From Candidatus Omnitrophota bacterium (lineage in GTDB: Bacteria > Omnitrophota > Gorgyraeia > Aquiviventales > Aquiviventaceae): 64,000 bases of DNA. The notes beneath the pieces were generated by a model. That model saw only the letters and a list, made by a program, of their open reading frames with translations. It ran no database searches and had not been told where the DNA came from. A program made the translations under genes and the position numbers. Location: positions 29,287 to 93,286 of the forward strand of contig JACQRB010000023.1 of NCBI GenBank assembly GCA_016206685.1, written 5' to 3'. Positions 1 through 64,000 of this stretch are shown piece after piece. How positions within the stretch are numbered: position 1 is the stretch's first letter; every line of letters begins with the position of its first letter.

Positions 1-266
1 CTGGCGTCCTCGCCGGCATCGGCGATATCGATCGTTGCCGGGAAGCGCTGTGAGGCGATGAAGTCCCGGATCGCCTCCGCCCGAAAGCCCGCGCACAACA
101 CAAACTCGCGAAACTGCTTGCCCAGATAGAATTCGATGATGTGCTGAAGGATCGGCTTGCCGTTGAGCGGCACCAAGGGCTTGGGCAGATCAGTGGGAAG
201 CGGCTGCAAGCGGCTGCCCCGTCCCCCGCACAAAATGACGAGTGGGGGCGGATGGGTTGTGGTCAT
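1..266 (-). CDS. sugar-1-phosphate nucleotidyltransferase, N-terminal fragment (glucose-1-phosphate cytidylyl/thymidylyltransferase family); the gene continues past the window start
   Basis: Manual minus-strand translation from the ATG at 266..264 gives MTTTHPPPLVILCGGRGSRLQPLPTDLPKPLVPLNGKPILQHIIEFYLGKQFREFVLCAGFRAE... This carries the G-G-x-G-(S/T)-R-L pyrophosphorylase loop and the KP(L/M)V motif of RfbF/RmlA-type enzymes. It is absent from the ORF track because it is truncated by the window edge. Confidence 0.55.
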   Translation of the reverse strand, partial: MTTTHPPPLVILCGGRGSRLQPLPTDLPKPLVPLNGKPILQHIIEFYLGKQFREFVLCAGFRAEAIRDFIASQRFPATIDIADAGEDA

Positions 267-1203
267 CTGATCTCTCCCGTACGATGAAGACCGGGCGACC
301 CTTGGTTTGATCATACACCCGGCCGATGTACTCTCCGAGGACTCCGATGGCAACCAGTTGGAGGCTCCCCAGGAACAGAATAGCGACCGTGAGCGTGGCC
401 CACCCCGGTGGCCACGGCAGATGGTGAGCGATGCGCAAGAGATCCATCACCCCCAGGCTAAACACAAACAGCATGTACAGCAACGCCAGCCCCGCGGTCA
501 GTGCCCCGATCAGCCCAACGATCCGAAGCGGATAGCGCGAGAAGGCAAACAATCCATCCAACGCAAACGCCACCAAGTGTCGATACGAGAACTTCGAGAC
601 GCTACGAAGGCGATCTTCCACATCGTAGAGGACCCCACGTTGTCGGAAGCCCACCCACTTCACCTGCCCCCGCAAAAATTTGTGATACTCCGGAATCTGC
701 AAGATCACCTCGGCCACCTTTCGGTCCAGCAGGCGAAAGTCCGAGAGCCCAAAATCAAGCTCCAGCCCGGAGAGCTTTGAGATGCCCCAGTAGAACAGTT
801 TCACCATAAGCAGCCGTGGCCATGGGACCCGGGCGTTACGCTTGGTGGTGTACACCACCTCAGCCCCGTCTTGCCACAGCGCGATCAGTTGGGGCAAGAG
901 CGCGGGGGGATGCTGCAGATCCGCGTCCATCGTGATGATCGCGTCTCCTCGGCACACCGACATCCCGGCAAACAGCGCGTTCTGATGTCCGAAGTTCCTG
1001 GAGAGGGAGAGGTAGCGGATCTTGGGGTCCTCGGCCCGGAGCCGTTTGATGACCTCCAAGGACTCATCGGTGCTGCCGTTATCAACGAACACCATCTCGT
1101 AGTCAACCTGGGCCTGCCGGCAGGCGTCCCGAACCTCCGTCGAGAGAGCGGTCAGGTTCTCGGCTTCGTTCCACACGGGAAACACGATTGAGACGATGCG
1201 CAT
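190..1203 (-). CDS. GT2 polyprenyl-phosphate sugar glycosyltransferase (ArnC/GtrB/DPM1-like) with C-terminal TM helices
   Basis: 337 aa ORF. N-terminal sequence VSIVFPVWNEAENL...VFVDNGSTDES...DADLQHPP shows GT2 DxD-type motifs. The C-terminal hydrophobic segments are typical of Und-P-sugar synthases. Confidence 0.75.
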   Translation of the reverse strand: MRIVSIVFPVWNEAENLTALSTEVRDACRQAQVDYEMVFVDNGSTDESLEVIKRLRAEDPKIRYLSLSRNFGHQNALFAGMSVCRGDAIITMDADLQHPPALLPQLIALWQDGAEVVYTTKRNARVPWPRLLMVKLFYWGISKLSGLELDFGLSDFRLLDRKVAEVILQIPEYHKFLRGQVKWVGFRQRGVLYDVEDRLRSVSKFSYRHLVAFALDGLFAFSRYPLRIVGLIGALTAGLALLYMLFVFSLGVMDLLRIAHHLPWPPGWATLTVAILFLGSLQLVAIGVLGEYIGRVYDQTKGRPVFIVRERSDDHNPSAPTRHFVRGTGQPLAAASH

Positions 1204-1212
1204 CTCACCCCC

Positions 1213-2271
1213 TCATGCTGGTGTCGCGTCCAGCAGGCCTGGGCTATTGGCACACGGTTCGCCGCCGTGGGCGGGAAAGCGAGGAGGCCATGCTCCCATG
1301 CGCTGAAGGATCTGCTGGGAGGCCGGCCATCTCCGGTCCAGCGCCAAGAGATCCACGATCCGTCGCTCCGTTCCCGCTTCCGGTGCCAGCGGCTCGGAGG
1401 CCCCGTAGAGAAAGCACTCGATCCCGAATCGCGAGAGATAACGGATCACCTCCCCGCGCTGTTCCCGCCAGACCTCAATGACCATCAGCCGAATGGACTG
1501 TTTGGCCAGCAGCCCTTCCGCCGAATACAGCACGTCCAGCTCGGCTCCCTCCACATCTATCTTGAGGATGCAGGGCCCGTTGACGAGCTCATCCAGCCGC
1601 CGGCAGGCGACGGTCACCGTCGGACGAAAGGCCGGATGGCGCGCGCAATAGGTCTCCGCGCGAATTTGCCGCGGGCCCGACCGGAATTCTTCCAGCGGCC
1701 GCAGCCCGCCACCGCCATCATTCAACGGATTGCGGAAATACGCCGCCGACCGGTTCCTGCTGGCGATGGCACAGGCCGGCACGTCGATCCGTTCCAGCCC
1801 GTTCAGAAGGAGATGAGCGCACAGAGCCCGGTGATTGTCCGGATCCGGCTCCACGGCCAGGACCCGTTTGGACGGATACGCCTGAGCGATCGTCATGGCG
1901 TACCAGCCGAGGTGGGCACCGACATCCACGAAGCAATCCGCGGACGGCATCCCGGCCGCGATGAGCCCAAGCCATTCCGCATCATACCGGCCCGCGGTGC
2001 GGAAGTGCCACAGCTGCGTGGTCTGACAGAGGTTGAGCTCCAAACGGAGGCATTTCGAAGAGTCCACGACATTGCGATACCGCACGCTGACGCGCCACGA
2101 TTGCCGCAGGCGGCGCAACACACCCAAAATGAGATGATGACAGTAGGCGGCGGCGCCGAGCGGTCGTCGCAGGATCTTTTCGCACGCGCGCCACGGATAA
2201 AAGATGCCGCCGGCAATCGCCCGGGCCAGCATCTGGCGCAGGAGATTGCTCATCCCGTTCAGCGTGGTCAT
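1213..2271 (-). CDS. FkbM-family SAM-dependent methyltransferase
   Basis: 352 aa. FDVGAHLGWY...LAVEPDPDNH...KIDVEGAELDVL matches the Methyltransf_21/FkbM pattern. Confidence 0.6.
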   Translation of the reverse strand: MTTLNGMSNLLRQMLARAIAGGIFYPWRACEKILRRPLGAAAYCHHLILGVLRRLRQSWRVSVRYRNVVDSSKCLRLELNLCQTTQLWHFRTAGRYDAEWLGLIAAGMPSADCFVDVGAHLGWYAMTIAQAYPSKRVLAVEPDPDNHRALCAHLLLNGLERIDVPACAIASRNRSAAYFRNPLNDGGGGLRPLEEFRSGPRQIRAETYCARHPAFRPTVTVACRRLDELVNGPCILKIDVEGAELDVLYSAEGLLAKQSIRLMVIEVWREQRGEVIRYLSRFGIECFLYGASEPLAPEAGTERRIVDLLALDRRWPASQQILQRMGAWPPRFPAHGGEPCANSPGLLDATPA

Positions 2272-4094
2272 CCCGCCACCGGAACCGTCAACTGCGTGAA
2301 CGCCCCCCGCCGGCCTCGCAACTGCTCCGGCGGCCCCTGTTCCACCGCACGGCCCTGATTCAGCACCACCACCCAGCCGGCCGAGGCCACCATGGTCTCT
2401 CCATGGGCGACCAGGATGACGGTGCGATGCCTGGTGGCGGTGGCGATGGCCTGCTGGACCAGCTGTTCTGACACGGCATCCAACGCGCTGGTCGCCTCAT
2501 CTAACACCAGCAGGTCCGGATCCCCCAAGACCGCGCGGGCGATGGCCAGGCGTTGTTGCTGGCCACCGGACAGCGTCGTCCCGCGCTCCCCCAGGATCGT
2601 CTCATAGCCGTGGGGCAACTGGCGAATGAACTCATCAGCGAGGGCGATGGTGGCGGCCTGGATCACCTGCTGACGCGAATAGTCGCGCCGCCCGATCAGG
2701 ATGTTCTCCACCACCGTCCCGCGGAAGATGAAGGGCTCCTGCGCCATGAACCCGATCCGCCGCAGCCAGCCGTTCCGGTCGTACGCCTGCAGCGGTGTCC
2801 CATCCACCAGGATGCAGCCCGCCGACGGCTCCAGCAGCCCCAACACCAGATTGAGCACGGTGGTCTTCCCTGAGCCCGATGGCCCGACGATGGCCGTGCA
2901 CAGACCCTTGCGAAACGCCACGCTCAGGCCCCGCAGCACGGGCGGCCGGCCTGGATACGCGAATGACACGCCGTCCAGGACCACCCCGTCCCGCAGATGA
3001 TCGAACCGACGCTGACCGTGCGGCACGGCAACCACGGGGATCGTCAGCGCCTGCCCAACGCGTTCGGCGTTGGGCAGGGCCTCATGGATCTCCATTCGCA
3101 GCCGTCCAAGACCCGACAGCGATGGCACGAGCTGGAACAACCCTACGGCAAATAACCCGGTGACCGGCAACGCCGACGTCATATGCGTCGGGGACCAGGC
3201 GCTCAACAGCCCCACCGAGACCAGCAGCAGGAGCACGATGGCCAACTCAATGATCGGCCGGGGGATGGCCAGCCACAGATGGAATCGGGCCAGCAACGTC
3301 GTATACCGTCGCGTCTGCTCACGGAAGCGCGAGAGCCATACCTCCTTGGTGCAGAAAATCGTCAGGTGTCGCATGCCCGTCAGCAATTCGTGCAGCAGCG
3401 TCATCTGCTCCGCATTGGCCTCCGCCCGTCCTTTCCCGCTGGTATAGGCGATCCGCAAAGATAGCGCATGCAGGAGCCCCATCACCCCCGCTGTCACGAC
3501 GCTCAGCACCATGGTCGGCACGGGGAACGCCACCAGAAGCACGACGGTAATCGCCGCCACCTTGAGCCACTCCATGATCCATTGGGGGATTTTCCGCACG
3601 AGCAATGCGACGCGCGTTGGAGCGACCGTGCAATCAAACAGCAGCGTGCCTTGCTTCTGTTCCGACAGCTGCGCGGGGGATGCGCCGGCATAGCGTGCCA
3701 GCACAGAGTTTTCCACATCCCACAGCACGCGCCCGCTCAACCGGGCGATGAGCCATTCCCGCAGCAGCACCACCCCCGCCCTGCAGATCATGACCGTCGC
3801 CAGCAGCACCATCGCACCAGGGAGGACGCCTCCCACCGGCAGGCGTTGCGCCAGCGAGACCACCCATCCCAATACACCGGTCACGCGACTCAGCCCCTCC
3901 GGATGCAGCACCACTTGAAACACGGGAAAGAAGGCGACCAAGCTCACGCTCTCGAGCACCGTCGCCACCGCCATGGCGACCACCACCCCGCCGAACAGCA
4001 ACGGATGCCCCCGAATGCATGCGGCCAGCGTGCTCCAAGCCGGAGAGCGCTCCCACCACCCTGAACGCCGGGGCCGCAGCGGCAGATCGGTCAT
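2268..4094 (-). CDS. ABC exporter, fused permease-ATPase (MsbA-like type I exporter)
   Basis: 608 aa. The N-terminal half is hydrophobic. The C-terminal half has Walker A GPSGSGKTT, the ABC signature LSGGQQQRLAIARA and Walker B LLVLDEATSALD. It has an ATGA overlap with the downstream gene at 2268-2271. Confidence 0.85.
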   Translation of the reverse strand: MTDLPLRPRRSGWWERSPAWSTLAACIRGHPLLFGGVVVAMAVATVLESVSLVAFFPVFQVVLHPEGLSRVTGVLGWVVSLAQRLPVGGVLPGAMVLLATVMICRAGVVLLREWLIARLSGRVLWDVENSVLARYAGASPAQLSEQKQGTLLFDCTVAPTRVALLVRKIPQWIMEWLKVAAITVVLLVAFPVPTMVLSVVTAGVMGLLHALSLRIAYTSGKGRAEANAEQMTLLHELLTGMRHLTIFCTKEVWLSRFREQTRRYTTLLARFHLWLAIPRPIIELAIVLLLLVSVGLLSAWSPTHMTSALPVTGLFAVGLFQLVPSLSGLGRLRMEIHEALPNAERVGQALTIPVVAVPHGQRRFDHLRDGVVLDGVSFAYPGRPPVLRGLSVAFRKGLCTAIVGPSGSGKTTVLNLVLGLLEPSAGCILVDGTPLQAYDRNGWLRRIGFMAQEPFIFRGTVVENILIGRRDYSRQQVIQAATIALADEFIRQLPHGYETILGERGTTLSGGQQQRLAIARAVLGDPDLLVLDEATSALDAVSEQLVQQAIATATRHRTVILVAHGETMVASAGWVVVLNQGRAVEQGPPEQLRGRRGAFTQLTVPVAG

Positions 4095-5236
4095 GGCGAG
4101 GCTCCGTTCGGGTCCAGCGCCCCGGCCACCGGGGCCATGGCCATGTCGCCAGATGGGCGATCAGGACGCGGCCGCATAGCTTCCCCGCCGATCCGGCCGA
4201 TATACTCAAACGACTGCGACGGATAGAGCACCGTCTCATAGAAGAACAGCCGCTTCCGCCGATAGAGGTGCGACGTCACCGGGGTAATTTGAAAATGCAG
4301 ACATTGCTTCCGGTCCCACACCGGATAGTCAAGGATGGTCAGGTCGGAATCGTAGCTCGGCGCGGACTGAAAACGGTTGACCGTGAAGACATATTGTGCG
4401 GTCGTGAAGACGGGCGAACTGAGATAGCGTGTGAACCATTCCCGCGTCATCTCGCCAAGCGAAAAGAAATTGGTGAAGAGATCCACCGTCCCCGGCGCAA
4501 TCCGCTGGTACCACGCCACGGGAACCAGCGCAACGTCATAGGCCTGGAGTACCTCGCGGGTCACCGCGGGGACCGAGGCCAACTCCTTCACGCCCGCGAT
4601 GCGCACCTCCGGAAGACAGCTCCCCAGAAAGTAGTAGGCCAGCAGCAGTTGCTCCGGAAAGTCCACCAAGATTGAGCGACTCTGCGGATACTCCGAGGCG
4701 AGCAAGTACGAGAAAATCGCATAGCTGCACCCCAGATCGAGGGCCACGAACGGCCTCGTCAGCCGCGGCCCCAGCACGCGGTTGAGCACATTCAGGTAGT
4801 GAATGTGCGTGTGCCACCGATAGGTGTAGCGATAGCCGTCCCGCCGGAAGATATGGGGGTTGCCCGCCGGATGGCAGGGGTATTGCTTCAGCAGCTCCAC
4901 ATCCCCACATTGCTTCAAGGTGTCCAAGCATTCGATCATCCGTCGGCGCGTCCCCCGGCGTCCCCCGGTCCAGTTGCGCGGGAGCCAGGGGTTGAGATTG
5001 ACGCCGCCATACTCAATGACGAAAATCCGGTCCCGTCGGAAGTTCCGCAACGCCTCCCGCTTGATCCGCAGATCTGGCGTGATGAACCGCTGGGGTTCCT
5101 CGGCCACCCGCTTGGCCCATCGGCTGCCCAGGTTCGTTTTGCCCTGGGTCAAGAGACCGTGGGCGGCTTGGGCTCGCAGCTCTTCCTCCACCCGGTCAAT
5201 TAGCGCGTCATCATGATGCATGTGCCCTGGCCTCAC
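4091..5236 (-). CDS. putative SAM-dependent methyltransferase (sugar O-methyltransferase-like)
   Basis: 381 aa. The divergent motif-I-like segment ALDLGCSYAIFSY and its overall size resemble putative sugar O-methyltransferases. This is a weak family assignment. Confidence 0.4.
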   Translation of the reverse strand: MRPGHMHHDDALIDRVEEELRAQAAHGLLTQGKTNLGSRWAKRVAEEPQRFITPDLRIKREALRNFRRDRIFVIEYGGVNLNPWLPRNWTGGRRGTRRRMIECLDTLKQCGDVELLKQYPCHPAGNPHIFRRDGYRYTYRWHTHIHYLNVLNRVLGPRLTRPFVALDLGCSYAIFSYLLASEYPQSRSILVDFPEQLLLAYYFLGSCLPEVRIAGVKELASVPAVTREVLQAYDVALVPVAWYQRIAPGTVDLFTNFFSLGEMTREWFTRYLSSPVFTTAQYVFTVNRFQSAPSYDSDLTILDYPVWDRKQCLHFQITPVTSHLYRRKRLFFYETVLYPSQSFEYIGRIGGEAMRPRPDRPSGDMAMAPVAGALDPNGASP

Positions 5237-5251
5237 GCGGCGGTCACGCCG

Positions 5252-6013
5252 TCAGGGTTTCTTCACGCACACGAATCCGACGAAGTTGTACCACTGGAAG
5301 AATGTTTCAACGACCTGGAAGCCGGCCTTCCGAAACAGTGCCATATTCTCATCGATGCGGTAGGGAATCAGGACGTTCTCCAACGCCTCCCGCTTGCGCA
5401 GAATCTCGGTGTCGGAATAGCTGTTGCGTTTCTTGAACTCGTAGTAGAGCTCGATGAACAGCCGGTTCATGTCGCTGCTGTTGGTCAGAATCTTTTCCGT
5501 CACGATGAGCGCGCCGCCGTCCACAAGCGCCTCGTAGAGCCGCCGCAGCAGCGCCTCCCGATGCAGCGGTCGGACGAACTGCAGCGTCCAGCAGAGCGTG
5601 ATGATGCTGGCAGGCTCCAGCGGCGCGTCATTGATATCGCCGTAGCGGATATCAATCAGGTGATCAAGCCCTTGTGCCTTGATGCGACCCCGGGCCTTCT
5701 CGACCATCGGCATCGAGTTGTCGTAGCCGATGAGCTGCGGCTGGTCATCGTTGAGCTCCCGCGCCATATTCATGAGGGTCGTCCCCGTGGAGGAACCTAA
5801 GTCATAGATGCGGGTGTCCGGCGTGTAGAATTTCTTCGCCAGCTCTTTGATGACCATCTGCTGCTCCACGTAGAACGGGACGCTGCGCAGCAGCATGTCA
5901 TCGAACACCTCAGCGACTTCCCGTGTAAACGCAAAATCACTGCCTCGCGCGGCGGTCCCTTCAAAGAGCTGATCACGCATCCTCTCTCCTTGTGTCTCTG
6001 CGGCCTCGGTCAT
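5252..6013 (-). CDS. cmoA-like: CmoA-family protein (carboxy-S-adenosyl-L-methionine synthase homologue / class I SAM MTase fold)
   Basis: AEVFDDMLLRSVPFY...RIYDLGSSTGTT...IGYDNS.PMVEKAR...LQFV...DGGALIVTEKI...YSDTEILRKREALENVLIP...AGFQVVETFFQWYNFVGFVCVKK is collinear with E. coli CmoA (VAEVFPDMIQRSVPGYS...VYDLGCSLGAAT...IAIDNSPAMIERCR...LENVMLTD...FQCFNFGSLVALK). The start was chosen at the internal ATG 6013, which forms an ATGA overlap with the upstream gene. The track ORF extends to 6100. Confidence 0.7.
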   Translation of the reverse strand: MTEAAETQGERMRDQLFEGTAARGSDFAFTREVAEVFDDMLLRSVPFYVEQQMVIKELAKKFYTPDTRIYDLGSSTGTTLMNMARELNDDQPQLIGYDNSMPMVEKARGRIKAQGLDHLIDIRYGDINDAPLEPASIITLCWTLQFVRPLHREALLRRLYEALVDGGALIVTEKILTNSSDMNRLFIELYYEFKKRNSYSDTEILRKREALENVLIPYRIDENMALFRKAGFQVVETFFQWYNFVGFVCVKKP

Positions 6014-6735
6014 CGCCGGATCTCCAGCAGCTCGAAGCGCATCACCAGGCATAAGCCGTTCGTCAGCAACCGCCGCTGCTCGGCGTCGCGCATCGTCCAT
6101 GTCCGGACCGGATCATCGGCGCGCGGCGGCAGATCGAAGGGCAGCTCAAACGGAATGAACGTGTGCCGCTCCGGCCCGACGTGCACGTCGAGATAACGCG
6201 AGAACGACGCCTTGCTGAAGAGATTCCAGCCCGGCTCCCGATGCTCGGGGTCTGGATCGTCCACCAACCGGTACTTCACCCAGACGTCGATGGGATGCGG
6301 GTTGAAGCCGCCAAAGACGTACACGCGTCCTCCCGGTTTTGTCCAGAAGAGCAAGTTCGACAGGCAGGGTTCAAACGCATCGAAGATGGAATGCACCCCC
6401 AGCAGGAAGGCGATATCCAGCGAGGCCTCGGGCAACAGCGCCCGGTCCAGCACGGAGCCCTCTCGAAACGTCACACCGGGAACCTTGCGTCGCGCCTGCG
6501 CCAGCAATTCCGGCACCACGTCGTAGCCAGTGTAATGGGCGTCCGGCACTTGCCGCTTCAGATACGCGAGAAATTGTCCCGCCGCACACCCGAAATCGCC
6601 CACCTGCGCCCCCGGCATAAGCGCACCGCTGGCCTGAGCCTGTGCGTAGGCGACCTTAAAGACTTCTTTGGGACGTTCGTAGTACTCGTCCGCCAGATAG
6701 ATGGCCTTATCGTGCGTTCGCGCAACGTTGATCAT
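6010..6735 (-). CDS. class I SAM-dependent methyltransferase
   Basis: 241 aa. Motif I is VGDFGCAAGQF and the post-I acidic residue is YTGYDVV. Its size is typical for Methyltransf_11/12. Confidence 0.6.
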   Translation of the reverse strand: MINVARTHDKAIYLADEYYERPKEVFKVAYAQAQASGALMPGAQVGDFGCAAGQFLAYLKRQVPDAHYTGYDVVPELLAQARRKVPGVTFREGSVLDRALLPEASLDIAFLLGVHSIFDAFEPCLSNLLFWTKPGGRVYVFGGFNPHPIDVWVKYRLVDDPDPEHREPGWNLFSKASFSRYLDVHVGPERHTFIPFELPFDLPPRADDPVRTWTMRDAEQRRLLTNGLCLVMRFELLEIRR

Positions 6736-7829
6736 GCACAGGAACCCGCGCCCACTTGCCCCTCGTTTCCAAAGACGGCTGGGAACACCGCCTTACGGCA
6801 GCGCTGACAAGCCAGGGGCTGTTTGGAGCCGTCGGGATCATTCACCGCCAGTCGCAGCCGCTTCATCTCTTCGCTATTCCAAATCGCATGGAGACGCTGG
6901 TCGAACACGTTGCCGATGTGAAGACTCAGCCCATCGAAACTGCAGCACGGATGAACCGATCCGTCATTGTTGATCGAGACGCGCTGGTACGGCTGAGGGC
7001 AATCTCCCACTTGCAACAAATCGGTATCCGGAATGCGAAATTGCTGCTCGAGCTGTGCATAGTTCGAGTAGCTGGCGGCAGGGTTGACAAACGACTGGAT
7101 ACAAATGAAATCCACTCGGTCTTTCCAATACGCCACGAACTCGTCAAGCTCCTTGTGGTTGAGCTTGCTCTTGACGAACGACACCCGGGTAATTGGGAGT
7201 TGCTTGCCCTGGGCTTTTTTCATCTCCAGAAAGCGGTTGATGTTGCCCATCACCTGCTGAAAGTTGCCGCCCGGCCGCACGTGGTTGTAGGTGTCTTCCC
7301 GAATGGCATCGAGCGAGAAATAGAGTTTCGTGAGCCCTGCATTGAGGAGTTCCTGCGCGCGGGTTTCCGTCAGCATCGTCGCATTCGTCAGGATGATGAC
7401 ATCCAGGACCCCGGCCTGGCTGGCGTAGCGGATGTAGTCGTGGAGATTGCGGGTTCCCAGCGGTTCATTATTGACATTCAGGGTGACGGAGGCCAGGCCG
7501 TGTGGGACCCCCTCATCGATGATCTCCTTGAACTTCTCGAACGTCACCACGTTCTGGCGGTTCTGGACGGCGTACGGGTGGTTGGCATCAAACTCCTCCG
7601 GCTTGATCTGCAAGACGCACTGGGGACAGCGTAGGTTGCAGCCGTAGTACAGCTCAAAGTCGATGTGGATGGGGTAGTCCTGAACGACCTTGAGCTCTTT
7701 GGCCTCCTCCCACCGCTGCCGATAGGCTCGGTACGGCTCACCCAGGATCTGGGCGAGCTTCGCATCCGGATCTCCGGTCACGGTGACCTGCTTCCATGTT
7801 GGTTTGGACATCAGATCCTCCTCAGCCAT
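6732..7829 (-). CDS. radical SAM enzyme with C-terminal SPASM/twitch-type Cys-rich domain
   Basis: The CNLRCPQC (CxxxCxxC) radical SAM cluster motif is near the N-terminus. The C-terminal segment CPQPYQRVSINNDGSVHPCC...ACQRCRKA is SPASM-like. The start is uncertain: the track ORF runs to 7895, and internal Mets lie at 7829 and 7811. Confidence 0.7.
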   Translation of the reverse strand: MAEEDLMSKPTWKQVTVTGDPDAKLAQILGEPYRAYRQRWEEAKELKVVQDYPIHIDFELYYGCNLRCPQCVLQIKPEEFDANHPYAVQNRQNVVTFEKFKEIIDEGVPHGLASVTLNVNNEPLGTRNLHDYIRYASQAGVLDVIILTNATMLTETRAQELLNAGLTKLYFSLDAIREDTYNHVRPGGNFQQVMGNINRFLEMKKAQGKQLPITRVSFVKSKLNHKELDEFVAYWKDRVDFICIQSFVNPAASYSNYAQLEQQFRIPDTDLLQVGDCPQPYQRVSINNDGSVHPCCSFDGLSLHIGNVFDQRLHAIWNSEEMKRLRLAVNDPDGSKQPLACQRCRKAVFPAVFGNEGQVGAGSCA

Positions 7830-8666
7830 GAGGGAACACCGCGACCAGTGGCTGCGAGTGGCCTGGAGCGGCTCCAAATTCAACCAGCCGGACATTGAGG
7901 GCAGCAGCTTTCATGTGCTTTTTTGCTCTGGGATAGCTGTGCTCTGTAAAATGGAAGAGGTTGGCCGCCGCGACAGCGTCGGCTTGACCCTCCACGACCC
8001 CTTGGACAAAATGGTCAAACGTCCCGGCGCCGCCGCAGGCGATCACGGGAATGTCCACGGCTTCCGCGACCGAATGCACCAACGCCAGGTCATATCCCTG
8101 CGCCATGCCATCTCGATCAATGGAGTTCAAGAAGATCTCCCCGGCGCCCTGCCGTTGGGCTTCCTGCGCCCACGCCACCGGCTCGCGCCCGGTCGGCGCC
8201 CGGCCGCAGTCGGCGACCACCTCATAGCGCCCGTCGTCATGGCGCTTGACGTCAATGGACACGACCAGGCACTGGCGCCCGAACACGCGAGCCGCCTCCC
8301 GCAGAAACGACGGCTCCTTGAGCGCGGCCGTGTTGATGACCACTTTATCGGCGCCGCGGCGCAGGCGCTGCGCGATGTCATCGAGCGTGCGGATGCCGCC
8401 GCCGAACGCCAGCGGCACGAAGCAGGCTTTGGACACGGCCGAGAGGATGTCCAGGATGTTCCGGAGACTTTTCACCTTGTGGTCGTCCCGCCGCAAATCG
8501 TGCTCCCCGTCCCGCGTGATATCGAGGTAGATCAGCTCATCCACCTGCCAGTCGGTAAACCGCTTCACCTGATGGATCGGATCGCCCAGGTTCTGGTGAT
8601 ACTGGAACTGCTCGCTGCGGACGATCAGCCCGTTCTTCAGCAAGATGCAGGGAATCAGCCGGGTCT

Positions 8667-8673
<7 letters not shown>
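7822..8673 (-). CDS. HisF-like imidazole glycerol phosphate synthase cyclase subunit homologue (WbuZ-type, LPS/glycan amidotransfer)
   Basis: Internal start MLKTRLIPCILLKNGLIVRS...ELIYLDITRDG...IPVIACGGAGT matches the HisF N-terminus and the (beta/alpha)8 phosphate-binding motifs. The track ORF carries an approximately 35 aa spurious extension. Confidence 0.75.
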
Positions 8674-9289
<616 letters not shown>

Positions 9290-9293
<4 letters not shown>

Positions 9294-10447
9294 CGGGCCA
9301 CGGCCTCGGGGTGTTGATCCCAAATGTTGTCTTTCGCCCATCGGCCATCGGCATCCTTGCGCCACACGCGCGGGTCGCGGAAGGTGTCGGCGATGCGGTC
9401 GAACTCCTCTTCGGTCATGCCGACGTACTCCAGCCATCGCTTCAGATCCCGCGGCTTCACATGGTCGTACTTCCTGACCATTTCAATGCCTTCCTCGCGC
9501 ATCATGTAGCCGGCTCGGATGTCCTTGCAGGCGTGGTCCGTCGCGCGTCCGTAGCCGAACTTGATGTATTTCAGGTAATCATGCGCCCCGTTCTCATGCA
9601 TGTCGTCGAGATTGGAGAACTTCCGATACGTACGATCAAACGGCTCCGGGGACGGCTCCCAGCCATACCGCTCCATCACCAGCTTCACATGCCGGTTGGC
9701 GTCCCATTCCACGTAGTTGCCCAGGAAGATTCCCCGCACGCCGACGCGCGCAATCTCTTGATCCGAAGGATAGCGGGCCCAGAGCATGTCCTGCGGCGTC
9801 AAACCGTCCGATGTCCCCGCCTCCACCAGATCCGTCCAATCAAAGCCGCGCTTCACGTATTCGTACACGAACCGGGCGGTCAGCTCCACCATGTCATACA
9901 GGGAATACATCCCGGCTAAATCCACCTGGCCGTGCTCCCCGTAAAACACGAGCGGAATCTGATGCGTCACGGCGATCTGAACCGGAACGGTGTAGATGCC
10001 GCAGTGGTTGTGCCAGTTCATATCCCCCATGAGCGTAAAGCCCAGACGGTTCAGCGTGACGAGCGTCTTCACGCTTGGCGAGCAGATCACGTGATCCACC
10101 CCGAAGACCTCCCGCATCCGCATGAGGTTGCGCCATCCCACCTCCAGAAAGTTGTTGCCGTTGTACGTGACCAACAACGGGTTCATCCCAAACTGCTCTT
10201 TGATGAGGTGAGTCTGGTAATAACTGTCCTTGCCGCCGCTGACGGCAATGATGCAGTCGTAGTTGCTGCCGTCCTTGGAGCGATACTCCTCCAGGAGTTC
10301 GCGCAGCATCTGTTCGCGCCGCCCCCAGTCGATCTGTGGCTTCTGCTCATGCACGCGGCATCCACTGCAGACCCCACGGTCATCGAACGTCAGCGGCAAT
10401 GCTGACGCCGACGGATAGACGCACCGCGTGCAGTAGCGCATCGCCAT
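9290..10447 (-). CDS. N-acetyl sugar amidotransferase (WbuX/PseA-like PP-loop ATP pyrophosphatase with N-terminal zinc ribbon)
   Basis: 385 aa. The N-terminal sequence CTRCVYPS...CSGCRVHE is a zinc ribbon. The PP-loop SGGKDS sits in IIAVSGGKDSYYQ. This enzyme family co-occurs with HisH/HisF homologues. Confidence 0.7.
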
Positions 10448-12415
10448 TCAGACCCACTCCGCGCTGAAGGCGTCTTGCCACAACGCTAAGTTGACCGCCC
10501 GCCACAGGACCCGTTGCTCGGGCGCGCGCCATGCATCCCGCTGCAACCAGCGCTGCACGACCTTGCGATCAACCACCCGCGCCATGAACGGGTTGGCACA
10601 CACCAGTTCCGTCAGTCGCGGACGATGCTCCCGAAACCACTCGTCGGTGAGGCGATGCCGCATCCCCTGCTTCTGCACGCGGCAGCGGATGGCCTCGGGC
10701 AGCAATCCCTGCATGCTGTTCCTCAGCGGCGCCTTGCGCAGGCCGCCCTCGATGAGGTTCACCCTCTCAGCGGCAAAGCCGTACTCCACCAGGCGGTGAT
10801 CCAGAAACGGCACGCGGGCTTCGACCGAGTGAGCCATGGCGTTGCGGTCGGCATGGTGGAGGAAATACGGCAGCCGCTCCACATAGATGTTCCGCAGCAT
10901 GGCGGCCCGCAGACTGATCCCTTCCCAGAACGTTTCTCGTTTTGGACGCCGCGCCCACTGATACTGATGGAGCATCTGGTCGGACACCATCCGGCGACCG
11001 TGGATCCGGCCGGATCGAGACAGCGCGCGCTCCATGGTATTGAGGATGCCGTCCGGAATGACCCGTTGAAACGACCGCGCCAACGGCGTGAACAGCTCCC
11101 AGGGTTGGCCGCGGTAGTAGCGGCGCCACAACTGGGCAAACTCCGAGCCGGCGGCACGCACCCGCCCACGGCGCAGTAGATGCAGCAAGTACGGCGCGTC
11201 GTAGTACGGATAGCCAAGTAGATACTCATCTGCCCCATGGCCTTCGAGGCAGGTCTTCACGTGCCGGCGTGAGTAGCGATGGATTTGCCATTGCCCGACG
11301 GCGCCTGACCACTCCTGGAACGGCTGGTCGTAGGCATAGGCCACACGCCGCAGTTCCTCCAACGGCAACGGCTCCAAGGGCACCCGGTGAGTAGTAAAGC
11401 CGTCCAGTGCAGCCAAATGGGCGGCATGCTGCACGTCCTCGGTGTCCTGGGGTGAGACTCCCACGAACGCGTCAACCGGCCGGGACATGAAGAGGCGAAG
11501 GGCCGAGGACACCGAGGAGGAGTCCACCCCTCCGCTCAGGCTCACCCCCAGCGGCACGTCAGCCACGCTCCGCAGGCGGACGGCGTCCAAGAACAACTCC
11601 CGAAACGTGCACCCATTGGTGGCGACGGGGCCTCGCTCGGCCAAGTGATAGAATCGCCGCATGGTCAGGGTGTGCGAGTCCAACGCGTAGGTCGCCACCG
11701 TTCCCGGCTCCAGCGCATGAATGTCCGCGAAGAAGGTATTGGGCAGATGGTTCGTCCGGCTGAAGACGAGGTAGTCCCACACGGCATCAGGGTTTGCAAG
11801 GGCTCGGACGCCGGGACAGCACAGCAGCGCTTTGGGCTCTGAGGCGACCGCGAACACCGTCGGAAGGTCCACGAAGTAGAGCGGCTTGATCCCGAACCGA
11901 TCCCGAGACAGAAATAGGGTCCGAGCCGGTTGATCGAAGATCACAAACGCCCATTCCCCGTTGAACCGCTGGACACACGCCTCGCCCCATTGTTGGTACG
12001 CCTTCAGGATGACTTCGGTGTCCGCATTGGAGCGAAACCGATGGCCCAGTATTTCCAGATCATGACGGAGCTCGCGCCAGTTGTAAATCTCGCCGTTAAA
12101 GACAATCCAATAACGCTGCGTCTCGTCGGACATCGGTTGGTGGCCGCGAGCGCTGACATCTACGATCGCCAAGCGGCGGTGGCCCAACATTACATCCGGG
12201 AGGGGCATCTGGGGATTCAACCGCGGCAACTGGGCGCGGATTTCTTCCACCGTGTCTTCTCCGGCATACGCCTGAATCCGATCACTCGATGAATCATAAA
12301 GGGCGTAACCTTCATCATCCGGACCTCGGTGCCGCAGGGCATTGGTCATGCTGAACAGCGTGGCTCCTTCAAGAGGACTGGAATCTTTGGCAACGAGCGC
12401 GATAACCCCGCACAT
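10448..12415 (-). CDS. asparagine synthase (glutamine-hydrolysing)-like amidotransferase (AsnB family)
   Basis: 655 aa. MCGVIALV gives the N-terminal nucleophile Cys2 of the class II GATase domain. The synthetase domain has the PP-loop SLSGGVDSS. Confidence 0.8.
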   Translation of the reverse strand: MCGVIALVAKDSSPLEGATLFSMTNALRHRGPDDEGYALYDSSSDRIQAYAGEDTVEEIRAQLPRLNPQMPLPDVMLGHRRLAIVDVSARGHQPMSDETQRYWIVFNGEIYNWRELRHDLEILGHRFRSNADTEVILKAYQQWGEACVQRFNGEWAFVIFDQPARTLFLSRDRFGIKPLYFVDLPTVFAVASEPKALLCCPGVRALANPDAVWDYLVFSRTNHLPNTFFADIHALEPGTVATYALDSHTLTMRRFYHLAERGPVATNGCTFRELFLDAVRLRSVADVPLGVSLSGGVDSSSVSSALRLFMSRPVDAFVGVSPQDTEDVQHAAHLAALDGFTTHRVPLEPLPLEELRRVAYAYDQPFQEWSGAVGQWQIHRYSRRHVKTCLEGHGADEYLLGYPYYDAPYLLHLLRRGRVRAAGSEFAQLWRRYYRGQPWELFTPLARSFQRVIPDGILNTMERALSRSGRIHGRRMVSDQMLHQYQWARRPKRETFWEGISLRAAMLRNIYVERLPYFLHHADRNAMAHSVEARVPFLDHRLVEYGFAAERVNLIEGGLRKAPLRNSMQGLLPEAIRCRVQKQGMRHRLTDEWFREHRPRLTELVCANPFMARVVDRKVVQRWLQRDAWRAPEQRVLWRAVNLALWQDAFSAEWV

Positions 12416-12418
12416 AGT

Positions 12419-14611
12419 TCAGACACCTACCCCGTCAGCCACGCTAACTGGCTGGAATCGTTCCTGACGGAGACTGAATCGCACGGTTTCCCACACCGCG
12501 CCACCAACCAGACGTGACTGTCGCATCTCTGGTTGAAACCCCAGTTTCTCCAGCGTCTTGATGCTCGGCAGATTGTCCACCACCGCCCCCGCGATAATCT
12601 GTCGAAGTTCCAACCGGGAGAACGCATACGCGCACAGCAGGCTCCAGGCCTCGGTGGCGTAACCCTTGCCCCAGCAATCCTTCTCGCCGATCATCAGTCC
12701 GGTGTCTGCCGTTCCGGTCTGCCGGTTGATGTTGTTCAGTGTCACATTCCCGATGTGGCGGCAGGTGGCGTTTTCCACAATGGCAAAGATTCGGTGGGTG
12801 GTACTCTCACGAAACCGTTCCAGATAGGCGCGGATATCATCGAGCGTCATTGGGCGCTTCCCCACCTCGAGATAGCGGGTCACCGTGGCGTCATTCAACC
12901 AACCCAGATAGCGCACGGTCACATCCGCCTCGGTCAATGGCCGCAGAGAAATCCGTGAGCCTATCAATGCGTGGGGTGACTGCTCTAATTCGCGCACAGG
13001 CATGACAGTAGATCGGTCCGCAGCCAGGCGAAGCGTCAGATGAAGCGAGTACTTTGCTTGAACCCGCTGAAACCCGTTGGCCTCATACAGCGTGAGCGCT
13101 GCAATGTTTGTGGCTTCGGTACCGACTTCAAGCTGAGCCAAACCCCGCTCGATCGCCCACCGTTTCGCGGTTCCAAGCAGGACCGTCCCGATGCCACGGC
13201 CGCGCCAGCCTCGGGCGACGGCCAACAGGCCGATTGAACCAATCTCGCAGCCAAGCGCCTCGCTCAGCGCGTCCTCGCGGCGCATCGTGACATACCCCAC
13301 AGGCCGCCCGGCGGCTCGCGCCACCCGCACGACATCAGCCGCACTGCCATTGAGACAGTTCGCGATCCACCGAAGGTGCAAACGCCTCGTGCCCTCGACG
13401 GGAAGGTTGGGATCAGCATGGAATCGGGTCCCGGCGGCGAACGCCTCGGCCGTGATGGTGTCCAGCATAGGAGCATCCTGCGGGCGGGCTGATGTCACGA
13501 GGACATCATCGTGCGCGGGCGCCACCGCGTGAACGGAGACCGCCCAACGCAGTCCGAGGAACGTCGTCATAACCTGAAATCCTCGCCGCTGCGCCTGCCG
13601 TCGATGGATGACGTCCTCCGTCGGCACACGATAATGAAGGTGCGAAATCCCGCGTCGTCGAGCTTCCGCGATCACCTCATCCAAGATTTCATCTGATGGG
13701 TCCGTGAACGCGACGAGTTCAGCCATCGGCCATCCGTAGATCTCGCTGTCAAACGACAAGAGGCGCAGGATGGCGGCGCCTTCCCCATCAGGCGAGCCCG
13801 TCAATACCAACGAGGAGCCGTCGCGCGCCAGCTTCAACTGCACGAGCCGCTCGGCAGCCTCCAGGCTCATCGCGGAATCACCGCCCCAGCCCGATTGTTC
13901 CAGCGGCGCCAGCACCTCCACCGCGCGCTGCACGGCCTCAAGCCGACGCACGATGTCCGACCCACGCCAGCGAAGGCATTCCGACTCATTCCCGGCGCAC
14001 AGCGCCCGAACCTTCGCCAAGTCTGCCGGCGTGTCGACTGTCACCGAGCAGGCAGCCGGCGGCGTCGGAGTCGGTGCCTTCCACGTGACGATCCGAAACT
14101 GTTGTGGATGTTCCTTCATGACCAGCGTCACGTGCTCGCGATGGGCGGGCGTTGTGGCGGCCTGCTCGGCTCGGCGCAGCGCGTCGAGCGTGGTGACTTC
14201 AGAGCCTGCGCCGTCAATAAGATCGCACGCCACCGCCAGATCGGCTCCGTGGGCGGCGCGCTCCTTCACCAACATGTCCAGCACTTCGGGGTCGGTCAGC
14301 GCGTTATCGGCCGTGACGCGAACGATCACCTCCGCGCGCACCTGCCGCGCGGCCTTGAGGTACCGGCCCAGGACGTCGTCCTCGCTGCCGACGACCGACG
14401 GCACCCCCAGGGTGCTAGCCAACTCGAGGATCGGCCGGTTCGCCGGCACATCGCCCGTCGCCACCACGATGCCGTCCAACGATCTTGCCTGGCGCAGACG
14501 TTCCACCAAAAACTGGAGGAGCGGCTTGCCGGCGATCGGCATGAGGACTTTGCCGGGCAGACGCCGCGACTGCATGCGGGCCTGGATGATAGCGACCGTC
14601 CGCATGGTCAT
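12419..14611 (-). CDS. tri-domain fusion: acylneuraminate/SpsF-type cytidylyltransferase + two GNAT N-acetyltransferase domains (PseH/RimL-like)
   Basis: The real start is the internal MTMRTVAIIQARMQSRRLPGKVL (CMP-sugar synthetase motif) at 14611, ATGA-coupled to the upstream gene. The first approximately 205 aa of the 935 aa track ORF are Arg/Gly-rich out-of-context sequence. The middle GNAT domain is IGSIGLLAVARGWRGRGIGTVLL. The C-terminal GNAT domain is ISLRPLTEADV...GLMIGEKDCWGKGYATEA. Confidence 0.7.
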   Translation of the reverse strand: MTMRTVAIIQARMQSRRLPGKVLMPIAGKPLLQFLVERLRQARSLDGIVVATGDVPANRPILELASTLGVPSVVGSEDDVLGRYLKAARQVRAEVIVRVTADNALTDPEVLDMLVKERAAHGADLAVACDLIDGAGSEVTTLDALRRAEQAATTPAHREHVTLVMKEHPQQFRIVTWKAPTPTPPAACSVTVDTPADLAKVRALCAGNESECLRWRGSDIVRRLEAVQRAVEVLAPLEQSGWGGDSAMSLEAAERLVQLKLARDGSSLVLTGSPDGEGAAILRLLSFDSEIYGWPMAELVAFTDPSDEILDEVIAEARRRGISHLHYRVPTEDVIHRRQAQRRGFQVMTTFLGLRWAVSVHAVAPAHDDVLVTSARPQDAPMLDTITAEAFAAGTRFHADPNLPVEGTRRLHLRWIANCLNGSAADVVRVARAAGRPVGYVTMRREDALSEALGCEIGSIGLLAVARGWRGRGIGTVLLGTAKRWAIERGLAQLEVGTEATNIAALTLYEANGFQRVQAKYSLHLTLRLAADRSTVMPVRELEQSPHALIGSRISLRPLTEADVTVRYLGWLNDATVTRYLEVGKRPMTLDDIRAYLERFRESTTHRIFAIVENATCRHIGNVTLNNINRQTGTADTGLMIGEKDCWGKGYATEAWSLLCAYAFSRLELRQIIAGAVVDNLPSIKTLEKLGFQPEMRQSRLVGGAVWETVRFSLRQERFQPVSVADGVGV

Positions 14612-15432
14612 CCCCGGGCTCCGAATGGCAGCCCCGTCCCTACGCGCTGCGCCAGCTCCCGATACGCCGCGACGAGACGTCCCGCGTCTCGATAGTATTC
14701 GATCGTCACGAACTCCACCGGCGCGCGCGCGCAGAGCCACTCGAGCAGCTCCCATTCCCGCGGCCCCGGTGGCTCGTGCAGGTCCTCCCAGATCCCGCTG
14801 AGCGGGCCGCACGCGCTGATCTGCACTTCGCGCACGCGATGGAGCGGCAAGGCCTCCAGGTACGCCTCGGGTGTCGTTCCCAGATTTTCGGCGGAAATCC
14901 TGGCGTGCGCCACATCCAGCAGCAGCTCCGCGTCGATCGCCTCCAGCACCCGGCCCATGAAGCCGGGGTCGCAGACCATGCCGTAGGCATCGCTGGGGGT
15001 TGGAAAATAGTTGAGGTTCTCTACGCGCAGCGTTCCCGGAAAACGCGCGCGCAACCACGCCGCGTGGCGGCGGGCCAAGGCGATGTACTCCGGCTCGCCC
15101 AGGCGAGGGCCGCGAAGGTGGTAGCGGGGATAGCCGTTGGGCGAGGCGACCGTCTCCACGTCGTGGACGGCCGGACCGAAGTCGCAGGCGACACTCTGGA
15201 CCGAACGGCGCGCCATCAAGCGCCACAGCCCGAGCTCCTCAAGCTGCGCGCCAAAGGCCTCATCAATGATGTTGACCGGGGTGTCCATGAACGCCGTGGC
15301 GTTCGGGAAGCACGGCTCCGGTCGGTACCGCTTATATGTGACCGCGGCAATCAGGGGCGCCAAGGCATCAGCCGCCGCCAACGCCGCGTCGCTGGAGGCG
15401 ACGCACAGTCGTGGAACGACGTCGCTTCTCAT
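14608..15432 (-). CDS. DUF692/MNIO-like TIM-barrel protein (xylose-isomerase-like superfamily), function unknown in this context
   Basis: 274 aa from internal Met MRSDVV... LRVENLNYFPTP...LLLDVAHARISAENLGTTPEAYLEALPLHRVREVQISAC...ELLEWLCARAPV.EFVTIEY resembles the UPF0276/DUF692 pattern (ENVSxY...LLLDVNNVYV...DP..YLD.LP..RV.E.H.AG), recalled from memory. It is ATGA-coupled on both sides, at 14608-14611 and 15429-15432. Confidence 0.5.
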   Translation of the reverse strand: MRSDVVPRLCVASSDAALAAADALAPLIAAVTYKRYRPEPCFPNATAFMDTPVNIIDEAFGAQLEELGLWRLMARRSVQSVACDFGPAVHDVETVASPNGYPRYHLRGPRLGEPEYIALARRHAAWLRARFPGTLRVENLNYFPTPSDAYGMVCDPGFMGRVLEAIDAELLLDVAHARISAENLGTTPEAYLEALPLHRVREVQISACGPLSGIWEDLHEPPGPREWELLEWLCARAPVEFVTIEYYRDAGRLVAAYRELAQRVGTGLPFGARG

Positions 15433-16466
15433 CCCCCCACGTGTCTCCACGTAACCGCCTCTTCGCTCTTCACGTCGCAGGCCAGACGTCGCCCTTTGAT
15501 CTGAGGCCACTCCCACGATGATAGGGCGCGTCTCGATCGTTCGGCCGCGCGAGCCGGGCGCTGGAACACTACACGCGCGCGCTGGAGCACCGTCCCGCTC
15601 GCCAGAGGCTCCGAGGCGACGATGATGCGGCGCGCCGTCGCGCGCACCGGTCGCTCCGCGGCGACCGGCGCCTTGCGGGAGCTGCCCAGCGCTTGCTCGA
15701 CACACCGCACGCCGTCAACCAGCGCCTTCAATTCGTGGGTATCCACGGAGAAGCGGTGGTCGTCGCCGGGCAACGCATGATCGAGCGTAAAATGCTTTTC
15801 GATAATCGAAGCTCCCAGCGCCACGGCCGCGCAGGGGACCGCGATGCCCATCGTGTGGTCCGAGAACCCAACCGGCACGCGCAGCGCCCGGCGGAGCGTC
15901 TCCATGGCTCGCAGGTGGACGTTGGCCGGCTGCGCGGGATACTGCGAGACGCACTGCAAGACGGCGATCTGGGAGACGCCGCCCTGGCGCAGCACCGCCA
16001 CCGCCCGGCGGATCTCGCCCATATCCGCCATTCCGCTGGAGAGGATCACCGGCTTCCGCATGGAGGCGACGTGAGCCAGCAAAGGCCGGTGGGTCACGTC
16101 ACACGAGGCGATCTTGTACGCGGGAACCCCCACGCGCTCCAAGAGATCGACACTGGGCTCATCCAGCGGCGTCGAAAACCAGACGATGCGCGCGTCACGC
16201 GCCGCGCTCGCGATCGCGCGATAGTCCTCGACGGAGAGCGCGGCGCGCCGGTACTCGGCATAATCCGCGCTCGAGCGTGGCAGGAGCTGGTCCACCCGGC
16301 ATGTTTGAAACTTGATCGCATCCGCGCCGGCCTTGGCTGCCTCCTGAACCAACCGGATCGCCAATCCCCGGCGCCCGAGATGATTAATCCCAGCTTCCGC
16401 GACGATAAAGACCGGTCGTCCTTCTCCGATGCGTCGTCTGTTGATGGTCATGACGGGAAGCGACAT
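15429..16466 (-). CDS. N-acetylneuraminate synthase family protein (NeuB/PseI/LegI-like nonulosonic acid synthase) with C-terminal SAF domain
   Basis: GRPVFIVAEAGINHLG, AIKFQT and FSDHTMG are hallmark NeuB-family motifs. The start was chosen at Met 16466, 1 nt after the upstream stop. Confidence 0.8.
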   Translation of the reverse strand: MSLPVMTINRRRIGEGRPVFIVAEAGINHLGRRGLAIRLVQEAAKAGADAIKFQTCRVDQLLPRSSADYAEYRRAALSVEDYRAIASAARDARIVWFSTPLDEPSVDLLERVGVPAYKIASCDVTHRPLLAHVASMRKPVILSSGMADMGEIRRAVAVLRQGGVSQIAVLQCVSQYPAQPANVHLRAMETLRRALRVPVGFSDHTMGIAVPCAAVALGASIIEKHFTLDHALPGDDHRFSVDTHELKALVDGVRCVEQALGSSRKAPVAAERPVRATARRIIVASEPLASGTVLQRARVVFQRPARAAERSRRALSSWEWPQIKGRRLACDVKSEEAVTWRHVGG

Positions 16467-16467
16467 G

Positions 16468-17667
16468 TCACGCGCGGTATTTGGCGACCAGGCGTCGCAC
16501 GGCGGCAATGACGTCCCACACGTCCTCCTCGCTCATCTTCGGCGAAATCGGCAGCGACACGGTGCGTTCAAAGAGCGACTCGGCCACCGGAAAACTTCCC
16601 GGGGGATACCCCAACGCTTTCTGGTAGTACGAATGCAAATGGAGGGGGCGGAACAGCACGCTCGTGCCGATCTGTTCGGTCCGGAGCTCCTCGATGAACT
16701 GATCACGGCTGATTCGTAGCCGCTTCGGTTGCAGAAGGATGGAGTAAAGGTGCCAGGCCGACCGCACCTCCGGCTTGGCCTGCGGTCTGACAATCTCCTC
16801 CAAATCGGCAAACGCCTCCGTGTACATCGCCGCAAAGCGGGCGCGGCGCTGCAGGAACTGTTCCAGCTTCGCCAGTTGGTGCAGGCCCAACGCCGCCTGA
16901 ATATCCATCATGTTGTACTTGTAGCCAAGCTCCTGGATGTCATAAAACCAGGAGCCGCGCGGGGCGTAGCGACCCCAGATGCGCCGGGCATCGCTGATGC
17001 CGTACATGGACAATCGCCGCATCCGCTCCGCCATCTCCGGGTCATTCAGCATCGCCATGCCGCCTTCGCCGGTCGTCAGATTTTTGGTCGCATAGAAACT
17101 GAAGCAGGTGACGGGACCGAAGCTGCCGATCTTGCGCCCGTGGTACTCACTGCCGATGGCGTGGGCGGCATCCTCGATCACGGCGAGGCGATGGCGCTTG
17201 GCGATCGCGTAGATCGCGTCGAGATCGCAGGGATGTCCGGCGTAATGGACGATCACCAACGCCTTGGTGCGCGGCGTCACGGCGGCTCCCAGACGCGTCG
17301 GATCGATGTTGAATGTCTGCGCCTCGCTGTCGACGAAGACGGGACGGGCCCGTTGGTACATCACGACGTGGGCGGTGGAAGCAAACGTGTAGGTAGGCAA
17401 GATGACCTCATCCCCCTCGCCGATGTCATGCGCGACCATCGCCAGATGGAGCGCCGCGGTACAGGAGCTGACGGCCACCGCGCACCGGACCCCCACATAC
17501 TGGGCCACTTGCTCCTGAAACCGTTCCGTTTTCGGGCCGGTGGTGATCCACCCCGAATCCAGCGTGTCCAGGAGCTCCGCCTTTTCTTCCGGCCCGATGA
17601 GAGGCGGAGCGAATGGTTGGAACGTGGTGCGCCGCGGGCGGGTGTCAAGGGCGGCTACGTCAGGCAT
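16468..17667 (-). CDS. DegT/DnrJ/EryC1/StrS-family PLP-dependent sugar aminotransferase (PseC/LegC-like)
   Basis: The internal start is MPDVAAL... SCTAALHLA, DEVILPTYTFASTA and the PLP-lysine context FSFYATKNLTTGEGG are present. Confidence 0.8.
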   Translation of the reverse strand: MPDVAALDTRPRRTTFQPFAPPLIGPEEKAELLDTLDSGWITTGPKTERFQEQVAQYVGVRCAVAVSSCTAALHLAMVAHDIGEGDEVILPTYTFASTAHVVMYQRARPVFVDSEAQTFNIDPTRLGAAVTPRTKALVIVHYAGHPCDLDAIYAIAKRHRLAVIEDAAHAIGSEYHGRKIGSFGPVTCFSFYATKNLTTGEGGMAMLNDPEMAERMRRLSMYGISDARRIWGRYAPRGSWFYDIQELGYKYNMMDIQAALGLHQLAKLEQFLQRRARFAAMYTEAFADLEEIVRPQAKPEVRSAWHLYSILLQPKRLRISRDQFIEELRTEQIGTSVLFRPLHLHSYYQKALGYPPGSFPVAESLFERTVSLPISPKMSEEDVWDVIAAVRRLVAKYRA

Positions 17668-18658
17668 TGCGGTACCTCGCTGCAAAAGGGTCTTCGATTT
17701 GCCGCATGAGAATCGCCTGATACATCTCCCGGACCCCATCCTCCACGGAGTAGGACACGCGATAGCCAAACATCCGGTGGATTTTGTCAAAGCTCACGTG
17801 GTAATCCCGCAGGTCGGGTGGAACGTCCGTCGTCTCAACCGTGATGCCCGGGAGGGTCCGCTTGACGATATCTCCGAGTTGATAGATCTGATAGTTTTGT
17901 TCGTTCGATCCGACGTTGAAAATGTGCCCTCGGACGAGATCGGCCGGTGCGCCAAGCGCCAGGATGTAGGCCCGGGCCGCATCCGCCACATGGACCAGCG
18001 GTCGCCACTGTTTGCCGCCGTAGACCGTGCAGGTCCCGCGCGTCGCCGCGTGCATCGTCAGGATGTTCACGATCAGGTCAAAGCGCATGCGCGGCGAGAG
18101 GCCGTAGATCGTCGCCATCCGTAGCACGCAGGGCGCAAACGGCTCGCTGGTCAGTGCCAGGATCTTGCGTTCTGCCTCAGCCTTCAGGCACGCGTAGAGC
18201 GAGATGGGCTTCAAGGACGCCTCTTCTGTCAGCACGCCCTCCTGAATGCCGTAGGCACTATCCGTGGAGGCAAAGAGGAAGCGTGGAATGCCCTGGGCTG
18301 CGCACGCTTCGGCAATGGCGACCGTCGCAACGTAATTGATCTCCCGCGTCTCCTGCGGGTCACGATCGCAGGCGGCGTCCCCGACCAGCGCGGCCAGGAG
18401 AATCACGGCGGCAACGCCCTGCAGCGCGTCCATGACGCGCTGCCGATCACGCATGTCCGCTTGAATCATCTCGAGATTCGGATAGGTCCGCAGGCCGGCC
18501 AGCGCCTCCTCGCCGAACAGCAAGCGATCAAAGACGCGCACGCGATAGCCAGCCTCCAGCAACTGGCCTGTCAGGACGGAGCCCAGATATCCCGCGCCGC
18601 CGAAGACCAGCACGGTGGGAGGGGCGGCGTCACGTGCGGTGTGCGACGGCGTGGTCAT
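17660..18658 (-). CDS. NAD-dependent epimerase/dehydratase (extended SDR)
   Basis: VLVFGGAGYLGS is a Rossmann GxxGxxG motif. YACLK is the Yxxx(K) catalytic motif. Confidence 0.7.
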   Translation of the reverse strand: MTTPSHTARDAAPPTVLVFGGAGYLGSVLTGQLLEAGYRVRVFDRLLFGEEALAGLRTYPNLEMIQADMRDRQRVMDALQGVAAVILLAALVGDAACDRDPQETREINYVATVAIAEACAAQGIPRFLFASTDSAYGIQEGVLTEEASLKPISLYACLKAEAERKILALTSEPFAPCVLRMATIYGLSPRMRFDLIVNILTMHAATRGTCTVYGGKQWRPLVHVADAARAYILALGAPADLVRGHIFNVGSNEQNYQIYQLGDIVKRTLPGITVETTDVPPDLRDYHVSFDKIHRMFGYRVSYSVEDGVREMYQAILMRQIEDPFAARYRNA

Positions 18659-19583
18659 CCACCTCATCCTGTTGTTGTCGAAACCACGCGATGGTCCGCA
18701 CCAGGCCATCAGCCAGCGACCAGCGAGGTGCCCAGCGCAACTCCCGCGCTGCCTTGGTCACGGCGGCCCGGGAATCATGGACATCGCCCTGACGTGGGGG
18801 CGCATACGTCATGTCGCTCGGGCTGCGGCTGAGGCTTAACACCTCGCGCGCGAGCTCGAGCACGGAGCGTGAGACGCCTGTCCCGATGTTGTAGACGCCC
18901 TGCCCGGCCTGCGCCGCCAGCAGGTTGGCATGCACCACGTCGTCCACGTACACGAAATCGCGCGTCTGCGTCCCGTCCCCGTAGATGATCAGGTGGTCGC
19001 CCCGTAGCGCCCGCGAGATAAACGCGGGGATGACGGCCGCGTAGTCCGAATCGGGCGATTGGCGTGGACCGAAGACATTAAAATACCGCAGCGCGACGTA
19101 GGGTAAGCCGTCAAGCTGGGCGTACATCTCCAGCAGATGTTCCCCACTGACTTTGGTCACGCCGTAGAGATTGGCCGGTCGCGGAGGTTCGCGCTCATCT
19201 TTGGAGCCTGCCGGCTCATCGGCATACACCGCCGAGGAGCTGGAAAACACGACTTTGCGCACACCATGGCGCGCAGCGCTGCGCAGCACATTGAACACCC
19301 CCACGGTGTTGACTTCCACACACCGGTGGGGCCGTTGGAAACTGTCTTCCATCGCGACGAACGCCGCCAGATGAAACACGACCTCTGCGCCCGCCATCGC
19401 CTCTTCCACCGCTGTGGCATCCGTCAGATCCGCTTCGATGAGCCGAGCCGACGCCGGCACATGCGCCCGCTGTCCTGTCTCAAAGTTATCGAGTACCGTC
19501 ACCACGACGCCTCGCTCGAGCAAAGCCGCCGCTACGTGACTGCCGATAAATCCGGCTCCACCGGTCACCAGCGCCGACTTCAT
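18630..19583 (-). CDS. NAD-dependent sugar epimerase (GalE-like extended SDR)
   Basis: The internal start is MKSALVTGGAGFIGSH, and YGVTK carries the catalytic Tyr/Lys. It has an ATGA overlap with the upstream gene at 19580-19583. Confidence 0.75.
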   Translation of the reverse strand: MKSALVTGGAGFIGSHVAAALLERGVVVTVLDNFETGQRAHVPASARLIEADLTDATAVEEAMAGAEVVFHLAAFVAMEDSFQRPHRCVEVNTVGVFNVLRSAARHGVRKVVFSSSSAVYADEPAGSKDEREPPRPANLYGVTKVSGEHLLEMYAQLDGLPYVALRYFNVFGPRQSPDSDYAAVIPAFISRALRGDHLIIYGDGTQTRDFVYVDDVVHANLLAAQAGQGVYNIGTGVSRSVLELAREVLSLSRSPSDMTYAPPRQGDVHDSRAAVTKAARELRWAPRWSLADGLVRTIAWFRQQQDEVDDHAVAHRT

Positions 19584-21601
19584 AGCCGCATCGCTCCCAC
19601 GCCCTCCGGAGCCGCAGCCCATCTGCCCTCCATTCCGACCGCCATCGCTTCGGCTTGCGGCACCATCCCACCCAACACCCCCAGAAAGTTCCGGAAGGCC
19701 GCATTGCCGTTGAGGCCGGGGGGCACGCCAATGAAGTCGCACACCGACTCCTCGCGCAGACGATGGTTCAGAGGAGCCTCGTCTTCCTTCCCGTGTAGTC
19801 GGCGAATCAGGGCCTTCAGCCCCTCGTAGTTATGGGTGATGTACGCTCGAATCGACGGATGCTGCTCCGGTCCGAGCTGCCCGGTCGGATCGTGGAAAAA
19901 TCCCGGCACGCCGAGGTGCCAGCCGGCGCACACCGGCGTGCTGCCCGGCAGGCTGATACAGACATCCGCCGTCACGATGGGCACCCACGGATTCAGGTCC
20001 TCGTCCACCACGACGGCCCGGTCGTGGCCCTTGAGCTGCTCCACGAGGCGGTGGTACCGCTCAAACCGCTTCCCGAACCGCTGCGGCATGAGGTGTCCCC
20101 GCTTCGGCTTATAGACCAAGACGATCTCCCTCACCTCGTGGAGCACGCGGACCATATCCTCCAGGAATCGAACCGTGTACTCTTCGGTATAGGGACTGGT
20201 GTACGGGCAGGTCTGGCGTGGACGAGCCAGGGGTTTCGGGCTCGGCGGCAGATCAAAGACCGCCACATACGTGAAGGTCTCCCGGGGCGCGTCCTCTCGA
20301 TGGAGGTAGGTGCGACGTAAGACGTGCCGTTCCTGGGTGAGCACTCGTTCGTCACCGGCCATGGTCGGTCCCAGCACCGTCATGGTCAGCCGTTCGTCTT
20401 GCGGATGGCGCTCAAAGAGCCGCTTGGCCTGGGGATTCCAGCACACCAGACGAGAGGCCAGGAGATGCGCATAGAGAAAGTCATGCTGCTCACACCCGCC
20501 CGGATGGGTATAAAACACCAGCATCGCAGAGATGTTGTACATCACGGTGGCGATCCCGAGCTTGTCGAGGTAGACGACGGCCGGTTCTTCAACGCCCAAG
20601 CTGCTGTCCGTTTCCAAGAAACATGCCGGCTGGACGTGGTCAAGCAGGGGGGCGAATTTCACTACGCTGGCTAGATAGCGGCTGACCATGCCGTGCGCTG
20701 CGCCAGGAACCGGCTGGATCATCCCCCGCCCGATGGCCCCCAGCACGTCTGCCATCGCCCGCCAGAGATGCCGGGAGGACAGATGCTGGTACAGTTCCGA
20801 GAACGTGCCTACGCGGTAGGGAGTTCCGATGAGCTCGCGTCGCAGGCTTGGCACGCCAGGATCGGAGGGGTTCGGCACGATCACGAGCAGGTCGTCCGGA
20901 CGGATGCGGACGCCGTCCATCAGCCAGGTGAATGAGCGCTTCTCCGACGAGACGTGGAGCTCGTTGACGTTATCGCACCAGTAGAGATACCGGTAGGAGG
21001 CCAGCGTCCGTCGCGTGAGCCGCAGACGTGCCGCGAGTCCTCCGATCAGCCACGCGAACAGGCGCCCCCATACCACGCCGTTCAACCACCCCTCCCACAG
21101 GCGGTCACAGGCGACGTGGAACTGGGATAAGCGCCTCGTCATACCGTCGCCGTCGAAGCACGGTGAGGGGGCTGCATGGGTGGCCAGCCATGCGGACCGC
21201 GAGGAGTGCACCACAACGGCGCAGGCCGCCGACGCATGCCGTCGTCGAATCTCCTGCAAAAGACAGACGTCGTCGAACGCCCGCCCCAGCTCCTGCTTGG
21301 CCTTCGTCGAGAAGTCAATGCAAAGGCCGCGGAAGGTCCGCTGCCACGGTTCCCTCGGCAGGCGCGCAGCGATGGCTTCCCATGCCCTGAAGGTGCGCGC
21401 ACGAAATGCCCAACTGTCTTCTCTGGAGGCAAAGTAGTCGTCCGTGTCGATTTGTTCCACCCGCCGCCGCATGAAGCGGGCGCAGGAGGGATGGATATAG
21501 AGCGTTTTCACCGTGACAACAAAGGACAGTAGCCAGTAGATCGGCGCGTTGACGGGGTGGATCTCGGTGACCAGGATGACGCGCGAGGCGCGAAGGGTCA
21601 T
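19580..21601 (-). CDS. large uncharacterised protein; possible GT-B-like glycosyl/glycerophospho-transferase or nonulosonic-acid transferase
   Basis: 673 aa with no classical motif recognised. The C-terminal IVTADVCISLPGSTPVCAGW faintly resembles the TagF/capsule-synthesis D-x-x-x-T-D-Y-S-S region. Its position inside a nonulosonic-acid module suggests a transferase. Confidence 0.3.
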   Translation of the reverse strand: MTLRASRVILVTEIHPVNAPIYWLLSFVVTVKTLYIHPSCARFMRRRVEQIDTDDYFASREDSWAFRARTFRAWEAIAARLPREPWQRTFRGLCIDFSTKAKQELGRAFDDVCLLQEIRRRHASAACAVVVHSSRSAWLATHAAPSPCFDGDGMTRRLSQFHVACDRLWEGWLNGVVWGRLFAWLIGGLAARLRLTRRTLASYRYLYWCDNVNELHVSSEKRSFTWLMDGVRIRPDDLLVIVPNPSDPGVPSLRRELIGTPYRVGTFSELYQHLSSRHLWRAMADVLGAIGRGMIQPVPGAAHGMVSRYLASVVKFAPLLDHVQPACFLETDSSLGVEEPAVVYLDKLGIATVMYNISAMLVFYTHPGGCEQHDFLYAHLLASRLVCWNPQAKRLFERHPQDERLTMTVLGPTMAGDERVLTQERHVLRRTYLHREDAPRETFTYVAVFDLPPSPKPLARPRQTCPYTSPYTEEYTVRFLEDMVRVLHEVREIVLVYKPKRGHLMPQRFGKRFERYHRLVEQLKGHDRAVVVDEDLNPWVPIVTADVCISLPGSTPVCAGWHLGVPGFFHDPTGQLGPEQHPSIRAYITHNYEGLKALIRRLHGKEDEAPLNHRLREESVCDFIGVPPGLNGNAAFRNFLGVLGGMVPQAEAMAVGMEGRWAAAPEGVGAMRL

Positions 21602-22590
21602 GGGGATGAAGCCACCGAGCGTGTCACCGGCGGTGATGAGAAATCGTGCAGGGTCGTATCGAGTCGGGACCGTTCCGTCGCCCGTTGGGCTTCCCGCGCC
21701 TGATACCAGGCGATATAGCGCTCGATCCCCTCGCGCAGCCCCACCCGGGGCTCCCAGTCCAGCTCCCGCCTGGCCCGTTCGCTGGACACCTCTTTGCCCC
21801 CAAAATCTCCCGGACGACCGGGAACGGTTTCAATGCGGACCTTGTCCTTGCCCAAGATGTCCTGGATCGTCTGGGCGATCTGACGGATGGTGACTCGTTC
21901 CTTGCCGTCCAGGTTATAGATCTTGTTGGCCGCCACGCCTTTCAAGGCGAGGGCATTTCCCTCGGCGAGGTCTTCCACGTACACGAACTTGCGGTATTGG
22001 CTGCCGTCTCCTGCGATCGTCAGCGGCTCTCCCTGAAGCGCCTTGGAGACGAAGATGGGGATGACCGCTCCATCGCGAGCACGGGGACCGTACGGGATGC
22101 CGTAGCGCAGGATCGTGGTGGGCAACCCATAGAGCCGCGCGTAGGCCTGGCAATAGTATTCCGACGTCATTTTGGTCGCCGTATACAAATGGGACGGCGC
22201 GTGCAAGGGCGTGTCTTCATCAACGCACTCCTCGGCCACATCCCCATACACCCAGATGGTGCTGCCGTAGATCACCCGCGACACCTTGTTGGAGCGCGCC
22301 GCCTCCAGCACGTTGATCGTGCCCCGAACATTGATGGATTCCGAATAATGCGGGTGCTCGTAGACGCTCTTGACGTCCGCCACGGCCGCCAGGTGGAAGA
22401 CCGCGTCCACATCGGCCATCGCCATGGTCAGCGACTCCAGATCCAGGATGCTGGCCTGATAGTATTCGATGTCATCGCGGAACTTCGGCATGATCATGTC
22501 GTACACGCGCACTTGAATGCCGCGCTCGCGCAGTTTATCCACGACGTGCGATCCGATGAATCCAGAACCTCCGGTCACTAACGCTCTCAT
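21598..22590 (-). CDS. NAD-dependent epimerase/dehydratase (extended SDR)
   Basis: MRALVTGGSGFIGSH and YTATK motifs are present. It has ATGA overlaps at both ends. Confidence 0.75.
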   Translation of the reverse strand: MRALVTGGSGFIGSHVVDKLRERGIQVRVYDMIMPKFRDDIEYYQASILDLESLTMAMADVDAVFHLAAVADVKSVYEHPHYSESINVRGTINVLEAARSNKVSRVIYGSTIWVYGDVAEECVDEDTPLHAPSHLYTATKMTSEYYCQAYARLYGLPTTILRYGIPYGPRARDGAVIPIFVSKALQGEPLTIAGDGSQYRKFVYVEDLAEGNALALKGVAANKIYNLDGKERVTIRQIAQTIQDILGKDKVRIETVPGRPGDFGGKEVSSERARRELDWEPRVGLREGIERYIAWYQAREAQRATERSRLDTTLHDFSSPPVTRSVASSP

Positions 22591-23630
22591 GCGCGCACTC
22601 CTTCATCAGTGAGATCAGGGTGATAATAGAGCGGGACGCACCAGTGGTTCCGGGCAACCCACTCCGAATTGGGGAAAGAACCGGGGTATTTCAGGATGGT
22701 ATGGCAGAGCTGATCATAGACCTTGCCGGTCGAGCGCTCGATCGGCTCAAAGACGATGTATTTGTACCACCCGGACACCATCCCCTCGGGCAGCTGCACG
22801 CGCTGCGCGTACCGAGGATGCAGAACCTCTCGGGCCACCCGGTCTTTCCAGGCCACGATCTCCTCAAGCCGATCGGTCTGCACGACGCCCAGGGCCGCCG
22901 TGAATTCCGACATGCGGTAATTGAGTCCCTCCACTTCGTAGCTCGGCTTGCCGTAGTTGCGGTAGCGCCTGGCGAACTCGATCAGCTCCGGATGCTTTGA
23001 GACCAGCATGCCGCCCTCGCCGGTCGAGATGGTCTTGGTCCCGTAGAACGAGTAGGCCCCCGCATCGCCCCACGTGCCGGGTTTGTTCCCGTGCCACGAG
23101 GCGCCCTGGGCATGCGCGCAGTCTTCCAGCAGGACGATCCCCCGCTCGCGGCAGAAGGCGGCGATGCGCTCCACGTCGAAGGCGATGTGCCCGCCGATGT
23201 GCACCAGCCACACCGCCGCCAGGTCCGGATGTTGCTTGGCCGCCAAGACCACCGCCTCGTAGCTCAGGCACAGGTCCTCCCGGTTACAGTCGCCGAACAC
23301 CACCTCCCCGCCCACCTTGAGGACGGAGAGCGGCGTCGCCATGAAGGTGTTCGTGGGACAGAGGACTTGCTTGCCCTTGAGTCCGAAATAGTCCAGGCAC
23401 GCCATGGCCGCCCCGGCCCAGCTCGACGTCGCCACAGCCGGCAGGCCGTTCCAGGTCGCCCATTTGTCTTCGAACAGCCGCGTGAACTTGCCTTCCACCC
23501 ACTGTTGGCTGCGGAAAATCTCCTCCCAAGAGGCCATCACGCATGGGATGTCGCGTGGGTCAAATCCAATCCGAAAGGACTGAAAAGCCGCCGGGGAAGG
23601 CTGCTGGAGGCCCGTCAGTGTGGGACTCAT
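22587..23630 (-). CDS. DegT/DnrJ/EryC1/StrS-family sugar aminotransferase (short form)
   Basis: 347 aa. SWAGAAMACL, CPTNTFMAT and YSFYGTKTISTGEGG are present. Confidence 0.65.
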   Translation of the reverse strand: MSPTLTGLQQPSPAAFQSFRIGFDPRDIPCVMASWEEIFRSQQWVEGKFTRLFEDKWATWNGLPAVATSSWAGAAMACLDYFGLKGKQVLCPTNTFMATPLSVLKVGGEVVFGDCNREDLCLSYEAVVLAAKQHPDLAAVWLVHIGGHIAFDVERIAAFCRERGIVLLEDCAHAQGASWHGNKPGTWGDAGAYSFYGTKTISTGEGGMLVSKHPELIEFARRYRNYGKPSYEVEGLNYRMSEFTAALGVVQTDRLEEIVAWKDRVAREVLHPRYAQRVQLPEGMVSGWYKYIVFEPIERSTGKVYDQLCHTILKYPGSFPNSEWVARNHWCVPLYYHPDLTDEGVRA

Positions 23631-24409
23631 CGCTCGCCTCCGGCTGACGGCGACGGTCTGGACGCGGCTCGGGCCTCGGCGTCTTCCAGCAGATGCAGCC
23701 GCAGCTTCGCTTCGTAGCCCAGGCGCCGCAGCGGCATCTGTTTGTGCGCGCGCAGCATGGCAGGGACTTGGAAGGACCCGAGCTGGGCCAGATACGTCCG
23801 GTACGGAATCCCGCTCGTGGCCAGCGCACCAGCAACGGCGTCCACCAACTCAGGACGCGCCAGCAGCTCCTGCACCTCGAAGAATCGCCCGCCTGCGTCG
23901 GCAAATACCAGTCCGTGCGCGACGTCGAACATCGCCCACCGATCGTCCACCTTCGCGAACGAGAGCACCAACCGACCCTGATCCTCAATCTTGGCCACGT
24001 CCCAAAACGCCGGCACGCCGGCGTAGGTGGCCAGTGTGGTGAAGACGTCGGCCATCTGATCGTCTTCCCCGTAGCCCCGGACGATGATGTGCCAGATGTG
24101 GTCGTCAACCACCGGCAACTGAGGAGGGGTGGGACGAATGGAGCGCCGCGTCCATGCAAAGATCGTCAGCACGCGGTCGCGGTCAGAGGAAACGCCTGAG
24201 GTGACTTGGCGAGCCAGATCACGGGACTGGTAATGGCGGTCAAGGAAGCTCAGCCCTTTCAAATAGAGGGGGATGCGGTGCTCTGAGACAGCGAAATCAA
24301 CTCCCTGCCGCGTCGTCATCGGCATCATCAAGAGCGACCAGCCAAGCGCTCCCCCGACGCCGAGCGCTCCCCATCGCCACGCGGGGCTTCGCCATGACCG
24401 ACGGCTCAT
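23627..24409 (-). CDS. hypothetical membrane-anchored protein (possible catalytically inactive transglutaminase-like fold)
   Basis: The internal start is MSRRSWRSPAWRWGALGVGGALGWSLLMM (TM/signal), ATGA-coupled to the regulator gene at 24406-24409. RGYGEDDQMADVFTTLATYAGVPAF resembles the TGase YG-C-x-x-A-x-x-x-x-x-x-R-x-x-GIPAR motif with Cys replaced by Glu. Confidence 0.35.
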   Translation of the reverse strand: MSRRSWRSPAWRWGALGVGGALGWSLLMMPMTTRQGVDFAVSEHRIPLYLKGLSFLDRHYQSRDLARQVTSGVSSDRDRVLTIFAWTRRSIRPTPPQLPVVDDHIWHIIVRGYGEDDQMADVFTTLATYAGVPAFWDVAKIEDQGRLVLSFAKVDDRWAMFDVAHGLVFADAGGRFFEVQELLARPELVDAVAGALATSGIPYRTYLAQLGSFQVPAMLRAHKQMPLRRLGYEAKLRLHLLEDAEARAASRPSPSAGGER

Positions 24410-25092
24410 CGGCCAGACAGCTCCGCCGGGCTCATCTCGACCGCCGGACCGGCGGGCAGCGGGGCGGCTTCCGTTCGGAACTCCGGAGTTCCTTCGTCCG
24501 GAATGACGATAATCTTGGCTTCCGATACCCCGCACTGACGCAACTCCTGCTTGACGCGGGCCCGGTCGCGCAGCGACGCCACCACCGCCCAATCAAACGA
24601 GAGCTTGGCGACGTCCTCCAGGCTTCGAACCGGCTGATGCATGAAGGGGCGTGAGTTGCCGGTCTGGGGATTGCACACGGCGACAATGTGAAATCCGGTC
24701 TGCTGCAGGAGCAGAAACGCAATCTCCGCCACTTCGCCGCTGCCGCAGAGCAGGATCTGTTTCCCGGTTGAGGGCGGGATCGCGGCCAGCGTCCTGGTTA
24801 AAAATTCCCGGACTTGGCGGTAAAAATACAGGGAATACTCGATATATTCGTAGGTCAGCCGAGCTTTCTCCATGACGCCCTTCGGGGTGATCAGATAGCG
24901 AATCCGGTTGCGCTGGAGATTGACGATCTTGACGTAGCCCTTCCGCACCAAGCGACGGATGAGCAGGTTGGTCAGGCCCAACGCCAATCCCTGCTTCTTG
25001 GCCAGCCTCCGCTGCGTGATCGAGGCTTCGGAGGAGATTTCCGTGAGGAGGTGAAAGTTTCGTAACGACTCGTTGTCCATGCTGGTGTTCAC
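24406..25092 (-). CDS. winged-helix transcriptional regulator with C-terminal Rossmann-like (NeuD/PglD N-terminal-like) domain
   Basis: ITQRRLAKKQGLALGLTNLLIRRLVRKGYVKI is a wHTH recognition helix plus wing. KQILLCGSGEVAEIAFLL...IVAVCNPQ is a Rossmann-like segment. GC content is visibly lower than the flanks, and an AT-rich spacer precedes the gene. Confidence 0.55.
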   Translation of the reverse strand: MNTSMDNESLRNFHLLTEISSEASITQRRLAKKQGLALGLTNLLIRRLVRKGYVKIVNLQRNRIRYLITPKGVMEKARLTYEYIEYSLYFYRQVREFLTRTLAAIPPSTGKQILLCGSGEVAEIAFLLLQQTGFHIVAVCNPQTGNSRPFMHQPVRSLEDVAKLSFDWAVVASLRDRARVKQELRQCGVSEAKIIVIPDEGTPEFRTEAAPLPAGPAVEMSPAELSGR

Positions 25093-25143
25093 AAATTGAA
25101 CATGAATATCATAAAGAAAGCTCCCCGCTCCCGCAAGGAAATT
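25093..25143 (-). promoter_or_regulatory. AT-rich intergenic spacer, candidate internal promoter/operator upstream of the regulator gene
   Basis: This is one of only two non-coding gaps in the window. The sequence ttgaacatgaatatcataaagaaagc is strikingly AT-rich in a GC-rich background, and no sigma-70 consensus can be defined by eye. Confidence 0.3.
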
Positions 25144-26091
25144 CTACGTGTGAGACTTCGCGGCCACGACTTCAAGGATCGCCCCCCGCCCCGCCATCCA
25201 ACTGGCCACCGACAAGACCACGCTCGGCACAATGAACAGGGCCGCCACCAGCCCCATCGCCACCCGTTGCGGGGTCAGCCGCGCGGCGCCGTGATCCCCC
25301 ATGAGGCGCTTGGTCAACTGATTCTGAGGAAACCCCAGCTGATTCAACGCGCTTTGCAGCCAGCCGTACGGGTCGTGCTCCCATGAGGTGAAGCGAAGGC
25401 AGCGGACCTCCAACCCCGCAGAGGCCAGCGCGTGCTTCACCGACGACGGTGAGAAATGAAACAGATGCCGTGGCACGTCCAGATGAAACCAATGCCGGCC
25501 GAACCAGCGGGCCTGCCAGCTCTCCAGGTTCGGCACCGACACCAGCAGCCACCCGCCTGGCTTCAGCCGCGCGGCGCATTGACAAAGCGCCTCCAGGGGA
25601 TCGGGAAGATGCTCCAGCACATGGAACATGATGATGAGGTCCGCGCAGGGCCTGGCTTGGATGGCCTCCAGACCTCCCGCGATGGCGGGCACGCCGTGTT
25701 CCACCCACGCCGCCCGAGCGCTCTGGGGCGTCCGCTCAATTCCCAGAACGCTCCATCCTTGACGGCGCAAGGCATCCAGCATCCACCCGTCGCCGCATCC
25801 CATGTCCAGCGCTATGCCGAGGCGGTTCATGCGTTTCGTCACGGACCGCATCCGACGCCCGTAGAGCCAACGCAGGCAAGCGCGCGTCAGCCCGGTATAC
25901 TTTCGATAGGCCGGCGGATAATAGGACGTGAGATCGTCCAGCTGCGGTTTCGTCACGCCCAAGCCACAGATGCCGCAGCGTGTGATGGCGAACTGCTGAC
26001 CCGTGATGTGGTCTCGCACCTCGTCCAGATGCGCTAGCCCCTTAGCGCCGGCGCAGAGCGGGCATCTCGGGACGACAGGTGTCTGGGCCAC
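25144..26091 (-). CDS. class I SAM-dependent methyltransferase with N-terminal zinc ribbon and C-terminal TM segment
   Basis: CPLCAG...CGICG are N-terminal Cys pairs. Motif I is ALDMGCGDGW. The C-terminus is hydrophobic. Confidence 0.65.
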   Translation of the reverse strand: MAQTPVVPRCPLCAGAKGLAHLDEVRDHITGQQFAITRCGICGLGVTKPQLDDLTSYYPPAYRKYTGLTRACLRWLYGRRMRSVTKRMNRLGIALDMGCGDGWMLDALRRQGWSVLGIERTPQSARAAWVEHGVPAIAGGLEAIQARPCADLIIMFHVLEHLPDPLEALCQCAARLKPGGWLLVSVPNLESWQARWFGRHWFHLDVPRHLFHFSPSSVKHALASAGLEVRCLRFTSWEHDPYGWLQSALNQLGFPQNQLTKRLMGDHGAARLTPQRVAMGLVAALFIVPSVVLSVASWMAGRGAILEVVAAKSHT

Positions 26092-26102
26092 TATCTGCTC
26101 CG

Positions 26103-27050
26103 TCAGCTTCTGGGGACTTCTGAGCTGAGCGCGACAGGCTTGAACGAACTGATCGCATCAACCGTCGCTTCAACCAGCATGCCATCAAAGTTGAAGGGCA
26201 GCGCAGGTCCATGCTCGCTCACCGGTTTGCCCTTGAACAGCAGCTGGCCGTGGTGAAACCGGCAGCGTGCTTCGAGATGCAGGGTGGCGTTCACTAAGGG
26301 GTCCGGTGGCGGATTGGTGGACGCCTTTTCAGATTTGGCCTGCTGGGCCTTCGGGGGAGGCGAGGCCGCTGGAGGTTCCGCAGGGGGGGCTGAGTCGAAC
26401 GGGCTGGTGTCGGCGACCTGAAGAAGACGGGCGAGCGGCTTGCCATCATACGAGACCTCCACCTGCCCTGACCGCAAACGCCTGACCTGAGTCAGCGGCA
26501 TGGGCTCGGTGATGATGCGGAGAGTAATCCAGCCCTCATCGTAGACCATGCCGCGAAGCGTATAGTCCGGCGTGGAGAACCCGAACGAAGCGCTGCTGGC
26601 CAGTATGCGGGATTGCAGCTGCCGGTCTTTGTAAAACAGACTGTCCCCCCGCAGTTCTGCCGTCACGCGCAGTCGTACGGAAACATCCCAGAACCCTGAG
26701 GAGGGGTTGGGGAGCCGCTTGACCCAGTCTCGGTCGCCAAACCGGACCACCAAGGTCTCCGGCGCCGCCTCGAGGATTTCCTCGATGCGGGCCACCTCCC
26801 ATCCGTCGGCGTCCTGCTCGACGTCGCCGACGCGAATCCGTTTGGCGGTAGCCTCGTCCACACCGGTAAACGTGACCAGCAGGTCAACGGGCAGGATTCG
26901 GTGGAGCATGGGTTGCTGCCGCCAGCGCCCGAGTGTGACGTTGATCGCGACCGTGCCGAAGCTCACCGCTGCCGCCACCAGCAGACCCGCTGACACGTCA
27001 ATAATGTTCCAACGACCCAGGAGCCGGCCGCACGGGTCAAGCAGGCGCAT
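26103..27050 (-). CDS. hypothetical membrane-anchored protein
   Basis: 315 aa. The N-terminal TM helix VSAGLLVAAAVSFGTVAINV is followed by beta-rich domains and a Pro/Ala-rich linker, with no catalytic motif recognised. Confidence 0.4.
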   Translation of the reverse strand: MRLLDPCGRLLGRWNIIDVSAGLLVAAAVSFGTVAINVTLGRWRQQPMLHRILPVDLLVTFTGVDEATAKRIRVGDVEQDADGWEVARIEEILEAAPETLVVRFGDRDWVKRLPNPSSGFWDVSVRLRVTAELRGDSLFYKDRQLQSRILASSASFGFSTPDYTLRGMVYDEGWITLRIITEPMPLTQVRRLRSGQVEVSYDGKPLARLLQVADTSPFDSAPPAEPPAASPPPKAQQAKSEKASTNPPPDPLVNATLHLEARCRFHHGQLLFKGKPVSEHGPALPFNFDGMLVEATVDAISSFKPVALSSEVPRS

Positions 27051-28062
27051 GGCTTCTCACCGCGCAGACCCGCCACCCATAGCGGCCGGTGGGGCTGATG
27101 CGGACGTCCTCCAGGACATGACGGCAGCACCAGTGCGACAGCTGCTCCTCGTTATAATAGAAGCGGATCGGCGCGGACAACCGGTCCAACCAATCCGCCA
27201 CGCAGACTTCGAAGGGATAGGCGGCGTAGAGCTTGATCCGCGGCCAGGCGATCCGCTCAACCAGCGATGCGGTGAGTGACCATCGGGACGCCAGCCGATA
27301 GGGCCCGATGAAGCACGCCCAGTCCATGAGGCCGGCGAACCAGGACAGCCCCAGCAGCAGCCGCAGCGGCAGGCGCGTCGTGAGGCGCCGCGCCGCCTCC
27401 AGCATCGCGTTGATCCCCCGCCGCGTTGAGCTGTAGACCCAGATCGCAACCGTCCCGCCAGGTTTGAGGGAGCGCAAGAGATTCCCGAAGGTCGCTTCCG
27501 GCGTCGGCACATGGTGCAGGACCCCGATGGAATACACCAGGTCAAAGGTGCCCGGCCTGAACGGTAAGTGATTGAGGTCCGCCTGGATCACATGCGCCCC
27601 CGGCAGATGGGCCGTGTTGCGGTGCGCCGACTCAACCGCCGCGCTGAGATCCACGCCGATGGCTTCGGCGCCATACGTGGCCGCATAGAAGAGGTGGCGC
27701 CCGAACCCGCAGCCCGCATCCAGGACCAGCCGGTGGCGGAACGATTCGGGCGTCAGCGGCGAAACGTACTTGAGGAAATCGGCTTCAAAGACAGGATGCA
27801 TGCCCGCAAAGCGCGTCCACTGGAACCCGAAACTCCGTTGCGTGCGATGGCGCGCCTGCTCTGCCGACGAGGACGACGACGTCTGCCGCGCCATCGGCAG
27901 GAACCGCGGGATGCCGTTCACGATTGGATAGGCGGCGGCGCAGGCGCCGCAGCGCAATCCCCCGCTCTCGATCTCCTGCGTGTGGGCGGACGCGACCGCG
28001 TCCAGCGCCACATCCCCGCCGCACGCGGGACAACAGACCCATTTCAGCAACGTCCGTTTCAT
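27037..28062 (-). CDS. class I SAM-dependent methyltransferase with N-terminal Trm112-like zinc-ribbon
   Basis: The internal start MKRTLLKWVCCPACGG...LRCGACAAAYPIVNGIPRFL is Trm112p-like. Motif I is VLDAGCGFGRH. It has an ATGA overlap at 28059-28062. Confidence 0.65.
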   Translation of the reverse strand: MKRTLLKWVCCPACGGDVALDAVASAHTQEIESGGLRCGACAAAYPIVNGIPRFLPMARQTSSSSSAEQARHRTQRSFGFQWTRFAGMHPVFEADFLKYVSPLTPESFRHRLVLDAGCGFGRHLFYAATYGAEAIGVDLSAAVESAHRNTAHLPGAHVIQADLNHLPFRPGTFDLVYSIGVLHHVPTPEATFGNLLRSLKPGGTVAIWVYSSTRRGINAMLEAARRLTTRLPLRLLLGLSWFAGLMDWACFIGPYRLASRWSLTASLVERIAWPRIKLYAAYPFEVCVADWLDRLSAPIRFYYNEEQLSHWCCRHVLEDVRISPTGRYGWRVCAVRSHAPA

Positions 28063-29159
28063 GACTTCGCGCGTCTCCCGGCTGACGCCGCAGATTGCAG
28101 CAGGTGAATCAGGGCCGGCGCGTTCACCACCACGCTGTAGCGCTGAGCCACCGTGCGGCGCCCGGCCTGCCCCAGGCGGGCCCGCAGGTCCGGCTGCTCG
28201 ATCAGCTCCGCGAGCCGGGCGGACCACTCCTCGGGCGAGGAAGCCAGCAGACCGTTCACGCCGTCTTGAATCAGATCGCGATTCGCGCCGAAATTCGAGG
28301 CGACGAGCGGCACCCCGGCTGCCATATACAGGACCGCCTTGTAGCAGGCCTTGCCTCGGTCAAACTCGGATCCCCCCAACGGATAGACCCCGATGTTGAA
28401 ACCCTGCACCAGCCGGCTTTCCTCCTGAAGACTCCACGGGACATTCTCCACCATCACCCCTGGCATGTGAATCGGCCGGCCGGCCCCCACGACCGCGACG
28501 CGGATCGCGTACCGCCTGGCCAGCGCCTGAAAGACCTCGACCAGCTGCAGCAGATAGGAGGCGGTGGAATGTGTTCCGATCCAGCCGATCGTGAGCGGCC
28601 CATTGGAGGCAGCCGGCGGACCGTCCCGAAACCGCGCCGGATCTTCCGGCGTGGGCAGGACCGTGACCTGGGCGGTGAATTGCTTCGCATACGCTTCCAG
28701 ATAGCGATTGCCGACGACGGCATGGGCGCAGTGACGCAGCATCCATGGCACCTTGGGGTGCCACTTCAGCCACTGCCACACACGCCCCTGAAACCGTTCC
28801 TGAGGACCGGGTAAATGAATGGCGTCATCAAGGTCATAGACGATGGGGCGTCTGAACACCAGGAGCAACCATTCAAAGATCGGCGGGCCGATCGGCGCGC
28901 ATTCCCGGTAGATATACACCACGTCGTAGTCCCGGCTGCGCAGGCAGTCCCGGAACCGACGCAGGACCGCGTTCAAGAAATAGACGGCTTTCCGGCCCCA
29001 GCGTCCCGGTTGATACGCGATGGCGAAGAACGCCTCATCCATGAACGGACGCACCGTGCCCTCGATGCCTGCGGCGCGGAGAGAGGGGAGATACTGGATG
29101 ATGCGGACCCGACATCCCGCCCCCTCCAGCGGGACAGGGCTCAGAAACAGCACGTTCAT
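28059..29159 (-). CDS. GT4 (GT-B fold) glycosyltransferase
   Basis: The internal start is MNVLFLSP. The C-terminal EFDRGKACYKAVLYMAAGVPLVAS is a Glycos_transf_1 E-x7-E-like region. It has ATGA overlaps at both ends. Confidence 0.65.
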   Translation of the reverse strand: MNVLFLSPVPLEGAGCRVRIIQYLPSLRAAGIEGTVRPFMDEAFFAIAYQPGRWGRKAVYFLNAVLRRFRDCLRSRDYDVVYIYRECAPIGPPIFEWLLLVFRRPIVYDLDDAIHLPGPQERFQGRVWQWLKWHPKVPWMLRHCAHAVVGNRYLEAYAKQFTAQVTVLPTPEDPARFRDGPPAASNGPLTIGWIGTHSTASYLLQLVEVFQALARRYAIRVAVVGAGRPIHMPGVMVENVPWSLQEESRLVQGFNIGVYPLGGSEFDRGKACYKAVLYMAAGVPLVASNFGANRDLIQDGVNGLLASSPEEWSARLAELIEQPDLRARLGQAGRRTVAQRYSVVVNAPALIHLLQSAASAGRRAKS

Positions 29160-30382
29160 GGTCGCACCTCTGCCGCGCGGGTGAGTTCGGTATACAGGCG
29201 GAGATACTGGCGCCGCCCGCGCTCCAGGGACAGGTGCTCGCGCGCGGCGCGGCGACACCGTGCCACCAGTTCGCGATCGCTCAGGAGGTTCAACAATTCG
29301 CGCGCCCCGTCGTCATACGAGATGGCGCTCAGATCATGCAGGACCACGCCCACGCGATCTCGAACGACCAGCTCCTCCAGATCTCCAACGCCGCGATTGA
29401 CGACCACCGGGATGCCGCTGGCTAAATATTCTCCGATCTTGGTCGGTGAGGAAAATTGTTTGGAGAGGGCCGGCGTGATCAGCGCCAACCCCACGTGCGC
29501 CGAAGCCAGCTGCTCGGGTACCTCTTCCGGCGCAGCCGATACCACGCGGGTCTGCGCCTCAAGTCCCGGAAATTGACGCACCGCCTGCCACGCCTGCGCA
29601 TGGTAGCGGGCGGGCGACACCACCAGAAAACGGCTGTGCGGTTGACGGGCTGCCACCGCCAGGACAAACCGCGCCATCTCCTCGAACAGATACCATGTGC
29701 CAATCGAGCCGACGTACCCCAGCACCAGCGCCCCCGCCATGCCGTCCCTCCGCTGGGCCGCCTGCGCGAACCGCTCCACGTCCACGCAACACGGAATCAC
29801 CGATGGCGAGAGGCGCGGTGGCAGCCGCCACCAGGGATCCTGACGGAGCGTCTCGACTGCCCGCCGGGTCAAGACGACCATCGCATCCGCTTGGTGGATG
29901 AGGAGGCGTTCGACGACCCTGGCCACTCGATGGATCCATGAACCGCGCCGCCACAGGCCGCCGTCCACGTACTCCTGGGACACCAACCCCCGAAGATCCA
30001 GCACCCATCGGCAGCCGGTCAGTCGGGCCACCGGCGCGGCGACCAGGGCGGAGATGGTGCCGCGGGCATGGAGGAGCGTGATGCGGTGGCGCCGGACGAG
30101 CCGTGTCGCCACCACCCATCCCACCACCACGTCATACGCCGTCGAGAGCACGGCCGGCCGTTTATGATACCGCAGCGGATGCCACTGCAAGCCGTCGCGC
30201 GCAAGCTCCGCTCGCTGCCGCCGGCGGTACGTGCGCTCCGTCCGGTGCGGCGTCATCCGGCGCTCATAGGTCATCACATGCACCGCAACACCGTGCCGCG
30301 CCAGATCGCGCAGGTACGCCGCCCCTTGGGTGTGGAACAACGGATCGGTTGTCCCGTTATACGAGATGAAGAGGGTCTGCAT
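29156..30382 (-). CDS. GT4 (GT-B fold) glycosyltransferase
   Basis: The internal start is MQTLFISYNGTTDPL. The C-terminal TKIGEYLASGIPVVVNRGVGDLEELV matches the Glycos_transf_1 motif. Confidence 0.7.
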   Translation of the reverse strand: MQTLFISYNGTTDPLFHTQGAAYLRDLARHGVAVHVMTYERRMTPHRTERTYRRRQRAELARDGLQWHPLRYHKRPAVLSTAYDVVVGWVVATRLVRRHRITLLHARGTISALVAAPVARLTGCRWVLDLRGLVSQEYVDGGLWRRGSWIHRVARVVERLLIHQADAMVVLTRRAVETLRQDPWWRLPPRLSPSVIPCCVDVERFAQAAQRRDGMAGALVLGYVGSIGTWYLFEEMARFVLAVAARQPHSRFLVVSPARYHAQAWQAVRQFPGLEAQTRVVSAAPEEVPEQLASAHVGLALITPALSKQFSSPTKIGEYLASGIPVVVNRGVGDLEELVVRDRVGVVLHDLSAISYDDGARELLNLLSDRELVARCRRAAREHLSLERGRRQYLRLYTELTRAAEVRP

Positions 30383-31754
30383 GCCGAGCGCGCCGTTCCC
30401 ACACTGCCGCCAGGCCGACGGCACTCAACGTCAGATAGAGCGGGATGAACATGCCGCGGTGGCGAAAAGCCACGCCCATGTTGCCGGTGCTCATGGCGAA
30501 CATGGTGGTGAGAACGGCCAGCGGAACCACGAGGACCATGACCGCCCCGCACCGTCGCCACAGTAGATGGACCGTTCCCAGGAGCGCGCATCCGACCAAC
30601 ACGTACCACAGGCACACTTCCGGCATCGCCACGGCCTGCAGCGCGCTGGTGACGCGCCAGGGAACCGGGCTGAAGAGAAAATAGCCCCATCCCATCAGCA
30701 GCGTCCCGACGATCTGCCGCGGGCGAAAGGTGGAGGCGCGGCCCACATCGTTGACCGGATAGACGACGTCATCATAAATCCGATACGCCGACCCGCCGGA
30801 GAGCTGATGCCCCCACTGCCGGCTCACCAGCTCATCCATGACGCGATTCACGACCTTGGGCCAGTACTGAGTCGGCGAGGTGCGGGCGCTGAGCGGGAGC
30901 CCCCCGAGGACCCCCATGACCAGCAGCGCCGCGATGCCGATCATCACCGGGGTGGGACGCGACACGATCAGCGCGATCCCCCACCCGATCGCCAGGGAGG
31001 CCACCACGGGCATCAGCAGCAGCGGCCGGGCCGTCCAGATCAACCCCAGCGCGCCCAGGCCGTGCAGCAGAGAGGACGGCCGCACACCCCGTTGGAGCCC
31101 ACGCACCACGGTCCAGCAGACCCACGCCAGTCCCAGCGCCGTTGGAGTTTCCTTCAGGTTGGTCACGGACCACAACAGCGTTGACGGAAACAACGCGACC
31201 AGCCACGCCGAGATCTTGGCCGACCGCAGACCCCCCAACGCCTTGGCGGTCGCATAGGCCACCAGCGGGAGCAGCGCTCCGAGAAGACCGTTGAAGAGCT
31301 TCACCGCAAATTGGCTGAAGCCGAAGAGATAATGAAACCAGATATACGGGTAGACCCACCAGGTGGTCCGATCTTCGAGCATCCCCTGATCCAGCGCCCC
31401 GCGATCAAAACGCCCCTCCCAGGTCTGGGCGATGATCCAGCCGCGCAGGGACAGATACGCGCTGTCCCCGGAGATATCGAACGACTCCTGGCCGTACATC
31501 AAATAGCCTTTACCCTGATACATCGCCCACAAGTGCAGCGCGGCGCCGATCAGGAAGCGCGCCGCGAGCGCCACCGCGTAGAGCCGGACGATAAACACCC
31601 GATCCGCTTCCGGAGCCCATCGCCGGATCAGCCATCCGACGGCGATCAGCACCATGATCATCGTCGCCAGGCCCGGCGACCACATGACCAGCAGGGCGAG
31701 AGCCGCCCCGCACCCCGCCATCATGAGGCAGGTCATTGAATGAAGACGGTTCAT
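30357..31754 (-). CDS. polytopic membrane protein, putative GT-C-type glycosyltransferase or glycan polymerase/ligase
   Basis: The internal start MNRLHSMTCLMMAGCG at 31754 is ATGA-coupled to the upstream MTase. It has more than 10 hydrophobic segments, and an acidic loop (FDISGDSAY) follows TM1-2. The track ORF has an approximately 107 aa spurious extension. Confidence 0.45.
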   Translation of the reverse strand: MNRLHSMTCLMMAGCGAALALLVMWSPGLATMIMVLIAVGWLIRRWAPEADRVFIVRLYAVALAARFLIGAALHLWAMYQGKGYLMYGQESFDISGDSAYLSLRGWIIAQTWEGRFDRGALDQGMLEDRTTWWVYPYIWFHYLFGFSQFAVKLFNGLLGALLPLVAYATAKALGGLRSAKISAWLVALFPSTLLWSVTNLKETPTALGLAWVCWTVVRGLQRGVRPSSLLHGLGALGLIWTARPLLLMPVVASLAIGWGIALIVSRPTPVMIGIAALLVMGVLGGLPLSARTSPTQYWPKVVNRVMDELVSRQWGHQLSGGSAYRIYDDVVYPVNDVGRASTFRPRQIVGTLLMGWGYFLFSPVPWRVTSALQAVAMPEVCLWYVLVGCALLGTVHLLWRRCGAVMVLVVPLAVLTTMFAMSTGNMGVAFRHRGMFIPLYLTLSAVGLAAVWERRARHADPLHLV

Positions 31755-32503
31755 GGTCGTCGCGCGACACAGAACACGGATAATCCGAACGGCACGCTGC
31801 GCACCCACCAGGGCAGCGCCGTCTCGGCTCGAAGCACACCACGCAAGACGGTGTTGAGCCCCATCGGCACCGGAGCGACGTCGGAGACGGCATGCGCCGC
31901 CTCGACGCAGCGCCGTTTCAGCGCGCGCATCAGCGCCAGCAATGGAAACAACAACTGATTCCGGTAGTAACTGGCACGAACCCTTAAGCCAGCCTCTTGT
32001 AAGAGCGCGGTGACCTCCCGGCGTGTGTAGCGCCGCCGGGTCCAGATGGCCGCATCGTGCTCGCTGCGCAGCCATTCGAATGCCGGCACATGGACGACCA
32101 GCAACCCGCCCGGCTTCAGAACACGCGCCATTTCAGCGACCGCCCGCCGATCGTCCACGCGTTGGTGATAGAGGACGTCAATACTGCTCACCACGTCAAA
32201 GGACCGGTCCTGAAACGGCAGCGCGGTGACGGAGCCCTGCAGTAAGTTGGGAAGGCGTCTGGCGCGGGCTAACCGCAGCCCCTCCCACGTGATCTCGACG
32301 CCGACCTGCCACCACGACGCCACCCCCAGGTGCCCCAGCAATCCGCCGGTGCCGCAGCCGGCGTCAAGCCAACGGCTGGCGGACGCCTGCGGGGATTGGG
32401 ACGCGAACCGGTTGACGGCGCGCAGGATCTCGTGGCGCAGCCCGACGTACCACCAGTGTCGGTCCTCCACGGAGAACATCACCTCGTACTCGCGGGGATT
32501 CAT
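31751..32503 (-). CDS. class I SAM-dependent methyltransferase
   Basis: Motif I is WLDAGCGTGGL. VLKPGGLLVV is Methyltransf_11-like. Confidence 0.7.
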   Translation of the reverse strand: MNPREYEVMFSVEDRHWWYVGLRHEILRAVNRFASQSPQASASRWLDAGCGTGGLLGHLGVASWWQVGVEITWEGLRLARARRLPNLLQGSVTALPFQDRSFDVVSSIDVLYHQRVDDRRAVAEMARVLKPGGLLVVHVPAFEWLRSEHDAAIWTRRRYTRREVTALLQEAGLRVRASYYRNQLLFPLLALMRALKRRCVEAAHAVSDVAPVPMGLNTVLRGVLRAETALPWWVRSVPFGLSVFCVARRP

Positions 32504-32509
32504 CGCACC

Positions 32510-33607
32510 TCACCGCGAGGACGCGGCCAGCCTGCGGCGGGCGTGCGGCCGGGGACCGGCCGATCCCTCCTCCCCGTTCCAGTAATAGGCGGGCCCGTAG
32601 GCTTCATAATACGCCAGCGTCTTGGTCAGCCCCTGGCGCAGGGACGTCGTGTGCCGCCACGGAAAGTGGGTGCGAAACAGGCGGTCATCGGCGTAATAAT
32701 CGCCGATGTCGATCGCCTTGCGGTCGGGAGGAAATGGGACCACCCGGTAGCTGCCCCTGCCGTAGATGTCCACGAGCAGGCGGGCGAGGTCCTTGAGGCT
32801 CACCGGACTGTCGCCGCCCACATTGAAGATCCGGCCGTTGCACGCCTCGTGGGTCGCCGCGATCAGGCACGCCTCCACGACATCACCGACATAGGCGAAG
32901 TCCCGCCGCTGGGCGCCGTCCCCGTAGACCTGGATCGGCTGGCCCTCGATGAGCTGGCGGATCCACCAGCCCAGGAATGTCTGCCGGGCGTCCCGCACCC
33001 GCATGCGCGGGCCGTACGTATTGGTCAGGCGCAGGGCGCAGGCGCGGATGCCATAGACGTTGTTATAGACGATGTGATACCACTCCCCCGCCGCCTTGTT
33101 GATGCCGTTGACGTCTACGGGGCGCACCAAATGCCGCTCATCCACCGGGAGGTAGTCCGGCACCCCGTAGACCTGGCGCGTGCTGGCATACACGATCTTG
33201 ACGCGGGCATTGTGCTTGCGGCAGGTTTCCAGGATCGACAGCTGCGCCCGGCAATTGATCTCCAGATCCGTGTACGGATCGCTCATTGAATCCAAGTGGC
33301 TGGTCTGCCCCGCGAGGTTGAAGAGGTAATCCTGACCGCGCACCAGGTGGCGGAGGCTGTAGACATCCCGCACGTCGGCGATGTTGACCGTCACGCGCGA
33401 TTCAATGCCGCGGAGGTTAAAGAGGTTGCCCCCGTATTCCGGGATGAGCGAGTCAACGACGAGCACCGTGGCGCCCAAGCCGACGAGCCGGTGCGCCAGC
33501 GTCGAGCCGATGAAGCCCAGCCCGCCGGTGATGATGACCTTGCGCCCGGCAAACGCTGAGTGCAGCGACGGCTCAGCCGCCTGGCGCCGGGGTCGGACGG
33601 CGGTCAT
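32510..33607 (-). CDS. NAD-dependent epimerase/dehydratase (UDP-glucuronate decarboxylase / NDP-sugar dehydratase-like extended SDR)
   Basis: KVIITGGLGFIGS is the Rossmann motif. The core is SDR-like. It has an ATGA overlap at 33604-33607. Confidence 0.7.
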   Translation of the reverse strand: MTAVRPRRQAAEPSLHSAFAGRKVIITGGLGFIGSTLAHRLVGLGATVLVVDSLIPEYGGNLFNLRGIESRVTVNIADVRDVYSLRHLVRGQDYLFNLAGQTSHLDSMSDPYTDLEINCRAQLSILETCRKHNARVKIVYASTRQVYGVPDYLPVDERHLVRPVDVNGINKAAGEWYHIVYNNVYGIRACALRLTNTYGPRMRVRDARQTFLGWWIRQLIEGQPIQVYGDGAQRRDFAYVGDVVEACLIAATHEACNGRIFNVGGDSPVSLKDLARLLVDIYGRGSYRVVPFPPDRKAIDIGDYYADDRLFRTHFPWRHTTSLRQGLTKTLAYYEAYGPAYYWNGEEGSAGPRPHARRRLAASSR

Positions 33608-34413
33608 GTCGTCTCCTTGGGCGCCGCGCCCGCCGCCGCGTCGGCCAAGGCGGTCTGGCGCCGGTGGCGGGGGGACGATTCACCCTGGTGGGCGATGCCG
33701 ACCGGCGTGCGGCACCGCACGATCAGTTCCCACCACAGCCGCAGGATATTCAAGCCCGTCGCGGCCAGGCGGCGGATGTTGAAGAATTGAGACCGGCCGT
33801 GCTGGCGGTGGTAATGGTGCACCGGGAAATCCGCAAACCGGTAGCCGGCCAGCTCGAGCTTCTTGACCAGCTCCAGGCAGATCATCCCCGAGGTGTGGTG
33901 CAGGTGGATGGTACCGACCGCCCGCCGACGGATCAGGCGGAAGTCGCAATCGACATCGCGCACATGGAAGTTGAAGAGCAGCCGCATGAGCCGCAGGTAC
34001 ACCTTGCCGATGATGATCCGGTGCCAGGGGTCGGAGCGGGCGATCTTGTAGCCGTTGACGACATCGACCCCGTCCTGCATCACCGGTAGCAGCCGGCGCA
34101 GCTCAAACACATCGTACTGCCCGTCGCCATCGGTGTAGAAGACGAGATCCTTGGTGGCGTGCGCGAAACCGGATTGCAGCGCCGCCCCATAGCCGCGGTT
34201 CTTCTCGTGCCGGATGATGCGCAGCCTCGGATATTTCTTCTGCAGCCCCTCCAGTAGTTCCCGGCTGCTGTCGGTGCTGCCATCATCCACCACCAGGATT
34301 TCGTAGTCCGGCGTGTATTCGGCGGCCACAACGTCGGCCTCGGCCACGAGGCTGCCGATCGTGCCGGAATCGTTGAAGCATGGAAAGAAAATCGTCAGGC
34401 TGGGTCGAGGCAT
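33604..34413 (-). CDS. GT2 glycosyltransferase (DPM1-like polyprenol-phosphate sugar synthase, soluble form)
   Basis: LTIFFPCFNDSGTIGS...ILVVDDGSTDSS...TDGDGQYD are GT2 motifs. Confidence 0.75.
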   Translation of the reverse strand: MPRPSLTIFFPCFNDSGTIGSLVAEADVVAAEYTPDYEILVVDDGSTDSSRELLEGLQKKYPRLRIIRHEKNRGYGAALQSGFAHATKDLVFYTDGDGQYDVFELRRLLPVMQDGVDVVNGYKIARSDPWHRIIIGKVYLRLMRLLFNFHVRDVDCDFRLIRRRAVGTIHLHHTSGMICLELVKKLELAGYRFADFPVHHYHRQHGRSQFFNIRRLAATGLNILRLWWELIVRCRTPVGIAHQGESSPRHRRQTALADAAAGAAPKETT

Positions 34414-34422
34414 GCGGGAGTC

Positions 34423-35391
34423 CTACGGAGCCAGGGTCCTGGACGAGGTCCACGGCTCCGTGGCCAGGTCATCCAACTGCGTCTGCTCATGATCGATCAC
34501 AAACACGGGACGACCCACTAAATTCTTGTAGGTGCGGGCCAGGTAGAGGCTGATCATGGACACCGACATCAGGATGAAGTAGAACCCCAGCGCCACGATC
34601 AATCCCACCGCCTGCTCCGCCCCCAGGCGGCCTCCCCAGACCGCCGCCGGCGCGGCCACGGCCAGCGCGATCGCCGAGTAGAGCACGAATCGCAGCGGAA
34701 ACGTCGAGCTGGACAGTATGCCGCCGATCGCAAACCGGGTCATGCGCATCAGGTTGTAATGCGACACGCCCCGCAGCCGCTTGCCCCGGCGGTACGGAAT
34801 GCCGATGCGCTTGAAGCCCACGTAGCCGATCTCCGCCCGCAGGAACGGGTACGTCGTCCGCGGCGCCAGGACGGCCTGGCGCACCGGCCGGGTGAACATC
34901 GCGAGCTCCGCCATCCACTCCACCATCTCGGCGTCGGCGATCCGGCGGATGATAGCGTAGAACAGCTTGCGGTAAAACGTGATGAGCGACGGCTCGTCGC
35001 GATTGGACCGGATGCCGTAGGCCACGGCGTACCCTTCCCGGATGGCCTGATAGAAGTCGGCCAGCAGCTCGGGCGGATCCTCGCCGTCCACGTCGATGAT
35101 GGCGTAGAGATCGCTCTCCACCTGTGACAGCCCCGCCACGAGGACCGAATGATAGCCGAAATTCCTGGACAGGGAGATGACCTTCACCCGCTCATCGGAC
35201 GCCCGCAGGTCCATGATCGCCTCCAACGAGCCGTCAGTGCTGCCGTCGTTGACGAAGACCAGGGCCCAGGCGTCCACGCCGGCCATCGCGTCCAGCACCG
35301 GCTTGGCCCGCTCATAGAACAAGGGGATGTTCTCCCGCTCGTTGTAGACCGGAACGATGACCGCCAGCTTCATCGCGTCGGATCGCCTCAC
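34423..35391 (-). CDS. GT2 polyprenyl-phosphate sugar glycosyltransferase (ArnC/GtrB-like) with C-terminal TM helices
   Basis: KLAVIVPVYNEREN...VFVNDGSTDGS...IDVDGEDPP are GT2 motifs, with a C-terminal hydrophobic pair. Confidence 0.75.
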   Translation of the reverse strand: MRRSDAMKLAVIVPVYNERENIPLFYERAKPVLDAMAGVDAWALVFVNDGSTDGSLEAIMDLRASDERVKVISLSRNFGYHSVLVAGLSQVESDLYAIIDVDGEDPPELLADFYQAIREGYAVAYGIRSNRDEPSLITFYRKLFYAIIRRIADAEMVEWMAELAMFTRPVRQAVLAPRTTYPFLRAEIGYVGFKRIGIPYRRGKRLRGVSHYNLMRMTRFAIGGILSSSTFPLRFVLYSAIALAVAAPAAVWGGRLGAEQAVGLIVALGFYFILMSVSMISLYLARTYKNLVGRPVFVIDHEQTQLDDLATEPWTSSRTLAP

Positions 35392-36332
35392 CAGATAAAA
35401 CGGTCGCGGTAATATTCCACGATCGCCTTGATTTCGTCATCGAAGCGCCGCGCGTTCTTCCATCCGAGCCGGCGCAGCCGCGTGTCGTCAAGCGAATAGC
35501 GCACGTCTTCCCCCATGCGCACGTAGTTGAATTGCACGTGGAGATTGAGCTTCACGCGCTTGCCGAAATAGCAGCGCAGGACTTTCTCGATGACCTCGCG
35601 GTTGGTGGCTTCGTAGTTCCCTGAGACGTTGTAGACGCGGTTGCGCTGGCCGCGCTCGAGGATGTGAAAGATGGCCGCCGCGGTGTCTTCAGCGTGCAGC
35701 CAATTGCGGACGTACAGCCCTTTGCCGTGCAGCGGAATCTTCTTGCGCAGCGACAGATACTTCACGGCCTTGGGGATGAGCTTCTCCGGATACTGGCCGA
35801 TCCCATAGTTGTTGGTGGGACGGATGATCAGGTAGGGCACATTGTGGGTGCGGTGCCATCCCAGAATCAGCATATCCGCGGAGGCCTTGCTGGCCGAGTA
35901 CGGGTTGCTGGGATGCAGCGGGTGCTCCTCGGTGTGCTTGCCGTCGAGCACGTCGCCGTACACCTCATCGGTGCTGACCTGCACCAGCAGCGGCATCTCG
36001 TAGTTCCGTTTGCCGCGGATCAGCTCCAGCAGGTTTTCCACGCCCATGATGTTCGCCCAGGAAAACCGGCTGCTGTCCACGATGCTGTTGTCCACATGGG
36101 TCTCGGCGGCGAAGTTGAAGACGGCGTCCACGTCGTAGAGGTGGTCCATCGTCACGATGTCGGCCTCGGTGAACTTGAACGACGCGGACTGGCGGAACTC
36201 ATCCAGCAGCTCGGGCCGGGCGGCGTAGGTCATCGTGTCGACGCCCCACACCTGCCATCCGCGCTGCAGGCAGGCCCGCGTGAAATGCGACCCCATGAAC
36301 CCGAGGCACCCGGTGACGCACACGACTCTCAT
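35388..36332 (-). CDS. rmlB-like: dTDP-glucose 4,6-dehydratase-like (RmlB-type extended SDR)
   Basis: MRVVCVTGCLGFMGSHF and PYSASKASADMLIL (RmlB YxxxK context), with VSTDEVYG. It has ATGA overlaps at both ends. Confidence 0.7.
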   Translation of the reverse strand: MRVVCVTGCLGFMGSHFTRACLQRGWQVWGVDTMTYAARPELLDEFRQSASFKFTEADIVTMDHLYDVDAVFNFAAETHVDNSIVDSSRFSWANIMGVENLLELIRGKRNYEMPLLVQVSTDEVYGDVLDGKHTEEHPLHPSNPYSASKASADMLILGWHRTHNVPYLIIRPTNNYGIGQYPEKLIPKAVKYLSLRKKIPLHGKGLYVRNWLHAEDTAAAIFHILERGQRNRVYNVSGNYEATNREVIEKVLRCYFGKRVKLNLHVQFNYVRMGEDVRYSLDDTRLRRLGWKNARRFDDEIKAIVEYYRDRFIW

Positions 36333-38323
36333 GGCCGACTGGCCTTTGTTGAGGGGGTGATGGATGATTCCGGCTCGATCACTTCGACGTGGGGAACCGG
36401 CACGATGAAGCCGTTAGTGTACCGCGCCGCGCGGCACCGCGCCATGATTTCCTGCCGGAAATTCCAGGCCAGCAGGAGCAGGTAGTCGACGCGGGCCTGT
36501 GCGAGGGCGTCGATGCCGGCGATCCGCATACGGGCGCCGGGCGTGTACCAGCCCCACTTCTTGGGATTGTCATCCACCGCCACCGGCACCATCTCGCGCG
36601 ACAGCTCGAAATAATTCATCAGGGTGTTGCCCTTGGCGCTGGCGCCGTAGGCCCAGATGGTTTTGCCCTCCTGGCGCAGGCGGCGCAGGACGCGCGTCAG
36701 GTCCTCCTTGCTCCGGCGCACCCGCTGGGCGAACGCCTCGTAGGGGGCCCGCCGCGTGATGCCGAAGGCCTGCTCGCGGGCCAGGTACTCGCCCACGGAG
36801 GGAGCCACCGGGTAATCCCGGCGGCGCGCCAGGCTCACGCGAATGGTTCCGCCGTGGAGCTGGCCGAAAAAGTCCACGTCAATGGCCTCCATGTCGTGCG
36901 CCTGCGCCAGGCGCTGCAGCGCGTGCACGCTCATGTACGAGAGGTGCTCGTGATAGGCGGTGTCGAACTCATTCTCTTCAATGAAGGGGATCACGTACGG
37001 GCATTCGATCACGCACAGCCCCCGGGGCGCCAGGCAGCGCTCGACCCCGACCAGAAACTCATGCACGTCGTCAACGTGGGCGATGACGTTCGTCGCCGTG
37101 ATGATCTTCGGCGGCGCGAAGCGGCTCATGATGTCTTTGGCCGTCGCCTGCGACCAGTAGGTGCACAGGGTGCGGATGCCGGAGGCGTTGGCTTCCGCGG
37201 CGAGATTCTCGGCCGGATCCACGCCGACGACGTTCATCCCGCGCTCCTGGAACCGCGCCAGCAGGCAGCCGTCATTGCTGGCGATGTCCAGCGCCCAGTC
37301 GCCCCGCGATGCCTGCGTGCGCCGGATGGCGGACTCGGCCAGCTCCGCGCAGTGGGAGCGAAAGGTTGCCGTCGTGGAGCTGACGTAGAGGTAATGGCGG
37401 AACATCAAATCGGGATTGACCACTTTCGTCAATTGCGACAGGCCGCACGTCTCGCACAGCTGAATGGCCAGCTCTTCCCTAAATTCGGGCTGCGGCAGGT
37501 CCTCCTCCCGCAGGTACGAATTGGCCAGCGGCGTGACGCCCAGGTCCAGGTACGTCCACAGCGACGAGGAGCCGCAGATGCGGCAGGCGGTCCTGGACAC
37601 CGACGGCGGCGCGTCGGTCCGCATGACCGTCTGAAGCTTGGTGGTGTCCAGCGAGCTGTCGCCGGGCAGCAGGTACGGCAGCTTGAAGTCCTTTCTGGTG
37701 CACGCCTCGACCGATGGATTCTGCTCGGCCTTGATGATCTCGTAGACCGAACGCTTCTGCTTGGCGCCGACGTTGATGATGCCCCGCAGGGTGGTCTTCA
37801 CCGCCAGGTGATGCACGGCCTTGGCCGCCTCCGCGACCGGAAGGCGCGAGGTGTACTGGTCGGTGCACGCCTTGGCAAACGGGATCGCCGCGTAGAACGA
37901 CGTGCGGATGATCAGCGTGTTGTCATGCTGCTGCGCGGCCATCTCGCCGCCCAGCTTGGATTCGGCGTACCGGTTGATCGGCCAGAGGACCGATTCCTCC
38001 GAATAGTCGCCCCGCTCTCCCGGATAGACGTAATCGGTGGACAGGTAGACCAGCCGCACGTCGTGCCGGAGGCACCACAGCGCCACGTTGGCGGTGCCGA
38101 TGATGTTGGCTTGCAGGTAGTCCGCCGGCGGGGCGTCGTGGTGCGTCTCGGCCGCCGCGTGGATGATGACATCGGGCCGGGCCGCCCCGCAGTACCGCTC
38201 AACGCTCTCATAGCGTGAGACGTCCAACGCGGACTTGGGCGGCGCGTCGATCGAGGGATCCAGCGCCACCAGCGCCTTTGCCAGGTTCCCTTGCCCTCCC
38301 GTCACCAGAATCTTTGGAGCCAT
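36329..38323 (-). CDS. bifunctional fusion: dTDP-4-dehydrorhamnose reductase-like (RmlD) N-terminal domain + NDP-hexose C-methyltransferase (TylC3/NovU-family) C-terminal domain
   Basis: The N-terminal MAPKILVTGGQGNLA...YAESK is RmlD-like. It is followed by CRICGSS...C-x-x-C (Methyltransf_13 zinc module), an MTase core (ALDIASNDG) and the C-methyltransferase C-terminal domain (YLLLLAWNFRQEI...FIVPVP). Confidence 0.7.
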   Translation of the reverse strand: MAPKILVTGGQGNLAKALVALDPSIDAPPKSALDVSRYESVERYCGAARPDVIIHAAAETHHDAPPADYLQANIIGTANVALWCLRHDVRLVYLSTDYVYPGERGDYSEESVLWPINRYAESKLGGEMAAQQHDNTLIIRTSFYAAIPFAKACTDQYTSRLPVAEAAKAVHHLAVKTTLRGIINVGAKQKRSVYEIIKAEQNPSVEACTRKDFKLPYLLPGDSSLDTTKLQTVMRTDAPPSVSRTACRICGSSSLWTYLDLGVTPLANSYLREEDLPQPEFREELAIQLCETCGLSQLTKVVNPDLMFRHYLYVSSTTATFRSHCAELAESAIRRTQASRGDWALDIASNDGCLLARFQERGMNVVGVDPAENLAAEANASGIRTLCTYWSQATAKDIMSRFAPPKIITATNVIAHVDDVHEFLVGVERCLAPRGLCVIECPYVIPFIEENEFDTAYHEHLSYMSVHALQRLAQAHDMEAIDVDFFGQLHGGTIRVSLARRRDYPVAPSVGEYLAREQAFGITRRAPYEAFAQRVRRSKEDLTRVLRRLRQEGKTIWAYGASAKGNTLMNYFELSREMVPVAVDDNPKKWGWYTPGARMRIAGIDALAQARVDYLLLLAWNFRQEIMARCRAARYTNGFIVPVPHVEVIEPESSITPSTKASRP

Positions 38324-38328
38324 GATCG

Positions 38329-38751
38329 CTATTTCGCCGGCCGCATCCAATCGAAGCCCATCGCCTCGATTGACATGCGTTCCTCGTCCTTCGGGTTGTA
38401 CTTGTTCGTAATCCAGTACAGGACGATCGCCGGCTTATCGGTGAAGTTGTAATGGCCGTGCCACATTCCCCGCGGAACGAACAGCGCTCCGTCCTTGGCG
38501 CTGCGCTCGGACGAATAGACCCATTCCACCGTGCCGCCCTGCGAGGCCGGCTTGTCGCACAGCCCGAATTTCAGCGCCCCCTTGATGCAGAGCTGGTAGT
38601 CGTCCTGCTGCTGATGGCGGTGCCAGGCCGACATGGCGCCCGGATAAATGACGACCACGTTGATGTCCCCCTGCGGAATTGGAAAGACGTCGCAATACCG
38701 CACCCCGCGGTCGTCTTCATGGAATCGAAGCGGATGTCGCCGAATCTGCAT
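38329..38751 (-). CDS. cupin-fold NDP-4-keto-6-deoxyhexose epimerase/ketoisomerase (RmlC/FdtA/WxcM-like)
   Basis: 140 aa small cupin. HRHQQQDDYQLCIKG has an H-x-H metal/active-site pair followed by a beta-barrel pattern. The size fits FdtA-type 3,4-ketoisomerases better than full-length RmlC. Confidence 0.5.
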   Translation of the reverse strand: MQIRRHPLRFHEDDRGVRYCDVFPIPQGDINVVVIYPGAMSAWHRHQQQDDYQLCIKGALKFGLCDKPASQGGTVEWVYSSERSAKDGALFVPRGMWHGHYNFTDKPAIVLYWITNKYNPKDEERMSIEAMGFDWMRPAK

Positions 38752-38769
38752 GGCCTCCTCGCTGTCTGC

Positions 38770-40608
38770 TCAGCCCGCTGACGAGGACCTCAGAGAGGCC
38801 GCCGGAGCGGACTTGCGTCGATAGATCGTGACCACAGGCCCCTGATGCCGTTGACGCCAGCCATTCACGACCGGCACGCGCTGAAGCCGCGCCACATCAC
38901 ATGTGTACATCACGGGAAATTCCTCATGAAAGCGCACGCCGGGATCGAAACGCGCCACCTCGATGTAGTCGCGTGCCAGGTAGTCCCGAAGCGCCAGGCG
39001 CGCTTGAAGAAACCCTGGCTTATGACAGGGCGGTGCTTCAATCCGGCGCGGCGACTCCTGGTCAAACAGATCCAGATCAAAATAGCCGCTCGTCACGACG
39101 TACTCAGGCCGCATCCGATCCAGCGCGTCCGGCGCAGCCGTGAAGACCTTGGTCAGCGCGAAGGCCGCGGCTGGCGGGTGGGCCTGTGCCAGCGCCAAAC
39201 GCATCTGCGCCAGCCGTCCAAGGCCGCCGCGTGCCTCGACCTGCATGAGTTCCTGCGCTAAGACGTCAGCCCGCCCTGGCAAGGTTGGTCCCAGCCACAT
39301 GTCCGCATAGCGGGCTCCCTCGACGACGATGTGCGCTCCCGACGGGACATTCGCCTGCACCCACGCACGGGCCAGCGTCCGGGTATCAGGACGCCGGGTG
39401 AGGGCAATCAGCCGGACGTCGTCAACCACGCTCGGCCAGAGGCACAGGCCCGCCAACCCCACCAAGCATACGCGGCGCGCCGGCGTCGGCGAGGAGAGGA
39501 ATGGCGCGGCGACCGTGACGAATCCGACAGCCGCGGTCAGCGCCACCACGGGGACCATCAACGCCAAATAGGTGGGCGACCCCAGGTAGGGCGACAGAAA
39601 GACCAGCAACGCGACCGGATAGGCCAGGAGAAAGACGCCGAGGCGGCGGTGCCGCCACAGCAGCACCGCGCTGCCAACCACCGCCAGGAGCGCCACCGGA
39701 GCGCCCACGACGCCAGGCAGATGCCACAACAGGCGCGTCACGGTCGGCGGAATGGGCTGGTGGAACTCCGCAAACCCGAAGGCCAGATCATGCACGCCGG
39801 CCAGCAGCAAGCGCCGGTCGAGCAGCAGCGAGGGCATCAACGCCACAAACGCCGCCAGGGTCCCTCCCAAGACGACGAGACTGCGCTGAGCCACCACCCG
39901 CCATCGCGCCGAGGGCCGCCCCGTTCCAGACGGCGCGGACCACCAGACCGCCAGCAGCACCGGCGCAAGACCGAGGACCGCCGTATATTTGAAGGCGCTG
40001 GCGGCTCCAATCCAGACCCCCGCCCAGAGCGCGAGCGACAGGGGTTTCATGCGACCGCCGGCCAATCCAGCCAGTTGAGCGGCGCACCCCAGAGCCGCCA
40101 ACACGCCGAACAGCGCGGGTAAGTCCTCTTTGAATCGCATCACCATGGTCAGCGGCAAGACGGACCAGCCGGTCCAGGCCGCGGCGATCAGCCCCACGAC
40201 GGGGGAACGGAGCCGGCAGCCGAGCCACCACGTCATCACGATCACTCCAAGACCTGAGACGAGAACGGTCAGGCGGCCGAGCAGAAAAAAGATCGTGGGA
40301 TCCCGCAGATACAGCCAGGCGAGATCTATCGGCGCCTGCATAGAGCCGAGGGCATGCTGCACGAGATAGAGGAGGCCGAATTCTACGACGAGCAGAATAG
40401 GAAGCCCCATGCCGTGCCGCAAGCCGAACGGCTGCAAGACGCCGCTGCCCATGCGGAGAGCGGTTTCAATGAAATTGACTTCGTCGCCGCCATGAAGGCG
40501 ATCCACCTGCGGTAATGCGCCGGCCAGATACAACGCCAACGCGACGATCAGGATGACGCCTAACCAGACCCGTTGGGCCCATCGGCTCGCGTGCTCGATT
40601 CCGGTCAT
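38770..40608 (-). CDS. GT-C fold membrane glycosyltransferase (GT39/ArnT-like), paralog 1
   Basis: 612 aa. It has approximately 11 N-terminal TM segments and a soluble C-terminal domain. It is paralogous to 40605..42356 and 53183..54859 (shared FTDPTLFFL / DPTIFFLLGR block). Confidence 0.7.
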   Translation of the reverse strand: MTGIEHASRWAQRVWLGVILIVALALYLAGALPQVDRLHGGDEVNFIETALRMGSGVLQPFGLRHGMGLPILLVVEFGLLYLVQHALGSMQAPIDLAWLYLRDPTIFFLLGRLTVLVSGLGVIVMTWWLGCRLRSPVVGLIAAAWTGWSVLPLTMVMRFKEDLPALFGVLAALGCAAQLAGLAGGRMKPLSLALWAGVWIGAASAFKYTAVLGLAPVLLAVWWSAPSGTGRPSARWRVVAQRSLVVLGGTLAAFVALMPSLLLDRRLLLAGVHDLAFGFAEFHQPIPPTVTRLLWHLPGVVGAPVALLAVVGSAVLLWRHRRLGVFLLAYPVALLVFLSPYLGSPTYLALMVPVVALTAAVGFVTVAAPFLSSPTPARRVCLVGLAGLCLWPSVVDDVRLIALTRRPDTRTLARAWVQANVPSGAHIVVEGARYADMWLGPTLPGRADVLAQELMQVEARGGLGRLAQMRLALAQAHPPAAAFALTKVFTAAPDALDRMRPEYVVTSGYFDLDLFDQESPRRIEAPPCHKPGFLQARLALRDYLARDYIEVARFDPGVRFHEEFPVMYTCDVARLQRVPVVNGWRQRHQGPVVTIYRRKSAPAASLRSSSAG

Positions 40609-42356
40609 GGCCGGGCCGCCAACTCATAAATCTGCAGGTACTCTTCTCTGGCGCGCATGAGCGGCACGATATCCACCCATGGTCCACGGAATTCCTGCAG
40701 GAGCCGGCAGTGTTGCCGAACCTGCTCGATGTAGCGCACCTGCGAGGGAAAATTGTGCGGCTCGGCCAGGTACTCGTCAACGCTGCTCTCCAGGATGAAA
40801 TACCGCACGCCCTCCTGCGCCTGGCCGGCGAAATCGAAATCTTCTGGATCGTACTCCCCCATGGAGGGAAACCGCAGGTAGATCACGTCGTAGGTCGCAG
40901 CAAACGCGGACTGGTGGCGCAGCAGGCGCCGGAGCCGCTCGCCGCGGCCCATCCGCTTGCGCTCGATCTCCTCCAGCTGCCGCTGGATGGACACCGCATT
41001 GGGCACGATCGGCAGGTCCGCCATCGTGACGATTTTTGTCCCGGCCGGCAGCGTCGCTTCGATCCAGGTTTTCGCCTGCGTGGCCGGCGGCAGTTGAGCC
41101 GCCCGGCCCAGGAAGGCCAGGCTCTTGGCCAGGGGCGCTGCGAACAGCACGGCGAAGACCGCGGTCACCGCGGCCCCGCGCCACCACGAGGGCCGCAGCG
41201 CGCGGACGACTCCCATGAGCCAATCCACGCCGAGCAGGATCATGAACGGAGCCACCTGGACGAAATACCGGGAGTTGATCAATTGCCACCGGCTCATGTA
41301 CACCAGGATGAACCCGATCATGCCCAGGAAGAGCAGGTCGCGGCGGCTGCGGCGGATCAGCGCATGGAGCACGCCGGCGATGCCCAGCACCGTCAGAGGC
41401 ATGCTCCACCCAAACGGCAGTGCGTCCATGAAGATGAACAACCAGCCGGGCTTCGTGATGCGGGAGCCCGGGGCGGTCAGGGCGCCGTACGCCACGGTGT
41501 CATACAGGAACTTCCAGTCCCGACTGAAACGCCGGATATCAACGATGGTGTACCAAGCCCCCAGCCCATAAGCCAGCCCCATGCAGGCCAGGGCCCCCCA
41601 GAGCCTGGGGTCCTGCCACCACCGCCGGGACTGCGGGCCGCGTGGCGCCAGGATGTGGGCGGTCAGCAGCGGAAACAGCATCAGCGCGCCGTCGTACTTG
41701 GCGGCCGTCGCCAACCCGCCGAGGAACCCGGCGGCCAAGTACTCGCGCCACCCGCCCCCGTCCTGAAAAATCCGCACCACGCACCATACCGACGCCATGA
41801 AGAGACAGAGCATGAACACGGTCGGCACCGCGTAGTGCGCCCAGCGGACCAGCTCGGGAGCACACGCCATCAGGGCCGTGGCAATCAGCGCGGTGCGCTC
41901 GTCAAACAGCCGGCGGGCGATCCGATGGAACAGCACGACGCTGCCCATCGCCATCAGCCACATGAAGGCGCGCGCAATCAGGTAGAACAGCGTGGGGTCG
42001 GTAAAATACAGTTGCTCAAACGCGGCCAGCGAGGGGATCCAGCCGAGCGCCCGTCCGATGACGTAGGCCGCCCCGTAGAAAACGAACAAGACATACGACA
42101 ATAACGGCGGATGGATGAAGAAATGCGGGTTCAGGTCGCCCGTGCCGCACTTCAGCGCCAGTTGGATGTGCTCCTGCTCGATGCCGAGCCGGCTGAACGG
42201 CAAATCTGCGGTCATGCCGTAGCCGAACAGCACGCCGGCGATGCCGAGCACGACCCAGCTCCAGGCGCGCAGGCGCGCAGACGATGCCACACTCGACGGT
42301 TGTCTCCTCACGGGCAGATCCTCTATGTTCTCGCCAGGATGACCAGCCCCAGACAA
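40605..42356 (-). CDS. GT-C fold membrane glycosyltransferase (GT39/ArnT-like), paralog 2
   Basis: DLPFSRLGIEQEHIQLALKCGTGDLNPHFFIHPP...FTDPTLFYLIAR...AAKYDG is closely similar to 53183..54859. It has an ATGA overlap with paralog 1. Confidence 0.75.
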   Translation of the reverse strand: MSGAGHPGENIEDLPVRRQPSSVASSARLRAWSWVVLGIAGVLFGYGMTADLPFSRLGIEQEHIQLALKCGTGDLNPHFFIHPPLLSYVLFVFYGAAYVIGRALGWIPSLAAFEQLYFTDPTLFYLIARAFMWLMAMGSVVLFHRIARRLFDERTALIATALMACAPELVRWAHYAVPTVFMLCLFMASVWCVVRIFQDGGGWREYLAAGFLGGLATAAKYDGALMLFPLLTAHILAPRGPQSRRWWQDPRLWGALACMGLAYGLGAWYTIVDIRRFSRDWKFLYDTVAYGALTAPGSRITKPGWLFIFMDALPFGWSMPLTVLGIAGVLHALIRRSRRDLLFLGMIGFILVYMSRWQLINSRYFVQVAPFMILLGVDWLMGVVRALRPSWWRGAAVTAVFAVLFAAPLAKSLAFLGRAAQLPPATQAKTWIEATLPAGTKIVTMADLPIVPNAVSIQRQLEEIERKRMGRGERLRRLLRHQSAFAATYDVIYLRFPSMGEYDPEDFDFAGQAQEGVRYFILESSVDEYLAEPHNFPSQVRYIEQVRQHCRLLQEFRGPWVDIVPLMRAREEYLQIYELAARP

Positions 42357-42724
42357 ATGACCGCCACACCCAGATAGCGCAGGGGCGGGACGGCTTCATG
42401 CAGAATGACCTGTGAGGCGAGGGTGACCAAGACGAAGCCGAGCGCCCACCAGGGGTAGGCATAGCTCAGCTCCAGACGGGACAGAACCGCCAGCCAGAGA
42501 AAGACGCTCACCGCATAAGCGGCCATCGCCGTCAGGATCAAGGGATTCGTCGCCAAGGACCACACGGTACGCGGAATGGTCCGGAGCTCAAGGCGCATCA
42601 CTCCGAAGGCATTCATCGCAGTTTTTAACAGCAGTTCCCCCACGACCGCAATCACGACTGCGACAAGCATGAGGAGAAGGGAGGTCGTCGTCATGCCGTT
42701 GCGACTGATGAGAATGTTCGTCAT
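42323..42724 (-). CDS. small 4-TM EamA/SMR-like transporter subunit (ArnE/ArnF-like polyprenol-phosphate-sugar flippase component)
   Basis: 133 aa with four hydrophobic helices. It sits immediately upstream of and overlapping the GT-C genes. Confidence 0.55.
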   Translation of the reverse strand: MTNILISRNGMTTTSLLLMLVAVVIAVVGELLLKTAMNAFGVMRLELRTIPRTVWSLATNPLILTAMAAYAVSVFLWLAVLSRLELSYAYPWWALGFVLVTLASQVILHEAVPPLRYLGVAVICLGLVILART

Positions 42725-43749
42725 GAGATCGCTCGGGGGCGGCGATGGACCGGAGGCGCTGGTCGGCCGGCTGACGTCCGTTTCGATTCGCTCGTGACCC
42801 GCTCAAGATCGGCGTCAACCAGAAGCCGAACGAGCTCTGGGAAGGCCGTCGTCGGCTCCCAGCCAAGGCGCGCCCGGGCTTTTGAGGCATCGCCAACCGA
42901 GACGAAGGTGTCGGCGGGACGATAGAGCGCCGGATCAACGTCCACGTAGTCTTCCCAACGCAGCCCCTTGTAGGAAAACGCCTCCTGAAGGAACTCACGA
43001 ATGCTGTGGGTCTGGCCCGTCGCAACGACGTAGTCGCCGGCTTCCGGCTGCTGGAGCATGCGCCACATCGCCTCGACGTACTCCTTCGCGTAGCCCCAGT
43101 CGCGCTTCACCTCGAGGTTGCCCAAACTGAGTTTCTGCTGGCGACCGGCCAGGATGTTCGCGAGCCCCCAGGTGATCTTGCGCGTCACAAACGAGAGGCC
43201 CCGTCGAGGGGACTCATGGTTAAAACAAATCCCGCTGCACGCAAAAATGCCATAGGTCGTGCGCGCATGCTGCGTAAACCAGTGGGCGAACAGTTTCGCC
43301 GCCCCATACGGATTCTGCGGATGACACGGCGTGGTCTCCTGCTGGGGCGACTCCGTCGTATTGCCGAACATCTCGCTGCTGGAGGCTTGATAGAACTTCG
43401 CCGGGATTTTGTTGACGCGAATCGCCTCCAGCAGCCGCACCGCCCCTACGGCCGTCACGTTGACGGTATGCTCCGGCTGCTCGAAGCTGAGCGACACGAC
43501 GCTCTGCGCGGCGAGGTTATAGACCTCATCGGGCCGGATGGTCCGGAGCAATTGGGTGAGCACGTTGCCGTCCGTCAGGTCTCCGAGATGCAACACCAGC
43601 CGATCCGAGGGCTTGAAGGGACTCGCTTCAAGCGACGCGGGCCGCCGGATGAGCCCGTGGACTTCATAGCCCTTCTCCAGGAGCAGCTCCGCCAAGTAGG
43701 AGCCGTCCTGCCCCGTGATCCCTGTAATCAGTGCACGGCGGGTCGTCAT
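42721..43749 (-). CDS. gmd: GDP-mannose 4,6-dehydratase (Gmd), copy 1
   Basis: The internal start [32 protein letters not shown] is a near-invariant Gmd N-terminus. ASSSEMFG and NPYGAAK are also present. Confidence 0.85.
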   Translation of the reverse strand: MTTRRALITGITGQDGSYLAELLLEKGYEVHGLIRRPASLEASPFKPSDRLVLHLGDLTDGNVLTQLLRTIRPDEVYNLAAQSVVSLSFEQPEHTVNVTAVGAVRLLEAIRVNKIPAKFYQASSSEMFGNTTESPQQETTPCHPQNPYGAAKLFAHWFTQHARTTYGIFACSGICFNHESPRRGLSFVTRKITWGLANILAGRQQKLSLGNLEVKRDWGYAKEYVEAMWRMLQQPEAGDYVVATGQTHSIREFLQEAFSYKGLRWEDYVDVDPALYRPADTFVSVGDASKARARLGWEPTTAFPELVRLLVDADLERVTSESKRTSAGRPAPPVHRRPRAIS

Positions 43750-43789
43750 GATGCACCCCGGCCGACGGCGATCCGATGCACGCCCACCA

Positions 43790-44845
43790 TCACAGGCTTT
43801 CAAGATCAACCCATCGCCCCGTCGCATCCGCCTTGCGAGCGGCGTCCAAGAGGCACTGGACTCGATACCCGTCTTCCAACGTGGGAGCGCTTGGGGTTCC
43901 TGATTGGACCCAGTTCACAAAGCGTTCGACTAATCGCCCAACCGCAACGATCCGGCCATCTCCCTCCGGGAGATCCTGGCTCTGTGTCTGAATCGCCTCC
44001 AAACGATTCTGCTCCCTCCTCCCCTGCAGCAATCTGAACCCCTTCACGTAGTCTGAGGTCGGATTCTCCAGCACAAGAGTTCCCTGCTCGGCGTAGATCT
44101 CCACGCGATGGCCGCTCCCCAGATAGGCATGGGTACTCACCGTGACACCAACCGGGGTGCCGTCATGAAGCACCAGGCAGATCATCGCGAGCTGATCCCC
44201 CCGCTCGACAGACGCGTCCCGATCAGACCTAAACAGATGCGCAGAGATTTTCTGGACGGGTCCCAAGAGCCATTCCACATAATAGAAGATATGGGAGCCA
44301 AAGGCGTTCAAAGCGCCGCCGCCTGCTTGCTGACGGACTTTCCATGTGTCACGCCCCATCCGAGCCGCGGACGTCTCCACCTGCCAGGAGACGGTGACAT
44401 AGCGCACGCGACCCAGCGCTCCGCTCGCCAGGAGCGTCTTTGCACGCATCCACGTCTCTGTGGATGGAAACTCAAAATCGACCATGTGAGCGACTCCGGC
44501 TCCTTGGGCGGCTCGTAGCATCTCAGCGGCTCTCCCACACGTTGTGGCCACGGGTTTCTCGCAGAAGACGTGCTTGCGACGAGCGCAGGCCGCCACGGCG
44601 ATCTCCGGCTGAATCGAAGGCGGGGTGGCGATCGCCACCGCGTCGAGTGTCTCGTCCAGCATCATGGCCCGCCAATCTCCGTAGGCGTTCGGGATGCCCA
44701 GACGGCCGGCGACGTGCTGTGCCCGTTCGAGGGTACTCGCGCACAGGGCCACCACCCGACATCGGGGGTCGGACTGAAAGGCGGGAACCAGCACCTGTTG
44801 ACCAAATCCGATCCCCACCACACCCACCGTGACTCGACGGCTCAA
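43790..44845 (-). CDS. Gfo/Idh/MocA-family NAD(P)-dependent sugar oxidoreductase
   Basis: The N-terminal VGVVGIGFGQQ is a Rossmann motif. The EKP motif is in HVFCEKPVA. Confidence 0.7.
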   Translation of the reverse strand: MSRRVTVGVVGIGFGQQVLVPAFQSDPRCRVVALCASTLERAQHVAGRLGIPNAYGDWRAMMLDETLDAVAIATPPSIQPEIAVAACARRKHVFCEKPVATTCGRAAEMLRAAQGAGVAHMVDFEFPSTETWMRAKTLLASGALGRVRYVTVSWQVETSAARMGRDTWKVRQQAGGGALNAFGSHIFYYVEWLLGPVQKISAHLFRSDRDASVERGDQLAMICLVLHDGTPVGVTVSTHAYLGSGHRVEIYAEQGTLVLENPTSDYVKGFRLLQGRREQNRLEAIQTQSQDLPEGDGRIVAVGRLVERFVNWVQSGTPSAPTLEDGYRVQCLLDAARKADATGRWVDLESL

Positions 44846-46104
44846 ATCTTTCCTCCCTTGCCGAAGAAATTCCAGACATCCACCACGGGCTTGCCCTTCG
44901 TATCAAGATTCCGGTACGCATCATGGGGGACGCACAGAATGAGCAGATCGCTCTTGGAGATGACGTCGTCCAACGGGACGATGTCCGGATCCCCCTGCAC
45001 AAACGGACTGGTGGTCAGCACGCGCTTCGCGTGGAACAACAGCGCCTTCTTCAACTTATAACTCAAGGAGGCCCGGGGGTCATCACTGTTGGCTTTGAAC
45101 GCCATCCCTAACAGCCCCACGGTCATGGTGGACAATCCATACTGTTTAGCCAGTTGCTGGACCACATAGAGGGGTAAGCCCTCATTGATCCACATGGCCA
45201 TACTGCCCAATTGAAACTGATTGTTGGAGAATCCGGTGAGCTGCATCGTGTCTTTGAAGAGGCAGGGCCCAGCCGCAAAGCCCGCGCCCGGCAGATCCCG
45301 CATCCGTGAATAATTGGCCTTCAGGCCCGCCAAGATGCGGTAATAGTCGAGACCGGCGGAGTTCGCGATCATGTAGAACTCGTTGGCCACGGCGAATTGG
45401 ATATAGCGATAGGCGTTGCAGAACAACTTGGCGAATTCAGCCTCCATCGGACGCAGGCGCACGATCAGAGGAGCGAGTTGTGAGAAAAACTCCGCGGCGC
45501 GATCTTCCGCGTCCTGAGTCGTCCCGCTGACAATCTGTGGAAGTTGCCGGAGCTCCTGGATCGCATAACCCTGGACGATCCGCTCAGGACAGAACGCCAA
45601 TTGAGGACGCTTCCCATGAGACCGGAGATACCGGTGCAGCCAGTCCGTGGTTCCTGGATAGACGGTGGAACGCAGGATGACCAGTTGATGATCGGACAGG
45701 CGGGGCAACAGCGGTTCAAACGCACGGATCATGCTTTTCAAGGCGGGGTTGAGGAACTCGTCAATGGGAGTCCCGATCGTCACGATGATGATGGGCACGC
45801 CGGCGAGATCGTCGGGATTGGTGGAGGAAAAAGACAGCCGTTTCTTGGCCAACGCGTCTTTCAGGAGCGGCCCGGCCCCGTGCTCCAGGAAGGGCATCGT
45901 CCCTCGCTTGATTCCATTGAGCGCGCGCCCATTCACATCGTACAGCAAGACCTGTTGTCCCTGACTGGCGAGGACGAGCGCCAGCGGCAACCCCACGTGC
46001 CCGGCCCCGCCGACGATGCACACGTCCGCGTGGCGACGACTTGCCGCACGCTGGGGCCGGCGTTGGCGCGACCCCGGCCGCGTCACGGGCTGAATGGTCG
46101 GCAT
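44842..46104 (-). CDS. nucleotide-sugar 6-dehydrogenase family (UDP-glucose/UDP-ManNAc/GDP-mannose dehydrogenase-like)
   Basis: VCIVGGAGHVGLPLA is the NAD-binding motif. The catalytic Cys context is GFAAGPCLFKD. The start is internal at MPTIQP. Confidence 0.75.
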   Translation of the reverse strand: MPTIQPVTRPGSRQRRPQRAASRRHADVCIVGGAGHVGLPLALVLASQGQQVLLYDVNGRALNGIKRGTMPFLEHGAGPLLKDALAKKRLSFSSTNPDDLAGVPIIIVTIGTPIDEFLNPALKSMIRAFEPLLPRLSDHQLVILRSTVYPGTTDWLHRYLRSHGKRPQLAFCPERIVQGYAIQELRQLPQIVSGTTQDAEDRAAEFFSQLAPLIVRLRPMEAEFAKLFCNAYRYIQFAVANEFYMIANSAGLDYYRILAGLKANYSRMRDLPGAGFAAGPCLFKDTMQLTGFSNNQFQLGSMAMWINEGLPLYVVQQLAKQYGLSTMTVGLLGMAFKANSDDPRASLSYKLKKALLFHAKRVLTTSPFVQGDPDIVPLDDVISKSDLLILCVPHDAYRNLDTKGKPVVDVWNFFGKGGKI

Positions 46105-46820
46105 GGCTTGATCCCTCGGGTGAGGACAAACGCCCGGTACGGCCTGACAAGGTGTGATGAGAATAAGAGGGCATCGAGCGCGTTGTAGACCGGCAGCGCC
46201 CATCGCAGGCTGGACGAGGCGATAGAGCGGTACTGCGCCATGCAGTAGTCCGTCGAGACGTCAAACCCTGCCGCAGCGAACACGCCGGCGATCTGCCGGG
46301 CGATGATCGGCCGCTCATTAGGCGTGACGCCGTTCTGGCTGTAGAACGGCGAGGTGGGGTCCCGGTAGAGCCACATGAACGGATTGCGCCGATTGGGGTC
46401 GAATGCGACAAAAACGCCGCCGGGCTTCAAGACCCGGAAGCATTCCCGCGCGAACAGCCGCGGGTCTGGCAGATGGTGGATGATTCCGCTCAGCAGCAAG
46501 CCGTCCATGGACTCGGTTCGCAGCGGCAGCGATTCCACATCGCCCACCATAAAAGCCACGTGCGGATTGTGCTGCCGGCCGACCGTGACGAGCGACTGGT
46601 TGAGATCCAGCCCGAGAGCCGTGAGCCCTTCCTCGCGCAACAACCGGGTGAACACGCCGGAACCGCACCCGAGATCGGCGACGCGCGCTCCGGGCGTGAG
46701 CCTGCTCAGGTCAATGCAGCGGCGGATCATCCGTCGGTTGCTCTTCTCGGTGAACACGTTGTATTCACCGCCTGAGGCGTATGCCGAAAAGCACGCGACT
46801 TCCTTCGCTTTATCCTGCAT
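46083..46820 (-). CDS. class I SAM-dependent methyltransferase
   Basis: VADLGCGSGVFT (motif I) and VLKPGGVFVAFD are present. Confidence 0.7.
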   Translation of the reverse strand: MQDKAKEVACFSAYASGGEYNVFTEKSNRRMIRRCIDLSRLTPGARVADLGCGSGVFTRLLREEGLTALGLDLNQSLVTVGRQHNPHVAFMVGDVESLPLRTESMDGLLLSGIIHHLPDPRLFARECFRVLKPGGVFVAFDPNRRNPFMWLYRDPTSPFYSQNGVTPNERPIIARQIAGVFAAAGFDVSTDYCMAQYRSIASSSLRWALPVYNALDALLFSSHLVRPYRAFVLTRGIKPCRPFSP

Positions 46821-47613
46821 GGCACGAGCTCGCCTGGCGAGCGGAAGCCGCGGCCTCATGCGGGGTCGGCGCCCCTTTCGCGTCCGTCCTCAGCGCCACG
46901 GAAGCCGCCGTGCGCCGCGCGTACGTCGTGGCGAATGCGTAGCCGTACCAGCGCAGGTACGCGGGCAGCCACCGGATGACTTGGAACCGGCTCGCTCCTG
47001 TGGGACGGGCAAACCACGCCGCCGGGACTTCACCGACCTTCCACCTCAGCCGATGGCACTTGACCAGCAATTCGATGCTGTAGGTAAACCCTTGGGTGGA
47101 TTCAATCGCAATCGTCTCGAGGACGCGGCGCGAAAAGAGCCGCAGGCCGTTGCTGGCGTCACGCGTCGGCACACCGGCCAGGTGGTATAACGTGAAGGCC
47201 GAGACGCGCACGAGGAGATCTTTGAGCCAGGGACAACCGACCATTCGTCCCCCAGGCATCAACCGGCTGGCCGACACGATCCGGCAGCCGGCCTCACACT
47301 GTTGGACCATCTGATCAATGATCCCCGCGTTATAGGTATCATCGGCAGGATACACCAACACCGCGGGTGCGGCACTCGCCTCAAAACCCGACAGCACCGC
47401 CGCGTGCGGACCGACCCCGCGATTTTTGACGAGGAGCACATCACCGTCCGGGTGCGGAGCCTCGCGTAACGCCGCCAGCGTGGTATCGCCGTCGTGGTCG
47501 TAGCAGATGAGCACGCGAAACGACGTCCGCACCCCGCGGCGCAACGAGTCCAACACCGCCAGGATGCCGCGACCTTCATTGTAGACTGGGATCACGATAT
47601 CCAGCCGGGTCAT
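46810..47613 (-). CDS. GT2 glycosyltransferase (DPM1-like polyprenol-phosphate sugar synthase)
   Basis: LDIVIPVYNEGRGI...VLICYDHDGDTT...YPADDTYN are GT2 motifs. Confidence 0.7.
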   Translation of the reverse strand: MTRLDIVIPVYNEGRGILAVLDSLRRGVRTSFRVLICYDHDGDTTLAALREAPHPDGDVLLVKNRGVGPHAAVLSGFEASAAPAVLVYPADDTYNAGIIDQMVQQCEAGCRIVSASRLMPGGRMVGCPWLKDLLVRVSAFTLYHLAGVPTRDASNGLRLFSRRVLETIAIESTQGFTYSIELLVKCHRLRWKVGEVPAAWFARPTGASRFQVIRWLPAYLRWYGYAFATTYARRTAASVALRTDAKGAPTPHEAAASARQASSCHAG

Positions 47614-48893
47614 CCGACCTCCTCGTTGCGCAGGATGCGCGGGACCGGCAACGGGATGATGAAATCGCCTCGGTACCCCTTCTGCTTCAGTTTTGGCATG
47701 AGCTCATCGGCGATGTGCCACGACAACAGCAAGGCGTAGTCGGGTGGTTCTTGAAACAACCGCGATTCTTCCACAACCGGAATCAGCGTTCCCGGGATAT
47801 ACTTGCCGATTTTGCGCGAGCCGTTGATTTCTAGCACACAGTCCAAGATCCCATCATCGAGCCCCACGTAATTGATCAGGGTGCTGGCGCGGGAGGGCGC
47901 GCTGATCCCATAGATCCGCTGCCCTCGGCGTTTGATTTCATGGAGCAACGCATAGAGGGCTAACTTAGAGTGGATGATCCGATCCCTGAACGCGCGCAGC
48001 TGCTGGGTATTGAGCTCCGTGCGTTCCTCGGCTTCGAGCATCGCCATGACGCTCGGCTGCACCTGGTACCGACCGGGTCGAGCGGCGTAGACGCGAATCG
48101 ATCCGCCGTGGGTGGGAATCCGCTTCGCGTGGATGATCGACAGGCCGTGCATGTCGAAGAGCGATTTAAGGCTCGCGAGGGAATAGTACCGTAGATGCTC
48201 ATGATAGATCGTGTCGTACTGAAGCGTTTCGACCAAGGACAGGAGATAGTGGGATTCGGAGACAAACACCCCATCGTCACTCAACAACGAAAGGATGCTG
48301 TCCACAATGTCGTGGATATCTTCAATGTGCGCGAACACGTTGGTGGCGGTCACCAGTTTCGACGGACCCCGCTCAGCGCGGACTTTGGCCGCAGTCTCTC
48401 GATTGAAGAAGGTGATCAGGGTCGGGATCCCGCGCGCATTCGCCAGTTCGCCGACATTGGCCGGCTCAATGCCCTGCACGGGATGATGTGGGGTGAAATT
48501 ACTCAGCAACGTCCCATCGTTCGAGCCAATATCCGTCACCAGGTCCTCTGGCCCCAGGGTGATGAGCCGTCGGCATTCCTGGTAGAGTTCCGCGAAGTTG
48601 TCCCGCAAAATTTTCGTCGTCCCACTGGTATAGGGGTAGTCTGGGGGAAAGAGAATCGTGGGGTCGACGATCAACCCCAGTTGAACGAGCTGGCAGTGAG
48701 GACACCGCAACAGATGCGCCGGGTAGCTGGGTTGCTCCTGCGGAGGCCGCCCAATGGGCGGCATGAGATTCACCGGAGGCAGGTAGCCGAGAAACACGAT
48801 TGGTTCGAGGCCGGGACCGTCACACACCTGGCATCGCTCTACCACGACGCTGGAACCCGTTTGAATGGTCAAGGGCATGGTCATGAGTCGCAC
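47610..48893 (-). CDS. NDP-hexose C-methyltransferase (TylC3/NovU/EvaC family), stand-alone
   Basis: CQVCDG...CPHCQLVQL is a zinc-ribbon Methyltransf_13 module, followed by the MTase core (VTDIGSNDGTLL) and the C-methyltransferase C-terminal domain (YALLLSWHIADEL...FIIPLPVP). It has an ATGA overlap at 47610-47613. Confidence 0.75.
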   Translation of the reverse strand: MRLMTMPLTIQTGSSVVVERCQVCDGPGLEPIVFLGYLPPVNLMPPIGRPPQEQPSYPAHLLRCPHCQLVQLGLIVDPTILFPPDYPYTSGTTKILRDNFAELYQECRRLITLGPEDLVTDIGSNDGTLLSNFTPHHPVQGIEPANVGELANARGIPTLITFFNRETAAKVRAERGPSKLVTATNVFAHIEDIHDIVDSILSLLSDDGVFVSESHYLLSLVETLQYDTIYHEHLRYYSLASLKSLFDMHGLSIIHAKRIPTHGGSIRVYAARPGRYQVQPSVMAMLEAEERTELNTQQLRAFRDRIIHSKLALYALLHEIKRRGQRIYGISAPSRASTLINYVGLDDGILDCVLEINGSRKIGKYIPGTLIPVVEESRLFQEPPDYALLLSWHIADELMPKLKQKGYRGDFIIPLPVPRILRNEEVG

Positions 48894-49882
48894 CTGAGGG
48901 GTTCAGGCGCTGGTGCTGCCTGGGCATGCTCGTCATACCACCGGGCCACGAGAGGCAGGCCATCAGAGAATCGGACGGCGGGACGGAATCCTAATGCCGT
49001 CAACCGGCTGATCTCCGGACACCGGCGCAGCGTACTGCCGTGGGCGGGTGTCTGAGGGACGATGCGGACGTCCTTTCCAAAATAGCGTCCCACTTCGATC
49101 GCGACCGTCTCGACCGTCATCTCTTCACTCGTGCCGAGATGGTAGATCGCGAGATGTTCGCCGTGCTCCATCACAACCCGCAGCCCATTGACGAAGTCAT
49201 CGATGTAGAGAAACGAACGGGTCTCCTTCCCGCTGCCCTGGATGGGAAAAGGCACCGGGTTGGTCGGCTCCTGGGCCAAGCGGCGCATCCGCAGCACAAA
49301 TTGCGGGATCACATGTTCCCAGCCCATATCAGGTCCATACACGTTATGCGGACGGACAATGAGGAGGCGATCCACCCGACCCTTACCGCAATGAATCGCC
49401 ATCATCTCACTGATGATCTTGCTGGCTGCATAGGAGTAGCGTGGGTTGTACGGATCAGGGATCGACAGCGGCACCGTTTCACTCGTCGGCACCACGTCCG
49501 GTGTCTGGTAGACTTCGGAACTGGAGGTGAGGAGGAATTCGCCGACCCCATAGTGGAGGCAGGCATCCAGCACATTGACCATCCCCTTCACACCGACCTC
49601 CAGCACCTGATCGGGTTTCGTGTAGAAGAAGGCGGTCCCATTGATCGCCGCGAGATGACAGATGCTCTCGACACCCCGCACGGCCTGAAAGACCGCCTCC
49701 CGGTTTCGCACGTCAGCTTCGATGAACTCGACGCCATCCCTCACATCGGCCAATCGCATCGCCGAGCCGCGGCTCTGGTCATCCAAGACCCGTACGCGAT
49801 GCCCCTCGGTCACGAGGCGTCGGACGAGGGCCGAGCCCAGAAATCCAGCTCCGCCAGTCACCAGATAGGTCTTACGCCCCAT
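48881..49882 (-). CDS. NAD-dependent epimerase/dehydratase (extended SDR)
   Basis: The internal start MGRKTYLVTGGAGFLGS, with YAASK. The track ORF has an approximately 128 aa Arg/Gly-rich spurious extension. Confidence 0.7.
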   Translation of the reverse strand: MGRKTYLVTGGAGFLGSALVRRLVTEGHRVRVLDDQSRGSAMRLADVRDGVEFIEADVRNREAVFQAVRGVESICHLAAINGTAFFYTKPDQVLEVGVKGMVNVLDACLHYGVGEFLLTSSSEVYQTPDVVPTSETVPLSIPDPYNPRYSYAASKIISEMMAIHCGKGRVDRLLIVRPHNVYGPDMGWEHVIPQFVLRMRRLAQEPTNPVPFPIQGSGKETRSFLYIDDFVNGLRVVMEHGEHLAIYHLGTSEEMTVETVAIEVGRYFGKDVRIVPQTPAHGSTLRRCPEISRLTALGFRPAVRFSDGLPLVARWYDEHAQAAPAPEPLRCDS

Positions 49883-49890
49883 CGTCTCCT

Positions 49891-51201
49891 TCACTCCGAT
49901 GGCGGCGCGGCAAACCGCTGCAGCTCGATCATGAGCAACGCGGCGAAGACGGCGCCCACCGCGGGCAGCGAATACATCTGGAGGCCCAGCGCCACATCCC
50001 GGGCCGGCAGGCCGGTGATCGCCGCCCAGAATCTCATCGGCACCAAGAACCCGCTCATCACGACCGCCGCGACGAAGGCGCCTTTCACCATCCAGCTCAA
50101 TGCGTACCGGTACCGGAGCACAGAGCCCACGCCCAGCGACAGCGCGGGAAGCACAAAGATGAGATAGTAGGTGTTCGCATGCGGCGCGACCAGGATCATC
50201 ATGGTCATCAGGAGCGCCCCGTCGAGCTCCAGGGTATCCTGCCGGCGCCGGCGCCAGAGCAGCCATCCCGTTCCCAGCACTACCAGCAGGTGAAGCGACA
50301 ATCCGATCATCCGCAACAGCGGCGCCTGCCAGACTCGAGGGTCCGGATCAGCGAGATTGCCGAGGGTGAACATCTTATAGAGCACGTTCACGATGGCCTG
50401 ATTGGCGGGGGCCGCCGGATAGGAAATACTCTGAATGGCTTCATCCGAGATCAGCGTGAACGTGATCGAATGTTCCACTCCCAGCAGCCCCACCGCGACG
50501 GCCGCAAACACCCCGACGACCGCGATCGCGCTCCAGAACGCCTTCCGATACCCCTTCATCCAGAGGTACGGAATAAGAACGACCGGCAAATATTTGATCA
50601 TGGCGGCCAGCCCGATCAGGCCGCCGGCCAGGCGCTGCCGGCCGGCGCGCAACCCCCAGATCCCGACCGTCACCAGAAACAGCTCGAGGATCTCGCTCTC
50701 CCGCCCGACCACAGCCGTCAGGAGCGGGAAATAGTTCAGCCAGACCACGGCGATCCAAAACAGCACGATGGCGCGCGGCTCGATGCGCCAGGCCATCCGC
50801 AGCCAGAGCCAGCCGGTAACCGCGAGAAGGACGTAGCTGATGCCGAGCCAGATGAGCATCGCCTGCTCCAGCGAAGAGGCGAAGACCAAGGGCAGCGTGA
50901 TCACATGGAGCGCGGGTCCAAAATTCCAGAGGGTTTTTGGCACGATCCAGGGTTTCGCAAGGACTGGCCAGAGCACCGTCATGCGGTGCAGGAGCGGGCC
51001 GGGGAATGCCGAGATGGTGTCGCCGCCAAGAATCTTCAACGCCCCGATCACCCCACTCTGCACGAAATGGACGACCGAATAGACGGCAAGAATTGTGACG
51101 GCCACCGGAGGTCCGAATTGCCTGAGCCGGGCACTAGATAGCTTCATGATATCAGGTGAGGACTCCGACAGATGAGGCCGGCGGCTGCGAGACTGTGGCA
51201 A
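49891..51201 (-). CDS. GT87/DUF2029-family polytopic membrane glycosyltransferase, copy 1
   Basis: 436 aa with approximately 12 hydrophobic segments, paralogous to 51152..52444. This resembles the DUF2029 (mycobacterial PimE/MptA-type GT-C) architecture. Confidence 0.55.
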   Translation of the reverse strand: MPQSRSRRPHLSESSPDIMKLSSARLRQFGPPVAVTILAVYSVVHFVQSGVIGALKILGGDTISAFPGPLLHRMTVLWPVLAKPWIVPKTLWNFGPALHVITLPLVFASSLEQAMLIWLGISYVLLAVTGWLWLRMAWRIEPRAIVLFWIAVVWLNYFPLLTAVVGRESEILELFLVTVGIWGLRAGRQRLAGGLIGLAAMIKYLPVVLIPYLWMKGYRKAFWSAIAVVGVFAAVAVGLLGVEHSITFTLISDEAIQSISYPAAPANQAIVNVLYKMFTLGNLADPDPRVWQAPLLRMIGLSLHLLVVLGTGWLLWRRRRQDTLELDGALLMTMMILVAPHANTYYLIFVLPALSLGVGSVLRYRYALSWMVKGAFVAAVVMSGFLVPMRFWAAITGLPARDVALGLQMYSLPAVGAVFAALLMIELQRFAAPPSE

Positions 51202-52444
51202 AAGCCGCGGCCTGGCGTTCCTGCCGCCACGTCACCGTCCACGCGATAATGAACACCACATAGCCCAGCGTCGGGATCCCATAGTAGAGATAGGCCCGGG
51301 AGTTGAGCACGCCGGGAATGACCGACGGCAGCTGATTGATAATCCCCAAGGGGACACCTTGTCCGACCAACAGATAGGAAACAACTCCCGACCAACATGC
51401 CGCCGAGTTGAACCGGGAGCCGCGTTGCCACCACAGGCCCGCCAAGAGCAGGTAGCCCGGCAGCAAGAAGACCGCGTAGTAATCCCGCGACATAGGACTC
51501 AACAGCAGCATCCCGGCGCTCACGATCGACCATTCAGCCCACAGCCGTTGGGGCGATGCGTCACGGCGGCGCGCCAGTAAGACCGCCAGCCACCCGGCCG
51601 CCAGGAAACGCAATACCCACCCCATCCACAGGCCTTCAAGGCGCACCTGATGCAATGGGACATGGAACTCGTTGGGGCGGATCGGATGCCACCACCGCAC
51701 CGCGACGCCGAGGAGCGACTGATCTTCATACCAATAGAAGGCATTGTCCCCCCGGGGCTGGATCACGGTGCTGAAATACGCTCCCACCGCTTCAAAGCCG
51801 AAGACAAGACCACTCACCAGGAGGATTGCCGCCACACTGACCGCCCAAGCCCGCACGAGGCGCCAGCGGCGCGTCCAGATGAAATACAGCGCGAACAACA
51901 CCGGCAATGGCTTGAGCATTCCGGCCAGTGCCGCCAGGCTGCCAGCCAGCCGGTCGCGGCCGCGCTGCACGGCCAGCATCGCGCCAACCAGCAGCGTCAC
52001 TTCGGCCATTTCAATTTTGGCCATGGAGACCAAGAGCAGCAGCGGCCGGAAGTTCAGCGCCAATGGCAGCAACAGCCACCACCAGGCGCGGCCCGGAATC
52101 CGAGCGGCGGTCGCGGCCATTAACAGCCCCAGGCACACCACCAACAGCGCATGGTTGATCGCCAGCATCACCAGTGCCGCGGTCTGATCATCGAACCACA
52201 GCGCCAACGGGCTGTTCACCAGAAAAAAGAACGGCGGATACCAGTACCCGACGTTGAACTGCCCCGTGACCAACCATTCCCGCGTCACGTTCATGAGGAG
52301 GAGGTAATCGGAGTAGCTCCGGTAGCCGACGGCGGCGTGGAGAAAATGGGCCACCGTATAGACCCATAGCACGACGACGCCCGATACCAGCAACGGATGT
52401 CGTCGCCACCACGCCGTGGCGGTGTCAGCCATTGGCGACCTCAT
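51152..52444 (-). CDS. GT87/DUF2029-family polytopic membrane glycosyltransferase, copy 2
   Basis: 430 aa polytopic. A strong RBS GGAGGAGGA lies about 10 nt upstream of the ATG at 52444. Confidence 0.55.
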   Translation of the reverse strand: MRSPMADTATAWWRRHPLLVSGVVVLWVYTVAHFLHAAVGYRSYSDYLLLMNVTREWLVTGQFNVGYWYPPFFFLVNSPLALWFDDQTAALVMLAINHALLVVCLGLLMAATAARIPGRAWWWLLLPLALNFRPLLLLVSMAKIEMAEVTLLVGAMLAVQRGRDRLAGSLAALAGMLKPLPVLFALYFIWTRRWRLVRAWAVSVAAILLVSGLVFGFEAVGAYFSTVIQPRGDNAFYWYEDQSLLGVAVRWWHPIRPNEFHVPLHQVRLEGLWMGWVLRFLAAGWLAVLLARRRDASPQRLWAEWSIVSAGMLLLSPMSRDYYAVFLLPGYLLLAGLWWQRGSRFNSAACWSGVVSYLLVGQGVPLGIINQLPSVIPGVLNSRAYLYYGIPTLGYVVFIIAWTVTWRQERQAAAFATVSQPPASSVGVLT

Positions 52445-52463
52445 AGATCTTCACATCCTCCTC
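52441..52463. repeat. direct repeat copy B (tcatagatcttcacatcctcctc), a fossil of a GT-C gene 3' tail
   Basis: 21 of 23 nt are identical to 53196..53218. On the minus strand it encodes ...EEDVKIYEV, mirroring the ...EEYVKIYEL C-terminus of the GT-C gene at 53183. It overlaps the start codon of the GT87 gene. Confidence 0.6.
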
Positions 52464-52487
52464 CACTGCATCAATCGCCACATCCCC

Positions 52488-53186
52488 CTACCTCTCCTGG
52501 GGGATGCTTGCAGGCAACCGGACAGGAGCCTGTGCCACCATCACCAGATAATCACAGGCACCGCTTGACATGGGATAGCATCTCACTTGATCAAAGACAG
52601 CCTGGACTATGTGGACGTAGTGTTGCTCAGCTCGAATATGGTCACCCAGATCGAATTGATGAACCAGACTGCCAATAAGATTGTATCTGCTGCGCGTCGG
52701 TACATCTTCCCACATGATCAAACGACCTATGCCAGGTTTCAGAACCCGCGCGGCTTCAGTCAAAATGGCTATCGCATCCTGATCTTCAAGGTGGTGGATG
52801 ACCCCGCTAATCACCACCGCATCAAACGATTGTGATGTAAAATCCAGTGCTCGCCCATCCATGACGAGAAAGCGATGAGTGGGGTGTTTCTTTCTTGCTC
52901 GCTTGATATACCCCTGGTTGATATCGATGCCCACATAAGAAGTCGGCCTGAACATGTTGGCGAACACCCCAGTCCCACAACCAAGATCCAGGACATCCCC
53001 AATATGCTGCAGTCCCTCTTGCTTCAGCACAATCCGCTCGCCATTAAAACCAGCTTCCAGAATCCAACGCAGCATATCAAATAAAACAGGACGAGCCGCA
53101 AGCCTGCTGACGAGGGACTGAAGGAGAAGCTTCATAATCTGTGGAGACTCGGCAGCATCTGTGTGAGATCCCCTCGGTTCAGTCAT
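52488..53186 (-). CDS. class I SAM-dependent methyltransferase (compositionally atypical, probably inserted)
   Basis: VLDLGCGTGVFA (motif I) and VLKPGIGRLIM are present. Third codon positions are visibly AT-richer than in all neighbours. The gene is flanked by the 23-nt imperfect direct repeat. Confidence 0.7.
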   Translation of the reverse strand: MTEPRGSHTDAAESPQIMKLLLQSLVSRLAARPVLFDMLRWILEAGFNGERIVLKQEGLQHIGDVLDLGCGTGVFANMFRPTSYVGIDINQGYIKRARKKHPTHRFLVMDGRALDFTSQSFDAVVISGVIHHLEDQDAIAILTEAARVLKPGIGRLIMWEDVPTRSRYNLIGSLVHQFDLGDHIRAEQHYVHIVQAVFDQVRCYPMSSGACDYLVMVAQAPVRLPASIPQER

Positions 53187-54859
53187 CCTACGAGTTCATA
53201 GATCTTTACATACTCCTCGGTGCCGAGTCCCGGGTCCACATCCGGCCGTTGCCCGCGGAACTCCTGCACCAGCCGACCGGTGTCCCTCACCGCGGTGTAG
53301 TATTGCGCGTGGACCGGATACCGCGCGGGGTCGGCCAGGTACTGTTCCACTTCATCGGTGACCACCACATACCGGACGCCCGCCTGACGATGTTTCGCAA
53401 AGTCAAGATCATCAGGATCAAAATCCTCCCGCCAGGGGTATGGCAGGGGCCACAGATCATAGGCGGCCGGAAGGGACGGGACATACCGCGCCAACCGCTG
53501 CAGGCGAATGCCCTGCCCGATCCCTTTGGCGTGAATCTCTTCGAGCTGCCGATGGATGGACGCCTCGTTGGGCACCAGCGGAACTCCGGCCGCCACGGCC
53601 ACCGGCGTCCCCGAAGGCACATGGCGCTGGATCCATGCGCAGGCTCGAACCGACACCGGCGTCTGAGCCACCTGACGGTCAAACCGGACAATCGCCTGAA
53701 CCGGCAGAGCCACCAACAGGGCCCATCCCGCTGTCATCGCCGTCACGCGGAGAGGGCCCGCCCGAAGCCGGTCGGCGAGCGCGACGCACCAGCGAGCCGC
53801 CACGAGCAGCAACATGGGCACGATGTAGATGAAATACCGCGGCTTGATGATGTCCCAGGTCCCCACATAGCCGATGAAGGTCAGCACCAGACCTGCCAGC
53901 CAGAGGTCTTCGGGCCGGCGTTTCCAGAGGGCGTACGCCAGCCCGATGAGCGAGACGACCGTCAGCGGCGCTCCAATCGCGCTGGGCAGCACCGATGTGA
54001 GGAGGAACCAGTGTCCAGATCCCTGGGCCCGGTACGACGCGAAATGGTACTCGGAGGTCATGAGTTCCCATCGGAGTTTCTGGACGGAGGCCAGGAACGC
54101 CTTCCCATCCAGCAGCGCATAGGGACACCCGAGGAAGAACCCGACGATGATGAGCCCCATCCCGGCCACCAGCTTCGGGGCGAACAGCCGCTCCCGCCAC
54201 GGGGCTCCTGCGCGGGACGTCCGGATCAGGTGCGCCAACCCCAGCACCACGCCGAGCCAAGCGGCGTTGTATTTCGTCGCCGTCGCCAGCCCGATGAGCA
54301 GTCCGGCGAGCCCATAGTGCCACAGCCGTCCCTCCTGGAGCACGCGGACGACCGTCCCAAGCGCCAGGAAGGCAAGCACCATCATCGGAATGTCGGTGTT
54401 GGCGTAGTGCGCCGCCGTCACATGCAGCACCGACACGCTGAGAAACGCCGTCGCCAGCAGCGCGATCGCCGTCCGGTGATAGAGCTGATGGGCCAGCCGG
54501 AAGAACAGCCAGAGTCCCAGCAGCCCCAACCCCAGCACGAAGATCCGACCGATGAGAAAGAACAGCGTCGGGTCCGTGAAAAACAGCCGCTCAAAATCCG
54601 CCACGGACGCAAACACGCCGGCCGCACGGCCGATCATGAACGTCGCCCCATAGAGCCCGAACAGCACATAGGCGAAGAACGGCGGATGCAGAAAGTAGTG
54701 CGGGTTGAGGTCGCCGGTGCCGAACTTCACCGCGTAGAACACCTGCTCTTCTTCGGTCGCGAACCGGCTGAACGGCAGATCGGCCCGCATGCCGTAGGCC
54801 GCGGCCGCGGCGAAGAGGCCCAGCATGCCCGCCAGCGCCCATCGTTGCGCGTGCATCAT
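53183..54859 (-). CDS. GT-C fold membrane glycosyltransferase (GT39/ArnT-like), paralog 3
   Basis: DLPFSRFATEEEQVFYAVKFGTGDLNPHYFLHPP...FTDPTLFFLIGR...ATKYNAAW is paralogous to 40605..42356. It has ATGA overlaps at 53183-53186 and 54856-54859. Confidence 0.75.
   Translation of the reverse strand: MMHAQRWALAGMLGLFAAAAAYGMRADLPFSRFATEEEQVFYAVKFGTGDLNPHYFLHPPFFAYVLFGLYGATFMIGRAAGVFASVADFERLFFTDPTLFFLIGRIFVLGLGLLGLWLFFRLAHQLYHRTAIALLATAFLSVSVLHVTAAHYANTDIPMMVLAFLALGTVVRVLQEGRLWHYGLAGLLIGLATATKYNAAWLGVVLGLAHLIRTSRAGAPWRERLFAPKLVAGMGLIIVGFFLGCPYALLDGKAFLASVQKLRWELMTSEYHFASYRAQGSGHWFLLTSVLPSAIGAPLTVVSLIGLAYALWKRRPEDLWLAGLVLTFIGYVGTWDIIKPRYFIYIVPMLLLVAARWCVALADRLRAGPLRVTAMTAGWALLVALPVQAIVRFDRQVAQTPVSVRACAWIQRHVPSGTPVAVAAGVPLVPNEASIHRQLEEIHAKGIGQGIRLQRLARYVPSLPAAYDLWPLPYPWREDFDPDDLDFAKHRQAGVRYVVVTDEVEQYLADPARYPVHAQYYTAVRDTGRLVQEFRGQRPDVDPGLGTEEYVKIYELVG
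53196..53218. repeat. direct repeat copy A (tcatagatctttacatactcctc) inside the 3' end of GT-C paralog 3
   Basis: Pairs with 52441..52463, with mismatches at 2 of 23 positions. Confidence 0.6.
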
Positions 54860-55578
54860 CCGCCGTTGCCCATCCGCAGTTCGCGCCAGAGGAATTTCAG
54901 AAAGACGATCCCCGTCGGCAGCGACTTCGCCGTGCTCATGCCGCCGATCCGGTCGCTTTCCTGCGTGGGCAGTTCGACGACGCGCATCCGCTGTTTCATC
55001 GCGCGGATCGACATCTGGTACTCGACCACGAAGCCGTCGGCGTCGATACCCATCCCTTCAAATGCCGCCTTCGTCACCCCGCGGTAGCCGTTGATCGTGT
55101 CGGTGACGTACGGACCGCGGTTCCACAACCGGTTGGCGATCCAAGTGAAGGCGCGGTTGGCCCAGGCCCGCAGGGGCAACCGCTTGTCGTCTTCTTCATT
55201 GCGGCTGCCGGGCAGGAAGCGCGAGGCGATGGCCATGTCGTAGCCCTCCTCCAGCTTCGCAAAGAGCCGCACAATGTCGTTCGGGTCTTCGTTCCCATCG
55301 GGGCTGAAGAAGACGAGGTGCTCCCCCTGCGCCGTCGCGACGCCGATTTGAAACGCCTGGCCGCGCCCGCGCCGGCTCTGCCCGACGACGCTGATCCCTC
55401 GGCGGGCCAGAAACTCCACCGTGCCGTCGGTGGACCCGCCGTCCACCGCGAAACATTCATCCACTTCAGCAAGCGGCAACCGGTCGAGCAGCACCTTTAG
55501 CCCGCTGATCTCGTTCAGGGTGAGCAAAATGAGAGAGCGTTTAGCGACGCGCCGTGGAGCTGAGACAGTGGGATTCAT
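54856..55578 (-). CDS. GT2 glycosyltransferase (DPM1-like polyprenol-phosphate sugar synthase)
   Basis: LILLTLNE...FAVDGGSTDGT...FSPDGNEDP are GT2 motifs. Confidence 0.65.
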   Translation of the reverse strand: MNPTVSAPRRVAKRSLILLTLNEISGLKVLLDRLPLAEVDECFAVDGGSTDGTVEFLARRGISVVGQSRRGRGQAFQIGVATAQGEHLVFFSPDGNEDPNDIVRLFAKLEEGYDMAIASRFLPGSRNEEDDKRLPLRAWANRAFTWIANRLWNRGPYVTDTINGYRGVTKAAFEGMGIDADGFVVEYQMSIRAMKQRMRVVELPTQESDRIGGMSTAKSLPTGIVFLKFLWRELRMGNGG

Positions 55579-56530
55579 ACCATGCTAATGTGTGGGTCAG
55601 TCCTTCTTCCAATGAGATCGCGGCGGTGTAGCCGATGAGCCGCTTGGCTTTCGTCGTATTGCACTGGCGCCGAGGCTGGCCCGATGGCCTTGACGGATCG
55701 AACTGAATGGTCACGCGCTTGCCGGAGAGCCGGACGATCATCTCCGCCAGGTCGCGGATGCTCACCTCTTCATCCGTCCCCAGGTTCACGGGGTCTGGCT
55801 GTGGGTATTGCTCGACCAGCTCCATGAGCCCCCGCGCCAGATCCGTGACGTAGACGAAGCTGCGGCTCGCCGTGCCGTCGCCCCACACGGTCAGGGGGTT
55901 CTCCCCGTCCATGAGCCGGTGGATCAGTGAGGCGATCACGTGGGCGTCCGGCGACTCGAAGTGATCGCGCGGGCCGTAGGCGTTGTAGGGTCGGGCAATC
56001 GCGATGCGCATCCCGAATTCCTCGGCATACGTCTGCGCCAAGAGCTCCACCACGCGCTTGGCCCAGCCGTACCCGAAGTTCGTCGGCTCCGGATCGTCGC
56101 GAAAGCCTTCGGTCTCCGGCGTGGGAATGGTGCAGGCACGCGGATAGACGCAGGCGCTGCTGACCATCAGCACGCGCTCGGCCTTGGCTTCGCGGGATGC
56201 CTCCAGCACGTTGAGCGCCAGTTGCACGTTGTCCCGCAGCATCATCGCCGGATGCGCCTGGTTGAACCGCACGCCCGACACCTTCGCGGCCAGGTGCAGC
56301 ACAATCTCCTGATTCTGCAGCGCCCGGCGGCACGGCTCCGCCTGCATGAGATCCACATCCTCAAACTGGATCCGGCTCCAGACCGCCTCCAGATTTCGCC
56401 GCGGCATGGCTCCCGGATGATTCAGCACCGTCACGCGCGCCCCGTGCGCGACCAGCCGCTCCACCAGGTGCGAGCCGACAAATCCCCCGCCCCCGGTCAC
56501 GAGAACCCGTTTACCAGACCAGAACGTCAT
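55541..56530 (-). CDS. GDP-4-keto-6-deoxymannose epimerase/reductase-like SDR (GDP-L-fucose synthase/Rmd family)
   Basis: KRVLVTGGGGFVGSH and YGWAKR are present. It is adjacent to a gmd copy. Confidence 0.6.
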   Translation of the reverse strand: MTFWSGKRVLVTGGGGFVGSHLVERLVAHGARVTVLNHPGAMPRRNLEAVWSRIQFEDVDLMQAEPCRRALQNQEIVLHLAAKVSGVRFNQAHPAMMLRDNVQLALNVLEASREAKAERVLMVSSACVYPRACTIPTPETEGFRDDPEPTNFGYGWAKRVVELLAQTYAEEFGMRIAIARPYNAYGPRDHFESPDAHVIASLIHRLMDGENPLTVWGDGTASRSFVYVTDLARGLMELVEQYPQPDPVNLGTDEEVSIRDLAEMIVRLSGKRVTIQFDPSRPSGQPRRQCNTTKAKRLIGYTAAISLEEGLTHTLAWYESHCLSSTARR

Positions 56531-56537
56531 GCGCGGT

Positions 56538-57557
56538 TCACCCCTTGATTCCCGCGACGTCCGCGGGCGAGACGATGCCTTTCACTGCAGCCATGTCGGC
56601 ATCGACCATCAAACGCACCAGCTCCGTAAACGTCGTCTTGGGCGCCCATCCGAGCTTTCGCTTGGCCTTGGAGGAATCCCCCAGCAAGAGGTCGACCTCA
56701 TTGGGTCGGAAGTAGCGGGAGTCCACCTCGACGTAGGCTTTCCAGTCGAGCCCCTGATACGAGAAGGCCTCCTCCAAGAATTCTCTCACGCTGTGGGACT
56801 CGCCCGTGGCCACCACGTAGTCATCCGGCTCATCCTGTTGCAGCATGCGCCACATCGCCTCGACGTACTCCTTTGCGTAGCCCCAGTCGCGTTTGGTATC
56901 GAGATTGCCCAGGTAGATCTTCGACTGCCGTCCAGCCAGAATGTTGGCCAACCCCCACGTGATTTTCCGCGTGACGAACGTCAGGCCCCGTCGGGGTGAC
57001 TCATGGTTGAACAGGATGCCGTTGCACGCGAAGATCCGATAGCTCTCTCGATAGTTCACCGTCGTCCAATAGCTGAACACTTTCGCCGTCCCATAGGGAC
57101 TGCAGGGACAAAACGGCGTGGTCTCCCGCTGAGGCGCCTCCAGGGCCCGTCCGAACATCTCGCTGCTCGACGCTTGGTAGAATTTCGTCTTGAGGCCGCT
57201 CTCTCGAATGGCGTCGAGCAGGCGTAGCGTCCCCAGGGCGACCACATTGGCTGTGTATTCCGGCATGTCGAAGCTCACCCGCACGTGGCTCTGGGCGCCG
57301 AGGTTGTACACCTCGTCCGGGTGGATCGTCTTCATCAACTGGTTGACGCCGCTGGAATCGCTCAAGTCCCCGTAGTGCAAGATGAGCCGGCGGTTGGATT
57401 CGTGCGGATCCTGAAAGATGTGGCTGATGCGCTGCGTGTTGATGGAGCTGGAGCGCCGGATAATGCCGTGCACCTCATAGCCTTTCTCCAGCAACAGCTC
57501 CGCGAGGTAACTCCCGTCTTGTCCGGTAATGCCAGTGATCAGGGCGCGTTTGGGCAT
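56538..57557 (-). CDS. gmd: GDP-mannose 4,6-dehydratase (Gmd), copy 2
   Basis: [31 protein letters not shown]...ASSSEMFG is near-identical in its motifs to copy 1. Confidence 0.85.
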
Positions 57558-57564
57558 GGGCTCC

Positions 57565-58701
57565 TCAATAGGTCACACGGTGAAAGACGTCCACGAGATA
57601 GGCCACGTCGTCCGGCGTCAGCCGCTGGTGACAGCCGATGTAGAACCCGCAGGCGTTGATCCGTCTGGCATTGGGAAACCGGTCCTCCACGTCGCCGAGG
57701 ATCCGGCGGACAATGGGCTGATTCGTCAGCGGCATCATGTCACGCGTTTCCACGCCCCAGTCGTTGAGGTGGCGCACCAGCCGGATCTTCAGCTCGGGGG
57801 TCGCGCAGACGATTGGAAACATCATGAAGGTGTTGTTCGCGGGATCCGGTAATTGCAGCGCCGGCAGATCGCGCAAGCCTTCGATGAGGACGCGGGCGTT
57901 GGCGACCCGGCACTGCAGGATCTGCTCGATGCGCTCCATCTGCCCGAGGCCAAGCGCGGCATTGAGGTCGCCCAGCTTGAACGAAAATCCCACGTCGTTG
58001 AACGTAAAGCGGATCGAGTCGTCCAAGGCGTCCACGCGCAGGCCGGCGTAGAGGTCCGAGCCGCACGCCCGACCGTGGTTGCACAACCGCTTGACGTCCT
58101 CATTCAATTCCGGGCGGTTGGTCAGCACCATCCCGCCGACGGCCGTCGTGATCGTGTGGGCCACATAGAAGCTGAGACACACCAGATCCCCATAGCCGAT
58201 CCCTGGCGCGCCGAGGCTCTCGCAGGCGTCTTCCACGACCGGCACGGATTGCGGCGGTATCTGCACCGACTTGCCGAACATGTGCACGGGTATCGCCACG
58301 TCGTAGCGCGCGGACGGCTCCAACAGGCCCAGATTAATGTTGTACGTCTTCGGATCAACATCGCACAGCACCACCTCCAGCCCTGCGTTCCAGATCGCAT
58401 GGAGGGTCGAGATATAGGTGATCGCCGGCGCCAGCACCAGGCGAACCTTGGGGTGGCGCAGCTTCAGCGCTTCCAGGGACAGGTGCAGCGCCGATTGCCC
58501 GCTGTTGCAGAACGTCCCGAAGCGCATCTGGTGGAAGACGGCCACCCTCTCCTCGAACTGCTGGGTCTTTTCCCCTGGGGAAATCTTGCCGGAGCGCAAG
58601 CAGTCGGTCACCAACTCGATCTCGCGCGGCGTGATGTCCGCCACCCCCAACGAGATGAACCGCCGGGCGGATGAGAGTGTGGCGTGTGAGGTCTGTGCCA
58701 T
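57565..58701 (-). CDS. DegT-family aminotransferase, GDP-perosamine synthase-like (Per/RfbE)
   Basis: 378 aa DegT fold ([22 protein letters not shown]) directly downstream of gmd. The Per assignment is inferred from context. Confidence 0.55.
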
Positions 58702-58711
58702 GTCGTCTGTC

Positions 58712-60214
58712 TTACTTTGCCGCCAGCGCCACAGAGGGGGCTGCCACCGACGCGCGGGGCGCCGCCCCTCGAACCTGCTGCCAGTCCTGCGGCGTCACGA
58801 TCCGCAGCACCCACAGCAGGACGACATAGCCTAACAGCCAGACGCCGCGGGCGGCTGCCGGCAACGGGACGCCCCGCGCCATGCCATAGAGCACCGCCGC
58901 TGCCCCCACTGTCAGGGCCACCTGGCCGGCCCGCACCGGCATCGGATACCGCCGCTGCGCGGCGACCCATGTGGCGGCAGCAGCCAGCGCGTAGGCGGCG
59001 ATCGTCGCCCAGGCCGCGCCCCACATGCCCCACCGCGGAATCGTCCACCAATTCAACGCCGCGTTGAGCAGGGCCGCGCTGCCCAGCACGACCGGCTGCA
59101 CCCACACGTCGCGCGTCACCAGCAATCCGGAGAGCATGAAACTGTAGACGGCGTAGCTCAGGCAGGCCAGCACGATCAACGGGACGATGCCGGCGCCCAC
59201 CCCATACGTGTTGGGAGCCAGCACGGCCATCAGCTCGCCCGCCCAGAGACTGATCGCCAGCCCCAGCAGGCACAACCCGGCCAAGGCGTAGCGGAAGACC
59301 GTCGCAAACGCCTGCGGAGCGTGCGGCGCGCGCGCGATCGAGAACATCAACGGGATCCAGGCCACCATGAACGCCTTCACCGCCAGCAGCGGGATTTGTC
59401 CGAGCTTGTAGCCAACGGTGTAGACGGCCACCTGCTCCAGCGTCGCCAACAGGCCGAGGAAGTAACGGTCCGAGCAATCGATCACCCACGTGAACAGCAG
59501 CGCCGGGAAAAACGGCATCCCGAAGGCCAGCATCGCCTTCAGCTCGCTCCAGGACGCCTGCGGGGAATAGTCGCGCCGGTTCAGCCACGCCGCCAGCCCG
59601 AGGATGCCCAGCCCTGCCAGCAACTGGCCCTCGAACACGCCGGCCAGTCCGCGCTGGCGCAGCACCACGAGCTCGTACGTCGCAGCGATCAGCGCCAGGC
59701 TGCGCAGCGCTGAGACGGCCGCGAACGCCCGCACGCGGCCGCGCAGGCGCAGGGCGGCGATCGGCACGTCGGCCCAGGACGTCACCAACGTGCTCAGCAG
59801 CATCAGCGGCACCGCCCCGCCCGCCACATGGGCCTGCCACGCAGCCGGCACAAGCCGCGGCGCCAGCCACAGCCACACGATCGTCCAGAGCGCCGCGTGC
59901 CCGGCGAGGAATCCCCACGCCGTGGACACCACCGCCTGCCGCCGTTGCACCTGGTCGGCGTCATGCTCGAAGTACCGCCGGAAGAGCGCATTGATCATGC
60001 CCAGATCGTAGAGGAACGCCAGCACGCCTGAGGTCACCAGGAGCAGCGCCAGCACGCCGAACGCCTCGGCTGAGAGATGCCGCGTGTAGAGCGGCAACAG
60101 CAGCAGGTTGGTCAGCGGCATCAACCCCACGGCGATGCCGTAGACGAGCGTATGCGTCGCAGCCTTCTGGAGCACCTTCGTAGTCTCAGATGATGCGGAT
60201 GAGATCATCGCCAT
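58712..60214 (-). CDS. MOP-superfamily oligosaccharide flippase (Wzx-like polysaccharide biosynthesis protein)
   Basis: 500 aa with approximately 14 hydrophobic segments and the typical Wzx layout. Confidence 0.6.
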   Translation of the reverse strand: MAMISSASSETTKVLQKAATHTLVYGIAVGLMPLTNLLLLPLYTRHLSAEAFGVLALLLVTSGVLAFLYDLGMINALFRRYFEHDADQVQRRQAVVSTAWGFLAGHAALWTIVWLWLAPRLVPAAWQAHVAGGAVPLMLLSTLVTSWADVPIAALRLRGRVRAFAAVSALRSLALIAATYELVVLRQRGLAGVFEGQLLAGLGILGLAAWLNRRDYSPQASWSELKAMLAFGMPFFPALLFTWVIDCSDRYFLGLLATLEQVAVYTVGYKLGQIPLLAVKAFMVAWIPLMFSIARAPHAPQAFATVFRYALAGLCLLGLAISLWAGELMAVLAPNTYGVGAGIVPLIVLACLSYAVYSFMLSGLLVTRDVWVQPVVLGSAALLNAALNWWTIPRWGMWGAAWATIAAYALAAAATWVAAQRRYPMPVRAGQVALTVGAAAVLYGMARGVPLPAAARGVWLLGYVVLLWVLRIVTPQDWQQVRGAAPRASVAAPSVALAAK

Positions 60215-61428
60215 TGCCTGACGTAGAGCTCCAGGTACACTTTCGCGATCTTCCTTGAGTCATAGTAGGTTTCGATGTACGTCCGCCCGCGCGCGCCCAG
60301 CGATTGGCGCAGCTGTGGATTGGTGACCAGCTCGCGCAGGCGGTCGGTCAGCGTCTCCGGGTTCGCGTTCACGATGGGGTTGCCGGGCGGCACCAGTTTG
60401 TAGGCGTCGTCGTGGAGGAAGCAGACGGCGGGCTTGCCCATGGCCATCGCTTCAATTGAGACGTTGCCGTGAAATCCCGAGAGGAGCTGCTCAATCACCA
60501 CGTCCACCTGCTGGTAGTAGTACGGCATGGCGTCGTTGGGCACGCGGTCCAAAAATACCAGCTCCACCGGCAAGCCCTCCGCTTTCAGGTGATCGATGGC
60601 CGCGCGCACCACGCTGGTGCCTTTCCAATCGCCGCGCGTGTCCCACGTCTGGAACGGATGGAGAATCCGCACGGTTGACGACGGGGGCAGCCGGTGCTCC
60701 GGTGGAATCTCGGCGGCGGGCTTCCAGCGCTCCAGGTCGATCGCGATCGGAATGAACAGCGCATCCGGGACGTTGCGCAGCACTTCCAGGCCGCTGTAGA
60801 CCCGGAAGTCGGCGTAGCGCAGGTGCAGGAGGTTGTCCCGCAGCTTGCGCGAGTTGGCGTAAAAGCGGATGTCCCGCTTGACCGCGCCGTAGCGCTCCCA
60901 CAACAGCGCCGGGCTCTGCAGTTTGACGTCGAAGCCCCAGTACTGGAACACCACGACTTTGCGGAACAGCCGCAGCAGCCTGAGATCCCAATCGCCGTGG
61001 CTGCCTAGGAACGATTCGGAATGGAAATGGAACACGTCGTAGCGACACAGCGCCAAGACGAAAAACCGCACGAAGCGCCAGACGCAGACCAGCGTGCGCC
61101 ACCACTGCGACGGGTGGAGCGAGAGCGAATCCCGTTTGAAGTCCAGGTCGATGTCGCAGTCGGTCGTCGGATAGCCGGCCTGCGCGCTGAACGCCATCAC
61201 CTCGCTGACGTGGCCCAAGGCGCGCTGGGCCCGCGAGACGGTCCACTGCTGATGCGTCACGATGGCCGGCGCGTGCAGAATGCGCAGTCGGCGGTCGGGG
61301 GCAAAGCGCCGGGGGCCGCGGATGTTGTACCACGGCACCTCCAGTGTGGCGTGATCGGTCGGCATTGGCCACAGGCCGTCGGCTGGGGCGGTGTCCGGTG
61401 GTGTGGTGGCGATGGTGGTCTCAGACAT
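60205..61428 (-). CDS. GT-B fold glycosyltransferase (GT4-like C-terminal domain)
   Basis: The C-terminal NVSIEAMAMGKPAVCF resembles the Glycos_transf_1 motif, and the N-terminal domain is divergent. Confidence 0.5.
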   Translation of the reverse strand: MSETTIATTPPDTAPADGLWPMPTDHATLEVPWYNIRGPRRFAPDRRLRILHAPAIVTHQQWTVSRAQRALGHVSEVMAFSAQAGYPTTDCDIDLDFKRDSLSLHPSQWWRTLVCVWRFVRFFVLALCRYDVFHFHSESFLGSHGDWDLRLLRLFRKVVVFQYWGFDVKLQSPALLWERYGAVKRDIRFYANSRKLRDNLLHLRYADFRVYSGLEVLRNVPDALFIPIAIDLERWKPAAEIPPEHRLPPSSTVRILHPFQTWDTRGDWKGTSVVRAAIDHLKAEGLPVELVFLDRVPNDAMPYYYQQVDVVIEQLLSGFHGNVSIEAMAMGKPAVCFLHDDAYKLVPPGNPIVNANPETLTDRLRELVTNPQLRQSLGARGRTYIETYYDSRKIAKVYLELYVRQWR

Positions 61429-62080
61429 CGGCGAGTGCTGGTTTGCGTTTTACGGTCCGCGCGGGCCTGCCCCACGCAGAGGTGTGATCCGGCACGTCGT
61501 GCAGCACCAGGCTGCCGGCGCCGATCGTCGCGTATTCGCCGATGGTGCACTTGGCGATCATGCTCCCCATGCCGATGAAGGCATGGGCGCGGATCTTCAC
61601 GTAGCCGGCAGTCATCACGCCGGTGGTAATGTAGACGTCCTCGTCAATCTCGTTGTCATGTTCGAGAATCACGCCGCTCCAGAGCACCCCGTAGTCGCCG
61701 ATGCGCGTGCCGGCGTTGACGACGGAGCCGGCGCTGATGAACACCCCGCGGCCCAGGCGCACGTCCGGATTGACCATCGCGCTCGCATGGACCGCCGAGG
61801 CCCACTCGCAACCGCTCTCGTTGATCAACGCGATCAGCTCCTGCCGATCCTGAAAGAAGCGGTAGCCCACCCCCAGCGCCACATGGCTGATGCGGTGGCG
61901 TCGGATGATGGACGGCAGATCGCGGCAGCGTCCAAAAATCGGCCGCCCGCAAAAGTCGTCTCGGCGGCCGTCATCGAGGAACCCGACGACCGTCTTGGCC
62001 AATCCGTGCGAGGCCAGCGCCCCGTAGAACGCCCGGCCCAACCCTGCTGCTCCAAGAATCGCGATACGTGACGGCTTCAT
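61421..62080 (-). CDS. NeuD/PglD-family sugar N/O-acyltransferase (left-handed beta-helix hexapeptide repeat)
   Basis: The internal start MKPSRIAILGAAGLGRAF is an N-terminal Rossmann-like domain. Hexapeptide repeats follow (VRLGRGVFISAGSVVNAGTRIGDYGVL...). It has an ATGA overlap at 62077-62080. Confidence 0.7.
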   Translation of the reverse strand: MKPSRIAILGAAGLGRAFYGALASHGLAKTVVGFLDDGRRDDFCGRPIFGRCRDLPSIIRRHRISHVALGVGYRFFQDRQELIALINESGCEWASAVHASAMVNPDVRLGRGVFISAGSVVNAGTRIGDYGVLWSGVILEHDNEIDEDVYITTGVMTAGYVKIRAHAFIGMGSMIAKCTIGEYATIGAGSLVLHDVPDHTSAWGRPARTVKRKPALADV

Positions 62081-63429
62081 GGAACAGCGACCCGAGACCG
62101 TCGCCAAGCCACCAGACCGGCTGCAGCGAACAGGAGATAGAGTGGAATCACAGGGACTGTCTGGCGCCCATAGCCAAAGAGCAGCGCATGGACGCCGTTG
62201 AAGTACACGATGGCCAGACCCAGGGGCCACCACGCCCGCCATCGGTGCCGCTGCCGCCACATCCCAATGCCCGCCAACACCAGCAACGGATAGGCCAAGA
62301 GACGAATCACTCCGCGGACGGCGGAGAGCCCCGCCTGACCGTACGGCCGGCGTGCGGCCCACTCAACCACCCGGGGGTGATTGAGCGCAGGCAGGTAGCT
62401 GAAGGCCGTCAACTTGATCCACTCCACCGGGGTCTGCAGCAGGTATCTGACCGGGTGACGCCGGATGAGTCGCCAGGCCTCTTGTCCCATGACATGGTCG
62501 GCTTCCACCTGACTCAACCCGTCTGCCATCAGGCGCCGGCGCCGCTCAAGGGCCAGATGAGAATCGCGCAGCACCACCTCCTGAGGACTCTCCGAGGCTG
62601 ACGGAAACACCGCCTGCCCGAGATACTCTGAAAAGTTATAGAGGCCGGCCTGAAGGATCTGTTGAGGAGTATCGTGCACTTTATTCGCCCGCATCCAGAG
62701 GATCAAGTCGCCGCGGAGGCTGACCTGCGGAATCTGAAACACCCGCTGGTTGCGCAGGATCCACGGGGCGACCGCCAGGCCGCAGCCGGCGAGCAGAACA
62801 ACTCCCCGGATCATCCGATGCCGCAGAGGACGTCCCTGAGCGCGAACCGCGATGACGCCGACCACCGCCAGGAGCGCCAACGGCCCCATCACAGCTTTGC
62901 ACAAGACGGCGCCCCCCAAGACGGCGCCCGCGAGGGCCCACCAGAACAGGCGGGACCGGTGCCAGGCGAGACACAGCCCCCCGACCGCTGCCATCAGCAA
63001 CGCGGTCGCCAGTGTTTCGGTCAAGAGACAGGTTGGATAGTTCGCCAGCGTTGGAAAACAGGCCGTCGCCACTCCTGCCCACCACCCCACCGCTTCGTGA
63101 AACAGCCACCGCCCCATGAAGTACGTCATCACGCTGGTCACCGCAAACAAGGGGATTTGGAACCACGGCACCAGATCGGGACGATGGCCGATGGTCCGGT
63201 ATAGGATCGCCAACCAGGCAGGATAGAGGGGTTCCCGAAACATCGTCGGGGTAAACGGGGCGCTCGTCTCCAACGAAAACCCGCGTCCCAGCGCGAGATT
63301 CCACCCCAAGGCATCGTACTGGAGCGCATCGCCATCAGCGCCCAGAGGCTGGTGACCCGCCAGGACGAACGCGGCGCTCGTCAGGGTGGCCAGGAGCACG
63401 ACCAACAGCCACGTTCGATTCGAACTCAT
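62077..63429 (-). CDS. GT-C fold membrane glycosyltransferase (ArnT/PMT_2-like)
   Basis: The internal start is MSSNRTWLLVVLLA. FREPLYPAWLAI resembles the ArnT/PMT_2 first-loop motif. The protein is polytopic. It has an ATGA overlap at 63426-63429. Confidence 0.65.
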   Translation of the reverse strand: MSSNRTWLLVVLLATLTSAAFVLAGHQPLGADGDALQYDALGWNLALGRGFSLETSAPFTPTMFREPLYPAWLAILYRTIGHRPDLVPWFQIPLFAVTSVMTYFMGRWLFHEAVGWWAGVATACFPTLANYPTCLLTETLATALLMAAVGGLCLAWHRSRLFWWALAGAVLGGAVLCKAVMGPLALLAVVGVIAVRAQGRPLRHRMIRGVVLLAGCGLAVAPWILRNQRVFQIPQVSLRGDLILWMRANKVHDTPQQILQAGLYNFSEYLGQAVFPSASESPQEVVLRDSHLALERRRRLMADGLSQVEADHVMGQEAWRLIRRHPVRYLLQTPVEWIKLTAFSYLPALNHPRVVEWAARRPYGQAGLSAVRGVIRLLAYPLLVLAGIGMWRQRHRWRAWWPLGLAIVYFNGVHALLFGYGRQTVPVIPLYLLFAAAGLVAWRRSRVAVP

Positions 63430-64000
63430 TGAACGCCCGATTCCACCGGGCTCGGCTCCGAAGTCAGACCGTCCACAACGTCCGGCGTCGGGATCGGAAT
63501 CACGAACCGTCCTCCCCGCCGCGCAAACGGCTGCATCTGGCGGATGATTTCTTCCTTGAAGTTCCACGCCAGGATGAGCAGATGCGTGGCCGGGCTCGCG
63601 AGCCAGTGCTCCACCGGTTTCACCGGCAGATGCGTCCCTGGCGTGTAGCGGCCCTGTTTGAGCGGGCTGCGGTCAAGGATGCATTCCAATGAGGCAGCCA
63701 CCGACGGACAATAGTTGAGCAGCGTATTCGCCTTCGCCGCGGCCCCATAGCCCATGAGCCGAGCGCCGCCCTTCTGTAATTCCCCTATCCAGTTGGTGAA
63801 ATCGTCCCGCCACCTGCGGACCGATGCGCCAAACTGCGTCAACGTCTGGGGCGACGTCAGCGCCAGTCGCCGCTCTTCCTCGAGCAACTGTTCCAGACGG
63901 GGCGACCGGATGATCCCCCGCCGCGGCCGGCGCACGTAAAACAGGATCGATCCCCCATGGAGCGTGATGCGTTCGGCATCGACCAGGTCCAGTCCGTGAT
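63426..64000 (-). CDS. NDP-hexose C-methyltransferase family, C-terminal fragment; the gene continues upstream beyond the window end
   Basis: Manual translation past the GTG at 63935 continues in frame (...HGLDLVDAERITLHGGSILFYVRRP...). The C-terminal LLILAWNFKEEIIRQMQPFARRGGRFVIPIP matches the C-MT C-terminal domain of the other two copies. Confidence 0.6.
   Translation of the reverse strand, partial: HGLDLVDAERITLHGGSILFYVRRPRRGIIRSPRLEQLLEEERRLALTSPQTLTQFGASVRRWRDDFTNWIGELQKGGARLMGYGAAAKANTLLNYCPSVAASLECILDRSPLKQGRYTPGTHLPVKPVEHWLASPATHLLILAWNFKEEIIRQMQPFARRGGRFVIPIPTPDVVDGLTSEPSPVESGVQ

Follow-up and report, generated by a model that had tools for sequence, protein, structure and literature searches.

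A DUF692-like TIM-barrel gene conserved in nonulosonic acid operons is a candidate for a missing nucleotide-sugar step

Why should a member of a peptide-modifying enzyme family be encoded in the middle of a sugar operon? To our knowledge, every characterised MNIO (DUF692; Pfam PF05114) modifies a ribosomal peptide. Genome-mining pipelines treat a PF05114 match as a RiPP marker. In the 64-kb window (the whole stretch of DNA that was analysed), the minus-strand gene at 14608..15432, here called X, encodes a 274-amino-acid MNIO/DUF692-like TIM barrel without internal stops over its length. A preliminary description placed ATGA overlaps on both sides of X, and direct reading of the minus strand confirms them: the start of X overlaps the stop of a NeuB-family gene (15429..15432), and its stop overlaps the start of a cytidylyltransferase-GNAT-GNAT gene (14608..14611). 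The mechanically called open reading frame begins 91 codons earlier, with a GTG at 15705; because homologue N termini align with the ATG at 15432, we take 274 amino acids as the right length. Such 4-base overlaps are common in operons and indicate operon membership only; co-translation of X with the sugar genes is an inference.

The neighbours named in that description are also as claimed. All genes described in this paragraph lie on the minus strand. The upstream gene encodes a nonulosonic acid synthase with NeuB and SAF domains (15429..16508; PF03102, E = 3e-81; start codon uncertain), which scores 324 bits with TIGR03569 and 262 bits with the PseI model, both under the equivalog cutoffs. 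The downstream gene (12419..14611; PF02348, PF00583, and PF13302; product N terminus MTMRTVAIIQARMQ) encodes a 730-amino-acid fusion of a CMP-sugar cytidylyltransferase (CTP_transf_3, residues 1-225), a WecD-like GNAT (approximately 282-522; NF008212), and a PseH-like GNAT (approximately 553-693; TIGR03585). Beyond NeuB lie a DegT/PseC-like sugar 4-aminotransferase (16468..17790; PF01041, E = 2e-133; TIGR03588 PseC, 364 bits), whose true start is probably further downstream, and two extended short-chain dehydrogenases (SDRs). SDR 2 (17660..18709; PF01370; weak LegB and GalE matches; motifs STDSAYG and YACLK) is a candidate 4,6-dehydratase or extra oxidoreductase and has a 71% identical orthologue in one homologous locus (L001); SDR 1 (18630..19742; PF01370, E = 1e-66; further NCBIfam matches) is GalE/TviC-like and, as read from its sequence, lacks the dehydratase D-E pair. 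The motifs of the two give only a hint as to which is the dehydratase. A Pse/Leg-type set is contiguous from 12419 to 19742, with dehydratase-type SDR, DegT, N-acyltransferase, NeuB synthase, and CMP-transferase all present. Downstream tailoring genes share the operon direction (7822..12415): an AsnB-like amidotransferase (10448-12415), WbuX (9290-10447), a HisH-like protein (8667-9437), and a HisF-like protein (7822-8778), a set that looks like acetamidino-forming machinery. They are followed by a radical SAM/SPASM enzyme (6732-7895), of a type found beside X in L001 and six other loci, and by two class I methyltransferases (6010-6735 and 5252-6100). Methyltransferase neighbours recur beside X homologues.

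A free 2,4-diamino-2,4,6-trideoxyhexose derivative is released from its nucleotide by PseG in pseudaminic acid pathways and by LegG/NeuC in legionaminic and neuraminic acid pathways. Both the window and L001 encode a candidate for each canonical step (SDR, DegT, GNAT, NeuB, and cytidylyltransferase) except NDP-sugar hydrolysis. The absence of PseG/NeuC, previously claimed for the surroundings of X, holds for the whole window: Pfam searches of its large minus-strand ORFs up to 50266 identified neither, and PseG, NeuC, and WecB references had no match in its six frames (phmmer/HMM). Across 440,690 bases (the window plus 27 X loci), PseG and NeuC/WecB HMMs returned nothing at E ≤ 10, and no hidden PseG or NeuC was found with Pfam and NCBIfam among approximately 30 unknown neighbour ORFs of X. 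Control nonulosonic acid loci gave the reverse result, with PseG or NeuC in five of five and X in none. Search sensitivity appears reasonable, since a single-sequence PseG search reached from Mesorhizobium to a haloarchaeon (E = 1e-14). The controls are few and span a narrow taxonomic range, and several of the X loci lie on short contigs. Three loci (L002, L003, and L007) encode, two genes from X, an unannotated protein of 368 to 404 amino acids without a Pfam match; its hhalign link to NeuC is weak and ambiguous (probability 76%, E = 2e-5), and if it is a real hydrolysing epimerase, then X would act otherwise in these three loci. The PFTS-motif polysaccharide biosynthesis protein encoded at 19580..21601 on the minus strand (TIGR04417, 95 bits; orthologue in L001) was rejected as the hydrolase: it occurs in only two X loci, and in an Azospirillum control it occurs alongside NeuC. 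The suggestion that X fills the PseG/NeuC gap is supported by this mutual exclusion but is not proven by it.

The association of X with sugar genes extends far beyond this operon. The X clade comprises 193 clusters at 50% identity (E ≤ 1e-30), NeuB lies within 6 kb of an X homologue in 21 of 28 non-redundant contexts, and homologues down to approximately 30% identity are found in clusters with NeuB, DegT, and CTP_transf_3 in more than ten phyla. The hosts include Acidobacteria, Vicinamibacterales, "Ca. Scalindua," Nitrospirae, Verrucomicrobia, Bryobacterales, Arcobacter, Nitrospinaceae, Desulfobacterales, Parcubacteria, Prochlorococcus, and Omnitrophica. We also observed fusions with the architectures CTP_transf_3+X, NeuB+SAF+X, and X+GNAT (three instances each), as well as one fusion to a methyltransferase. 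The PseG/LegG step lies exactly between those of the GNAT and NeuB partners, and X belongs to the conserved core with NeuB, the cytidylyltransferase, and GNAT, not to the variable tailoring periphery. Loci of the Pse/Leg kind are routine for this family, but nowhere did we find a step assigned to X that would have disposed of the question. No curated NCBIfam model exists for the family. One candidate identity, the Campylobacter legionaminic acid protein PtmF, was rejected: PtmF is a 326-amino-acid oxidoreductase and PtmA a 254-amino-acid SDR, and it is the GFO_IDH and adh_short genes next to X, rather than X, that match them.

In Pfam profile searches, X matches PF05114 (E = 2.5e-11, 43.8 bits against a cutoff of 25), with the match confined to profile positions 119-255 of 263, the C-terminal half. 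PF01261 (AP_endonuc_2) gave no match at E ≤ 1, although a few relatives carry a precomputed PF01261 match alongside PF05114, and no similarity to TIGR03590 or Epimerase_2 was detected in Pfam and NCBIfam searches. X was not confidently assigned to an ordinary sugar isomerase family; the outcome that would have refuted the original idea, a sugar-phosphate isomerase or epimerase with no DUF692 score, did not materialise. The nearest structures are MNIOs, the TIM-barrel fold being closest to MbnB, TglH, or HS_1138. Against the curated MNIO equivalogs of NCBIfam, X falls far below every cutoff (ApyH, 71.7 against 400; BufB, 31 against 310; HvfB, 28.5 against 360). X differs from a typical MNIO.

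The predicted metal ligands of X, derived from alignment without three-dimensional geometry, are D50, D84, E138, D173, H176, Q204, D217, H219, and E245; the iron ligands of MbnB are H54, H90, E133, D163, N166, H192, D208, H210, and E239. Five of nine are identical. Both Fe1 histidines are replaced (H54 by D50 and H90 by D84), as is H192 of Fe2 (by Q204); these three changes fall among the five non-bridging ligands of the catalytic Fe1/Fe2 pair. In place of N166 of Fe3, X has a His (H176) that is invariant clade-wide, and 14 of 21 canonical MNIO matches have Asn there. The third site as a whole (H176, D217, and H219) is invariant across the clade. Group B relatives retain both histidines of Fe1 and the entire Fe2 set. 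The proposed check for the MNIO iron ligands shows that X does not preserve the set; its pattern is closer to endonuclease IV (Nfo). The clade pattern E138-D173-H176-(H/Q)204-D217-H219-E245 is in register with Nfo E145-D179-H182-H216-D229-H231-E261; six of these seven C-terminal positions are identical in X and all seven in most relatives, and the two N-terminal positions are D/D in X and H/H in group B. This comparison comes from an hhalign profile alignment of low probability (16.6%, E = 0.0015) that covers the C-terminal half only. For Nfo we assume the zinc ligands to be H69, H109, E145, D179, H182, H216, D229, H231, and E261, as in the structure of Hosfield et al. (1999). Database entries for the mutants H69A, Y72A, and E261Q are consistent with this assignment.

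Together, the cross-phylum synteny and the fusions to NeuB, cytidylyltransferase, and GNAT strongly support the earlier proposal that the MNIO fold is used here on a sugar or nucleotide sugar. We consider it very probable that X is a metal-dependent TIM-barrel enzyme acting on a sugar in a CMP-nonulosonic acid pathway and not on a peptide. A member of a peptide-modifying family that is conserved in operons lacking the sugar-freeing step therefore probably performs that step or another missing sugar step. Which one is less certain. Our preferred reading, that X acts as a PseG/LegG analogue and detaches the hexose from its NDP carrier, is a tentative one, at slightly worse than even chances, and has no biochemical evidence behind it. 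The analysis shows fold, family, ligand pattern, synteny, fusions, and the lack of PseG/NeuC, whereas substrate, metal, and reaction are all inferred.

If X does release the hexose, it would act between N-acylation and NeuB condensation and would free a 2,4-diamino-2,4,6-trideoxyhexose derivative from the nucleotide carrier. The predicted ligands could form a bi- or trinuclear, endonuclease IV-like centre (D50/D84/E138; E138/D173/Q204/E245; H176/D217/H219) that would activate water and stabilise the leaving group, cleaving the sugar-1-O-diphosphonucleotide linkage. NeuB would then use the free aldose and PEP for its condensation, after which the fused cytidylyltransferase would activate the product. 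Nfo is a phosphodiesterase that cuts a sugar-O-P bond. PseG cleaves at C1-O, and an endonuclease IV-like attack at P-O would therefore be a different mechanism with the same net reaction. A redox-assisted elimination would also give that net reaction: the extra SDR would make a transient 3-keto-NDP-sugar, X would eliminate the NDP by E1cB chemistry, and the glycal would be rehydrated, a route that would also allow 2-epimerisation.

The main rival is that X performs enolate chemistry, as an epimerase, isomerase, or dehydratase of the xylose-isomerase-like superfamily. The substrate could be an NDP-4-keto-6-deoxyhexose, with X acting, for example, as a 3- or 5-epimerase before DegT transamination, or a free hexose, with X as a C2 epimerase; in either case, the configuration of an unusual nonulosonic acid would depend on X. 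Two observations fit this reading: group B relatives always have a short-chain dehydrogenase partner, and two Chitinophagales loci combine an HPPD-like protein, X, and an SDR without NeuB. More distant relatives are the last genes of sugar ABC-transporter operons. We nevertheless regard enolate chemistry as unlikely, though it cannot be set aside. On this reading, none of the examined loci would have an enzyme for NDP release, and the GNAT and NeuB fusions flank the hydrolase step, not the keto-sugar step. Single-metal epimerases need only E-D-H-E, yet the X clade keeps its third site, and we know of third metal sites only in endonuclease IV and MNIOs.

A true O2-dependent MNIO that oxidatively tailors the sugar, for example by hydroxylating or desaturating the nonulosonate or a precursor, would bring the first non-peptide substrate to MNIO chemistry. 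The score above the PF05114 gathering threshold, the MNIOs as nearest structures, and the intact Fe1 histidine pair and complete Fe2 set of group B relatives are all compatible with it, and the methyltransferase neighbours and fusion suggest tailoring. The changes in the Fe1/Fe2 pair count against it, as does the place of X in the conserved core; the missing hydrolase would also be left unexplained. Some hosts belong to strict-anaerobe lineages ("Ca. Scalindua," Desulfobacterales, Parcubacteria, and Omnitrophica), an argument against O2-dependent chemistry, though only an indirect one. We judge this reading improbable. That X is an ordinary RiPP-modifying MNIO in a glycan island, or acts on a peptide or protein before its glycosylation, has only the family name and Pfam match in its favour and is already close to refuted, with a negligible chance of being right, given the many-phyla sugar-gene synteny and fusions, the low equivalog scores, the lack of any DUF2063, MbnC or TglI-type, or RRE-type partner in the scanned ORFs across the window, the lack of an apparent precursor-like gene there (small ORFs were outside the scan), and the absence of DUF2063-type partners and other RiPP partner or precursor families from the annotated neighbourhoods of X homologues.

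We found no published link of DUF692/MNIO/UPF0276 to nonulosonic acids, PseG replacement, or sugars, and no published description of the X family in nonulosonic acid operons; a 2025 MNIO landscape paper nowhere mentions sugar, NeuB, or aminotransferase. The fullest form of our proposal is a large, uncurated clade of the MNIO/DUF692 fold that never acts on peptides, carries an endonuclease IV-like multinuclear site, cleaves nucleotide sugars, and has displaced PseG/LegG, with sister clades in sugar uptake. We offer it as a possibility that is rather less than even, and we are equally guarded about its extension across mostly uncultivated phyla, including Omnitrophica, Acidobacteria, anammox Planctomycetes, Nitrospirae, CPR, and Prochlorococcus. 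If true, the family would gain its first non-peptide substrate, possibly with non-redox hydrolytic or eliminative chemistry, and MNIOs would be linked mechanistically to endonuclease IV. The interpretation of PF05114 matches would change, since nucleotide-sugar members would give false RiPP cluster calls. For many environmental bacteria, predictions of sialic-acid-like sugar pathways currently fail for want of PseG, LegG, and NeuC; X is a concrete candidate for the step that is missing there.

Compared with known systems, X is only 12 to 17% identical to the MNIOs MbnB, TglH, ChrH, ApyH, BufB, and HvfB; no partner protein or precursor peptide gene was apparent among the scanned ORFs near it, its context and fusions all involve nucleotide-sugar enzymes, and its hosts include anaerobes. 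Endonuclease IV is a trinuclear zinc phosphodiesterase with a xylose-isomerase-like TIM barrel; X has no significant match to PF01261, its hhalign probability is only 16.6%, the two site-1 histidines are Asp and H216 is Gln in X, and the substrate is DNA rather than the nucleotide sugar proposed for X. YcjR/YcjS, the 3-keto-glucoside 1,2-lyase AL1 with the hydratase AtHYD, and QuiC1 are xylose-isomerase-like sugar enzymes that work with an oxidoreductase; they bind one metal by E-D-H-E without the third site invariant in X, and we know of none from nonulosonic acid pathways. PseG and LegG/NeuC resemble X in proposed net reaction, pathway position, and genomic position between acetyltransferase and synthase. 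In sequence and fold they are unrelated to it: PseG is a GT-B UDP-sugar hydrolase and LegG/NeuC an Epimerase_2 hydrolysing 2-epimerase, both metal independent, whereas X is a TIM barrel predicted to be metal dependent. The relation of X to these enzymes would be one of functional analogy through non-orthologous displacement, not of membership.

X, the MNIO/DUF692-like gene of the nonulosonic acid operon, is an open reading frame of 274 amino acids on the minus strand (14608-15432). Its ATG (15432-15430) shares ATGA with the TGA of the upstream NeuB-family gene, and its TGA (14610-14608) shares ATGA with the ATG of the downstream gene; these overlaps and the gene order, read from the sequence, bear out the preliminary description of a 274-aa gene joined by ATGA on both sides to NeuB and cytidylyltransferase-GNAT neighbors. 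Called mechanically, the frame reaches back to a GTG at 15705, but because 13 homologs begin where the ATG of X sits, we consider 274 amino acids the right length. The frames of X (14608-15705) and of the downstream gene (12419-15226), both on the minus strand, are open for 91 and 205 codons before their real starts, into the preceding genes; GC content around the pair is 68%, and automatic callers could easily mis-start both.

In the order of transcription, X is preceded by a PFTS-motif protein, two extended SDRs, a PseC-like DegT aminotransferase, and NeuB+SAF. It is followed by a 730-aa three-domain fusion of a CMP-sugar cytidylyltransferase, a WecD-like GNAT, and a PseH-like GNAT (12419-14611, minus strand), an AsnB-like amidotransferase, WbuX, HisH, and HisF (acetamidino machinery), a radical SAM/SPASM enzyme, two methyltransferases, and an ABC exporter. 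One related locus (L001) encodes a separate 229-aa cytidylyltransferase and formyltransferases in place of the GNATs, so that clusters which are otherwise orthologous differ in their N-acyl groups. NDP-sugar hydrolysis is the sole canonical Pse/Leg-type step without a candidate gene in the window: neither Epimerase_2 (NeuC/LegG) nor a PseG-like protein was found anywhere in it, whether by Pfam scanning or when all six frames were searched with HMMs and reference sequences, which agrees with the earlier remark that the module lacks a recognizable PseG/NeuC.

Every gene scanned in the 64-kb window is on the minus strand, and almost all of them serve cell-surface glycans. The large open reading frames scanned over 190-50266, all on this strand and nearly all for surface glycans, make up an unusually long, single-direction glycan island. 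It also encodes several more SDRs and another DegT, two C-methyltransferases (Methyltransf_13/14), transferases of the PMT_2 type, GT2 and GT4 enzymes, a UDP-sugar dehydrogenase, GFO_IDH, and FkbM. Near X clusters in three unrelated lineages there is a gene for a small winged-helix protein (HTH_24/MarR-like), which may be a dedicated regulator (24406-25092, minus strand, in the window; 4500-5129 in L012; 6253-6831 in L020).

X matches PF05114 (MbnB_TglH_ChrH) at 43.8 bits (cutoff, 25) and has no PF01261 match in the Pfam scan; the DUF692 assignment thus stands, although the match spans the C-terminal half only. NCBIfam matches are to MNIO models alone, each far under cutoff (ApyH, 71.7 bits versus 400), and no curated NCBIfam model covers X. 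Its sole PDB sequence match is the DUF692 protein 8hci (TglH), and an identical protein from a Candidatus Omnitrophica MAG is already recorded under the name "DUF692 family protein." A word-indexed search recovered 19 relatives, versus 76 by profile search. When 1.84 billion cluster representatives were searched exhaustively with a profile, 193 passed E ≤ 1e-30 and 795 passed E ≤ 1e-10; the clade is therefore sizeable but uncurated.

We compiled 28 non-redundant contexts from gene neighborhoods and 15 loci of a one-genome-per-species scan, annotated by tblastn with window proteins and by ORF clustering. A NeuB homolog lies within 6 kb of X in 21 of them, usually with DegT and CTP_transf_3, and a RiPP-like cluster in none (0/28). 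Hosts include Omnitrophica, Acidobacteria, Vicinamibacterales, Ca. Scalindua, Nitrospirae, Verrucomicrobia, Bryobacterales, Arcobacter, Nitrospinaceae, Desulfobacterales, Parcubacteria, and Prochlorococcus. In group A, to which X itself belongs, NeuB, cytidylyltransferase, X, and a WecD-like GNAT form a tight core; group B comprises DegT, X, adh_short (PtmA-like), a short NeuB, GNAT, cytidylyltransferase, and a class III aminotransferase, often with an RmlA-like nucleotidyltransferase and a dehydratase-type SDR close by. Pfam scans of long relatives revealed four kinds of fusion, which physically tie X to pathway enzymes: CTP_transf_3+X (P0030, P0082, and a 500-aa ORF in L010), NeuB+SAF+X (P0132, P0151, and P0189), X+GNAT (P0178, P0184, and P0201), and X+class I methyltransferase (P0124). 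The GNAT step directly before NDP-sugar hydrolysis and the NeuB step directly after it are both represented among these partners. Together, the NeuB neighborhoods and the fusions support the proposed non-peptide use of the MNIO fold, and we hold with high confidence that X is a nonulosonic acid pathway enzyme and not a RiPP enzyme.

Other arrangements were also seen. On one contig (L032; 11607-12446, 14141-15211, 18986-20002), three NeuB homologs and two or three cytidylyltransferases surround a single X gene, which suggests that more than one nonulosonic acid pathway is encoded there. A 2768-aa protein (P0206) combines DUF218, an X-like PF05114 domain (941-1086), and a cytidine/deoxycytidylate deaminase domain. 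More distant relatives, with the ligand pattern H,G,E,D,H,H,D,H,E, end CUT1-type sugar ABC importer operons that also carry a LacI regulator and a zinc alcohol dehydrogenase (L004, X at 8001-8810; L005, X at 5345-6154; JGI contig 3300043331); these are a second carbohydrate, non-RiPP context for PF05114-scoring proteins.

PseG, NeuC, and WecB references came from annotated plasmid loci reached via the window's NeuB. All five multi-gene control loci without X contain PseG or NeuC, one of these hydrolases being a haloarchaeal "hypothetical protein" matched by a Mesorhizobium PseG at E 1e-14. HMMs built from the references had no match at E ≤ 10 in 440,690 bases (the window plus 27 X loci), and neither Epimerase_2 nor Glyco_tran_28 is listed in the precomputed Pfam annotation of ten X neighborhoods. 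A hydrolase is accordingly found in 0/21 NeuB-containing X loci versus 5/5 controls (Fisher's exact p, 1.5e-5), with the reservation that the controls are small in number and come from a narrow range of taxa and that X is on a short contig in some cases. The exclusion carries a further caveat because an unannotated 368- to 404-aa protein two genes from X in three loci (L002, 5408-6622; L003, 4152-5258; L007, 3368-4528), between methyltransferase and cytidylyltransferase genes, aligns weakly to NeuC (hhalign probability, 76%; E, 2e-5; 262 columns). It has no Pfam match and, judged from sequence alone, may be a very divergent hydrolyzing epimerase remotely related to NeuC or merely a GT-B protein/glycosyltransferase. 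A PFTS-motif "surface carbohydrate biosynthesis protein" in the Azospirillum control locus L026 (7481-8971) matched the NeuC/WecB HMM weakly (E, 1.7e-4) and the PFTS protein of the window (19580-21601) did not; a distant GT-B relationship of PFTS proteins is possible.

The AF2 model of X (52-sequence alignment; pLDDT, 94.8; pTM, 0.91) is an eight-stranded alpha/beta barrel. Beyond the nearest, its structural neighbors form a xylose-isomerase-like barrel continuum, with a tagatose-3-epimerase-like protein (17.5) and endonuclease IV (17.0), then IolI, allulose epimerases, YcjR, IolE, AsbF, AtHYD, and AL1; Foldseek was concordant. In MbnB, Fe1 is bound by H54, H90, and E133, Fe2 by E133, D163, H192, and E239, and Fe3 by N166, D208, and H210 (PMC9060507). 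HMM alignments to MbnB and TglH, together with hmmalign tables, give D50, D84, E138, D173, H176, Q204, D217, H219, and E245 as the equivalent residues of X. The set of conserved iron ligands that the preliminary description proposed to look for is therefore not kept intact, with D50, D84, H176, and Q204 for H54, H90, N166, and H192. Across the clade, positions 138/173/176/204/217/219/245 read E-D-H-(H/Q)-D-H-E with almost no exceptions, whereas canonical MNIO matches read E-D-N-H-D-H. Positions 50 and 84 are D/E and D in group A, H and D in an intermediate set, H and H in group B, and H and G in the transporter-linked set. With low probability and over the C-terminal half only, hhalign placed E138, D173, H176, Q204, D217, H219, and E245 on E145, D179, H182, H216, D229, H231, and E261 of E. 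coli Nfo, which we take to be the residues that bind zinc in endonuclease IV. The Nfo sequence used is identical to 1qtw_A, and the mutant entries H69A and E261Q among the structural matches are consistent with this numbering.

Our preferred but tentative reading is that X releases the free diamino-trideoxyhexose from its nucleotide carrier, as a functional PseG/LegG analog arising by non-orthologous displacement. This role would fill the missing step, and it is favored by the mutual exclusion of X and PseG/NeuC, by fusions that bracket the step, by a metal site that resembles the one in a sugar-phosphate-cleaving enzyme, and by occurrence in anaerobes. Release might proceed by direct metal-hydroxide attack, as in endonuclease IV, or by SDR-assisted 3-keto/E1cB elimination and rehydration, as in 3-keto-glucoside lyase/hydratase systems; the latter route would permit C2 epimerization as well.

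The main rival, which we regard as somewhat less likely, is that X acts on a keto-sugar as an epimerase, isomerase, or dehydratase. It is suggested by the oxidoreductase that constantly accompanies X in group B, the adjacency to DegT, the carboxylate-rich site 1, and the context in Chitinophagales; on the other side, a predicted third metal site, missing from single-metal sugar epimerases, is invariant in the X clade. In the two Chitinophagales genomes (L018, 8472-11250; L022, 9620-11166), an adh_short SDR directly follows X, and no NeuB lies within 10 kb. In L018 the gene immediately before X encodes a 389-aa HPPD/glyoxalase-like protein, whose homolog in L022 (12765-13913; assigned by homology, itself unscanned) is found some 1.6 kb downstream from the SDR. 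The arrangement is reminiscent of QuiC1 (5hmq), a dehydroshikimate dehydratase with a TIM-barrel plus HPPD-like architecture. That X is an O2-dependent MNIO acting on a sugar is possible but disfavored, as it is at the site that is redox-active in MbnB that three histidines are lost in X. Action on a peptide is very unlikely, with no partner of the DUF2063, MbnC, or TglI type among the scanned genes of the window.

No published link between the MNIO/DUF692 family and sugars was found in the literature searched, and we rate X, read as an enzyme of nonulosonic acid synthesis, as functionally new within a fold and a pathway that are both known. It departs from the rule that equates MNIO with RiPP and offers a testable candidate for a step that many environmental nonulosonic acid pathways lack. 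X is not homologous to PseG, LegG, or NeuC. By Pfam threshold and fold it counts as a member of PF05114, but it fails the functional hallmarks of that family, as its ligand set differs and neither a partner protein nor a precursor peptide was found among the ORFs scanned, and at the one position that separates the X clade from MNIOs, the clade resembles endonuclease IV.

Follow-up and report, generated by a model that had tools for sequence, protein, structure and literature searches.

A predicted C-methyl-branched 6-deoxyhexose cassette containing a reductase and C-methyltransferase fusion in an uncultured Omnitrophica bacterium

The window analyzed here, a stretch of 64,000 nucleotides from an uncultured Omnitrophica bacterium, contains three adjacent genes that provide four enzyme activities, two of which reside in one protein. 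All are read from the minus strand, and their open reading frames were confirmed at the positions given by an earlier sequence-only reading of this DNA. A small cupin of 140 aa (38329-38751) is followed by a 664-aa fusion of an RmlD-like reductase with a TylC3/TcaB9-family C-methyltransferase (36329-38323), and then by an RmlB-like NDP-hexose 4,6-dehydratase of 314 aa (35388-36332). We think it likely that these genes form a conserved four-activity cassette leading from NDP-glucose to an NDP-C-methyl-6-deoxyhexose, which at this locus would be delivered on a lipid carrier. The central idea of the sequence-only reading, a C-methyl-branched 6-deoxyhexose made for a surface glycan, is supported by the domains, the conserved catalytic residues, and the folds. 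The fusion itself is real and recurrent, and it is built from well-known enzyme families.

The domain identities, catalytic residue conservation, and folds described below were computed, as was the extent to which fusion and cassette are conserved. Cupin, fusion, and dehydratase occur in the same order and with the same spacing in Ignavibacteriota, Bacteroidota, Chitinophagales, and groundwater metagenome-assembled genomes (MAGs). In 11 further loci the cupin gene directly precedes the fusion (71-81% identity), and in more than 30 the dehydratase gene follows the methyltransferase (64-81% identity). Reductase and methyltransferase also stay side by side, as separate genes, in Verrucomicrobia and Acidobacteria, which counts in favor of the cassette reading. 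The ATGA coupling that had been described for the three genes is present at one of their two junctions, that between fusion and dehydratase; at the other, the TAG stop codon of the cupin gene is separated from the ATG of the fusion by a 5-nt spacer.

The fused reductase and C-methyltransferase

The C-terminal part of the fusion (residues 246-664; 36332..37588, minus strand, with the stop codon at 36329-36331) matches Methyltransf_13 (PF08421, 6.9e-19, 68 bits against a cut-off of 31), Methyltransf_23 (PF13489, 49.5 bits), and Methyltransf_14 (PF08484, 4.6e-46, 157 bits against 23.5). The methyltransferase half aligns from end to end with the PDB sequences of MtmC (282 bits), TcaB9 (245 bits), and KijD1 (223 bits) at 31-37% identity over the whole length, and its predicted structure matches the same three proteins in Foldseek with a TMt of 0.93-0.94. 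Invariance was judged in an alignment of 27 fused proteins of 55-66% identity. The zinc-binding cysteines C247, C250, C290, and C293 (CxxC...CxxC) are invariant and align with those of TcaB9 and MtmC, while the SAM motif D346-I-A-S-N-D-G352 is conserved, with S349-N-D-G352 invariant. Residues Y311, H416, Y457, E459, and H460, which correspond in a HMMER alignment to Y76, H181, Y222, E224, and H225 of TcaB9, are all invariant as well; the TcaB9 active-site mutants were taken from the titles of PDB entries. Loss of the zinc and SAM motifs had been named as a finding that would count against a methyltransferase, and both motifs are present together with the TcaB9 catalytic residues. The features of family membership are a four-cysteine zinc domain, a class I SAM domain followed by the family C-terminal domain, and the TcaB9 residues, and all were found. 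The sequence evidence supports assignment of this half as a TylC3/TcaB9-type NDP-hexose C-methyltransferase, predicted to methylate an NDP-4-ketohexose.

The same succession of a zinc N-terminal domain, class I SAM domain, and Methyltransf_14 C-terminal domain is found in TcaB9, KijD1, and MtmC, and also in TylC3, EryBIII, and EvaC. Enzymes of the TcaB9/KijD1/MtmC type are standalone proteins of ~410 aa from actinomycete antibiotic clusters that act on 2-deoxy or 3-amino sugars, whereas the fusion carries an additional N-terminal reductase domain and is encoded, in an uncultured Omnitrophica bacterium, at a surface-glycan locus. MtmC, from mithramycin biosynthesis, is reported to be a bifunctional C-methyltransferase and 4-ketoreductase. 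It is the best PDB match and resembles the fusion in obtaining C-methylation and 4-ketoreduction from one polypeptide, but it does so with a single methyltransferase-fold domain in which SAM is exchanged for NADPH, whereas in the fusion a separate SDR domain has been added.

The N-terminal domain (residues 1-236; 37616..38323) is joined to the methyltransferase by a linker of nine residues (237-245; 37589..37615). Its start was placed at the ATG at 38323 (MAPKILVTGG) rather than at the upstream TTG at 38350, because all 26 aligned homologues start there. RmlD_sub_bind is matched at 2.5e-30 (106 bits against a cut-off of 27), with only positions 2-150 of the 287 in the profile aligned, and the NCBIfam model TIGR01214 gives 106 bits, below its equivalog cut-off of 224. 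Matches to RmlD proteins in the PDB likewise span residues 2-150 and include the aligned motifs STDYV(Y/F)xG and YxxSKxxGE. Both the dinucleotide-binding motif and the catalytic triad were found: T8-G-G-x-G12, S95, D97, Y98, Y119, and K123 are invariant in the 27 fused proteins, and S95-T-D-Y98 and Y119-x3-K123 align with STDYVF and YgxSKxxGE of RmlD. In Foldseek the predicted model matches RmlD structure 3sc6 (TMt 0.69 over 264 columns, rmsd 4.2); loop 99-116 is modelled with low confidence. At ~236 aa the domain is ~50 residues shorter than RmlD, whose two-lobed fold, with a substrate-binding lobe at the C terminus, takes up ~285-300 aa, and it groups with a large family of standalone proteins of 230-250 aa. 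The name short RmlD-like SDR suits it better than RmlD, and, judged from motifs and model, it is probably an NAD(P)H-dependent 4-ketoreductase. In rhamnose synthesis RmlC acts before RmlD. The same short module is fused elsewhere to RmlC (P0203, P0210), to aminotransferases, and to many other sugar-nucleotide enzymes, and its fusion to the enzyme of the preceding step supports a role in 4-ketoreduction.

Two doubts about this protein have to be weighed. One is that sequencing, assembly, or a frameshift joined two genes, an explanation to which we give almost no credence. Reductase and methyltransferase are separate neighboring genes in some Verrucomicrobia and Acidobacteria MAGs, and unfused methyltransferases are common at 55-64% identity. 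Against this, the uninterrupted fused architecture recurs at full length in at least 85 other protein clusters from independent samples (55-66% identity), and the deposited proteins of an NCBI MAG include an identical one, from a contig of 109 kb. At greater distance (36-40%), fused forms are present in MAGs of Myxococcota, Pedobacter, and Woeseia, whose contigs gave fused ORFs of 640-683 aa when read directly. Linker length is constant in 26 of the 27 aligned proteins, with neither a stop nor a change of frame. In the predicted model pLDDT drops to 69-77 near residues 210-240. Third-position GC in frame is 0.80-0.96 and even over all 664 codons, including the domain junction, and the fusion sequence contains no sign of a frame shift. 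The comparative data rule out an artefact, and a frameshift test set beforehand left the fusion standing, unbroken in several phyla.

The other doubt is whether the N-terminal domain is a nucleotide-binding, regulatory, or scaffolding module comparable to the RmlD-like subunit MAT2B, in which case reduction would fall to the methyltransferase domain, as in MtmC, or to another SDR such as that at 32510-33607. MAT2B is among the PDB matches, and the domain is both shortened and less conserved than any other part of the cassette (51-60% against 60-81%). Unfused proteins closely related to the methyltransferase (55-64% identity) adjoin the same dehydratase and lack an RmlD-like reductase within 6-10 kb, so that the fused reductase is dispensable in some lineages or replaced there. 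We still regard this explanation as improbable, as RmlD is the best match in both sequence and structure, the TGGxG, Ser/Thr-Asp-Tyr, and YxxxK motifs are kept throughout the aligned proteins, and the range of fusion partners is that expected of a working reductase.

The description of the fusion as unusual holds when it is set against characterized enzymes. It does not hold in metagenomes, where the architecture recurs and already carries the JGI annotation 'dTDP-4-dehydrorhamnose reductase/SAM-dependent methyltransferase'. The word was overstated; the arrangement is a variant made of known enzyme families.

The dehydratase and the minimal cupin

The product of 35388-36332 matches the GDP_Man_Dehyd/Epimerase families and gives 300.7 bits with NCBIfam TIGR01181, below the equivalog cut-off of 365.1. 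Its best PDB match (237 bits) is 2hun from P. horikoshii, annotated as a dTDP-glucose 4,6-dehydratase, in which VSTDEVYGD and YSASKASAD have identical or almost identical counterparts; the Thr-Asp-Glu and YxxxK signatures are both found. These alignments support an RmlB-like NDP-hexose 4,6-dehydratase. Dehydratase, reductase, and cupin all score below the NCBI equivalog cut-offs for RmlB, RmlD, and RmlC.

The cupin has Pfam matches to Cupin_2 and to dTDP_sugar_isom (PF00908), the latter just over its cut-off (29 bits against 27), and it falls short of TIGR01221 (20.7 bits against 155.75). Its AF2 model (pLDDT 87) finds RmlC, the CapF cupin domain, NovW, ChmJ, StrM, WbcA, FdtA, and QdtA as best Foldseek matches with a TMq of 0.6-0.74. 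A few unrelated engineered cupins are also among the matches, but nearly all close neighbors are NDP-4-keto-sugar epimerases or ketoisomerases, and the CapF cupin domain is a top match by both sequence and structure. With 140 aa against ~185 aa for the dimeric RmlC fold with its N-terminal strands, the protein reaches a TMt of only 0.50-0.59 of full-length RmlC-type structures. H44 and Y112 correspond to H60 and Y130 of ChmJ, the catalytic base and acid, in a HMMER alignment that is weak (E 0.007) but agrees with the fold match, and both are invariant in 20 homologues of the cupin. In RmlC a conserved lysine stabilizes the enolate. That lysine is absent from the cupin, where the ChmJ alignment and the 20 homologues place an invariant Asp51 instead, and the full classical metal-cupin motif, His-x-His...Asp...His, is invariant among the homologues. 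Taken together, these two features mean that the chemistry could differ from that of RmlC. On sequence and model, the minimal cupin is probably an NDP-4-keto-6-deoxyhexose epimerase acting at C5 and/or C3.

The proposed pathway and its alternatives

What these assignments leave to inference is the substrate nucleotide, the order of steps, where and with which stereochemistry the methyl group is added, and carriage on a lipid; the channelled synthesis put forward in the sequence-only reading is equally hypothetical. The nucleotide would most likely be dTDP, an assignment made by homology only, and would come from a nucleotidyltransferase encoded outside the window; no RmlA-type nucleotidyltransferase is present in its 64 kb. 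The RmlB-like enzyme would form an NDP-4-keto-6-deoxyhexose, and the TcaB9/MtmC-type domain of the fusion would then remove a proton beside the 4-keto group and add the methyl group of SAM, most likely at C3 and possibly at C5. The operon around the cassette contains no 2,3-dehydratase gene, so the substrate is probably a plain 6-deoxy-4-ketohexose. The cupin would epimerize the remaining acidic center through His44 and Tyr112, and the fusion's N-terminal domain would reduce the 4-keto group with NAD(P)H. If methylation precedes 5-epimerization, the two fused activities are not consecutive.

The same set of activities, a 4,6-dehydratase, an RmlC-like cupin, a TylC3-family C-methyltransferase, and a 4-ketoreductase, makes noviose (NovT/NovW/NovU/NovS), mycarose (TylC3-TylK-TylC2), and epivancosamine (EvaC-EvaD-EvaE), and the 4-ketoreductase of the noviose pathway is RmlD-like. 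In those antibiotic-sugar pathways all of the enzymes are separate and the cupins are ~200 aa long, whereas the cassette has a minimal cupin of 140 aa and a short reductase of 236 aa fused to the methyltransferase. An alternative order follows the noviose route: the cupin would first epimerize C3, as NovW does, methylation would occur at C5, as with NovU, and the fused reductase would act next to give a 5-C-methyl-6-deoxyhexose. The two fused activities would then be consecutive, and fusion of consecutive steps would be the more natural outcome. The four activities match the Nov enzymes, and NovW is among the structural neighbors of the cupin. The relatives compared were MtmC, TcaB9, and KijD1, which are the only ones solved and the closest characterized ones in the set. 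All three are 3-C-methyltransferases, and a comparison confined to these does not weigh against C5. We judge this order unlikely, with a small but real chance of being correct. A less probable alternative still makes the cupin not an epimerase but a 3,4-ketoisomerase of the FdtA/QdtA kind or a metal-dependent enzyme, in which case a 3-keto sugar would be the substrate of methyltransferase and reductase and the branching of the product would differ. The complete metal motif is consistent with this, as is the resemblance of H44-x-H46 to the His49/His51 pair of FdtA, mutants of which are among the fold matches. FdtA and QdtA themselves are also matched, at ~135 aa they are near the cupin in size, and there are weak matches to Pfam FdtA (19.5 bits, below cut-off) and to WbuC. 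Set against these points, the dTDP_sugar_isom (RmlC) model outscores FdtA, the epimerase tyrosine seen in ChmJ is kept without exception, and, to our knowledge, all characterized members of the TylC3/TcaB9 methyltransferase family use 4-keto substrates. Methylation of a 4-keto sugar, most likely at C3, with the cupin as epimerase, remains the preferred reading.

Fusion of a terminal 4-ketoreductase to an enzyme of the same pathway has precedents in CapF, which combines an SDR reductase with a cupin C3-epimerase, and in RmlC-RmlD fusions, which have been reported from 69 genomes (bioRxiv 10.1101/854612). The partner in the present case is instead a methyltransferase, and the cupin stays a separate gene. 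A product similar to the one proposed is the virenose of Coxiella burnetii LPS, a 6-deoxy-3-C-methyl-gulose associated with the TylCIII-like CBU0691; the enzymes predicted for its synthesis are a dehydratase, a TylC3-like methyltransferase, and a 4-ketoreductase (PMC3539893). No gene could be assigned to the reductase with confidence in Coxiella, for which a GDP-mannose route has also been proposed (PMC3539893). In Coxiella, as is proposed for the present locus, a Gram-negative surface glycan carries a C-methyl-branched 6-deoxyhexose, but the methyltransferase of Coxiella is standalone.

Neighboring genes and the lipid carrier

The cassette stands between two GT-C transferases upstream and a GtrB/ArnC-like GT2 downstream, which makes it probable that the sugar travels on a polyprenyl-phosphate carrier at this locus. 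This logic of GT2 and GT-C genes was absent from the sequence-only reading. The GT2 directly downstream (34423..35391, minus strand) meets the dehydratase gene in a GTGA overlap. It matches Glycos_transf_2 (PF00535, 78.5 bits) and has two C-terminal membrane helices (hydrophobic segments 231-254 and 256-285), the layout of a GT-A domain with two helices. Similarity to PgfS (151 bits; cut-off 500) and to ArnC (109 bits; cut-off 529) is at the level of family, below that of equivalog. Homologues with 50-70% identity come next after the paired methyltransferase and dehydratase genes in loci from groundwater and Elusimicrobia, and the protein is probably the polyprenyl-phosphate glycosyltransferase for the product sugar. 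A second, smaller GT2 (33604..34413, minus strand) has no membrane helix and resembles DPM1, PpgS, and ArnC (Glycos_transf_2 2.3e-28; ArnC 82, PpgS 52, and dolichyl-phosphate hexose transferase 51 bits). Locus L004 also has a small GT2 at this point; the tie of the present one to the cassette is positional only.

Upstream of the cupin, a polytopic membrane protein of 612 aa (38770..40608, minus strand) has no Pfam match and is a divergent GT-C paralogue, with ~10 or more hydrophobic segments; over 470 aa it shares 24% identity with the PMT_2 protein beside it (E 1e-14). Locus L004 has at this position a 639-aa protein, also with no Pfam match on record. The PMT_2-type GT-C glycosyltransferase itself (40605..42356, minus strand; PF13231 2.2e-16, PF02366 5.9e-06) is ArnT/PMT-like, and its gene overlaps the next by ATGA. 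A PMT_2 gene has the same position in L004, and another lies near the methyltransferase-dehydratase-GT2 unit in the Elusimicrobia locus L028. Beyond it, a four-helix protein of 133 aa (42323..42724, minus strand) has four hydrophobic segments and sub-threshold matches to Multi_Drug_Res (SMR; E 0.007) and EamA (E 0.009); on this weak evidence it is possibly an ArnE/F-like lipid-sugar flippase.

The GT2 next to the dehydratase would probably load the finished sugar onto polyprenyl phosphate, after which it would be flipped, and the two GT-C enzymes would transfer it to an acceptor in the periplasm or at the surface. The Arn, Gtr, and Pgf three-component systems combine a polyprenyl-phosphate sugar synthase of the GT2 class with a small flippase and a GT-C transferase, and this operon similarly holds a GtrB/ArnC/PgfS-like GT2, a PMT_2-type GT-C, and a small SMR-like protein. 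It differs in that the proposed donor is a C-methyl-branched 6-deoxyhexose and in that no NCBIfam score comes near its equivalog cut-off. Wzx-type loci house the cassette in Ignavibacteriota and Bacteroidota and lack the GtrB-like GT2, which makes the lipid-carrier route a property of this locus and not of the cassette.

A broader proposal, which we hold only tentatively, joins three elements: an undescribed surface-glycan C-methyl-branched 6-deoxyhexose, a polyprenyl-phosphate/GT-C route, and a metal-assisted cupin epimerase distinct from RmlC. The role of a metal is drawn from the aspartate that replaces the RmlC lysine and from the full metal-cupin motif, and the proposal would place polyprenyl-phosphate carriage and GT-C attachment outside the cytoplasm in Omnitrophica, Elusimicrobia, and groundwater lineages. 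If it is correct, branched-chain sugars would gain their first known example of an Arn/Gtr-type lipid-carrier route, and such sugars would be common in the envelopes of uncultured bacteria rather than curiosities of antibiotic producers. One further gene that the sequence-only reading had passed over encodes a second, standalone C-methyltransferase 10 kb from the cassette.

Domain architecture of the fused enzyme and its cassette partners

The window has a G+C content of 63%, and every candidate gene of the region is encoded on its minus strand. The three ORFs named in the sequence-only reading are present as described: the cupin of 140 aa (38329-38751), a long ORF whose end is at 36329, and a 314-aa SDR that resembles RmlB (35388-36332). 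An alignment with 26 homologues places the start of the long ORF at the ATG at 38323 (MAPKILVTGG), not at an upstream TTG, giving a 664-aa protein. The ATGA coupling that had been proposed throughout the cassette is found at the junction of fusion and dehydratase, whereas the cupin ends in a TAG stop that is followed by a 5-nt gap and then the fusion ATG. The dehydratase and the next gene, a GT2 glycosyltransferase (34423-35391), share a GTGA overlap.

The 664-aa protein is made up of four Pfam domains, which place the predicted reductase and C-methyltransferase in one chain as had been anticipated. RmlD_sub_bind covers residues 13-152 (E 2.5e-30), and is followed by the zinc-binding Methyltransf_13 (residues 256-317, E 6.9e-19), Methyltransf_23 (residues 350-489, E 5.2e-13), and Methyltransf_14 (residues 498-653, E 4.6e-46). 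The methyltransferase half can be aligned over its whole length with MtmC (282 bits), TcaB9 (245 bits), and KijD1 (223 bits), the three sugar 3-C-methyltransferases of solved structure in our PDB comparison, and the AlphaFold model of the fusion (pLDDT 86, pTM 0.73) superposes on all three with a TM of 0.93-0.94. The zinc cysteines (C247, C250, C290, and C293) and the SAM motif (D346-IASNDG-352) are both in place. Residues Y311, H416, Y457, E459, and H460 are the counterparts of TcaB9 Y76, H181, Y222, E224, and H225, the mutagenesis residues of that enzyme as given in PDB entry titles. Across 27 fused proteins of 55-66% identity, these cysteines, the SAM motif, and the TcaB9-equivalent residues are invariant, with D346 nearly so. 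On sequence and modeled structure, the methyltransferase passes every test of the TcaB9 family.

The other activities can be assigned at a more general level. The reductase half finds its best sequence and structure matches among RmlD proteins (3sc6, 63 bits, TM 0.69, 27% identity), and alignment with RmlD reveals the motifs TGGxG, STDYV(Y/F)xG, YxxSKxxGE, and IRTS(F/W), with T8, G9, G10, G12, S95, D97, Y98, Y119, and K123 invariant among the aligned fused proteins. At about 236 aa the domain is short, and the fusion scores 106 bits against NCBIfam TIGR01214 (rmlD), under the cut-off of 224. Similarly, the dehydratase retains the TDE and YxxxK signatures and best matches P. horikoshii 2hun, annotated as a dTDP-glucose 4,6-dehydratase (237 bits), while scoring 300.7 bits against TIGR01181 (dTDP-glucose 4,6-dehydratase), where the cut-off is 365. 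The cupin barely passes the Pfam model for RmlC (29 bits, cut-off 27) and has weaker matches to FdtA and WbuC. The best PDB neighbors of its AlphaFold model (pLDDT 87) are RmlC, the CapF C-terminal domain, NovW, ChmJ, StrM, WbcA, FdtA, and QdtA, so that apart from a few unrelated engineered cupins they are nearly all NDP-4-keto-6-deoxyhexose epimerases or ketoisomerases (TMq 0.6-0.74, 12-23% identity). A weak HMMER alignment with the 3-epimerase ChmJ pairs H44 with the catalytic H60 and Y112 with the catalytic Y130; H44 and Y112 are both invariant among 20 homologues. An invariant Asp51 occupies the position of a lysine in the RmlC type, and the protein has a complete motif pair, G38-x5-H44-x-H46-x4-D51-x6-G58 and G88-x4-P-x-G-x2-H98-x3-N102, which we take to be the classical cupin motifs. 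We read the cupin as a probable minimal epimerase, while a metal-assisted mechanism or 3,4-ketoisomerase activity is also conceivable. With motifs kept and scores under the equivalog cut-offs, the reductase, dehydratase, and cupin are best described as "-like" proteins.

Origin and distribution of the fusion

A joined ORF of this kind could arise through a sequencing frameshift, and two separate, neighboring genes for reductase and methyltransferase do occur in MAGs of Verrucomicrobia, Akkermansia, and Acidobacteria. This explanation is ruled out by many independent fused homologues with a conserved linker, together with a uniform codon bias; over the fusion, GC at in-frame third positions stays at 0.80-0.96 in each block of 50 codons, the domain boundary included. 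The fusion protein matches, at 100% identity, a "sugar nucleotide-binding protein" from an NCBI MAG of Candidatus Omnitrophica bacterium (109-kb contig). Of the 120 database clusters that matched best, 85 (P0002-P0086, 629-694 aa) contain all four domains at 55-66% identity and at least 94% query coverage, and JGI names several of these [quoted passage not shown]. A scan of GTDB species genomes located fused genes in Bacteroidota, Ignavibacteriota, and Chitinophagales (57-59%) and, more distantly, in Myxococcota, Pedobacter, and Woeseia MAGs (36-40%), where the ORFs are uninterrupted at 640-683 aa. The fusion is genuine and recurs as an intact ORF across independent clusters and groups. These 85 clusters, and the fused genes in several phyla, also contradict the suggestion that such a fusion is unusual in nature. 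Our literature search turned up no description of an RmlD::C-methyltransferase fusion, which is weak evidence given that most subscription-journal papers lay outside its coverage.

A rough neighbor-joining tree of methyltransferase domains, calculated without bootstrap and with MtmC and TcaB9 from PDB alignments as its only characterized references, interleaves fused and unfused proteins. This suggests that the reductase and methyltransferase have been joined or split repeatedly. When 1.84 billion representatives were searched exhaustively, the reductase itself fell among short RmlD-like proteins of 230-250 aa that stand alone and make up a large family; 16,016 matches had E ≤ 1e-3, and 44 had E ≤ 1e-30. 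Members are fused to C-methyltransferases (P0172, P0176, P0196, and P0190), to a DegT aminotransferase (P0284), a GT2 glycosyltransferase (P0233), a GFO/IDH/MocA oxidoreductase (P0231), and RmlC (P0203 and P0210). Because this short reductase of about 235 aa is joined to several partner enzymes, it counts as a mobile terminal-reductase module of sugar-nucleotide pathways, promiscuous in its partners, of which the methyltransferase is one. RmlC-RmlD fusions have previously been noted in 69 genomes (bioRxiv 10.1101/854612).

The cassette is also conserved as a unit. When five window proteins were compared by tblastn with 70 fetched loci, the order and spacing of cupin, fusion, and dehydratase were identical in 11, with identities to the window proteins of 71-81% for the cupin, 51-60% for the reductase half, 60-67% for the methyltransferase half, and 71-81% for the dehydratase. 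On a groundwater contig (L004), synteny runs on to both sides of the cassette, with a PMT_2 gene and a 639-aa membrane protein upstream and two GT2 genes and an SDR downstream. In Ignavibacteriota and Bacteroidota the cassette lies inside Wzx-type polysaccharide loci. In a second configuration, found in Elusimicrobia, Nitrospira, and Bacteroidota, the methyltransferase (55-64% identical) is unfused, the same dehydratase comes after it, often with a homologue of the GT2 at 34423-35391 next in line, and a PMT_2 gene is close by. No RmlD-like gene was found within 6-10 kb in five such loci (L017, L020, L028, L033, and L072), nor adjacent to an unfused methyltransferase in L071. One possibility is that 4-ketoreduction there is carried out by a bifunctional methyltransferase like MtmC.

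Proposed synthesis and delivery of the branched sugar

In the pathway we propose, the dehydratase would convert NDP-glucose to NDP-4-keto-6-deoxyglucose, and the methyltransferase domain would then add a methyl group to a carbon beside the keto group. C3 is favored over the alternative, C5, because all of the characterized relatives compared are 3-C-methyltransferases. Epimerization by the cupin would follow methylation, the fusion's N-terminal domain would reduce C4, and the product sugar would pass to polyprenyl phosphate and on to an acceptor. In mycarose and epivancosamine synthesis, methylation is followed by 5-epimerization and then reduction, an order in which the two fused activities are not consecutive. 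In a noviose-like order, 3-epimerization precedes C5 methylation and reduction, making the fused activities consecutive. Depending on which order applies, the fusion may or may not allow the channeling originally read into it. By homology the sugar nucleotide is probably dTDP-linked. The window does not fix this carrier, as no RmlA-type nucleotidyltransferase was detected among its 41 long ORFs and 6 short plus-strand ORFs; the sole nucleotidyltransferase domain found in these is of the CMP-sugar type, within a fusion protein at 12419-15226.

The cassette is part of a single long operon. It is preceded by a small four-helix membrane protein with sub-threshold SMR/EamA matches (42323-42724), a PMT_2 GT-C (40605-42356), and a divergent GT-C paralogue (38770-40608; 24% identity, E 1e-14), and is followed by the GT2 at 34423-35391, which is GtrB/ArnC/PgfS-like with two C-terminal membrane helices, a DPM1/PpgS-like GT2 (33604-34413), and an SDR (32510-33607). 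This gene set corresponds to that of Arn/Gtr/Pgf-type systems, in which a cytoplasmic GT2 loads polyprenyl phosphate, a small protein flips the product, and a GT-C transfers the sugar outside the cytoplasm. From this likeness in gene order, we propose that the branched sugar may travel on a lipid carrier in this organism.

The C-methyl-branched deoxysugars known so far occur chiefly in antibiotics of actinomycetes and in a few lipopolysaccharides. The cassette offers a compact, widespread genetic signature for predicting such sugars in the envelopes of uncultured phyla, including Omnitrophica, Ignavibacteriota, and Bacteroidota, and relatives of Elusimicrobia and Nitrospira. As a genomic marker it shows that envelopes with branched-chain 6-deoxyhexoses are probably common among uncultured bacteria. 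The fusion is real, conserved, and uncharacterized, and its chemistry is predictable since each component comes from a well-known family, so it adds modestly to existing concepts. The fused enzyme is a candidate two-step biocatalyst and could be convenient for glyco-engineering. In the predicted virenose surface-glycan pathway of Coxiella, the 4-ketoreductase lacks a confident assignment (PMC3539893).

Other genes of the glycan island

Nearly all genes of the window (1-64000) are on the minus strand and form one glycan-biosynthesis island with repeated modules of a small GT2 and a GT-C. There are four PMT_2-type GT-C genes (30357-32075, 40605-42356, 53183-54859, and 62077-63567), two GT87 genes (49891-51201 and 51152-52444), three DegT aminotransferases, a Wzx flippase (58712-60214), and an ABC exporter (2268-4094). 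Three minus-strand ORFs with high third-position GC have no significant Pfam match; those of 673 aa (19580-21601) and 381 aa (4091-5236) match nothing at E ≤ 1, and the third, of 385 aa (9290-10447), reaches only 0.05.

The minus strand also encodes a second TylC3-family C-methyltransferase (47610-48893), a standalone protein of 427 aa that contains Methyltransf_13/23/14, is 33% identical to the methyltransferase domain of the fusion, and scores 219 bits to MtmC. Beside it are a GT2 (46810-47613), a UDP-glucose/GDP-mannose dehydrogenase-like gene (44842-46203), a GFO/IDH/MocA oxidoreductase (43790-44845), and a GDP-mannose 4,6-dehydratase (42721-43827); a second GDP-mannose dehydratase lies at 56538-57557. 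Given this methyltransferase and its neighbors (42721-47613), the island may make a second C-branched sugar, possibly GDP-linked.

The CMP-sugar-type cytidylyltransferase domain belongs to a 935-aa protein (12419-15226, minus strand) that also has two GNAT acetyltransferase domains and adjoins a NeuB-type nonulosonic acid synthase (15429-16508, minus strand). An AsnB-like amidotransferase (10448-12415) and a radical SAM/SPASM protein (6732-7895) are close by, and together these genes point to a modified nonulosonic acid pathway. On a 398-kb metagenome contig, locus L071 (2049-12253) has three separate TylC3-family C-methyltransferase genes, and its accessory genes match those of the window (AsnB-like, radical SAM/SPASM, NeuB-cytidylyltransferase, and a Trm112-fused methyltransferase). 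The two loci suggest a common, heavily methylated type of glycan in unrelated uncultured bacteria.

Follow-up and report, generated by a model that had tools for sequence, protein, structure and literature searches.

The locus described here raises the question of how a methyltransferase gene of deviating base composition came to lie between two glycosyltransferase genes, bracketed by two imperfect copies of one short sequence. It belongs to a 64,000-nucleotide stretch of a Candidatus Omnitrophota contig (the whole stretch of DNA analysed, called the window below), whose large minus-strand operon, with a flippase, sugar-nucleotide enzymes, GT2, GT-C, two GT87 and C-methyltransferases, is predicted to make a polysaccharide or glycoconjugate. 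All three open reading frames in 51152-54859 are ordinary glycan enzymes:

53183..54859, minus strand: GT-C fold glycosyltransferase, PMT_2 / GT39-like, 558 aa (PF13231, E=1.3e-10).
52488..53186, minus strand: class I SAM-dependent methyltransferase (MTase), 232 aa (Methyltransf_25 and Methyltransf_11, E=1e-20 to 1e-22).
51152..52432, minus strand: GT87 glycosyltransferase, 426 aa from the ATG at 52432 (PF09594, E=5e-30).

The GT-C protein belongs to its family by score (PF13231, 42.2 bits against a cut-off of 26.1) and is 100% identical to P0001, which carries the NCBI name 'glycosyltransferase family 39 protein'. Its tail reads EEYVKIYELVG before the stop, i.e. VDPGLGTEEYVKIYELVG; the terminal motif x(V/I)Y(E/R)(L/V) recurs in the closest homologues and in many distant ones (57 GT-C homologues were found), and the C-termini of orthologues follow the pattern (E/D)E(Y)(V/I)x(I/V)YE. 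The MTase falls among the class I SAM-dependent enzymes (PF13649, 79.7 bits against a cut-off of 27; PF08241, 73 bits), its open reading frame is full length with the SAM-binding motif VLDLGCGTG, and no NCBIfam equivalog matched it at cut-off. Compared with its best homologue, L008, it shows a dN/dS of 0.29, and we judge the gene to be undamaged and maintained by purifying selection. Its ATG and the GT-C stop codon run together as ATGA, an overlap supported by the nucleotide homology to L008, which begins at this very ATG; the MTase start is probably 53186 and not the annotated internal Met, and a protein look-up found the full-length open reading frame from ATG 53186 absent from the record.

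The start of the GT87 gene bears directly on how the locus is read, since the preliminary description had assigned it to an ATG embedded in the second repeat copy. That ATG, at 52444, is in frame and would prepend MRSP, but the orthologues begin MAD..., in L005 at the same ATGGCTGA, and the NCBI protein P0126 is 426 aa long, i.e. it starts at 52432, which for these reasons is probably the true start. The earlier choice was not unreasonable, because three relatives (L001, L002 and L006) do use the corresponding ATG in the box to start the gene that follows, a GT2. The 43-bp gap said to hold the second copy is real if translation begins at 52444, and measures 55 nt with the start at 52432; a search of this gap between MTase and GT87 found nothing resembling a promoter or a terminator.

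The 23-nt imperfect direct repeat that first drew attention to the locus withstood scrutiny: copy A, tcatagatctttacatactcctc at 53196-53218, and copy B, tcatagatcttcacatcctcctc at 52441-52463, agree at 21/23 positions, these are the only two places in the window that match the 23-mer with at most two mismatches, and none of the dinucleotide-preserving shuffles (0/100) contained two such matches. Alignment of the copies with their flanks, as had been proposed, extended the match to 28 nt (53191-53218 against 52436-52463), 24/28 identical. Among about 128,000 positions tested on both strands, no other exceeded 20/28 to this 28-nt box, and two further positions in the window reached at least 19/28 relative to copy B, both at 20/28, one of them the true tail of a GT-C paralogue (tail at 40619-40646, 20/28 to the box; gene at 40605-42356, ending in EEYLQIYELAARP and a stop). 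The sequence elements that concern us are the following:

53191..53218, minus strand: copy A, 28-nt box, coding EEYVKIYEL(V) in the live GT-C tail.
53188..53199, minus strand: four-codon stub ATG AAC TCG TAG (direct sequence reading, compared with the starts in L001, L002 and L006).
52425..52463, minus strand: relic B, 12 GT-C tail codons and a stop, EEDVKIYEVANG, containing the repeat copy at 52436-52463 (in-frame reading).
52463..52490, minus strand: copy C, degenerate box-like stretch, 19/28 to copy B (repeat search).

The conserved tail box (GAGGAG-N-ATCTATGA) plays three parts: it encodes a piece of the C-terminus, provides a Shine-Dalgarno site and supplies the start codon for the gene that follows. 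Copy A holds GAGGAG and an embedded ATG (53199-53197) that opens the stub, which ends 1 nt before the MTase ATG and is the leftover of a start site serving the downstream gene in relatives. Copy C lies immediately upstream of copy B, in frame with it (a stop, then GDVAIDAV), and takes in the TAG stop of the MTase; with gaps, it can alternatively be aligned to the sequence preceding copy A. Across all related loci box-like sequences were found at GT-C tails only, so that the second copy is unique to the lineage of the window, and in a comparison of boxes A and B are mutually nearest (24/28), the other lineages standing at 19-22/28.

What copy B represents can be read in some detail. It had been taken for a relic of a GT-C tail, and both its reading frame and its surroundings bear this out: the last 18 nt of relic B (GAGGTCGCCAATGGCTGA, 52442-52425), which carry a Shine-Dalgarno-like GAGG and the GT87 ATG, are identical at 18/18 positions to the GT-C/GT87 junction of L005, the ATG at 52432 overlaps the relic's own stop as ATGGCTGA, the tail of protein P0006 (DEYIKIYEVANG and a stop) has the same KIYEVANG end, and the codon usage of the relic is host-like. 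Local alignment of 52464-52560 with the 120 nt before the tail box of six GT-C genes gave no significant similarity over shuffles (p=0.34-0.98), which limits the fossil to about 39 nt, with at most the 8-mer GGATGTGG to be added from a gapped alignment. Copy B is evidently a genuine fossil remnant of a GT-C C-terminus.

The preliminary description also predicted that a relative lacking the MTase would have the GT-C tail directly abutting GT87, and L005 shows this arrangement, its GT-C gene (955-2631) overlapping GT87 (2624-3847) by 8 nt with no MTase between them. L005 is a distant relative (GT-C 62% identical at the amino acid level), and its GT87 is the closest to that of the window, at 61%. 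The slot after GT-C is occupied by a GT2 in L002, L006 and L018 and probably also in L001, where only the first 25 codons of the gene are on the contig, and the window MTase was not found in that slot in L001, L002, L005, L006 or L018. An empty-site arrangement exists in L005, and the MTase is absent from the same position in the related clusters found. An exact look-up of the GT87 protein for a closer sister gave a single contig with the same arrangement as the window, that of the annotated MTase only contigs with this arrangement, and scans of genome and metagenome contigs no relative closer than those already found; a close sister with an empty site is not on record. Sliding-window identity further reveals the GT-C gene as a mosaic, 94-100% identical to L001 over about 1.2 kb, the adjacent GT2 standing at 70-75%, which flags the gene as a putative hotspot of recent exchange between lineages.

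The MTase had been described as AT-richer than its neighbours, a statement that a GC3 within the distribution of the locus would have contradicted. Its GC is 0.514 and its GC3 0.524, the other 47 genes having a GC3 of 0.792±0.053 and a minimum of 0.65 (z = -5.0), and by codon-usage score it ranks last among 48 genes (z = -4.1); both composition and codon usage lie outside the range of the host locus. A two-change-point likelihood scan placed the low-GC block at 52540..53214 (maximum likelihood; GC 0.496 inside against 0.642 outside), its upper boundary falling within 53203-53231, inside copy A, and its lower one within 52502-52580, inside the 3' end of the MTase, when intervals are drawn at 2 log-likelihood units. 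The nearest homologues of the MTase (72%, 65%, 65% and 57%) are found in other glycan clusters, where the gene preceding them is a C-methyltransferase, an epimerase or a GT2; the best of them, L008 (72% aa, 78% nt, nucleotide homology spanning 53188 to 52525), has a different gene context. The L008 homologue is itself GC-poorer than its neighbours (GC3 0.61 against 0.71-0.84) and that in L009 slightly so, and some of the AT-richness may therefore belong to the gene family and not signal recent arrival. Derivation of the MTase by rearrangement from MT228 (L005) or MT307 (L002) was rejected, as neither showed BLASTP similarity at E<1e-5. These observations strongly indicate an inserted gene from a lower-GC source.

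We regard it as likely, with room for doubt, that the MTase segment was fixed in the GT-C/GT87 overlap by recombination between related glycan clusters and that the old tail was kept as a fossil. The ancestral GT-C gene would have ended in KIYEVANG and a stop, sharing 8 nt with the first GT87 start (ATGGCTGA), an overlap that L005 retains. Exactly in this overlap, a segment of about 730 nt evidently became fixed, bringing in a class I SAM MTase of the glycan type whose source was of lower GC. The old tail holds the ribosome-binding site and start codon of GT87, so that only recombinants with the old tail downstream and a complete GT-C C-terminus upstream would leave both genes working, and this need would explain why the tail box is present twice, as the live A within GT-C and as the fossil B that now leads into GT87. 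The most likely event would be recombination with DNA of a related cluster in which crossing-over took place within the tail box or at its border, where the shared sequence would end before gene content diverges, and in which the other end of the insert was joined illegitimately; possible routes would be homology-facilitated illegitimate recombination and the integration, by a single crossover, of a circularised fragment with its own GT-C-type tail. Through the ATGA overlap the MTase would now be translationally coupled to GT-C, and it most likely methylates a sugar of the cluster's glycan, altering the surface structure.

Support for a crossover in the box comes from the change point at 53203-53231 and from the host-like copy B. 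Copy A contains two GTA codons (host usage 2%) as well as GAA and GGA, and its 4/28 differences from B, these rare A-ending codons and the GC change point inside it suggest that it may be a second, allelic tail that arrived with the insert. Gene tails in this genome are generally AT-shifted (GC3 of the last ten codons 0.69±0.15), and the GT-C tail, at 0.40, is only the third lowest of 47, so that the compositional and codon-usage case for a foreign copy A is weak. Other points weigh against this history: no MTase donor with a GT-C-type tail was found (the contexts of five MTase homologues held none with GT-C followed by MTase), the empty site of L005 is distant, and this history does not account for copy C. 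The original proposal of an insertion by recombination stands, on the outlying MTase and the empty site of L005, while duplication of the junction, which formed part of it, is one of two options for the origin of copy A.

The second option, which we consider improbable though by no means negligible, is that the MTase fragment alone entered the overlap and that an illegitimate or replication-based event, through a staggered break with fill-in or through template switching, re-copied 28 nt of the target. The resulting structure, X-[28]-insert (727 nt, 53190..52464)-[28]-Y, has the exact geometry of a target duplication, the homology of A and B ending at the left joint (53191) and starting at the right one (52463), and the 4/28 differences would have come later, by mutation or by gene conversion of the kind behind the GT-C mosaic, a gene clearly overwritten by later recombination. 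Such a duplication accounts at least as well as a donor tail for the fact that A and B are closest to each other within the box, where both carry AAG for Lys at a codon that specifies Leu in L001, L002 and L006. The sequence continuing from A, GAACTC, resembles GAGCTC in the L001 tail, so that A looks to be of GT-C and not of MTase-donor lineage, and the four letters ACTC may form a microhomology with the bases that precede the MTase start in L008. On the other side, the copies have diverged by 14%, a large figure given that the GC3 of the insert still lies 0.27 under that of the host; three differences specific to A alter a codon synonymously in favour of A or T (TAT, GTA, GAA), against a genomic GC3 of 0.79; and 28 nt far exceeds any target duplication of the transposase type.

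Much less probable than either is that the GT-C tail box acts in this clade as a recurrent, quasi-site-specific docking point for swaps of glycan-modifying genes through recombination between box copies, the slot behind GT-C being filled by GT2, GT87 or the MTase depending on the lineage and copy C being the scar of an earlier round. Were this true, cassettes would excise and integrate by box-copy recombination. Slighter still is the chance that the MTase is ancestral here, GC-poor for gene-specific reasons (as the L008 homologue and, slightly, that of L009 might suggest) and lost or replaced in the relatives, with copy B left by an older rearrangement: 0/5 related lineages carry the MTase in the slot, the join of relic and GT87 is seamless, exactly as in L005, and the edges of the low-GC block are sharp and coincide with the insert. 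Finally, the reading of copy B as a chance or convergent initiation leader (Shine-Dalgarno GGAGG and ATG), or of the entire structure as an assembly chimera or as an IS, transposon, integron cassette or other mobile element, is effectively refuted, for although the box has a GAGGAG and an ATG used as a start site in relatives and the family-wide C-terminal motif gives a background of similarity, as in the paralogue tail, the in-frame 12 codons and stop shared with P0006, the 18/18 match to L005 and the shuffles (0/100) speak against it, as do the lack of inverted repeats flanking 52436-53218, of Rfam, plasmid (blastn) or TRF tandem-repeat matches, which also rejects a structured RNA or plasmid origin, and two Logan contigs (L024, L025), assembled independently from separate sequencing runs, that reproduce both junctions at 99.97% identity.

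The locus is an ordinary scar of recombination in a mosaic glycan cluster. It offers a clean example of an already known mode of polysaccharide-cluster evolution and no new kind of system, and its value lies in being an unusually legible small record of surface-glycan cluster diversification in uncultivated bacteria, with an insertion point readable to the nucleotide and the ancestral arrangement kept in a relative (L005). It also offers guidance for annotation (MTase start probably 53186, GT87 start 52432).

Like the target-site duplications of IS elements and transposons, or the attC sites of integron cassettes, direct repeats here bracket a gene of foreign composition. An IS or transposon would be recognised by a transposase gene or by terminal inverted repeats together with a short exact duplication (2-14 bp), and an integron cassette by an attC-type imperfect palindrome at its end and a nearby integrase. 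Unlike these, the locus has no transposase, integrase, terminal inverted repeats or attC-like palindrome in the open reading frames of 51152-54859 or the junction regions (no palindrome in 52425-52490 or 53187-53218); the MTase is the sole gene of the insert, its neighbours are glycan enzymes, and the repeat, at 23-28 nt, is imperfect and consists of coding sequence of the neighbouring gene.

Homology-facilitated illegitimate recombination, which reportedly occurs in naturally transformable bacteria, combines a one-sided homologous anchor with a microhomology joint. The likeness is that foreign DNA adjoins sequence with homology in the recipient, here the 3' end of GT-C with its box, while the other joint lacks homology; the difference is that classic events replace or delete the recipient DNA from anchor to joint, whereas here 28-39 nt were kept, giving a duplication. 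Parallels are also offered by the O-antigen or O-specific polysaccharide clusters of Salmonella and Yersinia pseudotuberculosis, whose recombination junctions hold gene remnants and genes of atypical GC. They are likewise mosaic, with junctions that fall within genes, homology at one end but not at the other, and a laterally acquired modifying gene beside the remnant of a displaced resident gene; in Y. pseudotuberculosis the abe gene is described as imported from another species, with a tyv remnant beside it. As a horizontally acquired polysaccharide-cluster gene with a junction remnant, the present locus qualifies on three counts (composition and codon usage, absence from the slot in related clusters, and the remnant itself), a donor lineage not having been found. 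It differs from those clusters in belonging to an uncultivated groundwater-type MAG (NCBI label Candidatus Omnitrophica) and in its GT-C and GT87 enzymes, where they have Wzy and GT-A/B types. The remnant here is only 39 nt long, surviving because it also provides the following gene with its ribosome-binding site and start, and the scar is visible as a direct repeat bracketing the insert.

The preliminary description had placed an AT-rich methyltransferase gene (MTase) between two imperfect copies of a 23-mer, at 53196-53218 and 52441-52463, and these coordinates proved exact when read from the sequence, the copies differing at 2 positions. Allowing up to two mismatches, the 64 kb hold the 23-mer at no further site, and two matches were obtained in none of 100 dinucleotide-preserving shuffles. 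The repeat (hereafter the box) lengthens to 28 nt, 53191-53218 (copy A) and 52436-52463 (copy B), with 24/28 positions identical; nothing else among the ~128,000 positions on both strands of the window matches it at more than 20/28. Over both junctions the window is matched at 99.97% identity by two independent Logan assemblies, each from a different run, which excludes an assembly artefact as the origin of the arrangement. The genes involved are:

53183-54859, minus strand: GT-C gene (PMT_2), with the tail EEYVKIYELVG before its stop
52488-53186, minus strand: class I SAM methyltransferase (MTase), its ATG overlapping the GT-C stop as ATGA
51152 to 52432 or 52444, minus strand: GT87 gene (PF09594)

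The MTase has a GC content of 0.514 and a GC3 of 0.524, against 0.792±0.053 (minimum 0.65) for the GC3 of the remaining 47 genes; with z = -5.0 it falls outside the distribution of the locus and is an outlier as described. Its codon-usage score (leave-one-out) is also the lowest among 48 genes (z = -4.1). A two-change-point likelihood scan delimited a low-GC block at 52540-53214, with the upper edge (53203-53231) within copy A and the lower edge (52502-52580) within the 3' end of the MTase. The closest homologue of the MTase, at 1506-2240 on contig L008, is likewise a low-GC outlier (GC3 of 0.61 vs 0.71-0.84 in its own contig), and its start likewise overlaps the stop of the gene before as ATGGCTGA; this family may either have moved repeatedly into GC-rich hosts or be GC-poor by nature.

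Copy B reads GAG GAG GAT GTG AAG ATC TAT GAG GTC GCC AAT GGC TGA on the minus strand, that is, EEDVKIYEVANG followed by a stop. The tails of GT-C orthologues are of the same kind (P0002, ...EEYVLIYELRNS; P0003, ...EEYVLIYDVGSS; P0004, ...EEYVLIYEFRTG; P0006, ...DEYIKIYEVANG), and P0006 ends as the relic does. On L005, the contig that carries P0006, the GT-C (955-2631) and GT87 (2624-3847) genes directly overlap by 8 nt, ATGGCTGA, with no gene between them. Window 52442-52425 is identical to the final 18 nt of this junction, GAGGTCGCCAATGGCTGA, and the L005 GT87 is the nearest match (61%) of the GT87 in the window. Copy B is therefore, as initially proposed, a true fossil of a GT-C tail, still at the ancestral position against GT87. 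The predicted empty site, a GT-C tail without the insert, would read ...GAGGAG[T/G]ATGT[A/G]AAGATCTATGAGGTCGCCAATGGCTGACACC. The relic is not detectably longer upstream, as comparison of 52464-52560 with the 3' regions of six GT-C genes gave no significant match. Directly upstream of copy B and in frame with it lies a degenerate box-like sequence, copy C (52463-52490; 19/28 to copy B), which includes the TAG stop of the MTase. It could be a decayed tandem copy, a tail derived from the donor, or a remnant of the ...PDVD... segment, as hinted by the 8-mer GGATGTGG at a similar distance upstream of copy A.

In related clusters the gene after GT-C is a GT2 on three contigs (L002, L006 and L018), probably a GT2 on L001, which covers no more than the first 25 codons of that gene, and GT87 on L005; the MTase takes this slot in the window only, and shows no BLASTP similarity to methyltransferases elsewhere in those clusters. 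Across all related loci, box-like sequences are confined to GT-C tails, which makes the extra copy of the window lineage-specific. The comparison bears out the insertion proposed earlier: the MTase is an addition in the slot after GT-C in this lineage. Its four best homologues (72, 65, 65 and 57% identical, on L008, L009, L026 and L028, respectively) are all members of glycan clusters and follow a C-methyltransferase, an epimerase or a GT2, never a GT-C. With an intact reading frame, a SAM motif and a dN/dS of 0.29 vs L008, the MTase is a working gene. As no NCBIfam equivalog reaches its cut-off, its role, most likely that of a glycan methyltransferase, is judged from context.

Compared with L001 and L002, the GT-C gene (window ~53680-54860) is a sharp mosaic. 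It is 94-100% identical (nt) to L001 for ~1.2 kb from the GT2/GT-C boundary, exactly where identity jumps from the 70-75% of the adjacent GT2; identity then falls to 65-68% in the last 300 nt. A separate block (~53900-54440) is 93-97% identical to L002. The mosaic points to recent inter-lineage exchange confined to GT-C, and recombination at the locus is demonstrably frequent under either of the two mechanisms considered next. The geometry at the insert is X-[28 nt]-insert (727 nt, 53190..52464)-[28 nt]-Y. A fragment from a related, lower-GC glycan cluster, with its own GT-C-type tail, may have been imported by a crossover in the box, as suggested by the GC change point within copy A and by the rare A-ending codons of that copy (GTA twice, 2% of host usage, plus GAA and GGA) beside a host-like copy B; in that case the in-frame GDVAIDAV ahead of this copy might be coding sequence of the donor. 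However, AT-shifted tails are general among genes here, that of GT-C being just the third lowest of 47. The box may instead have been duplicated in place, in an event of illegitimate or template-switch type, the copies having since diverged or undergone gene conversion. Within the box, copies A and B are indeed mutually nearest (24/28 vs 19-22/28 to other lineages), and the continuation of copy A, GAACTC, matches the L001 tail, although the copies are 14% diverged beside an insert that has not drifted in composition towards the host. An IS, transposon or integron cassette was rejected, as no transposase, inverted repeats or attC-like palindrome was found at the insert and its neighbours.

The observation is thus confirmed. 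At its core the preliminary interpretation holds, and two of its details are revised. Insertion into the GT-C/GT87 overlap stands, and duplication of the junction becomes one of two versions, beside allelic import. The other detail is the ATG embedded in the repeat (52444), taken earlier as the start of GT87. It is the first of the ORF and in frame, and on L002, L006 and apparently L001 the downstream GT2 is called from the equivalent ATG, within ATC TAT GAx. However, the L005 orthologue, beginning MAD... at ATGGCTGA, and the length of the NCBI protein P0126 (426 aa) both point to 52432. There is a GAGG 6 nt upstream of 52432 and a GGAGGAGGA 12 nt upstream of 52444, whose use remains conceivable. 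The ATG embedded in copy A opens just ATG AAC TCG TAG, which stops 1 nt short of the ATG of the MTase. In the public annotation (P0058, 215 aa), the MTase begins at an internal Met (53135). Homology to L008 begins at ATG 53186 in the protein (MTEP.. vs MAEP..) and spans 53188 to 52525 in the DNA, which supports the start ATGACTGAACCGAGG... at 53186 and suggests that the annotated one is 17 codons too short.

The tails of distant GT-C homologues (P0012-P0057) share a C-terminal motif that runs through the family, RPGP-x3-4-(V/I)Y(R/E)L, near the stop codon. The EEYVxIYEL box is its local version, and in this GT39-like family the extreme C-terminus seems to be a structural element that is conserved. 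The window has another GT-C (PMT_2) gene, a paralogue at 40605-42356 (minus strand), which ends in the same motif, EEYLQIYELAARP before the stop (20/28 nt to the box); its stop shares an ATGA with the start of a 612-aa protein without Pfam match (38770-40608, minus strand). Methyltransferases are unusually numerous in the cluster, which also holds a 673-aa protein (36329-38350, minus strand) whose RmlD/epimerase-like N-terminal domain is fused to a complete C-methyltransferase (Methyltransf_13/23/14), a second, stand-alone C-methyltransferase (47610-48893) and a further class I methyltransferase (46083-46859). A 648-aa ORF antisense to GT-C (53141-55087, plus strand) has an Arg/Pro/His-rich translation of low complexity, and its GC3 is low compared with its GC1; it resembles a high-GC shadow ORF and not a gene.

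For O-antigen and O-polysaccharide clusters, a pattern has been described of imported modifying genes with atypical composition, remnants of displaced genes at junctions, and recombination junctions that fall inside genes, with or without homology (PMC5399914; PMC3715488). The arrangement here follows that pattern, and the phenomenon is ordinary in kind. Slightly unusual is only that the remnant makes a direct repeat; the interrupted site was a gene overlap, a sequence needed by both neighbours.
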